From Verrucomicrobiota bacterium (GTDB taxonomy: Bacteria; Verrucomicrobiota; Verrucomicrobiia; Verrucomicrobiales; DEV007), in contig JAGWVU010000003.1 of the NCBI GenBank assembly GCA_018970725.1, positions 67,035 to 99,034 of the forward strand: DNA of 32,000 nucleotides. Reading direction: 5' to 3'. This document shows, in pieces, positions 1 through 32,000 of this stretch. The notes under the pieces were generated by a model. The model worked only from the letters and a program-made list of their open reading frames with translations. It did no database searches and was not told the origin of the DNA. Both the position numbers and the translations under genes were made by a program. Position 1 is the stretch's first letter; every line of letters starts with the position of its first letter.

Positions 1-852
1 ATGAACCCTCTGGCGGTGGCGGTTATCACCGGGCCGGGGGCCACCACGGGTCAGGCCATCTGCCGTCACCCCTTGGTCGATCATCTCTCCTGCCAGTGTT
101 CTCAGGAGACGCTCGGGGCGCTGCGCGGGGCGATCGGGGCCCTCCCGCTCCGTTACACTCACGGCGGGTCCGCGGTGTCGTTGATTGCGGCCGATGCGGA
201 TCTGGATCGAGCGGTGGCCGCGTTGGTTCGGCAACGATTTGAAAACGCCGGTCAAACCGCAATTTCGTCCGGCACCGTTTTTGTGGAGGCATCGGTCGCG
301 GAAGCGTTTGTCGAGCGAATGGCGGCTGCCGTGCGGAACCTGCCGGTGGGAGATCCCTTGGGCGCGGAGACTCGCATCGGCCCGTTGGCGGAAAGGTCGA
401 GGGTGACCGAATGCCTCGACCGAATCGGAGCCCTCAACGGGTCGGGGGCAAGATTGGTGACCGGTGGTGCCTATCTGGGGTCGGTGGTGGCCCCCATCGT
501 CATGACCGATGTGCCGCCGCATCATCCAGCTCTTTGGAAAGACCGCAGTCACCGGGAACTTCTCGGGCCGTTTCTCTCTGTTTCCGTGGTTTCCGGCGGT
601 TTCGAAGATGTCGGTCGATGGCTCGACCGTCGCAGCCAACTGGTCGCCAGCCTCTTCAGCCGGGACTTGGATCGGGCGACCCGCCTTGCCAACACCCTTC
701 CCGTTTTCAACGTGCATCTCAACGGGATACCGACTTGGCGCGACGGGGTGGTATCGAACGCCGGATCGGGCGCGAGGTTGGGGCGGCGCCAGGTGGATGA
801 ACGGGTCAGCGACGTATCGACGGTCCAGGACATCGTCTTTCACCCCGTCTGA
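1..852 (+). CDS. Aldehyde dehydrogenase-superfamily protein, C-terminal ~283 aa (5' end outside window); catalytic Glu and Cys positions substituted
   Basis: Frame 1 is open from base 1 to TGA 850-852. It aligns by eye to the C-terminal half of ALDHs: VITGPGATTGQAICRHPLVD; YTHGGSAVSLIAADADLDRAV (= LELGGKSPxIVxxDADLDxAV); FENAGQTAISS (= FxNxGQxCxA); RELLGPF (= EExFGPV). Confidence 0.75.
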   Translation: MNPLAVAVITGPGATTGQAICRHPLVDHLSCQCSQETLGALRGAIGALPLRYTHGGSAVSLIAADADLDRAVAALVRQRFENAGQTAISSGTVFVEASVAEAFVERMAAAVRNLPVGDPLGAETRIGPLAERSRVTECLDRIGALNGSGARLVTGGAYLGSVVAPIVMTDVPPHHPALWKDRSHRELLGPFLSVSVVSGGFEDVGRWLDRRSQLVASLFSRDLDRATRLANTLPVFNVHLNGIPTWRDGVVSNAGSGARLGRRQVDERVSDVSTVQDIVFHPV

Positions 853-910
853 ACCCGATTTTTTTTGTGGCGCGAGAGCGCCCGACCTGATTAGTCTCAG
901 AGCCGAGGGC

Positions 911-1993
911 ATGGAGGCGGCACCCACAGGTGGTTTTTTTTCCGCGGCAAGGTTGGGCCACCAACCCGTTGCGGTGCCTCGTTTCGCCGCGTTCGGTCTC
1001 GGTTTGTCCAGTATTGTTCTGGTTGCCGGAGTGGCGTTTGTCGATTGGTGGGTGGGCTGGGAGATCAGTCTTTTCATCTTCTATGCCTTTCCCATTGCAA
1101 TCGCGGCGTGGTTTTTTGGCAGTGCGGCCGGGATGGGGATTGCCTTGCTCTCCTCTGGAGCTTGGTTGATCGCCCAGGGCAGTGGGAATCCCTACACCAC
1201 CACCATGGGGCTCGGGTTGGCCTTGGTGAACCGGATGTTTTATTTCATGGTGGCGGCGCTGGGGACAGTGGCCGTGCGGAAGCGCAATGCGGCGGATGCA
1301 GCCAGGATCAGCACCTTGGAGGAACTTCGGAAGGTGGAACGGGATGTCGTGGAAGTGAGCGAGTATGAACATCAGCGGATTGGGAGGGATCTGCATGACG
1401 GGTTGTGCCAGCAATTGGCGGCGGTTTCGTGTGCGGTGGGTTCCATGGCCCGGGAACTCAGGGAGAAAGGGGATCCGATCGCGCCGGATGCGGAAATGAT
1501 CCAGCGCTCCTTGGAGCGGGCGGTTCTGGATGCCCGCAATCTCGCCCACGGAATCCTGCCGGTTCACGTCGATAGTCAGGGTTTGGCCGTGGTGTTATCG
1601 AAACTGGCGTCGACTACCACCGCCCTCACCGGAATACCGGTCACGCTGCACGAAGAAGGTTTTCATCTTGAGGATCCGACCTGCGCCATGCATTTCTACA
1701 GGATTGCGCAGGAGGCTGTGGCCAATTCCATCCGGCATGGTTGCGCTGCGAGGGTCGGCATTTTTTTGAGCGCCGGTGAAGAGTGGCTTGAGATGAGGGT
1801 GGAAGACGACGGCATCGGGTTTCCTCCGGGCGGGGGTGTCGAAGGCATGGGATTGCATACGATGCGTTACCGGGCCCAAGTGATGGGTGGGGCTGATTTT
1901 TCGGTGAAACGAGGGGACTCCGGCGGCACTGTGGTGCGGTGTCATTTGAAAATTCCCGGCGAATCAGTCAAGCGAAGCCCTCTCAAACCATGA
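911..1993 (+). CDS. Sensor histidine kinase, HisKA_3 (NarX/DegS-type), membrane-embedded N-terminus
   Basis: ATG 911 is the first ATG after the upstream stop; the tracked ORF start at 509 would overlap the ALDH-like gene. About 4 hydrophobic helices precede the H-box EYEHQRIGRDLHDGLCQQL. ATPase motifs present: AQEAVANSIRHG, VEDDGIGF, GMGLHTMRYRA. The stop overlaps the next start (ATGA at 1990-1993). Confidence 0.85.
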   Translation: MEAAPTGGFFSAARLGHQPVAVPRFAAFGLGLSSIVLVAGVAFVDWWVGWEISLFIFYAFPIAIAAWFFGSAAGMGIALLSSGAWLIAQGSGNPYTTTMGLGLALVNRMFYFMVAALGTVAVRKRNAADAARISTLEELRKVERDVVEVSEYEHQRIGRDLHDGLCQQLAAVSCAVGSMARELREKGDPIAPDAEMIQRSLERAVLDARNLAHGILPVHVDSQGLAVVLSKLASTTTALTGIPVTLHEEGFHLEDPTCAMHFYRIAQEAVANSIRHGCAARVGIFLSAGEEWLEMRVEDDGIGFPPGGGVEGMGLHTMRYRAQVMGGADFSVKRGDSGGTVVRCHLKIPGESVKRSPLKP

Positions 1994-2649
1994 GTGCCTT
2001 CGGAGATCGGGAGGTGAAAATCCTCCTCGTGGATGATCATGCGATGTTCCGCGAGCATCTGGCTCAGTTGATTGCCCGTGAGGAAGGCTTGAAAGTGTGT
2101 GGGGAAGCTGAAAGCGTCTCCGAGGCCATGGAAGTGCTGCGGCATACGATGCCGGATCTGGCGATTGTCGATATCACCCTGCGCGGCTCCAGTGGGCTCA
2201 AGTTGGTGGAGAAACTTGGGAAGGAGGCTCCCGGAGTGAAGGTCTTGGTGCTGTCGATGCATCCCGAAGCCCTTTATGGAGAGCGGGCGATCCAGGCCGG
2301 TGCGCGCGGTTATCTTACCAAACACCAGACTTCCCGCGAATTGGTTGAGGGTATCCGCCGGGTCTTGGCAGGGGAAATTTTTCTCAATCCGCAGGCGGAG
2401 ACCGAAGGCACCCGGAATGAGGAGTTGGCACTGGGAATCGCGGTTGCCGACCTGCTGAGCGGGCGGGAACTGGAGGTTTTTTCCATGTTGGGGCGGGGAA
2501 AAGGCACCCGGGAGATCGCCGCGATATTGGGGGTCTCGGATTCGACCGTTGAGACCTACCGGTTCCGGATCAGGGAGAAACTCGGCTTGCGCAGCGCCGC
2601 GCAATTGTATGTGACGGCGGGAACCTGGGTGCGGGAGCAAGCGGGTTGA
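1990..2649 (+). CDS. Response regulator, NarL/FixJ (LuxR-type HTH) family
   Basis: Receiver domain KILLVDDHAMFREHL...DLAIVDITL...VLVLSMH. C-terminal LuxR HTH LSGRELEVFSMLGRGKGTREIAAILGVSDSTVETYRFRIREKLG. ATGA overlap with the kinase gene. Confidence 0.9.
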   Translation: MSAFGDREVKILLVDDHAMFREHLAQLIAREEGLKVCGEAESVSEAMEVLRHTMPDLAIVDITLRGSSGLKLVEKLGKEAPGVKVLVLSMHPEALYGERAIQAGARGYLTKHQTSRELVEGIRRVLAGEIFLNPQAETEGTRNEELALGIAVADLLSGRELEVFSMLGRGKGTREIAAILGVSDSTVETYRFRIREKLGLRSAAQLYVTAGTWVREQAG

Positions 2650-2734
2650 GTCCGGCAGGGGGCCGGACGCGGACATCCGGAAAAAAGCAGCCCCGGGATT
2701 GACCCGCGTTCGGAATGATGGAAGGGCAGGATCG

Positions 2735-3391
2735 ATGAGCGATCCGATTGAAACCGCCACCCTGATCGATGCCCTGAATTGGCGCTATGCCACGAAGCGT
2801 TTTGACCCCGGCCGCCGGATCCCGGAGGAGACATGGCAGGCGCTGGAACAGTCCCTGGTCCTGACACCCTCTTCCTATGGGATGCAGCCGTGGGAGTTTC
2901 TTGTGGTGACCCGTCAGGAGCTCAAAGAGCAACTGGTTCCTCATTCCTGGGGACAACGTCAGGTTGCGGATTGCTCCCATCTTCTGGTCATCGCGGCGCG
3001 GCGGGCGCTGGGCGAGGGGGATGTGGATCGTCTGATGTCCGCCCTTGCCTCCATTCAAGGCCGTTCGCCGGAGCAGACCAAGGGGTATCGGGAAATGATC
3101 ATCCGGGATGTCGTCGAGGGACCCCGCTCCAGGGACGTGACCGGTTGGGCCCGGTTGCAATGTTACATCGCACTCGGTAGCTTTATGACGGCGTCCGCCT
3201 TGTTGGGGATCGACACCTGCCCCATGGAAGGGTTTCTCCCTGATCGATACGACGAGTTGCTTGGACTTGCGGAGCGGGGCTTGACCGCAGCGGTGGTTTG
3301 TCCGTCGGGATATCGCCATCCCGGAGATCCGAACGCCTCCCTGCCGAAGGTCCGGTTTCCTGTGGAGGAAATGGTGCGCCATCTTGCCTGA
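2735..3391 (+). CDS. NAD(P)H nitroreductase-family flavoprotein
   Basis: LNWRYATKRFDPGRRIPEETWQAL...PSSYGMQPWEFLVV...QCYIALGSFMTASALLGIDTCPMEGF is typical nitroreductase-fold sequence. Start chosen at MSDPIE (ATG 2735); ATG 2699 is also possible. Confidence 0.8.
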   Translation: MSDPIETATLIDALNWRYATKRFDPGRRIPEETWQALEQSLVLTPSSYGMQPWEFLVVTRQELKEQLVPHSWGQRQVADCSHLLVIAARRALGEGDVDRLMSALASIQGRSPEQTKGYREMIIRDVVEGPRSRDVTGWARLQCYIALGSFMTASALLGIDTCPMEGFLPDRYDELLGLAERGLTAAVVCPSGYRHPGDPNASLPKVRFPVEEMVRHLA

Positions 3392-5271
3392 TGAAGACGC
3401 TTTCGCTCTGTCTGACGCTGCTCGTCGTGTTCTCCGCCGTCGGCTGGGGCCAGTTGGGGCCGAATGGGGCCACCGCATCTTTCAGGGGAAGCCTGCCACC
3501 TCCGCCAACGGCCGATCTGGACGTGGAACAGGAGGCGGCGTTGCAGGCCGAGCTCGCGGAAGTCAGGCGGGATTTTGTGAGGGTGGCCGGTCATCCGCTG
3601 GCGGCCGATGCCGAAATTTTCCTGAAAGCGGTCCGTTACGCGCTGGAATTTCACGAATGGTATGACAAGAAACCGGAAGACGGTGTGGCCAAAGCGCGGG
3701 CTCTGCTTGCCGAAGCCCGCAGCAGGATCGACGGTCTGCGGCGCGGCCAGATCACTTGGGCCGGGGGGAGTGGTTGGAAGGTCCTTGGATTTCGCTCGCG
3801 CATCGACGGTTCGGCGCAGCCCTATGCGGTGGAAATTCCCCCGGGGTTGACGGTTCCGGGGCCCATGCAGGTGCCGATGTGGATCTGGCTGCATGGACGT
3901 GGGGACACCGCGACGGACCTCCACTTCCTTCATGGCAAGCTGACCGCGCGGAAGCCGGGTCAATTCCAGCCCGCGGGCACGATCGTTTTGCACCCGTTCG
4001 GGCGGTATTGCAACGGTTACAAGAGCGCGGGGGAGACGGATGTTTTCGAGGCGCGGGACGCGGCGGTTGCCCGTTTTCACGCGGATCCGGACCGGATTGC
4101 GCTCGCGGGATTCAGCATGGGGGGAGCCGGCGCCTGGCATCTCGGGGCGCACTACGCGGACCAGTGGGCCTGCGTGCATGCGGGCGCTGGATTTGTCGAT
4201 GTGAAGCGCTACCAGAAACTGGCGCCCGAGAAGTATCCGCCCTGGTATGAACAGAAGCTTTGGGGCGTCTATGATGTCCCTGCCGCCGCCCGCAATTTTC
4301 TCAATGTTCCGCTGGTGATCTACAGCGGCGAGCTGGATCCCCAGCGCGACGCGGCCGAGTATATGACGGGGATTCTGGCCGGAGAAGGTCTGCGTCCTCC
4401 GCATCTCATCGGGGCCGGGATGGGGCACAAATACCATCCGGAGATGCTCAAGGAAGTGCAGCGGCTCATCGAGGAAGCGGTGGACAAGGGGCGTGACCCC
4501 TGGCCACGCCAGGTGCATCTGCAAACCGCCAGTCCGTGGCACCGTCACCTCTTTTGGGTCCATATCGAACAGTTCGCCGAACCGTGGAAGGAAGCCCGGG
4601 TCGATGCGGAAATCTCGGATGCGGACAAGACGATTCAGGTCAAAACGCGCAATGTGGCCAAGGTGCGCATCGACCGGAACGAAGCGACGCGTGGCTACAG
4701 ACTCGTAGTCGATGGGAAGGAGCAGGCAGACGGGGAGTCGGTGAAAGGAACCGGGAATACGACGGGACCGATCGATGCGGCCTTCCGCGAGCGTTTTGTG
4801 GTGGTCCTGCCCGAGCGGGCGGGAATGAACCCGGAGGTTGACGAATGGGTGCGGCTCGAATCTTCGCGGTTCCTGAAACGGTGGCGGAGCCTGATGCGCG
4901 GGGAGGCCATCGTGATGGAGCCTTCGGAACTGACCCCTGAAACAGCTGGCACGCGTGTTCTGTGGGGAGACCCGCTTTCCAATCCGGCGATTGCCGCTGT
5001 GGCGGATCAGTTGGCGGTGGCTTGGGGGGATGGGGAAATCCGGATCGCGGGGAAGGTGTATCCGGCGTCCCGTCATGTTCCGCTCCTGATCCAAGCGATG
5101 CCGGATGGGAGCCGGGTAGTCCTGAACTCCGGGCTCACGTTCCGTGAAGCTCATGATCGCAGCAACTCGTTACAAAACCCGAAACTGCCGGACTGGGCGA
5201 TCCTCGACATTTCCGTGCCTCCGGGGGCGGAGACCGCCGGCCGGGTGGTGGCGGCGGATTTTTTCCCTTGA
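3391..5271 (+). CDS. Secreted alpha/beta-hydrolase (S9/esterase-like serine hydrolase), Sec signal peptide
   Basis: N-terminus MKTLSLCLTLLVVFSAVGWGQ looks like a signal peptide. Nucleophile elbow GFSMGGAGAW (GxSxG), preceded by WIWLHGRGD. The ATG shares 1 nt with the nitroreductase stop (TGATG at 3389-3393). Confidence 0.7.
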   Translation: MKTLSLCLTLLVVFSAVGWGQLGPNGATASFRGSLPPPPTADLDVEQEAALQAELAEVRRDFVRVAGHPLAADAEIFLKAVRYALEFHEWYDKKPEDGVAKARALLAEARSRIDGLRRGQITWAGGSGWKVLGFRSRIDGSAQPYAVEIPPGLTVPGPMQVPMWIWLHGRGDTATDLHFLHGKLTARKPGQFQPAGTIVLHPFGRYCNGYKSAGETDVFEARDAAVARFHADPDRIALAGFSMGGAGAWHLGAHYADQWACVHAGAGFVDVKRYQKLAPEKYPPWYEQKLWGVYDVPAAARNFLNVPLVIYSGELDPQRDAAEYMTGILAGEGLRPPHLIGAGMGHKYHPEMLKEVQRLIEEAVDKGRDPWPRQVHLQTASPWHRHLFWVHIEQFAEPWKEARVDAEISDADKTIQVKTRNVAKVRIDRNEATRGYRLVVDGKEQADGESVKGTGNTTGPIDAAFRERFVVVLPERAGMNPEVDEWVRLESSRFLKRWRSLMRGEAIVMEPSELTPETAGTRVLWGDPLSNPAIAAVADQLAVAWGDGEIRIAGKVYPASRHVPLLIQAMPDGSRVVLNSGLTFREAHDRSNSLQNPKLPDWAILDISVPPGAETAGRVVAADFFP

Positions 5272-5353
5272 GCCGGGTGGAAGGTGGGGGAGAGGCAATG
5301 AGTTTGCTTGCTTCGGGAGATGGCATCCGCTAAGAGGCCTGACGGACTTGGTC

Positions 5354-6691
5354 ATGAAACGAAGCTTCATTTGGGTTTGGCGCCTTCTCGGCAGCGTTGT
5401 GTCACTCGCCTTGGTGACGGGCTGTTCCACGGTCTCGGCCCCGGTCCGGGTTCAGGCGGCGCCGGAGACGGCCCCGGAAGCGTCCCCGGAGGACTTGATC
5501 ACCGGATTGATGGCCCCGATTGCCAAGGCGTTGGCACCGGAGGCACCGGGGCAGGGGCAGGTACTCCGTGGGATGGAGCCGGAGATGGGCCTGAGCGCAT
5601 CGGAGTCGGCGCCAAAGAGGGCGGCTCCGGCCCCGGTGGTGACCGCTGTAGATCCCGGGAAGACCGCGGCCCCGTTTCTCACGCAACGGGTGTTTTACGG
5701 GACCAACCGCAAGGTGAACAACGCCTCGGATCCGAACGGCTTTTACGGCGGGATGGTGAGCGGGAAGCTCGAGGTCGGCTACTGCGACGTGAGTATCCCG
5801 CTGGAACACCAGCCCGGGAAGGTGGAGGCTCCCGATCCCCTGAGCTGGCAGTATTGGTTCGCCGGGGATTTTCGGGAGGATCCCAAGAGGCACGTCGTTC
5901 TGCTCGGAGTGAAGCCTCAGGAGAAAGAGGTCTTTCTCCGTGATCTGAATGCGAGGATGCGCGCGGGGAATCCCTTGCGGAAGCGATGCTTTGTCTTTGT
6001 TCACGGGTTCAACGTTCCGTTCCGCAATGCCGCGCGTCGCACCGCGCAAATCGCCAATGACCTCGGATTTCCGGGGGCCCCGGTCTTCTTCAGCTGGCCC
6101 TCCCAAGGAGGGGAAGCGTATTACACCGTGGATTCGGAGAACAACCTGCGTTCCCGGCCGGAATTGGTGAACTTTCTTGAACTGATCGCCAAGGACAGTG
6201 GCACCCAGGAGATCTATCTGTTGGCCCATAGCATGGGCACAAGAGTGGCGTCCGAGGCCGTCCCGGAGGCTTACGGCAAGCTTGGTCCCCTGGCGAGGGC
6301 CAAGCTCAAGTCGGTCATTCTGGCCGCCGCGGATATCGACGCGGATGTGTTCAACAACGAGGTGGTCCCCAAAATGCGGAATACGGGAATCCCCTTGACC
6401 CTTTACGCGTCCCGGGCGGACAAGGCCTTGCAGGTCTCCCGGCAGTTCAACGGGAAACCGCGCATCGGTCAGGACCCGATCCTTGCCGCCAGGGGAGTCA
6501 AAGGGATCGAAGTGATCGATGCGTCCACGATTCGGAGCGACTTCACCGAGCACAACTACTTCGGGGCATCCCCACTGATCCTGCGCGAGATTCAGGCGAT
6601 TTTCGACGGACGGCGCCCGGAGCAGCGCTCCTGGTTGCAGATGCAGACCGCTCCCTCCGGCGGAAACTACTGGGTGTTGCCCTCACCCTGA
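5354..6691 (+). CDS. Lipoprotein, DUF900-type alpha/beta hydrolase (putative esterase/lipase)
   Basis: MKRSFIWVWRLLGSVVSLALVTGC carries a lipobox (VTGC). A low-complexity Ala/Pro linker follows. Then VFVHGFNVPFRNAARRTAQIANDLGF...FSWPSQG...IYLLAHSMGTRV, which resembles the DUF900 hydrolase family. Confidence 0.75.
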   Translation: MKRSFIWVWRLLGSVVSLALVTGCSTVSAPVRVQAAPETAPEASPEDLITGLMAPIAKALAPEAPGQGQVLRGMEPEMGLSASESAPKRAAPAPVVTAVDPGKTAAPFLTQRVFYGTNRKVNNASDPNGFYGGMVSGKLEVGYCDVSIPLEHQPGKVEAPDPLSWQYWFAGDFREDPKRHVVLLGVKPQEKEVFLRDLNARMRAGNPLRKRCFVFVHGFNVPFRNAARRTAQIANDLGFPGAPVFFSWPSQGGEAYYTVDSENNLRSRPELVNFLELIAKDSGTQEIYLLAHSMGTRVASEAVPEAYGKLGPLARAKLKSVILAAADIDADVFNNEVVPKMRNTGIPLTLYASRADKALQVSRQFNGKPRIGQDPILAARGVKGIEVIDASTIRSDFTEHNYFGASPLILREIQAIFDGRRPEQRSWLQMQTAPSGGNYWVLPSP

Positions 6692-6698
6692 TCGCGTC

Positions 6699-8225
6699 AT
6701 GGGACGATTTTTCCTCCTTATCTTCCTACTCGGCTTCCATCTTTCCGGCCTGGTGATGATCCGGGCGGCGGAGCGCAACATCATCTTTTTCATCACCGAT
6801 GACGAGAGCCCCACCCTGGGGTGCTACGGGGACAAGGTGGCGGTGACTCCGCGGATCGATACCCTGGCGGCGGACGGAACCGTTTTCCTCAATGCCAGTG
6901 CCACCACGGCCAGTTGTTCCGCCAGTCGCTCGGTCGTGATGTCCGGCTTACACAATCACGCCAACGGACAATACGGGCATGCGCACGACTTCCACAAATT
7001 TGCGAGTTGGCACAATGTGGTGAGCCTCGCGCTGCCGCGCGTCCTCGCGAACGCGGGCTATCGGACCGCGCACATCGGCAAGTATCACGTGGCGCCGGAG
7101 GAGGTTTATCATTTTGAAACCTATCTCGAGGGGAAGGGGGAGCGGAACCCGGTGGAGATGGCGGAGAGAGCAAGGGCCTTTCTGACCGCATCGGACGAGC
7201 GGCCTTTTTTTCTCTATTTCGGCGTTTCGGATCCGCATCGCGGCGGTGGTGAGGATGCCTCCTTCCCCGGGCCCCTGAAACCTGACCTTTTCGGGAACAA
7301 GCCCCGAAGAGGATCCTGGCCGGGTGTCAAGGAAGTGTTCTTTGATCCAGCCACCCTGCCTGTTCCCGACTTTCTTCCGGATACACCGGAGTGCCGGTCG
7401 GAGTTGGCGCAATACTATCAAAGTTGCGCGCGGGTGGACCAAGGGGTGGGCCGTCTCGTGGAGATTCTGAAGGAGGCCGGAGTGTATGACAAGACGCTCT
7501 TTGTTTTCACCTCCGACCACGGCATGGCGTTTCCCGGGGGGAAGACGACCGTGTATGAGGGGGGGCTCCGGGTCCCGTTCGTGGTGCGCAACCCCTATGA
7601 GAAATCCCGTGGAATCCGTTCCGGAGCCCTGATCAGCCATATTGATATCACGCCTTCGTTGCTCGATTTCGCCGGCGGATTGGACGCCGCCACCAACGCG
7701 CCGGAAAACATGGTTTCCGCGGCCGAATATTGGAAGGACAAGCCCTATGCCGCCAAGGAGAACCGCGGCCCCCGCAAAGGACTGGAACGCTATCACGGAA
7801 AGTCATGGATCCCGATTCTGGGGGCCCCGGATGCGGTGCACCGTGAGGCGGTGTTCGCCTCACACACGTTCCACGAGATTCAAATGTATTATCCGATGCG
7901 CGCGATTCGCGACCGTGACTTCAAGTTAATCTGGAACATCGCCCATGGATTGCCCTACCCTTTTGCCTCGGATCTCTGGGCTGCGTCGACGTGGCAGGCC
8001 CAGTGGGCAAAGGGCCTGGAGGCTCCTTACGGCACCAAAACGGTGGGAGCTTACGTGCACCGCCCGGCCTTCGAGTTGTATGACATGAAGAAGGATCCGG
8101 GTGAAGCGGTGAATCTTTCGGCCAATCCGGAGTATGCGGACGTATTGAAGCGCTATCAGGACAAGCTGAAAACGTTCCAACGGGATCTGGGCGATCCTTG
8201 GATCCAGAAGTGGGAATACGAGTGA
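6699..8225 (+). CDS. Sulfatase (type I, N-sulfoglucosamine sulfohydrolase-like), secreted
   Basis: Signal peptide MGRFFLLIFLLGFHLSGLVMIRA. NIIFFITDDES, formylglycine motif C-S-A-S-R at aa 73-77 (nt 6915-6929), FVFTSDHGMAFPGGK. Confidence 0.9.
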   Translation: MGRFFLLIFLLGFHLSGLVMIRAAERNIIFFITDDESPTLGCYGDKVAVTPRIDTLAADGTVFLNASATTASCSASRSVVMSGLHNHANGQYGHAHDFHKFASWHNVVSLALPRVLANAGYRTAHIGKYHVAPEEVYHFETYLEGKGERNPVEMAERARAFLTASDERPFFLYFGVSDPHRGGGEDASFPGPLKPDLFGNKPRRGSWPGVKEVFFDPATLPVPDFLPDTPECRSELAQYYQSCARVDQGVGRLVEILKEAGVYDKTLFVFTSDHGMAFPGGKTTVYEGGLRVPFVVRNPYEKSRGIRSGALISHIDITPSLLDFAGGLDAATNAPENMVSAAEYWKDKPYAAKENRGPRKGLERYHGKSWIPILGAPDAVHREAVFASHTFHEIQMYYPMRAIRDRDFKLIWNIAHGLPYPFASDLWAASTWQAQWAKGLEAPYGTKTVGAYVHRPAFELYDMKKDPGEAVNLSANPEYADVLKRYQDKLKTFQRDLGDPWIQKWEYE

Positions 8226-8228
8226 AGG

Positions 8229-10784
8229 CTATTCCCGGTCTGCTTCGTCTTCGTCACCGGCTTCCGCGAAGACGAAGGCCGCACGCCTTGGGGCGGGCAT
8301 GGGCTCGTGGTGACCACGGACCGATCTCCAGACCATCTCGTTGAGGAGAAGATCGTCGGCCGCGTCTTCCCTGGCCAGGTCCATCTCCTTCGTGAGGTCG
8401 GCCCCCCAGGCGGTTTTCGCGTTCTTCTCCTCGAGGTTGACCCCGGGCGCCTCGGCGACAAAAGGGCGAAGATCCGGTTCCGTTTGGAAGCAAGCCGTCA
8501 TCGGACGGGCGGCGGCATCGAACTGGGACATCGGACGCAGGCCGAGGATCAGTTCCATGGTCCGGAGCATGCTGCAGGTGGAATACATGGTGGTGTCCAC
8601 CGTGCCCCGCCGGATGTAAGGGCTGACGGCAAAAGCGATGGTGCGGTGGGCATCGACGTGATCCGGTCCATTCTGGGCGTCGTCCTCGACAACAAAGATC
8701 GCCGTCCGCGGCCAGAACTTCGACTTGGAGACGGCTTCGATGACGCGGCCAAGGGCAAGATCGTTTTCCGCCATGAACGCGGTTGGAGTCGGTTTGCCCG
8801 GACTGGTTCCGGAGGTGTGATCGTTCGGGAGTCTGATGATCTGAAGCCGTGGCATGTCCCCCTCGGACTCGAACCGGCGGAGTTCGGCGATGAACCGGTC
8901 CGCGCGTTTGAGGTCGGAATAGTCCTGATCAAAGCCGCGGAAGAGAGGATCGAAGTGACCTTGGAGGTTGACGATGTTCGTGGTCGCCGGGAGACCGGGC
9001 TCTTTCGCGTTTTCGATGAACTCGCCGTAACTGCGGTAGCTGACTCCGGCCTCCCTGGCCCGGTCCCAGAGGTATCCGCCGGCCGGGATGGCCAGCTCAA
9101 ACTTTCCCTCACTGGGATAGGTGTATTTTCCGGACTTGGAATGTCCGTAACTGAGTGGCCAGTGTTTCTCCACAAAGTCGGTGGCGTAGGCGCCCATGGT
9201 CCATTCATGGCCATCCGCGCTGACCTCGCTTTCCACGTAAAAGTTATCCAACAGGACGAATTCGCGCGCCAGCTTGTGATGATTCGGCGTCACCTTTTCC
9301 GGAAAGAGGCAGATTGACGGGTCGCCGTTGCCCTGCGGCACATCGCCGAGAACCTGGTCGTAGGTGCGGTTCTCCTTGATGATATAGAGGCAATATTCGA
9401 TGGGACCCCGCTCCCCGGTTTTCGTGGGGATGGGATGACCGGGGGGGGGCGGGGACTCCGAACCGGGACGGAGGGAAGCCGGGGCTCCGGCATAGACGGC
9501 CGCACTCCAGACCTTGAGCGCCTTTGCAAAGTCCTCCTTTGGAGGGAGGTCGATGATGGACACGGTGCCCTCAAGGAGCCCCCCGATATATTCGCGCACG
9601 GCGGGCGGGAGATCGGGTCGACCCGGCTGCGGTCCGTGGCGATTCGGCTTCGGCACCACGCCCTTTCCGTTCGCCACCAGCAAGCGTTTGCCGTCGGGTG
9701 TGATCCGGACGGAGGTGGGATACCATCCGGCGGGGATGAAACCGACGGACTGGCTGTTTCCGGGGTGCTCCACCTCGAATACGGCGACGGCATTGATATT
9801 GGCGTTGGCCACGAAGAGAAGTTCTCCGTCCGGGGAGAGCGCGAGGCTGTTCGGCGTGGAACCGGGGGGCGATCCCGGGTAGAGTTCGGCAAGGAGGGTT
9901 TCCGAGATCTTTCCGGTGGAGGTATCGATCACTGAAACGGAATTGTGGTTGGCGTTGGCGACGAAGAGGCGTCCGCCATCATGGCTCAGCACCATTTCAT
10001 TGGGGTGGGGCTCAACGTTCCAACGGGTGATCTCCTTCCACAGGTTGAGATCGATCACCGAGACCTGAGCCAGGCCCCAGAGGCTAACGTAAAGTCTCTG
10101 GCGGGCGTCGTCGAGCAGCAGGGCGTAGGGGAATGGTTCCCCCGTGTGGGAACTGGCGAGCAAGGCCTCCGCCCGCTTTGAGACGGCCAACTCCTCTTCG
10201 GTCTTCGGCTTGGGGGCGGGCGTGCTTTCCAGAACGGCTTTGCCGAGCTTCAGGTCGCTGACCTTGCCGTCGTTGATCCGGGACACAAGATGCCCCCAGA
10301 GGTTGGCGGCATACACGGTTCCTCCATCCGGGCTGATGGCGATACCTGCCGGGATGCCTTTCAATGAGGCATCGCGCAAGCGGAGTTCCCGGGGCGGGGA
10401 GAGGCGCCCCTCATGGTAGTCGAACACGTGCAGCACCTCGGAGGATGCGCCGCTGGCATAGAGTGTTTTTCCGTCCCGGGAAAACATGAGTCCGTAAAAG
10501 CTCTCGGGGAGAGGGATTCGGTCCACGGCCTGCGCCGAACCCAGCTCGATCAAAACGACCTCATGTCGACCATAACCGCAATGCAGGGTGGCCGCGTGGC
10601 TTCCAGCGGGATGAAGGGCGATGTTCACTGGGAAATCTCCGGTCTCCACCTGTTTGCCCACGGGCCGAAGCGACCACTGGTTCGGCAGGAGAATGGAACC
10701 GTCCGGCTGCGGGCCGGGGAACCGGGGAGCCTCTTGGGCGGCGCAGGCGATGCTGAAGCAGGCGAGGATGATAACAGGTCTCAT
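8229..10784 (-). CDS. Secreted bifunctional protein: N-terminal YncE/lactonase-like beta-propeller fused to C-terminal phosphoesterase (PLC/AcpA family)
   Basis: Signal peptide MRPVIILACFSIACA. Repeated propeller blades (SPDGxxLYV/FVAN). C-terminal IIKENRTYDQVLGD, RLPNDHTSG and VVEDDAQNGPDHVDAHRT, which are typical of the phosphoesterase family. Confidence 0.85.
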   Translation of the reverse strand: MRPVIILACFSIACAAQEAPRFPGPQPDGSILLPNQWSLRPVGKQVETGDFPVNIALHPAGSHAATLHCGYGRHEVVLIELGSAQAVDRIPLPESFYGLMFSRDGKTLYASGASSEVLHVFDYHEGRLSPPRELRLRDASLKGIPAGIAISPDGGTVYAANLWGHLVSRINDGKVSDLKLGKAVLESTPAPKPKTEEELAVSKRAEALLASSHTGEPFPYALLLDDARQRLYVSLWGLAQVSVIDLNLWKEITRWNVEPHPNEMVLSHDGGRLFVANANHNSVSVIDTSTGKISETLLAELYPGSPPGSTPNSLALSPDGELLFVANANINAVAVFEVEHPGNSQSVGFIPAGWYPTSVRITPDGKRLLVANGKGVVPKPNRHGPQPGRPDLPPAVREYIGGLLEGTVSIIDLPPKEDFAKALKVWSAAVYAGAPASLRPGSESPPPPGHPIPTKTGERGPIEYCLYIIKENRTYDQVLGDVPQGNGDPSICLFPEKVTPNHHKLAREFVLLDNFYVESEVSADGHEWTMGAYATDFVEKHWPLSYGHSKSGKYTYPSEGKFELAIPAGGYLWDRAREAGVSYRSYGEFIENAKEPGLPATTNIVNLQGHFDPLFRGFDQDYSDLKRADRFIAELRRFESEGDMPRLQIIRLPNDHTSGTSPGKPTPTAFMAENDLALGRVIEAVSKSKFWPRTAIFVVEDDAQNGPDHVDAHRTIAFAVSPYIRRGTVDTTMYSTCSMLRTMELILGLRPMSQFDAAARPMTACFQTEPDLRPFVAEAPGVNLEEKNAKTAWGADLTKEMDLAREDAADDLLLNEMVWRSVRGHHEPMPAPRRAAFVFAEAGDEDEADRE

Positions 10785-10802
10785 GGGGGGCTGAGAAGGG
10801 AA

Positions 10803-12194
10803 TCAGGGCTTGGGGGCGGACTGCCTTGAGCGGACGGTGAACGAGACGGGCATGCCGGTGAGGTCGAATTCCCGGCGCAATTCGTTTTCCAGATAACGCT
10901 CGAAAGTGCGGGTCACCAGTTCCGCGTAATTCACGAAGAGAATGAAACGTGGAGCTTGGACCGGGCGCGGATGATCCTCCTTTTTGGTCGTGACGTAGAG
11001 GAGGTTGAGGCGTCGGCTCTTCCGGATGGGAGGCGGGTTCCTCTCGATGGCGTCCTGGAGAAAACGGTTGAGGACTCCGGTGCCGATTGGTTGGCGGGCC
11101 GCGTCCAGGATTTTCTCGATGCCGCCGAAGATCTTGTTGAGGTGCTGGCCTTTCATGGCGGAGGTGGCCACGAAGGGGGCGTAGTGGAGAAAAAAGAGCT
11201 CCTTTTCGATCCCGGTGCGCAACCGCTCGAGACGTTCCGCCGACTTCAATTCGGGCTGGAAGAGGTCGAATTTGTTCACCACCACGATGCACGGCTTGTG
11301 CGCTTCCACGATTTGCTGGCCGATCGTGCGGTCCATCGCGGTGACGCCCCGCTCGGCATCGATCACCAGGAGGCAAAGATCCGCCCGACGGATGCTCTTC
11401 TCGCTGCGCATGACGCTGAACACCTCGACCGGGGAATCGCGGGACGTGCGGCGCCGGATTCCGGCGGTATCGATGAGGGTATAATGGCGTCCGCCACGTT
11501 CATAGGGGATGTCGATGGCATCGCGCGTGGTTCCGGCCACGTCGCTGACGATGGTGCGGTCATCCTCGAGAATGGCGTTGACGAGCGAGGACTTGCCCAC
11601 GTTGGGGCGCCCGACGATGGCAATGCGGATGCGAGCCGGTTCGGTGCCCGGCTCCTCCGTCTCCGGTCCATGGGTGGCGATGAGGTGATGGCCGATGCGA
11701 TCGATCAGTTCATCGAAGTTGCGGTCGTGCTCCGCGCTGATCGGGAGAGGATCGGAGAAACCGAGACGGTCGAAGTCATGGGCGAGATTTTCATGTTTCG
11801 TGGTATCGACCTTGTTGATGAGGAGGATCACGGTCGTGCCGCTCTTGCGGAGAACGGAAGCGAGTTGCTCATCCACCGTGGTCAACCCGTTTTGGGCGTC
11901 GGTCACGAAGAGGATCAAAGCGGCGGACTCGATAGCGATATCCGCTTCGAGCCGGACCTGGGCGGTGAATCCGTCCTGGAGGCGGGAACCGATGCCGCCG
12001 GTATCGATGAGTTCGAAGGAGCGTGGGCCGCGGGTGCAAAGGGCGGAGATCCGGTCCCGGGTCACACCGGGTTCATCGTGGACGATGGAGATGCGGCGGC
12101 CGACGAGGCGGTTGAAGATGGCGGACTTGCCGACGTTGGGACGCCCGACGATGGCGACGACGGGGCGTGGCGTGGAAGATGCGGAATCGGTCAT
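10803..12194 (-). CDS. der: Ribosome-associated GTPase Der (EngA), two GTPase domains plus KH-like domain
   Basis: Two G domains: IVGRPNVGKSAIFNRL...DTGG...NKVD and IVGRPNVGKSSLVNAI...DTAG...NKFD. Start at MTDSAS (ATG 12194) rather than the tracked 12263. Confidence 0.95.
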   Translation of the reverse strand: MTDSASSTPRPVVAIVGRPNVGKSAIFNRLVGRRISIVHDEPGVTRDRISALCTRGPRSFELIDTGGIGSRLQDGFTAQVRLEADIAIESAALILFVTDAQNGLTTVDEQLASVLRKSGTTVILLINKVDTTKHENLAHDFDRLGFSDPLPISAEHDRNFDELIDRIGHHLIATHGPETEEPGTEPARIRIAIVGRPNVGKSSLVNAILEDDRTIVSDVAGTTRDAIDIPYERGGRHYTLIDTAGIRRRTSRDSPVEVFSVMRSEKSIRRADLCLLVIDAERGVTAMDRTIGQQIVEAHKPCIVVVNKFDLFQPELKSAERLERLRTGIEKELFFLHYAPFVATSAMKGQHLNKIFGGIEKILDAARQPIGTGVLNRFLQDAIERNPPPIRKSRRLNLLYVTTKKEDHPRPVQAPRFILFVNYAELVTRTFERYLENELRREFDLTGMPVSFTVRSRQSAPKP

Positions 12195-12256
12195 GGAAGC
12201 GACGAGTGACGCTTGCAACCACCCGAGGGGCATCCAACGTAGCTCAAGGAACGCAT

Positions 12257-12730
12257 ATGGCAAACAAACCAGAAGTAGGAAGTCCGGCTCCCCAGTTCAC
12301 CGCCCCGGTTGTCGGAGGGGATTATCCGGAAGGCGCCACCCTGTCGTTGTCCGATCTGGCCGGGCAAACCGTGGTTCTGTATTTCTATCCCAAGGACAAC
12401 ACTCCGGGATGCACGACCCAGGCTTGCGACCTTCGGGACAACTGGGCTGCCGTCTCGGCCAAGGCCAGGGTTTTTGGGGTCAGCCCGGACGGGGTGAAGA
12501 GCCATCGCAAGTTCATCGACGGTCATTCCCTGCCGTTCCCCCTGATCGCGGATCCTGACAAGAAGATCGTCAATGATTACGGGGTCTGGATCGAGAAGAG
12601 CATGATGGGCCGTTTGGGGTTCGGCACGGAGCGGACCACCTTTGTGATCGGCCCGGACCAGAAAATCAAGGCGGTCTTCCCCAAGGTAAAGCCCAAGGAG
12701 CACGTCGCCCAACTGCTAGGGGTGATCTGA
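12257..12730 (+). CDS. bcp: Thiol peroxidase / peroxiredoxin Bcp
   Basis: GSPAPQFTA...VVLYFYPKDNTPGCTTQACDLRD is the canonical Bcp active-site context. Start at MANKPEV (ATG 12257). Confidence 0.9.
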   Translation: MANKPEVGSPAPQFTAPVVGGDYPEGATLSLSDLAGQTVVLYFYPKDNTPGCTTQACDLRDNWAAVSAKARVFGVSPDGVKSHRKFIDGHSLPFPLIADPDKKIVNDYGVWIEKSMMGRLGFGTERTTFVIGPDQKIKAVFPKVKPKEHVAQLLGVI

Positions 12731-12751
12731 GACTTCGCCCTCCTGTCGCGT

Positions 12752-14254
12752 TCAACCCATGGTTTCCCTGGCGGCGCGCCGGCCGGATTCCACGGCGCCG
12801 TTCATGAATCCGCAGAACGCTTCGCTGGTGTGCTCCCCCGCGAAGAGCAGGCGTCCCTCGCACTCCGGTCGGGCCGAAGCGGCGTTGATCCAGGTGTATT
12901 GGCCGGTGAGCGGGCAGCTGTAGCTCCCCTCGTGAGTGGGCACCTTGGGCCAGTTCATCACCGCGCTGTTGCCATCGTAAGCCGTTTTGGCGCCGGGGAA
13001 GACGGTATCGATGTCCGTCAGGTCCCGCTCATCCGCCCTGACTTGGAACTCGGTCGCGCGCCGTCCCCCGAGCAGGTTGGTCAGGATGCCGCCCGTTCCC
13101 TCCTGGCCACGGCTCGTTTCCCAGATATTCTGGAAGTTCGGCAGTTCGGCGAAGACCGAGCCGTTGGAACCTTGCTGGCGCCAGACGCGGCTGGAGAACC
13201 CTCGCATCACCTTGATGTTTTGTCCGTAACCCAACTCGCGGACCGCTCTGGCTTTCTCCTGGGAAACCGGCAGATCGAAGAATCCGGTGACCTTGCGGAG
13301 TTGGTTGAACGGCAGGGTGACGATGACCTTGTCGAACCCCCTTGCGGATTCCTCTCCGGCGAACGAGAGCTGGACACGATGGTCCTGAAGCACGATGCCG
13401 ATGAGTCGTTTGCCGGTATGGCAGGTCACCCGGTCCTTGAGTTGGTGGGTCAGGGTGTCCGGGAGCCGGCTGTTTCCTCCCATGATGCGCCATGCCTCAT
13501 CACTGTCCCCAAAGACGCTGTATCCGTCCCTTAGGTCGGTGTCGGTGAAATCGACGAGATTGAGGCAGGAGATGAGTGAGGCGCTCAGCCCGTATTCAGG
13601 CTCGTAGGCGGCCAGCAGGTAATCGGAGATCCAAGGTTCCACGCCGGGGATGCCGGCCAGATAACCGATCAGGGAAATTCGGTCGAGCTGGGCGGCATAC
13701 GGGGTGAAGCTCCCGTCGTCATGGTAGAGTTTGGCCACGTCCCCGGCGATCCGGGTGATCACAGGTTGCAAACCGGCAAGCCACTCCTCCTCGGACCGCG
13801 CCCTGTCCTCGAACCAGAGCCGGTCCTTTCCCGCCTCGCCCTCAACCAGGTGCTGAAGCTGCAGCCCGAGGTCCCGGGCGAGTTGGATGAGAGCGGTATG
13901 GTTGGTGTCGATCAACTCGCCGCCGAGTTCGACGAACATACCGTCGGAATTGAAGTTCCGTTTGGTGAACACCCTTCCGCCGAGCCGGGGGGAGGCTTCA
14001 AAAAGCTCAACGGTCGCCTCGCTCTGCCGCAGGTGCCAAGCCGCGGTGAGTCCGGCGAGACCGCCTCCGATGATGGCGACGGATCCCTTGAAGGGCTCGG
14101 TGGCCCGGCTCGGCGTGCTCAGGGCGGCGGCGGCTCCGGTGGAAGTCTGCAGGAATCGGCGCCGGGAAACACGACCGGACGGGACGGGTTCCCGGGAGAG
14201 GCCGATGCCGAGGAGCCGGCGCAAGTGACGGAAAACAGGGGTGCGGGCGGGCAT
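12752..14254 (-). CDS. Flavin-containing amine oxidase family protein with twin-arginine (Tat) leader
   Basis: SRRRFLQTSTGAAAAL is a Tat-like motif. Dinucleotide fold VAIIGGGLAGLTAAWHL...ELFEASPRLGGRV. C-terminal LLFAGEHTS...GAVESGRRAA is typical of the MAO/LAAO/polyamine oxidase family. It lies 18 nt downstream of the acyltransferase gene on the same strand. Confidence 0.8.
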   Translation of the reverse strand: MPARTPVFRHLRRLLGIGLSREPVPSGRVSRRRFLQTSTGAAAALSTPSRATEPFKGSVAIIGGGLAGLTAAWHLRQSEATVELFEASPRLGGRVFTKRNFNSDGMFVELGGELIDTNHTALIQLARDLGLQLQHLVEGEAGKDRLWFEDRARSEEEWLAGLQPVITRIAGDVAKLYHDDGSFTPYAAQLDRISLIGYLAGIPGVEPWISDYLLAAYEPEYGLSASLISCLNLVDFTDTDLRDGYSVFGDSDEAWRIMGGNSRLPDTLTHQLKDRVTCHTGKRLIGIVLQDHRVQLSFAGEESARGFDKVIVTLPFNQLRKVTGFFDLPVSQEKARAVRELGYGQNIKVMRGFSSRVWRQQGSNGSVFAELPNFQNIWETSRGQEGTGGILTNLLGGRRATEFQVRADERDLTDIDTVFPGAKTAYDGNSAVMNWPKVPTHEGSYSCPLTGQYTWINAASARPECEGRLLFAGEHTSEAFCGFMNGAVESGRRAARETMG

Positions 14255-14272
14255 GGAGGATTTGGCGCGGGT

Positions 14273-15511
14273 TCAGGCGGATTGCCCGGCTCGGGCGGGG
14301 CGCTTCCGCTTGCGCTTGCGATCAAAGGTAGCCTTCCAGCGTTGATGCATCCAGATCCACTGTTCCGGGTGACGCAGGAGCGCGGTTTCGAGTGCCTTGT
14401 TGAAAGCGGTGGCGGTCAGGCGGATGGCGTCCTCGGCCCGTTCATGATCGACTACCGGGACGGGCTCTTCGAAGCGCAGGACGTGGGTGCCATCCGGTTC
14501 GCGCCAACTCGTGGCCGGAATGACGGGGGCCCCGGTGGACATGGCGATGATCGGCAGGCTGCGGAACGTGTTGGCCGGGGTGCCGAGAAAATCGGCCGGG
14601 ACTCCATCGCGCTGCGTGGCGTGTTGGTCGTAAATGAAGACCACGATTTGGCCTCGGCCGAGAAGGTCGAGGATGGAGTCGAGGGACCCCCGGCTCGGAA
14701 TGGTCCCGAAGCCGGCTTGGTGGAAGCGCCAGGTGACGAAGCGGTTGAGGAACTCGGGATTGAGTGGCTTCCGCACGAAATGGAAAAGGCCCTTGAACTC
14801 GGTGAACTGGCGGATGCCATCCACCGTGGCCACCTCCCAGTTTCCGAAATGTCCGGTGAGGAGCAACATCCCCTTGCCTTGGGCCAAGGCGCGGGCGGCG
14901 ATCTCCATCCCTTCGATGCGGATGGATCGCTTCCGCAGGAAGAACTCGCCGAAACATCGGACAAAGTGACCGTAGTAGTCCTGCGCGAGGAGGGCGATCT
15001 CCTGCTCCGTGAGAACTTCGCCGAACGCGCGGCGCAAGTTGGTCAGGACCACGCCGCGCCGCAAAGGGAAGAGATGGTAAACCAGCTTGCCGAACCAAGG
15101 CGGGGTAAAAGCGCGTTTTTCCGCTACCGCCACGGCGGAAGCGGAGTTGGCGGTGTGGGTCAGGGAGAGGCGGATTGCGGTGATGAACGCGCGGTTCATG
15201 GCGGCGTGGGCCGCGGGACTGGCCTCAACATGGGGCGCACCGTAACCATCGGAACAAACCGAAAAGTCCGCGGGGCCGAGCTGCCCGAGCGCGGTTTCCT
15301 TGGGAAAGAGTTTGCAGCAGGCCTCCTTGGCGGCAAACCGGGCGGCCAAGCTGCCAACCCGGCCCGCGCCCTCCCCGGCGTCGGCGATTTCCCGGGCGCT
15401 GAACAGTTTGCCGAGATCCTCCGGAGGCGTGGCCCGAAGCAATTTCTCGAGGCGAGGGATCTCAACCGTATCGATCCCGCACCGCGTTCCTGGCGGAGGC
15501 TCGGGCGTCAT
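14273..15511 (-). CDS. Fusion protein: AcpS-type 4'-phosphopantetheinyl transferase (N-terminal) + LpxL/HtrB-family lipid A-type (lysophospholipid) acyltransferase (C-terminal)
   Basis: N-terminus CGIDTVEIPR...LAARFAAKEACCK...SLTHTANSASAVAVAE follows the AcpS pattern. The C-terminal domain has LLLTGHFGNWE (HxxxxE-type box of LpxL-like acyltransferases) and ...HPEQWIWMHQRWK. Start at MTPEPPP gives an ATGA overlap with the upstream KS stop (15508-15511). Confidence 0.8.
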   Translation of the reverse strand: MTPEPPPGTRCGIDTVEIPRLEKLLRATPPEDLGKLFSAREIADAGEGAGRVGSLAARFAAKEACCKLFPKETALGQLGPADFSVCSDGYGAPHVEASPAAHAAMNRAFITAIRLSLTHTANSASAVAVAEKRAFTPPWFGKLVYHLFPLRRGVVLTNLRRAFGEVLTEQEIALLAQDYYGHFVRCFGEFFLRKRSIRIEGMEIAARALAQGKGMLLLTGHFGNWEVATVDGIRQFTEFKGLFHFVRKPLNPEFLNRFVTWRFHQAGFGTIPSRGSLDSILDLLGRGQIVVFIYDQHATQRDGVPADFLGTPANTFRSLPIIAMSTGAPVIPATSWREPDGTHVLRFEEPVPVVDHERAEDAIRLTATAFNKALETALLRHPEQWIWMHQRWKATFDRKRKRKRPARAGQSA

Positions 15512-16794
15512 GAAGGGGTGTTCCGGCGGACCAGCAGGGCCACGTTCATGCCTCCGAAACCACGACAAATGATCAGGGCGATGTCGCTGCGCGGCCGCTG
15601 GTGATCGCAGGAAACGGGAAGCGTGGCGAAGGCGGGATCGACCTCCCGCAAGGTTGGAATTCCCGGGACCACGTCGCGCGCGAGACACTCGAGGACCAGA
15701 GCGGCATCCAGCGTTCCGGCGGCGGCGAGCGTATGGCCAATGGCCCATTTGAACGCGGTCACTGGTGGGACTTGATGGCCAAAGACCCGTAGAATCGCGG
15801 CGGCTTCCGAGGCGTCGGAATTCGGCGTTCCGTTTCCGTGGGCCACAATCATCCCCACTTCCTCCGGGGAAATCCCGGCATCCGCCAAGGCGAGGCGGAT
15901 GGCCCGGGTGGGGCCGTCACCATCTGGCTGCAATTGGACGATTCCGGAAGCTTCACTGACGGTTCCGGACCCGAGAAACTGGCCGAGGACCGGAGCCTGG
16001 CGGGCCAAGGCGGATTCCAACGGCTCCAAGGCAAGGGCGGCGGCCCCTTCGCCAAAGAGCGTGCCATCGCGACGGGCATCGAAGGGGCGCACGGCATCGC
16101 TGGAGAGGAGCCCGAGGCGATGATAACCGAGCACGGACTCCGGCTCGATCGGCGCGTCGTGTCCTATGGCGACGATCCGGTCCGCCTCACCGATCCGGAG
16201 GGACGCCGCCGCTTCCGCCACCGCGAGGGCTCCGCTGGCGCACTGGTTGGTGATGCAGGCATTGGTGCCCTTGAACTGGTTGCGGATGCCGACGTGGCAA
16301 AGAACGTTGTTCGGAAGAATGCGCAGCAGCCACATCGGATGCACCGAGGACGCGAGGTCGCGCCCGAAAGCGGTCATGTCCCCCTTGGACGAGTGCAGCA
16401 AGGGAAAGAAGTCATAGTTAACTTGATAGGATCCTCCGCCGGATCCGACGACCAGGCCGGAGCGGTCGTTGAACAGAGGAACCCCGGTTTCCGGCAGCGT
16501 GTCGCGCAAGGCCGGAAATCCGGCGGACCGGATGGCCTCGTCTCCGGCGTAGATTCCGAACAGGTCGGTTCGGGAAATTGACTTGTGGAGTTTGCGGTCG
16601 TCCACCAGGACCTGATCCTTGATCCCGTTGATCTGGGCGGCCACCCGCACGGGCCAATCTGAGGCGTCCCAGTAACCGATCGGTCCCACCGCGGAACGGC
16701 CCTCCAGAATGGCGTCGAGAATGGCCGCGGGACGGAGTCCGGCGCCGCAGACCGCGCCCGAACCGGTGATGGCAATGCGTGGGGAGGGGCTCAT
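15508..16794 (-). CDS. Beta-ketoacyl-ACP synthase family protein (second KS, divergent FabF/FabB-like)
   Basis: RIAITGSGAVCGAG; active-site Cys in ITNQCASGALAV; His motifs VAHGNGTPNSD and KWAIGHTLAAAG; C-terminal RGFGGMNVALLV. Confidence 0.85.
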   Translation of the reverse strand: MSPSPRIAITGSGAVCGAGLRPAAILDAILEGRSAVGPIGYWDASDWPVRVAAQINGIKDQVLVDDRKLHKSISRTDLFGIYAGDEAIRSAGFPALRDTLPETGVPLFNDRSGLVVGSGGGSYQVNYDFFPLLHSSKGDMTAFGRDLASSVHPMWLLRILPNNVLCHVGIRNQFKGTNACITNQCASGALAVAEAAASLRIGEADRIVAIGHDAPIEPESVLGYHRLGLLSSDAVRPFDARRDGTLFGEGAAALALEPLESALARQAPVLGQFLGSGTVSEASGIVQLQPDGDGPTRAIRLALADAGISPEEVGMIVAHGNGTPNSDASEAAAILRVFGHQVPPVTAFKWAIGHTLAAAGTLDAALVLECLARDVVPGIPTLREVDPAFATLPVSCDHQRPRSDIALIICRGFGGMNVALLVRRNTPS

Positions 16795-16807
16795 CGGGTC
16801 GTTCCAA

Positions 16808-18094
16808 TCAGGGTTGGCGGAAGGTGAGGCAGCTGTTGGATCCGCCGAAGCCGAGGGAATTGGAAAGGGCCGCCCGGATCCGGAGTCGATGGGATGTGCC
16901 GGTCACCATGTTGAGCGATTCGTTCCCCGGGTCCGGCGTCTTGAAGTTGGCGCTCACCGGAGCGATGCCGTCGCGGATGGCCAGTGCGCAGACGGCCGCT
17001 TCCACCGCGCCGGCGGCCGCGATGAGGTGACCCATGCAGCCCTTGGTGGAGCTGACCGATACCTCCGGCAGGCGTTCACCCAGCACCACCTTGAGGGCGG
17101 CGCACTCGCTCTGGTCGTTCATCTGGGTCGAGGTCCCGTGGGCGTTGACGTAATCAATGTCTTCCGGTCCCAAGCCCGCGCTGGCCAAGGACTGACGGAT
17201 CGCCTGGATCGGACCGTCGCCGTCTGGCGGTGAATCGGTGATCCGGTAGCAACTCAGCGAATTCCCGTCCCCGGCCAGTTCCGCATAAATCTCCGCGCCG
17301 CGGGCGAGGGCATCCTCCCAGCGCTCCAATACGAGAAAGCCCGCGCCTTCACCGAGGACGAAACCGTTCCGGGTCACGTCGAAGGGGCGGCTGGCCCGCC
17401 AAGGTTCGTCGTTGTCGGTGGACAAGGCGCCGAGAAGGCAGAAGCTGGACAGTCCGATCGGGTTGAGCATCGAATCGAAGCCACCGACCAGCATTCGGTC
17501 GACGAGACCGCGTCGCATGACCTTCAGGGCGGTCCCGATCGCCTGCCCGCCGGAGGCGCAGGCCGTGTGAACGGCGGAACTGTAACCGCGAATGCCGAAG
17601 TGATGGGCGAGCAGGGCCAGCCCGGCATTGCATTGGGTGCGGCAGAAGTAAACGGGATCCACAGGGTATTCCGAAGCCGCCATTCTGGTGGCGTCGAAAG
17701 ATCCCTCCGGCGCACAATATTGACGGACCACGTCCAGTTCCTCAACGGAGATGCTCATCATGCCGGCCCCCACGGAGAGTCCCCAACGGTGGGCGGTGGC
17801 CGGATCGGGGCGGATCCCGGCGTCTGAGAGCGCTTCCCCGGCGGCGGCCAGGGCGAAACGGTGGCAACGGGACGCTTGTTTGAGCAGTTTCCGGGGGGCC
17901 ATCCCCTCAAAGTCGAACCCCTTCACCTCGGCACCGATGCGCGTCGTGAAACCACTGGCATCGAAGGTCGTGATCGGGCCGGGGCCGGGCCGTCCTTCGA
18001 GGAGCGAACTCCAGGTCGATTCCCGATCATTCCCCACCGGGGTCACCAAGCCAATTCCGGTGATCGCGATCCGCATCCTTGGATTGTTGCTCAT
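16808..18094 (-). CDS. Beta-ketoacyl-ACP synthase II-like (FabF-like KS)
   Basis: MRIAITGIGLVTPVGN; Cys in VHTACASGGQAIG; NAHGTSTQMND; STKGCMGHLIAAAG; SLGFGGSNSCLTF. The start overlaps the dehydratase stop by 4 nt. Confidence 0.9.
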   Translation of the reverse strand: MSNNPRMRIAITGIGLVTPVGNDRESTWSSLLEGRPGPGPITTFDASGFTTRIGAEVKGFDFEGMAPRKLLKQASRCHRFALAAAGEALSDAGIRPDPATAHRWGLSVGAGMMSISVEELDVVRQYCAPEGSFDATRMAASEYPVDPVYFCRTQCNAGLALLAHHFGIRGYSSAVHTACASGGQAIGTALKVMRRGLVDRMLVGGFDSMLNPIGLSSFCLLGALSTDNDEPWRASRPFDVTRNGFVLGEGAGFLVLERWEDALARGAEIYAELAGDGNSLSCYRITDSPPDGDGPIQAIRQSLASAGLGPEDIDYVNAHGTSTQMNDQSECAALKVVLGERLPEVSVSSTKGCMGHLIAAAGAVEAAVCALAIRDGIAPVSANFKTPDPGNESLNMVTGTSHRLRIRAALSNSLGFGGSNSCLTFRQP

Positions 18095-18927
18095 TTCCCT
18101 GTAATTGCGGCCAATTCCACCCGCGCCGCGCCTTGGAGGCGGCCTCCCGCCTTGGTCTGCACGGAAACCAGCAACGCGGCAGCGGAATGTTCGAGGACTT
18201 TCGCTTCCAAATCAAGCCCGCTCCCCGGCGGGATGAAGGCACGGAGTTTCATGTCGCACACCGCCCGGGCCGCCCATCGGCCTGTCTCCGGGGGGATCGA
18301 TCCGGCGAGGGCATCGACCAGTTTCAGGTTCATGTTCATCAACAAGGTGCCCGGAAAGACCGGGCGGCGCGGAAAATGATCTTCGAAGAAAGGCGCCTCG
18401 CCGGGAACCTGCAGTCTGGCCCGGGCGATGCCGCCGGTCTCCACCACGAGTTCCTCCAACGCGAATTCAGGGACGCCACGAAACGCTCCCGGTTCCGCAC
18501 CGGCTCCACACAGGACGGCAAGGCGCTCGCGCATCGCCGCCGGATCATCGAATTCCCCTGCGGGCATCATGGGGCCGACGCAATGGTGGAGGCGGAGAAC
18601 CGGGATCCCATCGACCGAGGCCAAACCACCATAAGCCACCGCCTCCGCATCCGCGGTTTCCAGTTCCGCGGAAAGCTCCAGCGTCTGTCCCGGGGCCGCA
18701 TCCCCGAGAAGTTCCACCCTTCCGGCGATCCCTGCGACGGGGCGATGGGAGAAGTCGATGGCGGCCATGGCGGACCAAGCCGCCAGCTGGCCCGTGGCCT
18801 CCGCCACCAGAGAGAGGGGAAACCGGGGAAGACCGGGCGGGATTTGCCAGGAACCGGCCACACGCACACCCGGTTCCAGAAGGGAGATGCGGTCGACGAA
18901 GGAGAAAGCGCGGTAACGATGATGCAT
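18091..18927 (-). CDS. Didomain (tandem hot-dog) FabA/FabZ-like 3-hydroxyacyl-ACP dehydratase
   Basis: The C-terminal half has the FabZ-like motif PFFEDHFPRRPVFPGTLL. The N-terminal half has FSFVDRI...PLSLVAEATGQLAAW (hot-dog helix motif without the His). The ATG shares 1 nt with the ACP stop. Confidence 0.7.
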   Translation of the reverse strand: MHHRYRAFSFVDRISLLEPGVRVAGSWQIPPGLPRFPLSLVAEATGQLAAWSAMAAIDFSHRPVAGIAGRVELLGDAAPGQTLELSAELETADAEAVAYGGLASVDGIPVLRLHHCVGPMMPAGEFDDPAAMRERLAVLCGAGAEPGAFRGVPEFALEELVVETGGIARARLQVPGEAPFFEDHFPRRPVFPGTLLMNMNLKLVDALAGSIPPETGRWAARAVCDMKLRAFIPPGSGLDLEAKVLEHSAAALLVSVQTKAGGRLQGAARVELAAITGK

Positions 18928-19352
18928 CAGGCGCCGCGGGCCGCGTGTTGTTCGCGGATGATCATCTTGGCGAAGGTTTCCACCGTGAACAGCTTGGGGA
19001 TCTCGGCCGAGCGGATCGGGGTTTTGAGGCGATCCGCTGGAACTTCACTGAGGAATTCACGGAGACGTTGCTCGCCCTCGGGAGTCACTACGCCGCCTTT
19101 CTCAAACTCGGCCTCGGCCAACGGGCCGCGGGCGTCCTCCACGATTTTGCCGCGCGGGATCTTGACCTTGAACTCGCGTTCCAAGCGGAAAACGATATCG
19201 AGGAAATCGATGGATTCGCCTCCCAGGTCGTTGATCAGAGAGGAGGTGGGTTGAACGTCGTCCGGTTCGCACCCAAGCGCGTCGGCGATGATTTCGGCGA
19301 CCTTTGGCAGGATCGCCTCGATTTCTTCCTTGGTGATGTTCTCGTTGCTCAT
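18927..19352 (-). CDS. Acyl carrier protein with ~55-aa C-terminal extension (141 aa)
   Basis: LINDLGGESIDFLDIVFRLEREF is the phosphopantetheine attachment context (DSxD-like with Ser), roughly aa 40-62. The extra C-terminal region has no motif I recognise. Confidence 0.8.
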   Translation of the reverse strand: MSNENITKEEIEAILPKVAEIIADALGCEPDDVQPTSSLINDLGGESIDFLDIVFRLEREFKVKIPRGKIVEDARGPLAEAEFEKGGVVTPEGEQRLREFLSEVPADRLKTPIRSAEIPKLFTVETFAKMIIREQHAARGA

Positions 19353-19370
19353 ATCAATCAGAATCAGTCT

Positions 19371-20135
19371 TCAGTCCATTTTGAAGCCCCCGTCCACCGG
19401 GAGGATCTGGCCGGTGATGTAGTCGGCGTATCGGGAAGCCAGAAACCAGACGGCATGGGCGATCTGCTCCGGCTTGCCATAGCGCTTCAGCAGGATGCGC
19501 GCCTTGATCTGGTCCCCCGCGAGGTCCCGGACGGTCTGGGACATCTCGGTCTCGATCACGCCCGGGGCCACCGCGTTGACGCGCACGTTGCGGGCCGCCA
19601 CTTCACAGGCGAGGGACCGGGTGAACGCGTCGATCGCGCCCTTGCTGGCGGCGTAGTTGGTTTGGCCGCGCCCTCCCTTCGCACCGGAGACGGAGCTGAG
19701 ATTGATGATGCTGCCCCGGCGTTTGGACATCATGAAAGGAACCACCGCTCGGCACATGTTGAACGTGCCCTCCACGTTGGTCCGCAGAACCTCGCGGATT
19801 TCCTCATCGCTCAAGGCGACGAGCAGGTTGTCCCGGACGACTCCGGCGTTGTTGACGAGGACATCGACCCTCCCGGTCCGGTCGGCGATCGATTCCACAA
19901 AGGTCTGGCAGGCTGCCGGATCCCGGACATCGACCTGACAGGCCGTGATCCTGCCCTCCGGTCCGGATGCGGAGACCTCCCGGGCCGCGGCGGCGTTCTC
20001 CCGCCAGGTGAAGGCGACCTCCATTCCGGCGGCCGCCAAAGTTTCCACGATGGCACGACCGATGCCCCGGCTGCCGCCGGTGACGATGGCCACTCCGCCG
20101 GCCAAGCCTGAATCCGAGAGACTGGGGGCGTTCAT
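19371..20135 (-). CDS. 3-oxoacyl-ACP reductase-like classical SDR (FabG-like KR)
   Basis: VAIVTGGSRGIGRAI, NNAG, and the catalytic S...YxxxK (NLSSVSG...YAASKGA). Start taken at MNAPSL (ATG 20135), 1 nt after the upstream stop. The alternative ATG 20162 would overlap by 26 nt. Confidence 0.85.
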   Translation of the reverse strand: MNAPSLSDSGLAGGVAIVTGGSRGIGRAIVETLAAAGMEVAFTWRENAAAAREVSASGPEGRITACQVDVRDPAACQTFVESIADRTGRVDVLVNNAGVVRDNLLVALSDEEIREVLRTNVEGTFNMCRAVVPFMMSKRRGSIINLSSVSGAKGGRGQTNYAASKGAIDAFTRSLACEVAARNVRVNAVAPGVIETEMSQTVRDLAGDQIKARILLKRYGKPEQIAHAVWFLASRYADYITGQILPVDGGFKMD

Positions 20136-20136
20136 T

Positions 20137-20892
20137 TTATCCTGAAATGCAGTAACCTCCATCGACGACGAGGGTATGTCCGGTGATCAGTGCGGCCTCC
20201 GGCAGGCACAAGAGATAGAGGGCGTCGGCCACGTGTTCCGGCGTCAGCGGCGTCGGGATCGGCGTGCGCTGGGCGGACTCCGCGAGCAGGTTCTCCCGGT
20301 TCGGGAAATGTTTCAGGGCGTCGGTATCGACCACGCCAGCGCTCACGATGTTCACCCGGATGCCCCGGGGGCCGAGTTCCTGGGCCAAAGCGCGGGCCAG
20401 TGATTCCAACGCCGCCTTCGAGGCGCCGATGAAGGAATAATGAGGGATGGCGCGGACCGAGCCCATGCTGGAGAGTCCGATGAAGACGCCACCCTGAGGC
20501 ATGATCGGGACGGCCTGTTGGGCGAGGGTATTCAACGCGAGGGCGTTCGTTTCCATGCAGCGACGCCAGTGCTTCAGCGTCATCTCGAGGGCCGGGCGGA
20601 GCACTCCGATGGCCGCGTTGCTGACCACGATGTCCACTTGGTCGAACTGCTTGCGGAATTCGCCGAAAGCCTCGGCGAGGCTCGAGGGATCGCTCACATC
20701 CGCCTGCAACGCGATCGCGCGGCGTCCCAGGTCGCGGATTGCCTGACACACCTCCTCCGCCTCCTGATGACTGTTGAAGTAGACGATGGCCACGTCACAA
20801 CCCGCCCGGGCCAGCTTGAGGGCGCTGGCCCGTCCGATGCCGCGAGCACCGCCGGTGATGAAAGCTGTCTTGCCTGCAAGCGTTTCGCTCAT
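20137..20892 (-). CDS. Enoyl-ACP reductase-like SDR (FabL-like)
   Basis: Extended by-eye similarity to Bacillus FabL: NAAIGVLRPALEMTLKHW...NALAL...LSSMGSVRAIPHYSFIGASKAALESLARALAQEL...VNIVSAGVVDTDALKHFPNRENLL. Confidence 0.75.
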   Translation of the reverse strand: MSETLAGKTAFITGGARGIGRASALKLARAGCDVAIVYFNSHQEAEEVCQAIRDLGRRAIALQADVSDPSSLAEAFGEFRKQFDQVDIVVSNAAIGVLRPALEMTLKHWRRCMETNALALNTLAQQAVPIMPQGGVFIGLSSMGSVRAIPHYSFIGASKAALESLARALAQELGPRGIRVNIVSAGVVDTDALKHFPNRENLLAESAQRTPIPTPLTPEHVADALYLLCLPEAALITGHTLVVDGGYCISG

Positions 20893-21010
20893 TGCCTGAA
20901 AAAGGAAATCAGATAGGAGCCTTGATCAGGGAGTTCGTCAAGGGATGGCCGGAATCAGGAACCGATTCTGCGCTTGATCGCGGTCCGATCCTCCGGCAGA
21001 AAGTGACCTC

Positions 21011-22261
21011 ATGGACACCCGGAACAGCCGACGGCACTTTCTCTCCCTCGCGACCACCGCTTTGGGCGGAGGCATCCTCAGGGCCGGGGAGGGGGCCTCG
21101 TTTCCTCCCCGGCGCGCGATCACCCGGGGACCATCCCACCACTGGTTCGGGTATTACGACAAGCTGCAGTTCGATCCTTCCGACCGTTTTGTTCTCGGCA
21201 TGCGGGTCGGATTCGAGCATCGCTCACCGCTTCCGGACGACACCATCGAGGTCGGAATGGTCGACCTCGAGGAGGGCGACCGCTGGGTTCCCCTGGGGTC
21301 GACCAAGGCGTGGAACTGGCAGCAGGGCTGCATGTTGCAGTGGATTCCCGGGACCCGATCCAAGGTGATTTGGAATGATCGGGAGAAGGATCGCTTCGTC
21401 TGCCATCTGCTCGACGTGCAAACCGGCGAGAAACAGACCCTGCCTCACCCCGTTTATGCGTTGAGCCCGGACGGGAGGGAAGCGGTCACCTGTGATTTCT
21501 CACGGGTCGCCGACTGCCGCCCCGGGTATGGTTACGCCGGAATCCCGGACCGGTTTTCGCATGTCATGGCCCCGGCGGAGACCGGCATCAGCCGGGTCAA
21601 CCTTGAGACCGGCGCGGCCAGGTTGATCCTCTCCCACCGCAAACTGGCGGAAACCGGGGTGGTTCCTGAGAATCATCCGACCTCGAAGCACCACGCCTAC
21701 CACCTGTTGGTGGGGCCGGACGGCAGGCGCTTCATCCTTCTGCACCGTTGGACCCAGCCCAATGGCGGGCATCTCACCCGGCTCATCACGGCCAATCTGG
21801 ATGGATCCGATCTGCGCATCGTAATCCCGAATGGCTACGCCTCCCACTTCATCTGGCGGGACGCCAGCCATATCCTCTCCCAAGCCAGGGGATGGCTCGG
21901 TCATCAGAACTGGGGAAACTTTCTTTTCGAGGATAAGGATTCCGGGGTCATCGCCGAAATCGGACGCGGCGTGCTCGATTCGGGCGGCCATTTCACCTAC
22001 CTCCACCAAAACGAGTGGATCTTGAACGATACTTACCCACAGGGCGTCCGCCGATTGGCGACGCCGCATCTCTACCACATCGCCGGGAACCGGAGGATCG
22101 ATCTGGCGCAGTTTCCCCAACCGGCCGAATATACCGGCGAGTGGCGGGTCGATTGCCACCCGCGTCTCAGCCGGAAGGAACGCTGGGTCTGCGTCGATGC
22201 GCCCCACCAAGGCACGGGGCGTCAGCTGCACCTGATCGATCTCGAAGGGATCTTCGGGTGA
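21011..22261 (+). CDS. Tat-signal beta-propeller protein (TolB/PD40-like repeats), function unknown
   Basis: MDTRNSRRHFLSLATTALGGG is a twin-arginine motif. Repeated SPDG/GPDG blade signatures. C-terminal RVDCHPRLSRKERWVCVDAPHQGTGRQLHLIDL resembles terminal TolB-like blades. Confidence 0.55.
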   Translation: MDTRNSRRHFLSLATTALGGGILRAGEGASFPPRRAITRGPSHHWFGYYDKLQFDPSDRFVLGMRVGFEHRSPLPDDTIEVGMVDLEEGDRWVPLGSTKAWNWQQGCMLQWIPGTRSKVIWNDREKDRFVCHLLDVQTGEKQTLPHPVYALSPDGREAVTCDFSRVADCRPGYGYAGIPDRFSHVMAPAETGISRVNLETGAARLILSHRKLAETGVVPENHPTSKHHAYHLLVGPDGRRFILLHRWTQPNGGHLTRLITANLDGSDLRIVIPNGYASHFIWRDASHILSQARGWLGHQNWGNFLFEDKDSGVIAEIGRGVLDSGGHFTYLHQNEWILNDTYPQGVRRLATPHLYHIAGNRRIDLAQFPQPAEYTGEWRVDCHPRLSRKERWVCVDAPHQGTGRQLHLIDLEGIFG

Positions 22262-22263
22262 AT

Positions 22264-23592
22264 TCAGCTCGCGTCCGAGACTGATGAAAGGTGGAAGGCG
22301 TCGACCACCAGCGGCGGCACGTGGGCGGGCCCGTCGCTCTCGCTCCCGAGCACCCGCTCGGGAATGCCGGACGCGAGGATCTGCCGGAGGACATTGGCGG
22401 GGGACTCGTTGAACCGGAAATTTTTCACCGGTCCGGCGAGTTCGCCGTTGCGGATGGCAAAGGTTCCGTCACGGGTCAGGCCGGTGTAGAGGAGGGATTC
22501 CGGCCGGACCATGCGGAGATACCAGAGCCGGGTGATGAGCACGCCGTCCTTGACCTGGGCGATGAGTTTCTCCATGGATTGGCCTTCCCCGGGGATGAAG
22601 AAGTTGCCTGGCATGGGCTTGGACTCCAGACCCTTGGCCTTGGCCCAGTAGCGGCCGGTGACGAGGTTGCGGAGGATCCCGTTTTCGATCCACGCCGTCG
22701 GCCCGAGAGGCTCCCCGCCAGCATGGGTGAGACAGGGGGCCGGGCGGAAAAGCGGATCCGAGCGCAGGTTGGCGGTTCCGAAGAGTTGTTGGCCGATGGG
22801 ATCCCTCCCGTCCTTGGCGAGCGCATTGAGAAAGCTGCGGCCCTCGTCGAAATCCCGTCGCTCCAGGCTCCACAACAACAGGGAAACAAGATCCCTCACC
22901 GCGGCAGGCTCGAGGAGAACCATGACCCGTCCCGGCGGATGCTCGGCGGGATGGCGCGACGCCAACGCCTTGCGGATCGCGCGCTCTCCGACGGGGCCGA
23001 GGTCGAGATCGGAGGAGTCGGTGACCTGGGTGCTGGCCCAGCCGGAGCCGCCGTCCCGGGTGCGGGCGGTCATGGAGAAACCGACGGACGTTTGCCGCTG
23101 GGCCACGAAGAGCCCCTTGCTGTTGGCCAAGGCGTGGGAAGCCACGGTCTTCTGGAGGTAACCGGCGCTCTCGAGGCCGGCGGCCCGGGCCGCCTCGATC
23201 ACGGGGCGGACCCAACGCAGGGCGTCGTCAGGTCCCGAGACCGCGGTCTTTTCCGAGAAGGCGAGCGGTTCGGCGAAGGTGGCGGGGGCGACCGGAGGCA
23301 TGTGCTCGGGATTTTCCGGGGCCAGTCTGGCCATGGCCTGCACCTTGGAAACCGCCTCGCGCAGGCTTTCCGGATCCGTCTCTTGGAACGAAATCGAGGC
23401 GGAACGGCGGCCGTAACTCACGCTCAGACCGATCTGACGCCGGGAGGTCAGGGAGTTCGACGTGATGTCGTTGTTCGCGTGCCGGAGATGAAGATCGGTG
23501 CTGTCGTCGATCGACACCACGGCTTCATCGGCCTCGACGAGATCGAGGATCCGGGCGGAGAGGGATTGGAGGTCGGCGTGGTTCAAGTCCAT
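22264..23592 (-). CDS. PmbA/TldE-family metallopeptidase subunit (no signal peptide)
   Basis: Length and overall pattern fit the PmbA_TldD fold (..VSIDDSTDLHLRHANNDIT.., ..GVLITRLWYLRMV.., C-terminal ..PPLVVDAFHLSS). It sits 6 nt downstream of the TldD-like gene. Start at MDLNHADL (ATG 23592). Confidence 0.8.
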   Translation of the reverse strand: MDLNHADLQSLSARILDLVEADEAVVSIDDSTDLHLRHANNDITSNSLTSRRQIGLSVSYGRRSASISFQETDPESLREAVSKVQAMARLAPENPEHMPPVAPATFAEPLAFSEKTAVSGPDDALRWVRPVIEAARAAGLESAGYLQKTVASHALANSKGLFVAQRQTSVGFSMTARTRDGGSGWASTQVTDSSDLDLGPVGERAIRKALASRHPAEHPPGRVMVLLEPAAVRDLVSLLLWSLERRDFDEGRSFLNALAKDGRDPIGQQLFGTANLRSDPLFRPAPCLTHAGGEPLGPTAWIENGILRNLVTGRYWAKAKGLESKPMPGNFFIPGEGQSMEKLIAQVKDGVLITRLWYLRMVRPESLLYTGLTRDGTFAIRNGELAGPVKNFRFNESPANVLRQILASGIPERVLGSESDGPAHVPPLVVDAFHLSSVSDAS

Positions 23593-25220
23593 GCGGTGCG
23601 GGTTCCTCCACAGCCACATTCGCGGGGGTGGGACGGGTGAAAAGCCGTCTTCGCTCCGGATTCGTTGGCCGTGTTCAGGATGTTGATGTTGCGGAAACGG
23701 GCCGGGACCGCCCCGTGACTGACGGCGGCGATCTGCCCGGGCTGCCCCTTGCCGCAGTTGAAGGCACCGCCCAGTTCATAACTCGGCTCGCCGCCGATCC
23801 CGTCACAGGCGTTCCAGAAATCGACCGAATTCCCTTGGTAGGCCACATCGCGCAGCATCCCGTCCAGTTTCCCGTGGCGGATGCGGTGGAAGATCTGGCC
23901 GGTGAACTGGAAGTTGTAACGCTGCTGATCGATGCTCCAGCTTCCGTTGCCTTCAATGTAAATGCCGTCCTCGACCCCCGAGATGAGGGAGGCGGCGTTC
24001 GCGGCAGGGTCCGGTCCGGGTTGGAGGGAGATGTTCGGCATCCGCTGGATGGGGAACGAGGCGAAGCCGTCGGCGTAGGCGCAGCCGTTGGAGGCCTCGC
24101 GTCCGATCAGCGCGGCCTGTCCCAGCGCCATCTGGAAATTGCGGAAAACGCCTTCCTGGATGATGGGGAACTCCTTGCCCCCGGTGGCGGTGCCGTCGTC
24201 ATCCCAGGCCACCGTGGCCAAACCACCGGGAGCGGTGCGGTCTCCGACGATGGTGACCCATTGGCTGCCGTAGCGGAGTTTGTCGAGCTTGTCTGGCGTG
24301 CAGAAGGAGGTTCCCGCGAAGTTCGCCTCGTAACCGAGCGCACGATCGAGTTCCGTAGGATGTCCCACGGTTTCATGGATCGTGAGCCACAGATTGCTGG
24401 GGGCGATCACGAGATCCAGTTTCCCTGATTTGACGGAAGGGGCCGCCATTTTTTCGCGCGCCTGCTCCACGGCGAGGGCGGACTCCGTGGCCCCATCCCA
24501 GCGCCGCACGTGCTCGTACCCGGCCGCCCGGGGCGGGAGGAGGCTCTGCCGGGTGGAGAAGTCGCCCTTCTTCGCGTCGAGCACGGTGACGTCGAAGGCG
24601 GGCTGAAGCCGCACCCGCGATTGTTGGACCCGGGTGCCGAAGGAAGTGGCAAGCCACTTGCGTTCACGGACCTGCAACAAATGGGCGTGGCAGAAGTTCG
24701 CGCCCTTGTCCAGGGCGGCGCGGGTGATGCGCAAGAGGTCGCCCGTTTTCTCTTCCAGCGACACGGTGAAGGGATCGATTTCGAGGGGCATCTCCCAAGA
24801 ACCGGTGTGCGGGGGGAGGGACTCGATCTCGATGCGGCGCAGGCGCCAGCCGGCTTGCGCTCGCGCCAGCGCCACGGCTTGCTCCGTGAGGCGGATGACC
24901 TCCGCTCCGGTCACGTCGGCACTGGCCGCGAAACCCCAACACCCGTCCACGAGAACCCGGACCGAGAGACCAGCCGTGGAAGAAGCATCGATCCCCTGCA
25001 CCATGGATTCGCGGACGAAGATCGATTCTTCATCGGTCTGCATCAGGTGAACCGCAGCGAAGGAAGCGCCGCGAACCTTGGCGTGCTCGAGCGCGGCATC
25101 GGCCAGGGTGGGGAAGAGGCGGGAAAGCCGCGCCGCCCGTTCCTCGGCGATGGCCCATCGGCTGGTGAGGAGGGCGAGACCGGCGGCACTGGTGCCGCGG
25201 AGCCAATCGCGTCGATTCAT
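23583..25220 (-). CDS. TldD-family metalloprotease with twin-arginine leader
   Basis: MNRRDWLRGTSAAGLALLTSRWAIA looks like a Tat leader. Metal-binding motif IHETVGHPTELDR (HExxxH). C-terminal ..GGAFNCGKGQPGQ.. is typical of TldD. Confidence 0.85.
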   Translation of the reverse strand: MNRRDWLRGTSAAGLALLTSRWAIAEERAARLSRLFPTLADAALEHAKVRGASFAAVHLMQTDEESIFVRESMVQGIDASSTAGLSVRVLVDGCWGFAASADVTGAEVIRLTEQAVALARAQAGWRLRRIEIESLPPHTGSWEMPLEIDPFTVSLEEKTGDLLRITRAALDKGANFCHAHLLQVRERKWLATSFGTRVQQSRVRLQPAFDVTVLDAKKGDFSTRQSLLPPRAAGYEHVRRWDGATESALAVEQAREKMAAPSVKSGKLDLVIAPSNLWLTIHETVGHPTELDRALGYEANFAGTSFCTPDKLDKLRYGSQWVTIVGDRTAPGGLATVAWDDDGTATGGKEFPIIQEGVFRNFQMALGQAALIGREASNGCAYADGFASFPIQRMPNISLQPGPDPAANAASLISGVEDGIYIEGNGSWSIDQQRYNFQFTGQIFHRIRHGKLDGMLRDVAYQGNSVDFWNACDGIGGEPSYELGGAFNCGKGQPGQIAAVSHGAVPARFRNINILNTANESGAKTAFHPSHPRECGCGGTRTAWT

Positions 25221-25311
25221 GAGGAGAGCGTAGGGGAGGGAACGGGGAATGTCGAATCCGGAGTGAGCGCGGGCCTTGCGGATCGCGCGAATCGCTCCCA
25301 ACTTGCTGCAG

Positions 25312-26034
25312 ATGGCGGCGGCGGTTTCGGTTCCGGTCTCAGCGGACGTGGTTTTGGACAGTCGGCTCGCTTTGGCGCACCCCGGGCAGGGATGGATGGC
25401 GGTGGCGGACGTGCACTATGGATTTTCCGGTGCCATGCGCGCTTCCGGCGGGTTGTTTCCGATTTGGGGGGACGCGACCGTGGAAGAGCGGCTCGGGGCC
25501 CTGTGCAGGGATTACCGGCCGGAAACTTTGATCATCAACGGGGATCTGGTGCATGGGCGGGTCTGTCGGGAAGCCTTCGGCGCCTTTCTGGAGCGCTTGG
25601 CGCGGCTGGCCCCGCGGCTGGTGCTCGTCGGCGGCAACCATGACCGCAGCCCCACGGCACGGGCCGCCGCGTTCGTGGAAAGTCATGCGGAGCCGGGTTT
25701 TTTCTTTCATCACGGGCATCTGGAGCTTCCGGTGCCGCAAGGAAGTGTGGAAGTTGTGGGCCATCATCACCCGGCCATCGTGCTGCGCGACGGCGCCGGG
25801 TTGAGGCTCAAGCTGCCGGGATTCGTCACGGAAAACCTCGGTGAAAAGGCCCGTTGGATCCTCCCCGCTTTTTCGCCATGGGCCGGAGGCGCGGTTTGGC
25901 CGGATGCGGAGGGCGGTGTGACGCGTCGTTGGGTCTGCGGGCCGGGCCGGATTTTGCGGATCGATGGCGAACCTGAAGCCGGGGCGGCGACCTCCACTTG
26001 CCAGAAGGTGTCTGATCCGTTAACGGAAGGCTGA
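25312..26034 (+). CDS. PdeM-like (ligase-associated DNA-damage-response type) metallophosphoesterase
   Basis: Calcineurin-like motifs in PdeM order and spacing: VADVHYG, INGDLVHG, VGGNHDR, FFHHGH, GHHHPA, then LPAFSPWAGG. Start uncertain (ATG 25312 preferred, 25276 possible). The stop lies 1 nt before the next ATG, with GGAAGG 5-10 nt upstream of that ATG. Confidence 0.7.
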   Translation: MAAAVSVPVSADVVLDSRLALAHPGQGWMAVADVHYGFSGAMRASGGLFPIWGDATVEERLGALCRDYRPETLIINGDLVHGRVCREAFGAFLERLARLAPRLVLVGGNHDRSPTARAAAFVESHAEPGFFFHHGHLELPVPQGSVEVVGHHHPAIVLRDGAGLRLKLPGFVTENLGEKARWILPAFSPWAGGAVWPDAEGGVTRRWVCGPGRILRIDGEPEAGAATSTCQKVSDPLTEG

Positions 26035-26035
26035 C

Positions 26036-27418
26036 ATGTCCGATCTCGATTCCTTGCGCGAGGCGCTCCGCCATTCCCCCGACAACGTGCCTTTGCGGCT
26101 GCTCTTCGCCCAGTCCTGCCTGGAGGACTTTCACTTCGGCGAGGCACGGGAGTCTTACGAGCACGTCCTCCGGGTCGAGCCCGGGCACGAGGGGGCCAAC
26201 CTCGGCATCGTCCGGGTCTTATTCGGTGAGGCCCTGTTTTCCGAGGCGATCGTCAGGGCGGAAGCCTTGGTGAAGGTGAATCCCTCCTTCGCGGCGGCTC
26301 ATCTCATGCTGGCGCGGTTGCATCTGGCGGAGGGGGACAAGCCCTCGGCGATCGGGAGCTACCGCACGGCGGTGAGGATCGACCGTGGCTTCATGGACGA
26401 GCCCCTGGCCCGCCAATTGGGAATTCCGCCGGGGGGTCAGGAGCCGGAGGAGGCGCGCCCCGTGGCCATGGGCTTGGGAGCGTCGGGCGGATGGCGCGAG
26501 GTCGAGGAGGGAGGCCCGCCGGGAGGGGAACCCGATTTTGCGGCGGAGATTGAGCGGCCGGGGCAGACCTTCGCCGACGTGGGGGGCATGGAAGCGCTCA
26601 AACAGCAGATCCGGATGCGCATTCTCCATCCGATGAAACATCCGGAGCTCTTCCGGGCCTACGGAAAGACGGCGGGCGGGGGCGTGTTGCTCTACGGTCC
26701 TCCCGGTTGCGGCAAGACCCTGATCAGCCGCGCGACCGCCGGAGAGATCGACGCCAACTTCTTTTGCATTGGTCTGCACGACATCCTCGACATGTGGATC
26801 GGGTCGAGTGAGAAGAACCTTCACGGGGTCTTCGAAATGGCCCGGGCCCACGCGCCCTGCGTCTTGTTTTTCGACGAGGTGGATGCCCTGGCGGCGGACC
26901 GCAAGGATTTCAAGGCCAGCGCGGCCTCGCGTTCCGTGATCAATCAGTTCCTCGCCGAACTGGATGGCGGGGTGAGTCACAACCACGGGGTCCTGTTCCT
27001 TGGAGCGACGAACGCACCCTGGCACATCGACCCTGCCTTCCGGCGGCCGGGGAGGTTTGACCGGACCGTGTTCGTTCCCCCGCCGGATGAGCCGGGCCGC
27101 GCCTCCATTCTCCGCCTTTTGGCCAAAGACAAACCGGTGGCGGATTTCGATGCGGAGGAGTTGGCGCGCAAGACCAAGCATTTTTCCGGGGCGGATCTCA
27201 AAGCGGTTTTCGATGCGGCAGTGGAGAGCGTGTTGGAATCGGCCCTCGAGGCGGGGCGGGTGCTCCCGGTGACCCAGAAGCACTTGCTGCGCGCGGCCAA
27301 GGAGCATCGCCCGACAACCCAGGCCTGGTTCGAAACCGCGCGGAACTACGCGCTCTATGCCAACCAGGGCGGATATTACGACGATGTCTTGGAATATCTC
27401 GGCCTGAAAAAGCCATGA
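26036..27418 (+). CDS. TPR-domain AAA+ ATPase (classical clade, CDC48/FtsH/Vps4-like single ATPase module)
   Basis: About 120 aa of N-terminal TPR-like helices and a Gly/Pro/Glu linker. Walker A LLYGPPGCGKT, Walker B VLFFDEVDAL, second region of homology ATNAPWHIDPAFRRPGRFDR. Confidence 0.85.
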   Translation: MSDLDSLREALRHSPDNVPLRLLFAQSCLEDFHFGEARESYEHVLRVEPGHEGANLGIVRVLFGEALFSEAIVRAEALVKVNPSFAAAHLMLARLHLAEGDKPSAIGSYRTAVRIDRGFMDEPLARQLGIPPGGQEPEEARPVAMGLGASGGWREVEEGGPPGGEPDFAAEIERPGQTFADVGGMEALKQQIRMRILHPMKHPELFRAYGKTAGGGVLLYGPPGCGKTLISRATAGEIDANFFCIGLHDILDMWIGSSEKNLHGVFEMARAHAPCVLFFDEVDALAADRKDFKASAASRSVINQFLAELDGGVSHNHGVLFLGATNAPWHIDPAFRRPGRFDRTVFVPPPDEPGRASILRLLAKDKPVADFDAEELARKTKHFSGADLKAVFDAAVESVLESALEAGRVLPVTQKHLLRAAKEHRPTTQAWFETARNYALYANQGGYYDDVLEYLGLKKP

Positions 27419-28677
27419 GCGAAGCGTTTTCCAGGGCGTGTTTACTCGCGGAGCGGCAGCGATGGGTCGAAGCGGAGAAATTTCTCCGGGAGCATCTCTC
27501 GTTTGATCCGGAGGATGACCGGGCTCTTTACCTGCTCGCGGTCTGTGCCCGGATGGGCCAGGGCCGCGACCGGGAGGCATTGCAAATCATCGATCAAGCG
27601 ATCGCGCGGGCCCCGGAAAATGGCGGGCATCATGCGTTGAAAGCCAAGATTCTCGCCGACCTGAAGCGCCCGGGGGAGGCCGCGGCGAGCGCCGGGGAGG
27701 CGTTGCGGATCGATCCGGAGGATGCCGGGTTCCACGCGGCCCGGGCCTATGTCCACCAGCAGCAGGCGGAATGGTCCGCGTGCGAGGAGGCATCGCGACG
27801 TGCGTTGTCCCTGGATTCCGATTGTGTGCTGGCGCAGAACCTTCTTTCGGCCGCGCTCACGTTCCAGAATCGGACGGATGAACTGGCGGAACAGATCGGC
27901 GCCCGGCTGGCCCGGGATCCGAATGACTCGCTCACCCACGCCTCGGCCGGTTGGGCCGCCCTGCGGTCCGGAGAACCGCGCCGCGCGGAAACGCATTTCC
28001 TTGAGTCGTTGCGCTTGGATGCCGTCAATGAATCGGCGCGGCTCGGGCTGCTGGAAGCCTTCCGGGCCAGATCAGGGGTCTACCGGGCGCACCTCGCATT
28101 CTCCTTTTTCGCTGCGAGCCTCGCGACCAAATACCGGATGTGGTTTTTCCTGGGGATTTATGTGGTTTACCGCGTCTTGCGGGTCGCGGCGGAGAGCGTG
28201 TCCCCGGTCTTGGGTTGGTTGGTGGTGGCGTTGTATCTGCTTTTCGTCCTGTGGGGCTATGTGGGTCGTGGGATTGGAACCCTCCTCATTCTCGCGGATC
28301 AAAGGGCGAGGCAGGCGCTCAATGCCCGGGAACGATGGGAGGGAATCGCGGTCGGCGGCTCGGTGGTGCTGGGCCTGATGTTGCTGTCCACGGCCCTCGC
28401 CACCCGGGGGGAGATCGCGCAACGGTTCGCCTTGGCCGGGGCGGTATTGGCCGGTTCCTCGATTCCTTGGTCCATGTCCCTTTCCAACGGAAACCTCACC
28501 GGACGCCGGATCTATGGGGTCATTGCCACCGGAGTGTCCTTCTGCGTGCTGGTGGTGATCGGCTGGGTGACCGTGTTCCCGCAATTGGGAATCTGGGGCG
28601 CCCATGCCTTCCAAGCCTCCCTTTACGCCACGGTGGCATGCACCTGGATGGCGTTGTTCCGCTTCAAGTATGAGTGA
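27415..28677 (+). CDS. TPR-repeat protein with C-terminal polytopic membrane domain (~5-6 TM)
   Basis: ATGA overlap with the AAA+ gene. About 210 aa of TPR-like repeats (..ALRIDPEDAGFHAARAY.., ..SLRLDAVNESARLGLL..). Hydrophobic segments follow: MWFFLGIYVVY, VLGWLVVALYLLFVLWGYV, IAVGGSVVLGLMLLSTALA, IYGVIATGVSFCVLVVIGWVTVF and others. Confidence 0.7.
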   Translation: MSEAFSRACLLAERQRWVEAEKFLREHLSFDPEDDRALYLLAVCARMGQGRDREALQIIDQAIARAPENGGHHALKAKILADLKRPGEAAASAGEALRIDPEDAGFHAARAYVHQQQAEWSACEEASRRALSLDSDCVLAQNLLSAALTFQNRTDELAEQIGARLARDPNDSLTHASAGWAALRSGEPRRAETHFLESLRLDAVNESARLGLLEAFRARSGVYRAHLAFSFFAASLATKYRMWFFLGIYVVYRVLRVAAESVSPVLGWLVVALYLLFVLWGYVGRGIGTLLILADQRARQALNARERWEGIAVGGSVVLGLMLLSTALATRGEIAQRFALAGAVLAGSSIPWSMSLSNGNLTGRRIYGVIATGVSFCVLVVIGWVTVFPQLGIWGAHAFQASLYATVACTWMALFRFKYE

Positions 28678-29466
28678 CGGTGGCGGGTTGGGCACCGCGA
28701 CTCTCCCTGCGGATTTTCGCTCACGGAAAACCCGTTTGAAATCTCGTAAAGTGTAGCCCTGCCCCCTTCTTTTTTCGTCAAAATGAGACCATTGCTGCGT
28801 TTTCCAATCCGTTGGTCGCCCGGCAATTTCTGAGTGCCTGGCTGCGGGTCTCTGGATGGGGTCGCGGTCAAGGCATGACACTGTCCGGTCGGGGAGGCCG
28901 GCCCATGTCGGCGGGGATGGATTCAGGCGCGAAAGCCTGCACATCGGGAGGGGACCGGAGTCTTTTCTCAGGCACCTTCGCGGTCTCCAATGTCAGGTTG
29001 CCAAGCCGCTGTCGCCAGCGTGCGCTCCTTGATGCACGAAAGAAGACCCTGCCAAAGCAGCGTCCCGGCAAGGGGGCAAATCCCTCCATGCGCCGAGCCC
29101 CCGCCATCCCCGGCCGACCGGTGACCCGTCGCAGGGAAGGATGGAACACGGGGGGATTCACCAAGCGTTCTGGTCGTTGACCCATGGAGCGACAGTCAAC
29201 TCGGCTCAATCCCGCCCGTGCGGTGACGAGGGCTGGAAGGGGGAATTGGGACCTCCCTTCTCTAGCTTTCCCGCCCAATCGATCAAACTTGGCGTGGGCA
29301 AGTTCCGCACCGCTTCCCCTTGAGAAAGCCCCCACGCGCGGCCCGGTCTGGCCGTGGTGCGCGCAATTCGTGCAGATTGGTATGCGAAATGCTTTCCGAC
29401 ACTTTGGTCAGTCGGTGGTCGGTGGGGCTTTTCCTTTGGTTGCCCAGCCGGTCCGTTCAGGGGAGT

Positions 29467-29511
29467 GGCCCCACGGCGCCGCGGTTTCGGCGTGCGTGGG
29501 GCCCTTTTTTT
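29467..29511 (+). terminator. Rho-independent terminator-like hairpin + U-tract, 40 nt upstream of coaB
   Basis: GGCCCCACG (29467-29475) pairs with CGTGGGGCC (29495-29503). An inner 5-bp helix CGCCG/CGGCG closes a 6-nt loop. The hairpin is followed by C + T7 (29505-29511). Confidence 0.7.
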
Positions 29512-29550
29512 CTGGCTGACAGACGGGAGTGGGTCGGGTAGAGACTGGAA

Positions 29551-30237
29551 ATGGATATCCCGGAGCCGCTGCGTTTCCTGATCACCGCCGGTCCGACCCG
29601 CGAGCCGATTGATCCGGTGCGGTTCATCAGCAACCGGTCCTCCGGGAAGATGGGGTATGCGCTGGCTTCGGCGGCGGCGGCGGCGGGGCATTCCGTGGTG
29701 TTGGTCTCCGGGCCGGTGGCGATCCCAGTCCCGGTCGACCCGAACATCCGGTTGGTGGGGGTGGAGACGACGCGGGAGATGTATGCCGCGGTGGAGGCGA
29801 GGTTGGGGGAGGTGGATGTGGCGATCATGGCGGCGGCAGTGGCGGATTGGCGTCCGGTGAGCGTCCGCCCGCACAAGGTGAAAAAGAGCCAGCAGGGGGA
29901 CTGGGTGCTGCACCTGCGGAAGACCGAGGACATTTTGGGAAGCGCCCGGGAGCCGATGGGGTTTCACGGGCTGCTGGTGGGGTTTGCCGCGGAGACGGAA
30001 AACCTTGAGGCGTATGCCCGGGACAAGATGCAAAGGAAGCGATGTGATCTGATGGTGGCCAACGACGTGAGCCAGCCCGGGATTGGATTCGATGCCGATG
30101 AAAACGAGGTCATGGTCCTGCAGGCGGACGGTGGGATCGAGCGGTTGCCGCGCGCGGCGAAGACAGTAGTTGCGCGGGAGCTGGTTCGGATTATCGAAGG
30201 GCTGTCGCGCCAACGGCGCCGCACCCAAGCTTCATGA
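29551..30237 (+). CDS. coaB: Phosphopantothenate--cysteine ligase, stand-alone CoaB domain (no CoaC domain)
   Basis: FLITAGPTREPIDPVRFISNRSSGKMGYALA...VLVSGP...AAAVADWRP...GFAAETENLEAYARDKMQRKRCDLMVANDV matches the C-terminal half of CoaBC (Dfp). The ORF starts directly at the CoaB domain. Confidence 0.85.
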   Translation: MDIPEPLRFLITAGPTREPIDPVRFISNRSSGKMGYALASAAAAAGHSVVLVSGPVAIPVPVDPNIRLVGVETTREMYAAVEARLGEVDVAIMAAAVADWRPVSVRPHKVKKSQQGDWVLHLRKTEDILGSAREPMGFHGLLVGFAAETENLEAYARDKMQRKRCDLMVANDVSQPGIGFDADENEVMVLQADGGIERLPRAAKTVVARELVRIIEGLSRQRRRTQAS

Positions 30238-30983
30238 CCCACTACCTTGAGACCGCGATCACGGCGGCGCGCGCGGCGGGCGCGTTGCTGCGCGAGCATT
30301 ATGAAAGTGAACTGACGGTGGACGAGATGCTGGCGCACGACATCAAATTGCAGATGGATGTGCGCAGTCAGGACCTGATTACGCAGATTCTCCTCGAGCG
30401 GCACCCGGACCATGCCATTTACGGGGAAGAGGGGGTGGCGGGTGATGCGGGGAGTGCCTTCCATTGGATCGTCGATCCGATCGACGGGACGGTGAACTAT
30501 TTCTTCGGGATTCCCCATTTCTGTGTTTCGATCGCGCTGCGGGAAGGGGAGGAGATCACGCACGGAGTGATTTACGATCCGATGCTGGACGAGCTGTTTG
30601 CGGTGGGGCCGGGGAGTGGGCCAACGCGGAATGGAAAGCCGATCCGGGCGAGCCGGCGGTCGTCTTGGGAGGAAGCGGTGATCACGGTGGGGTTCTCCAA
30701 GACGAACGAGGCGATCGATATCGGGTTGGAACGATACCGGAGGATCGCACACCGGGTGCGCAAGACACGGATGTTGGGGAGTGCGGCGCTGGGGATGGCC
30801 TACATCGCTTGCGGACGGCTCGACGCCTATTTTGAGGAAGCGGTCAGCCTGTGGGATATTGCGGCCGGGGAATTGTTGGTCCGGCGGGCCGGGGGAAGCG
30901 TGCAACGGTTTGCGAAAGCCGGCTCGGACAAGTTTGGCGTGATCTCCTCGAACGGGTTGCTGCCGGTGGAGGAGATGATCTGA
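30234..30983 (+). CDS. Inositol monophosphatase-family phosphatase (SuhB-like)
   Basis: ATGA overlap with coaB. Motifs YGEEG, WIVDPIDGTVNYFFGIPHFCVSIAL, WDIAAGELLV. Confidence 0.85.
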   Translation: MTHYLETAITAARAAGALLREHYESELTVDEMLAHDIKLQMDVRSQDLITQILLERHPDHAIYGEEGVAGDAGSAFHWIVDPIDGTVNYFFGIPHFCVSIALREGEEITHGVIYDPMLDELFAVGPGSGPTRNGKPIRASRRSSWEEAVITVGFSKTNEAIDIGLERYRRIAHRVRKTRMLGSAALGMAYIACGRLDAYFEEAVSLWDIAAGELLVRRAGGSVQRFAKAGSDKFGVISSNGLLPVEEMI

Positions 30984-30988
30984 TCGTC

Positions 30989-31462
30989 ATGATACGGTCC
31001 GGTATTGGTTATGACGTGCACCGACTGGTCGAAGGACGGGATCTGGTGCTTGGCGGGGTCGTGATTCCCCACGAGAAGGGGTTGCTGGGGCATTCGGATG
31101 CGGACGTCCTCAGCCACGCGATTGCGGATGCGGTTCTCGGGGCCCTGGGGGAGCCGGACATCGGTCACTGGTTTCCGCCCTCGGACGCGTCGATCGCCGG
31201 GATCTGCAGTCTCGAGATTTTGCGCAAGTGCGCGGAAATTGCCGCAGGCAAGGGAGCGGTGATTCAGAATGTGGACGCCACCTTGATCGCGGAGCGACCG
31301 AAGATCCGGCCCCACGTTGAGGCGATGCGGGCCAACATTGCGGAAGCGTTGGGGCTGCGCCCGGATCAAGTCGGGGTCAAGGCCACGACCAACGAGCGAT
31401 TGGGATTTCCCGGGCGTGAGGAGGGGATGGCGGCGATGGCCGTGTGCACGGTGGATGGGTGA
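30989..31462 (+). CDS. ispF: 2-C-methyl-D-erythritol 2,4-cyclodiphosphate synthase
   Basis: IGYDVHRLVEGRDLVLGGVVIPHEKGLLGHSDADVLSHAIADAVLGA...KATTNERLGF is the canonical IspF sequence. Start at MIRSGIG (ATG 30989). Confidence 0.95.
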   Translation: MIRSGIGYDVHRLVEGRDLVLGGVVIPHEKGLLGHSDADVLSHAIADAVLGALGEPDIGHWFPPSDASIAGICSLEILRKCAEIAAGKGAVIQNVDATLIAERPKIRPHVEAMRANIAEALGLRPDQVGVKATTNERLGFPGREEGMAAMAVCTVDG

Positions 31463-31695
31463 CCGTGGAGCCGGGCGAAGCGGGCGTGAGGCAGAACGAA
31501 CGTCCGCGAGGATTGTTTTTGGGCTCACGCAAAGGATGAGCAGCCAGCGCATGCATCAGTCCCGGGAGGGTCATGGCAGGATCATAATCAAACCACCTTG
31601 GCGCGATCATCCTCTGCTCTCTTTGCGCGATGGACCTCATCTGACCGACCCACCCCGGAGCCGGTAACCGCTCGCGAAGTCCGGAACAGCCGCCT

Positions 31696-32000
31696 TCACC
31701 GACCTAGAATGGGCGCGATGTCCTTGGCAAAATAGGTCAGGATCATGTCGGCCCCGGCCCGGCGGATGCCGAGGAGCGATTCAAGAACGACCGCCTGTTC
31801 ATCGAGCCATCCGGCGGCGGCCGCGCTCTTGATCATGAGGTATTCCCCGCTGACTTGGTAGGCGGCCACCGGGAGGTTGGAATGGTCCGCGATTTGCCGG
31901 ATGACATCGAGGTAAGGGCCGGCCGGCTTGACCATGAGCATGTCGGCACCTTCCGCCTCGTCGAGCGCCGCCTCGCGCAAGGCCTCGCGGACGTTGGCGG
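31696..32000 (-). CDS. hemB: Porphobilinogen synthase (delta-aminolevulinate dehydratase), C-terminal part; 5' end outside window
   Basis: [18 protein letters not shown]...[15 protein letters not shown]...[19 protein letters not shown] is the conserved HemB C-terminus. The frame stays open to the window edge. Confidence 0.9.

Follow-up and report, generated by a model that had tools for sequence, protein, structure and literature searches.

A conserved operon couples a type II fatty-acyl elongation set to a fused AcpS–acyltransferase in Verrucomicrobiota and Burkholderiales

Gene content and layout of the operon

The minus strand of the window (the whole 32-kb stretch of DNA that was analysed) carries seven co-directional genes which span exactly positions 14273–20892, as established from the ORF listing and inspection of start codons. 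We interpret them, with about even confidence, as an orthogonal type II system for fatty-acyl elongation that is linked to a delivery enzyme of its own, with a lipid A precursor as the likeliest acceptor. The block and its surroundings comprise the following features:

20893..21010, no strand: presumed promoter region, divergent intergenic, upstream of g1; the neighbouring gene (21011..22261) lies on the other strand
20137..20892, minus: g1, FabL-type enoyl-ACP reductase, 251 aa; an SDR with FabL as best model (Pfam/NCBIfam)
19371..20135, minus: g2, FabG-type 3-ketoacyl-ACP reductase, 254 aa; 1-nt gap after g1
18927..19352, minus: g3, specialised acyl carrier protein, 141 aa; 18-nt gap after g2; PP-binding domain
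18091..18927, minus: g4, fused double-hotdog 3-hydroxyacyl-ACP dehydratase, 278 aa; 1-nt overlap with g3
16808..18094, minus: g5 (KS1), FabF-like beta-ketoacyl-ACP synthase, 428 aa; 4-nt overlap with g4
15508..16794, minus: g6 (KS2), divergent ketosynthase, 428 aa; 13-nt gap after g5
14273..15511, minus: g7, AcpS fused to an LpxL/LpxM/PatA-family acyltransferase, 412 aa; 4-nt overlap with g6
12752..14254, minus: g8, TAT-signal flavin amine oxidase (Pfam Amino_oxidase plus TAT signal), 18 nt downstream of g7

The seven genes form one operon, as seen from their junctions (−4 to +18 nt) and the conservation of the block. The ATG of g2 lies 1 nt past the g1 stop with AGGA in front of it, and where the listing gives longer ORFs for g2 and g7, these extend the same genes upstream. 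The only non-coding gap of more than 18 nt adjoining the block is the intergenic region 20893..21010, where a scan found no sigma-70 consensus. Pfam and NCBIfam bore out all seven gene calls of the original prediction, and the family assignments uphold its reading of a near-autonomous elongation set with a lipid-A-type acyltransferase.

Catalytic components

Both reductases are readily assigned. The best model for g1 is FabL NF005975 (316 bits against a cut-off of 328; next family 191) and its best PDB match is Bacillus subtilis FabL (3oic, 202 bits; next 145); it contains the Tyr-x6-Lys motif (PHYSFIGASK), and its orthologues are named enoyl-ACP reductase III or FabL by IMG and NCBI. The ketoreductase g2 scores 272 bits against TIGR01830 and 248 bits against the FabG subfamily model NF009466 (over the cut-off of 222), has the YxxxK motif, and is 46% identical to Escherichia coli FabG and 37% to ApeQ by blastp.

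The carrier protein g3 has a Pfam PP-binding domain with Ser47 within GGESIDFLDI. By blastp it is closest to AcpXL (46% identity, 55 bits), followed by AcpP (44 bits) and ApeF (37 bits), and its top PDB match is Rhodopseudomonas palustris AcpXL (2kw2). An insertion after helix II is common to g3 and AcpXL, to which g3 adds a further conserved insertion of ~36 aa. Its AF2 model (pLDDT 86) has seven helices and shows the largest structural coverage with AcpXL (TMq 0.53). Against the AcpP model it reaches 42 bits, under the cut-off of 70, and AcpM (1klp) aligns to residues 12–101.

In the dehydratase g4, FabA/FabZ-type models match the C-terminal hotdog, which is 31% identical to FabZXL by blastp. 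This half has His184 in a DHFP motif (conserved in at least 95%) and Asn or a variable residue at the FabZ Glu position; the N-terminal half has no His, and its Glu43 in LVAEAxGQ is conserved in at least 95%. The protein is probably a fused pseudo-dimer with a single composite site, made up of the His of the C-domain and the Glu of the N-domain. Precomputed Pfam tags call the dehydratase of relatives "ApeI-like", a tag that our own hmmscan does not reproduce: neither ApeI-like nor ApeP-like matched the proteins of the window, L001 or L091 at E ≤ 1, and the genuine E. coli proteins scored 124 bits (ApeI) and 141 bits (ApeP).

Each ketosynthase has the N- and C-terminal ketoacyl-synt domains of Pfam. 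KS1 scores 417 bits against the fabF model TIGR03150 and 399 bits against subfamily NF005589 (over its cut-off of 387), and ranks FabF (253) above FabF1XL (231), ApeR (174) and ApeO (141) by blastp score; its Cys, His, Lys, His and Phe are kept in 68/68 orthologues. KS2 is more divergent, with 246 bits against the fabF model and blastp scores of 137 (FabF1XL), 117 (FabF), 115 (ApeR) and 36 (FabF2XL), with FabF enzymes as its best PDB matches. Its orthologues keep the Cys in 66/70 and the His, Lys, His and Phe in 70/70; where FabF has Ile108 and Thr270, KS2 has Gly and Val or Leu, respectively. Judged by these motifs, both enzymes appear catalytically intact with full Cys-His-His triads; since the active Cys is kept in both, neither is a chain-length factor, and they may divide the labour between them. 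Together, g1, g2, g4 and the ketosynthases make up a full reducing set with intact motifs.

The terminal protein g7 joins an AcpS domain (aa ~10–132; Pfam ACPS 34.8, cut-off 25) to an LpxL/LpxM/PatA-family acyltransferase (aa ~135–395; Lip_A_acyltrans 115, cut-off 22.3), with GxD14, AAKEACCK and the HFGNWE (HX4E) motif invariant. In Foldseek searches with its AF2 model (pLDDT 84.7), the N-terminal part matches AcpS structures (TMt ~0.8) and the acyltransferase part matches LpxM (5kn7, E 1e-14) and then PatA; hhalign gives 98.6% for LpxXL, 98.1% for LpxL and 0.2% for E. coli ApeD. The C-terminal 270 aa share the fold, the HX4E motif and the C-terminal PEQWxWxHRRWK motif of the PF03279 family. 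Differences from characterised members are an identity of just 22–27%, a donor that is presumably the private ACP, and an N-terminus taken up by AcpS, where LpxL has a membrane anchor that g7 lacks. None of the curated NCBIfam LpxL/LpxXL cut-offs is reached by the transferase.

Conservation and distribution

Upstream DNA sufficed for a judgement in 79 related loci, of which 63 contain the complete block in the same order and on the same strand, a conservation of gene order that far exceeds chance. Across orders, identity is 66–96% for g1 and 66–87% for KS1, and in some lineages g1–g3 or g4 are missing at the locus. The amine oxidase gene g8 follows g7 only in the closest relatives (L001–L004, 69–74% identity) and is absent elsewhere; it is a lineage-specific passenger outside the conserved module. 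Carriers are Verrucomicrobiota and, unexpectedly, freshwater and soil Burkholderiales (Zwartia, Casimicrobiaceae). The pathway had been proposed as one not described for this kind of organism; because Burkholderiales also carry the module, it is not peculiar to it.

Comparison with known elongation systems

The rhizobial reference was the Sinorhizobium meliloti locus (L085), acpXL-fabZXL-fabF2XL-fabF1XL-adhA2XL-lpxXL, which serves the 27-OH-C28 very-long-chain fatty acid on lipid A. Both clusters have, on one strand, a dedicated ACP, a dehydratase, two KS-family genes and a PF03279 acyltransferase, and among the references tested g3 is nearest to AcpXL, the g4 C-domain to FabZXL and the g7 transferase to LpxXL (27% identity). 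The module differs in adding an enoyl reductase, a ketoreductase and a PPTase (the latter fused to the transferase), in having no alcohol dehydrogenase gene, in its fused didomain rather than single-hotdog dehydratase, in its longer ACP (141 aa vs 95 aa for AcpXL) and in the KS order, which is reversed so that the FabF-like gene leads. Cys-His-Lys-His is retained in KS2; in FabF2XL the Cys, His and Lys are missing. None of the module proteins reaches the curated NCBIfam cut-offs of the rhizobial-type models. The rhizobial core order of the original prediction thus stands at the level of classes (ACP-DH-KS-KS-...-AT) but not as orthology, given KS2, the didomain dehydratase, the missing adh gene and the missed cut-offs. 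Profile comparison divides likewise, with the ACP nearest to AcpXL and a KS2 that is not FabF2XL-like. The predicted additions of its own ER, KR and PPTase are found in g1, g2 and the AcpS domain of g7, and the expected dependence on outside malonyl transfer and priming fits a block without FabD or FabH. The ACP and acyltransferase are closest to AcpXL and LpxXL at family level only, and the module probably represents an independent, more complete assembly, a functional analogue rather than an orthologue.

Mycobacterial FAS-II consists of AcpM, KasA/KasB, MabA, HadAB/BC and InhA, with Pks13 as the end enzyme. It resembles the module as a complete, elongation-only type II system that takes its primers from another system. 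In both, the ACP is longer than AcpP, two active ketosynthases are encoded beside it, one hotdog of the dehydratase is catalytic and the other is not, and ketoreduction and enoyl reduction each have a dedicated enzyme. In sequence the two show no specific affinity: KS1 and KS2 both score lower against the KasA/KasB model than against FabF. The module also differs in an enoyl reductase of the FabL rather than the InhA/FabI type, in having both dehydratase halves in one protein, and in ending with an LpxL-family transferase instead of Pks13.

Proposed pathway and acyl acceptor

In the proposed pathway, the AcpS domain of g7 would activate g3, the 141-aa carrier, to the holo protein, and KS1 and KS2 would carry out the condensations with malonyl units. 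The housekeeping FAS would supply both the primer and the malonyl loading, FabD and FabH being absent. The 3-keto group would be reduced by g2, the 3-hydroxyacyl intermediate dehydrated by g4 through its His/Glu site, and the enoyl group reduced by g1 to give saturated acyl-g3, from which the LpxL/LpxM-family domain of g7 would move the chain to a membrane acceptor. This is most likely a (Kdo-)lipid A precursor, on which the chain would be placed as a secondary chain, perhaps one of long or unusual length.

Indirect support for lipid A comes from three other lineages (among ~165 loci) in which orthologous modules adjoin lpxB, or waaA and lpxB. In one (L108), lpxB is followed by g1-g2-g3-g5-g6-g7; in another (L113), waaA-lpxB-lpxB and a divergent ArnT/PMT-like gene precede g1-g2-g3-g5-g6-AT; and the third (L097) has overlapping lpxB-KS1like-KS2like-AT genes. 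A frequent upstream neighbour of the module is an ICMT-family gene, which weakly matches (E 2e-4) an NCBIfam whose members include Leptospira LmtA, a lipid A 1-phosphate methyltransferase. The window itself contains no lipid A genes, and those screened (lpxB, waaA and the ArnT-like gene) are absent from the Verrucomicrobiota loci L003–L082. Our literature search turned up just one fully solved verrucomicrobial lipid A, that of Akkermansia muciniphila; its secondary chains are ordinary i14:0 and C17:0 (PMC11436972), which would speak against the lipid A reading if the strain carries the module.

The same acyl-ACP factory could possibly serve an acceptor other than lipid A, such as a lysophospholipid, a glycolipid (PatA-like) or an ornithine or amino-lipid, a reading to which we give limited credence. 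PatA, whose acceptor is a glycolipid, scores as well against g7 as LpxM does (43.4 and 43.1 bits), and LPS genes are not nearby in most loci. Moreover, a trio of a stand-alone C-domain (HxxxD), a lipoprotein (GHSQGG) and an ICMT/PEMT-like methyltransferase sits immediately upstream, in the same direction, in ~30/61 judgeable loci of both phyla, and the presence of the condensation-domain enzyme upstream in about half of the judgeable loci suggests an additional or alternative acceptor. In such lineages an amine or alcohol could be acylated to an N- or O-acyl lipid, then methylated and trimmed. Against another acceptor, the window is without the trio, so that its seven genes must work without it; trio aside, lpxB and waaA are the only pathway genes repeatedly fused into or abutting orthologous modules; and a more distant tandem-domain homologue (~31–33% identical to the g7 transferase domain) lies in an LPS-core cluster that also includes genes for two GT9 heptosyltransferases.

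Two further readings were weighed. That it is the housekeeping fatty-acid synthase in an unusual gene order is very unlikely, despite the strong protein conservation across orders and a KS1 over the FabF subfamily cut-off: FabD, FabH and PlsX are absent from the block, the ACP falls short of the AcpP model, and g1–g3 or g4 can be missing. The private PPTase fused to the transferase likewise argues for orthogonality to the housekeeping FAS. Burkholderiales generally have the canonical plsX-fabHDG-acpP-fabF set, to which the module would be accessory. In Verrucomicrobia there is a separate fusion of lpxC and fabZ (PMC3087551). An aryl-polyene, flexirubin or xanthomonadin-type (type II PKS-like) pigment cluster is more improbable still. 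antiSMASH surveys list "arylpolyene" and "ladderane" in Verrucomicrobia such as Ca. Udaeobacter (PMC7343977), relatives carry the ApeI-like tags, and the E. coli CFT073 cluster (L083) is similarly type II and ACP-dependent, with KS, KR, hotdog dehydratases and a lipid-anchoring acyltransferase. Its defining components are, however, all absent from the module or unrelated. Affinity to this system and ammonia-lyase, LolA-like and MMPL companions had been named beforehand as signs against the lipid reading. The transferase is related to LpxXL and LpxL and not to ApeD. The reading of the flanks of 82 clustered loci covered the 20 most recurrent gene families, among which acyl-ACP synthetase, thioesterase, GT2, LolA and MMPL do not appear. 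KS, KR and ACP score higher against FAS than against Ape proteins. Aryl-polyene identity was rejected on the unrelated ApeD, the lack of ApeI/ApeP matches, two active ketosynthases and a FabL enoyl reductase, which is incompatible with a polyene.

The module is a real, widespread and uncharacterised analogue of the AcpXL/LpxXL system and not a member of it. Many Verrucomicrobiota and Burkholderiales have in common this private fatty-acyl machine, with a carrier protein, a carrier activator and a lipid-A-type acyltransferase of its own.

Organization and surroundings of the operon

The original prediction placed seven closely spaced genes (g1–g7) on the minus strand, and ORF listing with start-codon inspection, in which the chosen starts were those abutting the stop of the preceding gene, recovers them over exactly 14273–20892. 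The identities assigned to them—enoyl reductase (ER), KR, ACP, didomain dehydratase (DH), two ketosynthases (KS1 and KS2) and a fusion of AcpS to an acyltransferase (AT)—were borne out by Pfam, NCBIfam and motifs. The genes and their immediate neighbors are:

20892..20137, minus strand: g1, ER, first gene of the block
20135..19371, minus strand: g2, KR, 1-nt gap after g1, AGGA upstream
19352..18927, minus strand: g3, ACP, 18-nt gap after g2
18927..18091, minus strand: g4, DH, overlaps g3 by 1 nt
18094..16808, minus strand: g5, KS1, 4-nt ATGA overlap with g4
16794..15508, minus strand: g6, KS2, 13-nt gap after g5
15511..14273, minus strand: g7, AcpS::AT fusion, 4-nt ATGA overlap with g6
14254..12752, minus strand: g8, TAT-signal flavin amine oxidase, 18 nt 3′ of g7 and apparently co-transcribed
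21011..22261, plus strand: divergent 416-aa protein with a TAT-like N-terminus RRHFLSLATTALGGG

A convergent peroxiredoxin gene lies beyond g8. Since g8 follows g7 in the closest relatives only (loci L001–L004, 69–74% identity) and is missing from every other module, we left it out of the conserved seven-gene set, hereafter the module. The divergent 416-aa protein matches no Pfam or NCBIfam family; L001, the nearest relative, has it at 81% identity, and it is not a recurrent neighbor elsewhere.

Base composition is uniform over the block. Neither an Rfam nor a tRNA scan across the window returned anything, and the promoter and terminator scan gave no promoter, no sigma-70 consensus and one internal terminator-like site that is weak and unconvincing. 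Three plus-strand ORFs antisense to the operon (13721–15604, 18079–19254 and 18945–20111; 388–627 aa) have no family support and were rejected as an artefact of coding DNA with 65% GC. Elsewhere in the window, 5144–10784 and 22264–25301 hold a DUF900 alpha/beta hydrolase, a sulfatase, an 851-aa beta-propeller and phosphoesterase protein and a PmbA/TldD pair, all unrelated to the module, and two minus-strand ORFs (2570–3478 and 3163–5154) are without a family.

Conservation and distribution of the module

Gene order was counted in pooled genome, metagenome and contig loci whose sequence reaches 6.3 kb or more beyond the transferase on its upstream side (n = 79). The complete order g1-g2-g3-g4-g5-g6-g7 was found in 63 of these; six, all from Chthoniobacterales, carry g4–g7 only, and two lack the dehydratase alone. 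Protein searches with the fused g7 gave thousands of relatives; among these, the 120 best are without exception fusions with at least 59% identity, and the g3 ACP family has nearly 8000 database matches. A scan of one genome per species gave 370 genomes, and the best 80 of these all belong, by contig content, to Verrucomicrobiota (Chthoniobacterales, Limisphaerales, Verrucomicrobiales and Akkermansiaceae). Several record titles look wrong (L004, L015, L019, L022, L027, L033, L034, L038 and L040), with contigs of verrucomicrobial content titled "Akkermansia muciniphila" or "uncultured Bifidobacterium".

An exhaustive representative search revealed a second large clade in Burkholderiales. In the isolate Zwartia panacis all seven genes are present and their order is unchanged, with 66, 66, 55, 44, 63, 57 and 49% identity to g1–g7 of the window; freshwater Alcaligenaceae and Burkholderiaceae MAGs also carry the module, with unrelated flanks, and a high-GC soil group with it includes a Casimicrobiaceae MAG. 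Together, gene order and distribution indicate that the seven genes form a self-contained, mobile and strongly conserved unit. No description of the module was found in the searchable literature, and automated pipelines label its parts FabL, ACP and "Kdo2-lipid IVA lauroyltransferase".

Elongation enzymes and carrier protein

The g1 product is predicted to be a FabL-type enoyl-ACP reductase: it scores 316.1 bits on the NCBIfam FabL model NF005975 (cut-off 328; positions 3–247 of 250; next family 191), its best PDB match is Bacillus subtilis FabL (3oic, 202 bits vs. 145 for the runner-up), and the Tyr-x6-Lys of enoyl-reductase spacing is present in PHYSFIGASK. The g2 product is FabG-like, with YxxxK present, 46% identity to E. 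coli FabG, a score above the FabG subfamily cut-off and 196 blastp bits to FabG against 147 to ApeQ.

The dehydratase g4 is a 278-aa fused double hotdog. Across 62 orthologues the C-terminal domain keeps the catalytic His in DHFP (at least 95% conserved) with Asn or a variable residue at the FabZ Glu position, and the N-terminal domain has lost the His and keeps the Glu in LVAEAxGQ (at least 95%). Taken with the alignment to FabZ, this conservation predicts that the two domains together form one FabZ-type composite active site.

Both ketosynthases appear competent. KS1 scores 417 bits on the fabF equivalog model (cut-off 494) and lies above the cut-off of the FabF subfamily model (399 vs. 387), and Cys, His, Lys, His and the gating Phe are present in 68/68 orthologues. 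KS2 is more divergent (246 bits on the fabF model), with Cys in 66/70 orthologues and His, Lys, His and the gating Phe in 70/70. It has a Gly at the pocket position of FabF Ile108, which we take, with little weight on the link between this residue and chain length, to suggest a deeper acyl pocket.

The carrier g3 is a 141-aa ACP with its pantetheine serine within GGESIDFLDI. Its best reference is AcpXL (46% identity over 56 aa), and blastp gives 55 bits to AcpXL, 44 to AcpP and 37 to ApeF. The top PDB match is Rhodopseudomonas palustris AcpXL, the alignment includes a DFLDIVF...KIP block and the post-helix-II insertion of AcpXL, and the predicted model (pLDDT 86, seven helices) has its largest structural coverage with AcpXL (TMq 0.53). 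The resemblance appears specific by PDB match, alignment and model coverage, with a small margin over AcpP. The protein scores 47.5 bits on NCBIfam PRK06508 (cut-off 83) and carries an additional, highly conserved insertion of ~36 residues.

An AcpS domain fused to an acyltransferase

The N-terminal part of g7 has the domain, residues and fold of an AcpS-type 4′-phosphopantetheinyl transferase (PPTase): it scores 34.8 on PF01648 (cut-off 25) and 48.4 on TIGR00556 (cut-off 45.35), D14, K62 and E63 (the Mg-binding Asp and Glu, plus Lys) are invariant, and AlphaFold and Foldseek give an AcpS fold (TMt ~0.8 to AcpS structures; pLDDT 84.7). The C-terminal domain belongs by score, HX4(D/E) motif and fold to the LpxL/LpxM/PatA family, reaching 115 bits on PF03279 (cut-off 22.3); GxD, AAKEACCK and HFGNWE (HX4E) are invariant in 39 g7 sequences from two phyla, and Foldseek places Acinetobacter baumannii LpxM as the best structural neighbor (E = 1e-14), followed by PatA. 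In our reading of the sequence, nothing between the domains looks like a transmembrane anchor.

Within that family, the transferase gives 70.5 blastp bits to LpxXL and 61 to LpxL, and hhalign of the g7 family gives 98.6% probability for LpxXL (E = 6e-16) and 98.1% for LpxL (E = 1e-13). With 91.6 bits on NCBIfam PRK06553 (cut-off 273), the apparent relation to LpxXL is at family level only.

Comparison with known acyl-chain systems

The original prediction had likened the block to the rhizobial acpXL-lpxXL cluster. Our references were the Sinorhizobium meliloti acpXL-fabZXL-fabF2XL-fabF1XL-adh-lpxXL cluster (L085, CP090106.1), E. coli K-12 lpxL with the fab cluster, and the E. coli CFT073 aryl-polyene (Ape) cluster (L083). 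The S. meliloti record, 3.7 Mb long, is titled "plasmid pSymB" yet bears the chromosomal acpXL-lpxXL cluster. Of the proposed likeness, an apparent ACP resemblance remains, AcpXL being the top PDB match of g3, while membership does not hold. S. meliloti FabF2XL lacks the Cys, His and Lys (Glu, Ser and Gly instead), whereas KS2 of the window is intact, with 137 blastp bits to FabF1XL, 117 to FabF, 115 to ApeR and 36 to FabF2XL; rhizobial FabZXL is a single hotdog, whereas g4 is a fused didomain protein of which only the C-terminal half is FabZXL-like (31% identity, 47 bits); and the rhizobial cluster includes the AdhA2XL alcohol dehydrogenase for the omega-1 hydroxyl, unlike the module, no homologue of this Zn enzyme being found in the window block or the related loci. 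Every curated model cut-off for rhizobial-type proteins is missed by the module proteins. Common to the two systems is the pairing of dedicated, ACP-dependent synthesis with a late acyltransferase, the rhizobial product being a C26–C30 hydroxy acyl chain on lipid A. The module is set apart by its PPTase–transferase fusion, its 141-aa ACP, a fused dehydratase with a single site, and a FabL and a FabG of its own, and it is best filed as working like AcpXL/LpxXL but as a non-member of that family.

A reading of the block as an aryl-polyene or pigment cluster was rejected after protein-by-protein comparison with the E. coli CFT073 Ape cluster. A precomputed Pfam tag labels the dehydratases of L001, L091–L095 and the P0059 contig "ApeI-like" (PF22818), which hmmscan with the current Pfam library did not reproduce for the window, L001 or L091 (Zwartia). 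In these three dehydratases neither ApeI-like (PF22818) nor ApeP-like (PF22817) matched at E ≤ 1, genuine ApeI and ApeP giving 124 and 141 bits when run against that library, and blastp of the dehydratase C-terminal domain gave 47 bits to FabZXL and no match to ApeP. The acyltransferase and KS proteins are not nearest to Ape either: g7 has no significant blastp match to ApeD (hhalign probability 0.2%), and KS1 scores higher against FabF (253 blastp bits; FabF1XL 231) than against ApeR (174) or ApeO (141). An Ape system has a KS with a chain-length factor and no enoyl reductase, in contrast to the two active-site-competent KS and the FabL enoyl reductase of the module. The LolA and MMPL genes that the pigment reading would lead one to look for in relatives, as well as acyl-ACP synthetase, thioesterase and GT2 genes, are absent from the 20 most recurrent flanking families across 82 loci. 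Surveys of Verrucomicrobia with antiSMASH report uncharacterised "arylpolyene" or "ladderane" clusters (PMC7343977), and these calls may correspond to the recurrent module. One Verrucomicrobiae MAG carries a second type II PKS-like set converging on the module (L039:11311–14032, minus strand), with a 109-aa ACP, a KS-like protein and a 413-aa KS, possibly of aryl-polyene type. A canonical acpP-fabF pair was sought near L039, and the second KS there belongs to this PKS-like set and not to housekeeping FAS.

That the block might simply be the housekeeping type II FAS was likewise rejected, on content and distribution. Housekeeping FAS has an AcpP of ~78 aa and includes FabD and FabH in the set, whereas g3 has 141 aa and scores 42 bits on the AcpP model TIGR00517 (cut-off 70), and Pfam and NCBIfam find no FabD, FabH or thioesterase encoded in the block. 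Malonyl loading and priming must therefore come from elsewhere, as had been anticipated. A separate lpxC-fabZ fusion is reported for Verrucomicrobia (PMC3087551); this, the presence of the module in Burkholderiales and the lack of FabD and FabH mark the module as accessory.

Evidence on the lipid acceptor

The g7 transferase is equidistant in sequence from PatA and LpxM, and hence the acceptor cannot be read from its family alone. Gene neighborhoods elsewhere link the module or its homologues to lipid A genes. Loci L097 (198–4862) and L098 have an overlapping operon lpxB-KS1like(50%)-KS2like(38%)-AT directly after dnaB, in which the stand-alone AT is 41% identical to the g7 domain and the LpxB equivalog score is 242 (cut-off 190). 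At L108:96–7391, lpxB is followed on the same strand by ER-KR-ACP-KS-KS-AcpS::AT, an orthologous module lacking only the dehydratase. Locus L113:42–10792 reads waaA-lpxB-lpxB, with two tandem lpxB copies, a divergent ArnT/PMT-like gene and then ER-KR-ACP-KS-KS-AT, a module without the dehydratase and without the AcpS fusion. No lpxB, waaA or ArnT-like gene, the sole lipid A genes screened, is in reach at the window or at the Verrucomicrobiota loci L003–L082, which leaves the lipid A link real but resting on three lineages. A more distant homologue with tandem LPLAT domains lies inside an LPS-core cluster that also encodes a pair of GT9 heptosyltransferases (L087); another, of 585 aa with two tandem PF03279 domains, follows yceD-rpmF-fabD-fabG-acpP and a second 78-aa ACP on a low-GC metagenome contig (L086:890–5087). 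In the published lipid A of A. muciniphila the secondary chains are of ordinary types, i14:0 and C17:0 (PMC11436972), in a strain that may or may not carry the module.

In about half of the judgeable loci, from both Verrucomicrobiota and Burkholderiales, a co-directional trio of accessory genes lies upstream of g1:

stand-alone condensation-domain protein with an invariant HxxxD
350–380-aa lipoprotein, sometimes duplicated, in which the lipobox Cys and GHSQGG are invariant
membrane methyltransferase of the ICMT/PEMT family

The trio is missing from the window and directly precedes g1 at L009, L010, L021, L022, L033, L035, L036, L040, L041, L043, L049, L051, L103, L121, L123, L127, L128, L175 and L178. 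For a 382-aa lipoprotein, a PDB profile search gave noise only, and Pfam and NCBIfam nothing. The methyltransferase weakly matches (E = 2e-4) the NCBIfam model of LmtA, the Leptospira lipid A 1-phosphate methyltransferase of the ICMT family. We treat this match as a hint of lipid A remodelling and not as evidence for it; a second acyl acceptor is just as possible a reading of the trio.

Proposed pathway and its implications

As read from its proteins, the operon encodes all four elongation-cycle activities, a private carrier with its PPTase and a PF03279 transferase, with motifs intact throughout, and we have high confidence that the module is a dedicated acyl-lipid pathway. In the mechanism we propose, the AcpS domain of g7 would prime g3 and the module would run orthogonally to AcpP-dependent FAS, which would explain why, in contrast to the rhizobial cluster, it brings a KR, an ER and a DH of its own. 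The work could be shared between the two active KS, one accepting a primer that housekeeping acyl-ACP provides and the other extending it; alternatively, KS1 and KS2 could each serve a separate chain-length range, in the manner of KasA and KasB. Under either division, saturated acyl-g3 would be handed to the fused transferase, which would acylate, most likely, a lipid A precursor at the cytoplasmic face of the inner membrane. We put the chance that lipid A is the acceptor at about even. A long chain is suggested by analogy only, from the enlarged AcpXL-like ACP, the HadAB-like single-site double hotdog and the KS2 Gly.

Systems of the AcpXL/LpxXL type make the outer membrane stiffer and influence both stress tolerance and recognition by the immune system, and such dedicated carrier-protein/acyltransferase systems are so far known mainly from Alphaproteobacteria and a few pathogens. 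We tentatively suggest that the module is a second, independently assembled private FAS with a late acyltransferase that adds an unusual (e.g. very long) chain to lipid A or to some other lipid of the outer membrane. Perhaps, and we say so with similar reserve, its 141-aa seven-helix ACP, its fusion of a PPTase to an acyl-ACP-consuming transferase and its reversed-order single-site double-hotdog dehydratase have not been described before.

Verrucomicrobiota are a globally abundant and mostly uncultured phylum, and the module is kept in hundreds of verrucomicrobial species-level genomes as well as in Burkholderiales that are abundant in freshwater and soil. The identity of the product would explain a recurrent gene cluster, fill a gap in the envelope lipid chemistry of Verrucomicrobiota and provide engineers with an orthogonal set of ACP, PPTase and FAS tools; if the proposal is true, the module would represent a major unrecognised envelope lipid modification in widespread environmental bacteria.

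Follow-up and report, generated by a model that had tools for sequence, protein, structure and literature searches.

A conserved gene pair encoding a TPR-AAA+ ATPase and a TPR membrane protein in Verrucomicrobiota, with a phosphoesterase gene as local neighbor

Three plus-strand genes, referred to here as g1, g2 and g3, fill positions 25312-28677 of the window (the whole 32-kb stretch of DNA that was analyzed) and are closely packed, as read from the sequence and the list of its open reading frames. The genes, and the sequence signals at their junctions, are as follows.

25312..26034, plus strand: g1, an MPE/PdeM-like metallophosphoesterase, 240 aa counted from the ATG at 25312
26026..26031, plus strand: GGAAGG, a Shine-Dalgarno-like hexamer read from the sequence, within the 3' end of g1 and 4 nt 5' of the g2 ATG
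26036..27418, plus strand: g2, a TPR-AAA+ ATPase of 460 aa with a single classical-clade AAA module
27415..27418, plus strand: ATGA, read from the sequence, shared by the g2 stop codon and the g3 start codon
27415..28677, plus strand: g3, a 420-aa protein with TPRs and six transmembrane helices

Translation of g1 could begin at the ATG at 25312 or at a TTG at 25276; the public gene call (P0201) is the 252-aa TTG form. The g1 stop codon is the TGA at 26032-26034, and a single C at 26035 separates it from the g2 ATG at 26036. The gene boundaries given in the original prediction, including the 1-nt gap and the g3 end at 28677, are correct when read from the sequence, and both of the coupling signals that it named, GGAAGG ahead of the g2 ATG and the ATGA overlap, are present. 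Close spacing is ordinary by itself: among overlapping bacterial genes, the 4-nt ATGA overlap is the most frequent class. A promoter scan found no promoters, the terminator count was similar to that of shuffled sequence, and Rfam and tRNA scans of the window gave no matches.

What kinds of protein do these genes encode? The product of g1 matches the Pfam family Metallophos (PF00149; 32.9 bits against a cutoff of 21.5) and has the metal-binding motifs of the calcineurin-like metallophosphoesterase superfamily (VADVHYG, INGDLVH, GGNHDR and VGHHHP), to which it belongs. Its best NCBIfam match is TIGR04123 (PdeM) at 106.3 bits, under the curated cutoff of 150 bits for PdeM/ligase-associated MPE proteins, meaning that the predicted PdeM-like phosphoesterase holds as a metallophosphoesterase that is PdeM-like. 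The nearest solved structure is the Pseudomonas MPE nuclease 6nvo (E=1.1e-15), with the DVH, GD..H, GNHD and GHxHP motifs aligned. While Pseudomonas putida MPE (PDB 6nvo) and g1 have a fold family and metal-binding motifs in common, the g1 score is under the family cutoff and the ligase/Lhr helicase/exonuclease cluster was not found around g1. Specifically, genes for ATP-dependent DNA ligase, Lhr-type helicase and exonuclease are absent among the scanned ORFs of the window, and no ligase, Lhr helicase or exonuclease gene lies beside the g1 orthologues at three other loci (L086-L088).

The second gene encodes a protein with four regions.

26036..26410, plus strand: N-terminal TPR domain of g2, residues 1-125, with TPR_19, TPR_16 and TPR_2 matches at residues 56-117
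26411..26551, plus strand: Gly/Pro/Glu-rich variable linker of g2, residues 126-172, with the lowest conservation in the protein (mean 0.38)
26552..27244, plus strand: AAA+ module of g2, residues 173-403, with a mean conservation of 0.81
27245..27415, plus strand: C-terminal extension of g2, residues 404-460, with a mean conservation of 0.75

Pfam matches to AAA (PF00004, 134.6 bits), AAA_lid_3 and an N-terminal TPR (TPR_19) bear out the earlier description of g2 as a TPR protein with a classical-clade AAA+ module. Orthologues of g2 are 50-63% identical across Verrucomicrobiota, with a mean column conservation of 0.61 in the TPR domain. The AAA+ motifs are intact: Walker A is GPPGCGKT, pore loop 1 is [ML][WY][IL]G, Walker B is FFDEVD, and the second region of homology (SRH), with its arginine fingers, is ATNAPWH.D.AF.RPGRFD. 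Across 76 g2 sequences there is no variation in Walker A, Walker B, sensor-1 or the arginine fingers; the aromatic position of the pore loop is filled by W in 44 and by Y in 32. The protein thus has all of the features of the classical clade (Walker A/B, the sensor-1 Asn, two SRH arginines and an aromatic pore loop 1), and, judged by these motifs, the ATPase looks active and threading. Its best solved relatives are p97/Cdc48; the D2 module of Cdc48/p97/VAT is nearest to the g2 AAA module (207 bits), with a common MW[FI]G pore loop (MWFG in p97 D2 at the position aligned to g2 pore loop 1), SRH arginine fingers and a post-lid R-x-[ST] helix. In the C-terminal extension, W431, F432, N437, Y438, A439, Y441, L452, L455 and G456 are conserved in at least 95% of sequences, and the extreme C-terminus is a near-invariant tail, [YF]-L-G-[IL]-K-K.

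The third gene encodes a protein with two regions, and its product is 100% identical to the public entry [quoted passage not shown].

27415..28071, plus strand: cytoplasmic TPR array of g3, residues 1-219, 13 helices, from Pfam and AlphaFold2
28072..28674, plus strand: membrane domain of g3, residues 220-420, six helices, with N- and C-termini both cytoplasmic

The Pfam matches of g3 are to TPR families only; together with those of g2, they confirm the prediction of TPR arrays on both proteins. The AlphaFold2 model (pLDDT 92.3, pTM 0.80) consists of six TPR pairs followed by a membrane domain of six helices, and the six transmembrane helices are supported by AlphaFold2, hydropathy and the positive-inside rule, in agreement with the earlier call of a TPR-bearing polytopic membrane protein. 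In the predicted topology the periplasmic loops are very short, and the number of K+R residues per loop alternates (4.7, 0.4, 4.3, 0.3, 2.0, 0.3, 2.2). This positive-inside pattern places the TPR array and all of the conserved g3 loops on the predicted cytoplasmic side, where the conserved motifs are D-R-x-A-R-x-A-L...E after TM2, P351, T410-W411 and a basic tail. The most conserved stretch of the TPR array, H-F-x-E-[AS]-L-R-[LI]-D with A-R-x-G-L, is membrane-proximal; residues 190-232, at the junction between the TPRs and the membrane domain, have a mean conservation of 0.78, as compared with 0.60 over the TPR array as a whole.

The membrane domain of g3 is new, i.e., a previously unannotated six-helix domain. 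It has no Pfam match, and a Foldseek search against the PDB found no relative, the best match having an E-value of only 0.8. A profile of the domain finds 2,486 representatives at E<=1e-3 (at least 2,486 clusters at 50% identity); the same ~420-aa architecture is common to almost all of the 150 best. The hallmarks of this unnamed family are a length of ~420 aa, six TPR pairs, the HFxEALRLD...AREGL junction, the D-R-x-A-R-x-A-L loop, TW near the C-terminus and a TPR-AAA gene directly upstream; the g3 gene of the window has them all. Since no catalytic or transport signature could be identified in the membrane domain, “anchor” is the default reading for g3.

Which of the three genes belong together? 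Gene neighborhoods were compared across genomes for homologues of all three. The g3 search reached at least 534 species genomes, and 80 genome loci, located through g3 alone, were sampled. A few loci from the g3 search are labelled Planctomycetales, Leptospirales, Kiritimatiellae or Eisenbacteria and may be mis-binned. A TPR-AAA gene (g2) lies directly upstream of g3 in 75 of the 78 testable loci, the g3 homologues without it being those at L014, L077 and L079, and this conserved adjacency is above chance expectation. Indeed, a TPR-AAA gene also immediately precedes g3 in remote relatives whose membrane domains are 23-27% identical, and contexts found by seeding with g2 in other orders retain g3. 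Eighty g2-g3 junctions were measured, five of them from g2-seeded loci; the ATGA overlap occurs in 28, and the gap is at most 30 nt in 56. Of the two proteins, g3 evolves faster (~38% identity, versus ~57% for g2). No g2-g3 fusion proteins were seen among the g3 homologues; one long homologue, P0448 (893 aa), is extended at its C-terminus, and the added region matches no Pfam family and contains no AAA domain. There is no conserved third partner gene, with the best flanking cluster found in 19 of ~75 loci; one flanking cluster is ribosomal protein L19, by reading of its sequence. As for g1, it accompanies g2-g3 in 2 of 60 testable loci, both from genomes closely related to that of the window. 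What is conserved across Verrucomicrobiota is therefore the g2-g3 pair, because g2 is upstream of g3 almost throughout, remote relatives keep the arrangement and g1 is rarely there. This synteny, in which the remote relatives share, lends strong support to the proposal of a joint function for the ATPase and the membrane protein. Full-text literature searches found no published work on the pair, and profile, PADLOC and literature searches found no characterized system of the composition of the three genes, as had been anticipated.

How might the pair function? We consider it moderately probable that g2-g3 is a two-gene module forming a membrane-docked, protein-threading ATPase, with g1 outside it. 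Here, g2 would be a soluble, single-ring threading AAA+ ATPase, presumably a hexamer, with an AAA module nearest to Cdc48/p97; a flexible linker would connect this module to the TPR domain at the N-terminus, and the C-terminal tail is conserved. Its partner would be an inner-membrane protein whose six-helix domain positions the rigid TPR array on the cytoplasmic side, close against the membrane, and g3 would dock the g2 hexamer on the cytoplasmic membrane face. The g3 TPR array could bind the C-terminal [YF]LG[IL]KK tail of g2; alternatively, the TPR domain of g2 could bind g3, at the conserved loops on the cytoplasmic side or at the basic tail. Powered by ATP hydrolysis, the aromatic pore loops would then unfold, extract or remodel a substrate associated with the membrane. 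A more ambitious version, which we put forward tentatively and think somewhat doubtful, is that the pair is an unrecognized bacterial machine for membrane-protein extraction or insertion, widespread and possibly core in Verrucomicrobiota, in which a Cdc48-D2-like hexamer sits on a ring or platform of the new six-helix protein by a TPR-tail contact. Such a machine would be a prokaryotic functional counterpart of Cdc48-ERAD, Msp1 or Pex1/6 in a PVC-group phylum.

Several known systems resemble the pair in part. In ERAD and mitochondrial extraction, a separate membrane protein recruits Cdc48/p97, and the same logic may apply to g2-g3. However, Cdc48/p97 has two AAA modules and a double-psi-barrel N domain, as opposed to one module and TPRs in g2, and the partner here is a new six-helix protein with no ubiquitin-like system evident; g2 falls outside the CDC48 family (TIGR01243), scoring 219 bits against a cutoff of 802 over model positions 445-676 only. 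A second comparison is FtsH of E. coli with its TPR membrane adaptor, LapB (YciM) (PMC9356133). In that system, as proposed for g2-g3, a classical-clade AAA+ protein sits on the cytoplasmic side of the inner membrane, and a protein anchored in the membrane displays a cytoplasmic TPR array. FtsH differs in that its chain includes N-terminal transmembrane helices and a C-terminal M41 zinc protease, neither of which is present in g2 (194.8 bits against a cutoff of 600 for FtsH TIGR01241, with no Peptidase_M41 match). LapB carries a single anchoring helix at its N-terminus and a rubredoxin-like zinc domain at its C-terminus, whereas g3 has a C-terminal six-helix domain and does not class as a LapB/YciM-type adaptor, there being no LapB model among its NCBIfam matches. 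Moreover, ftsH and lapB are not adjacent genes, unlike g2 and g3. EccA of type VII secretion has an N-terminal TPR region followed by a C-terminal AAA module, as in g2, and is a cytosolic ATPase tied to a membrane machine, but its AAA module is of the CbbX type; g2 scores 20.9 bits against the EccA cutoff of 466.65 (TIGR03922), and the scanned ORFs of the window include no Ecc genes. Msp1/ATAD1 and Pex1/Pex6-Pex15/Pex26, membrane-held classical-clade AAA+ rings that extract proteins from bilayers, may be considered functional analogs only: they are eukaryotic, they have single-helix anchors without TPRs, and sequence comparison with g2 covers just the generic AAA core. Similarly, g2 is not a Vps4/CdvC protein, with 158.4 bits against a cutoff of 650 (NF041006) and TPRs rather than MIT at the N-terminus.

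The original prediction had read all three genes, speculatively, as one system in which the phosphoesterase might serve as a nucleic-acid- or nucleotide-hydrolysing arm. A lack of synteny was the prediction's own ground for refutation, and as a conserved system the trio is ruled out by the synteny counts and by the g1 orthologues elsewhere in the phylum (47-52% identity), which are solitary, lie beside Lys/Asp-tRNA synthetase genes and have no AAA gene near them (L086-L088). For the same reasons, the hydrolysing arm lies outside the conserved machine. A local co-expression or functional link of g1 is possible because, of the four distinct arrangements of the trio, three (the window, L001/L002 and L007) retain the single nucleotide between g1 and g2. 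It could even be that the window's clade has a genuine three-component system, with the phosphoesterase recruited as the nucleic-acid- or nucleotide-hydrolysing arm of a membrane AAA+ machine; the recurrent 1-nt gap, the Shine-Dalgarno-like GGAAGG and the order of TldD/PmbA followed by g1-g2-g3, retained in relatives down to 66% g3 identity, would fit. This is unlikely, given that g1 is missing from 58 of the 60 testable pair loci, that solitary orthologues are conserved in other orders, that a 435-nt spacer separates g1 from g2 in the fourth arrangement, the close relative L006, and that Pfam and NCBIfam find no TPR or other docking-type domain in g1. Rather, g1 is probably an independently conserved MPE/PdeM-like, Mn-type phosphoesterase that became the gene before g2-g3 in the window's own clade; there it is probably co-transcribed with them but not a component of the machine. 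An anti-phage or stress defence module akin to IetA-type AAA+ systems, also raised in the original prediction, is very improbable. PADLOC IetA models do match g2, at up to 114 bits, as does NCBIfam IteA (NF042959) at 106.4 bits, but these matches cover the generic AAA core only, and an IetA/IteA assignment takes at least the IteA cutoff of 510 bits and an IetS partner gene; there is no IetS-like protease, the neighbors being TPR and phosphoesterase genes. Nor does PADLOC match g1 or g3, and the g3 membrane domain has no match among plasmid and phage sequences. The surroundings of the genes in the window are chromosomal housekeeping genes, a fixed context, and the broad distribution of the pair within a single phylum is suggestive of vertical inheritance. 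We therefore reject a defence system; the housekeeping context and the absent PADLOC, plasmid and phage matches point instead to a core cellular role for g2-g3. Hence, the boundaries, domains and g2-g3 link of the original prediction stand, its trio, hydrolysing arm and defence role do not, and, beyond one small clade, the phosphoesterase counts as a bystander.

The synteny of g2 and g3 would fit equally if the two were co-regulated and g3 were not an anchor. In that case g3 could be a client folded, assembled or gated by g2, or a membrane-state regulator or sensor that switches a cytosolic unfoldase, perhaps one feeding soluble substrates to ClpP, Lon or FtsH. The faster evolution of g3 is consistent with this, as is the near-invariance of the g2 C-terminal tail, since C-terminal tails of this sort dock other rings in proteasomal ATPases. 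We regard it as rather unlikely: no protease gene is conserved beside the pair, the TPR array and conserved cytoplasmic face of g3 resemble a binding platform and not a substrate, and a one-client chaperone conserved throughout a phylum would be unusual. Operons can also contain unrelated genes, and the g2-g3 interaction is argued from synteny, such that the adjacency could reflect shared transcription of functionally unrelated genes. This is improbable, because order and strand are the same in nearly every testable locus and down to 23-27% identity, every other neighbor changes while g2-g3 stays, and ATGA overlaps recur, a pattern typical of interacting partners.

What would a membrane-docked g2-g3 ATPase mean for bacterial cells? 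Membrane-protein quality control in bacteria is thought to be mainly the task of FtsH, which has anchor, ATPase and protease in one chain. In g2-g3, the partner of a soluble Cdc48-like AAA+ protein is a dedicated polytopic membrane protein that bears TPRs and belongs to an undescribed fold family. If g2 and g3 bind each other, the pair would provide a second, modular route for bringing an unfoldase to the bacterial inner membrane, and a large family of “hypothetical TPR proteins” would gain a function. The pair is experimentally testable because it is present in a cultured strain, Chthoniobacter flavus Ellin428 (L075).

The conserved unit in this part of the window is very probably a gene pair, g2-g3, with the gene upstream, g1, being a bystander outside the window's own clade. 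g1 encodes a PdeM-like metallophosphoesterase, g2 a TPR-AAA+ ATPase, and g3 a membrane protein with a TPR array and six membrane helices. The original prediction proposed all three genes as one system. They are arranged as follows:

25312-26034, plus strand: g1 ORF, with an alternative TTG start at 25276
26026-26031, plus strand: GGAAGG, read from the sequence
26032-26034, plus strand: g1 stop codon TGA, read from the sequence; a single C follows, then the g2 ATG
26036-27418, plus strand: g2 ORF
27415-27418, plus strand: ATGA common to the g2 stop and the g3 start, read from the sequence
27415-28677, plus strand: g3 ORF

The ORF list and the sequence show that the predicted anatomy (1-nt g1/g2 gap, GGAAGG, ATGA overlap) is exact, and domain searches uphold the predicted labels (PdeM-like for g1, TPR plus AAA+ for g2, TPR for g3). 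Downstream of g3, ~870 nt (28678-29550) precede the next recognisable gene, which encodes a phosphopantothenate-cysteine ligase domain; the ORFs in this interval have no Pfam match, and it contains no Rfam or tRNA match.

Which of the three genes stay together in other genomes? Among genomic contexts seeded with g2, an 86%-identical relative (L001) retains TldD/PmbA followed by g1-g2-g3, and only g2-g3 is retained, among unrelated neighbors, in a Verrucomicrobiales MAG, a Chthoniobacter MAG and a complete Verrucomicrobiota genome. A search with an alignment of g3 alone found relatives encoded in at least 534 of 185,579 species genomes. The best 80 loci were retained, nearly all of them from Verrucomicrobiota (Chthoniobacter flavus Ellin428 included), and the three window proteins were mapped onto these loci by tblastn. 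g2 is immediately upstream of g3 in 75 of the best 80; two loci that lack upstream sequence were left out of this adjacency test. g2 is absent from three (L014, L077 and L079), where the g3 homologues may be orphan copies or paralogues. These three loci belong to two Methylacidiphilales/Verrucomicrobiales MAGs and Verrucomicrobia bacterium LW23, and the flanks fetched for them have no TPR-AAA gene. Of the 80 g2/g3 junctions measured, which combine g3-found and g2-seeded loci, 28 are 4-nt ATGA overlaps and 2 are 1-nt overlaps; 56 of the 80 have gaps of ≤30 nt. A TPR-AAA gene is also immediately upstream in two remote g3 relatives with 23-27% membrane-domain identity. On a remote pair-bearing soil contig (L090, 493-4474), the TPR-AAA and g3 genes come directly after rplJ and rplL. 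Clustering of flanking ORFs revealed no third conserved family, the largest cluster occurring in 19 of ~75 loci. One flanking cluster was identified from its sequence as ribosomal protein L19, consistent with sub-clade synteny.

Domain searches identify the g1 product as a calcineurin-like metallophosphoesterase. Among NCBIfam models it matches PdeM best (TIGR04123), but its 106 bits fall short of the 150-bit cutoff. Of solved structures, the Pseudomonas MPE nuclease is the nearest (6nvo, E=1.1e-15), and the metal-binding motifs DVH, GD..H, GNHD and GHxHP align with it. Orthologues with 47-52% identity are common across Verrucomicrobiota. In three sampled genomes they are solitary and adjoin a gene for Lys/Asp-tRNA synthetase, and their surroundings lack ligase, Lhr helicase and AAA genes. 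The presence of g1 was counted where g2 is complete and preceded by at least 900 nt of sequence; g1 accompanies g2 in two of these 60 loci. Both loci come from the window's close relatives, with g3 identity ≥75%. In one of them (L006, with a g2 89% identical), g1 and g2 are separated by 435 nt (L006 3187-3621), not 1 nt; therefore, g1-g2 coupling is variable even inside the window's clade. Thus, of the proposed co-occurrence, the g2-g3 part stands and the g1 part does not. Given the 2 of 60 loci and the solitary orthologues, the trio is refuted by the synteny criterion that the original prediction set for itself, whereas g2-g3 passes it clearly.

In the g2 protein, N-terminal TPR repeats are followed by a variable Gly/Pro/Glu-rich linker, a single AAA module (PF00004, 134.6 bits) and AAA_lid_3. 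Its nearest solved relatives are p97/Cdc48 (D2, 207 bits; D1, 162 bits). The residues of Walker A, Walker B, sensor-1 and the arginine fingers do not vary among 76 orthologues. Pore loop 1, [ML][WY][IL]G, aligns to MWFG of p97 D2. Judged by these residues, g2 looks catalytically competent and capable of substrate threading. Against every named AAA+ subfamily, g2 scores far under the cutoff: CDC48 (219 bits, cutoff 802), FtsH (195, cutoff 600), PAN (197, cutoff 500), CdvC (158, cutoff 650), IteA (106, cutoff 510) and EccA (21, cutoff 467). Together with the intact motifs, these scores make g2 a distinct single-ring classical-clade AAA+. The extreme C-terminus (window 27398-27415, residues 455-460; orthologues L003-L085) is a near-invariant [YF]LG[IL]KK tail, with L455 and G456 each kept in 74 of 76 sequences and K459 in 69 of 76. 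This tail, which is preceded by a conserved extension of ~55 residues, is a candidate docking peptide that a TPR domain or another ring might bind.

For g3, domain searches match only TPR families, within the first ~210 residues. The AlphaFold2 model, built from a 30-sequence alignment (pLDDT 92.3, pTM 0.80), predicts 13 TPR-type helices (residues 3-219), then a long helix and a six-helix membrane domain. The membrane domain modelled alone has a pLDDT of 91.5, and hydropathy agrees with six helices. K+R content alternates in successive loops (4.7, 0.4, 4.3, 0.3, 2.0, 0.3 and 2.2 across 30 homologues), placing the N-terminus, TPR array, both larger loops and C-terminal tail in the cytoplasm; this predicted topology places only very short turns on the periplasmic side. 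Conservation peaks at the TPR-membrane junction (HFxEALRLD...AREGLLxxFRARSxxYR) and is also strong in the cytoplasmic loop after TM2 (D-R-x-A-R-x-A-L...E), around P351 and at T410-W411. The conserved positions include no within-membrane polar set suggestive of an enzyme or transporter. In the last TPR repeats, near the membrane (window 27937-28020, residues 175-202), there is an invariant or near-invariant polar cluster (H175, G179, H194, F195, E197, R200 and D202) that may bind a ligand, metal or peptide.

A Pfam search with the membrane domain, at a threshold as loose as E≤5, gave no match, and Foldseek gave no fold relative in the PDB (best E=0.8). A profile search covering 1.84 billion cluster representatives matched 2,486 at E≤1e-3 and 830 at E≤1e-30, and a ~420-aa layout is common to nearly all of the best 150 matches listed. 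By these profile matches, the domain is a large, uniform, unannotated family. One member from the protein representative library (P0448, 893 aa) has a ~470-residue C-terminal extension after the membrane domain, with no Pfam match.

How might the two proteins work together? A soluble AAA+ with intact pore loops, an adjacent membrane protein with an entirely cytoplasmic conserved surface, and a persistent linkage, often with overlapping codons, point to a membrane-docked unfoldase. Physical interaction between g2 and g3 is likely; membrane-docked threading or extraction is a more tentative proposal for what the pair does. The TPR array of g3 could bind the invariant C-terminal tail of g2, which would put the exit face of the g2 ring toward the membrane. 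C-terminal peptides are common TPR ligands, e.g., Hop-EEVD and Pex5-PTS1. Alternatively, the TPR domain of g2, on its flexible linker, could bind the conserved cytoplasmic loops or basic tail of g3. The entry face would then be toward the membrane, as in FtsH, an arrangement that would suit membrane-protein extraction. The data fit both docking modes.

By sequence, the g2 AAA core is closest to Cdc48/p97 D2, and EccA has the same TPR-AAA domain order. Msp1 and Pex1/6-Pex15/26 have in common with the pair the logic of an AAA ring held at the membrane. Functionally, the nearest bacterial analogue is FtsH together with LapB, its TPR membrane adaptor (PMC9356133). The locus falls outside the Cdc48/p97, FtsH-LapB and EccA families by their membership tests, and the best description of it is as a variation on the theme of membrane-associated classical AAA+ proteins. 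A description of the pair is absent from the full-text literature searched, a weak negative since subscription journals are outside its coverage. The pair is a large, conserved and uncharacterised module of two genes; its membrane-domain family is unannotated, and it offers clear experimental handles. The function we infer for it stays inside a familiar mechanistic class.

The window is an ordinary stretch of chromosome. Encoded in it are a two-component system, hydrolases, a sulfatase, GTPase Der, a fatty-acid or polyene-type biosynthetic cluster and a TldD/PmbA pair divergent from g1, and downstream of g3 are the phosphopantothenate-cysteine ligase domain, inositol monophosphatase, IspF and ALAD. 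There is no DNA ligase or Lhr helicase in the window, Rfam and tRNA scans of it matched nothing, and a promoter/terminator scan was uninformative. As for defence systems, g1 and g3 have no PADLOC match, and the g2 matches (IetA, TRIP13) are confined to the generic AAA core. A tblastn search of 72,556 plasmids and 50,697 phage records gave no match to the g3 membrane domain. In L001, Eco57I-like and XhoI-like restriction-modification genes (L001 1-2182) lie just past the TldD/PmbA pair; different genes occupy that position in the window.

Lipid or polyene-type biosynthesis genes form a run on the minus strand that resembles a specialised fatty-acid or aryl-polyene-like cluster:

within 12752-20892, minus strand: amine-oxidase/phytoene-desaturase-like flavoprotein
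within 12752-20892, minus strand: lipid-A-type acyltransferase fused to a 4'-phosphopantetheinyl transferase domain
within 12752-20892, minus strand: two beta-ketoacyl synthases, a FabA-like dehydratase and two short-chain dehydrogenases

The TldD-like protein (23583-25301, minus strand) begins internally with MNRRDWLRGTSAAGLALL, and an unannotated 416-aa protein with no Pfam match (21011-22261, plus strand) begins with MDTRNSRRHFLSLATTALGG. Both starts resemble signals for twin-arginine export, and such a signal would be unusual on a TldD/PmbA-type peptidase.
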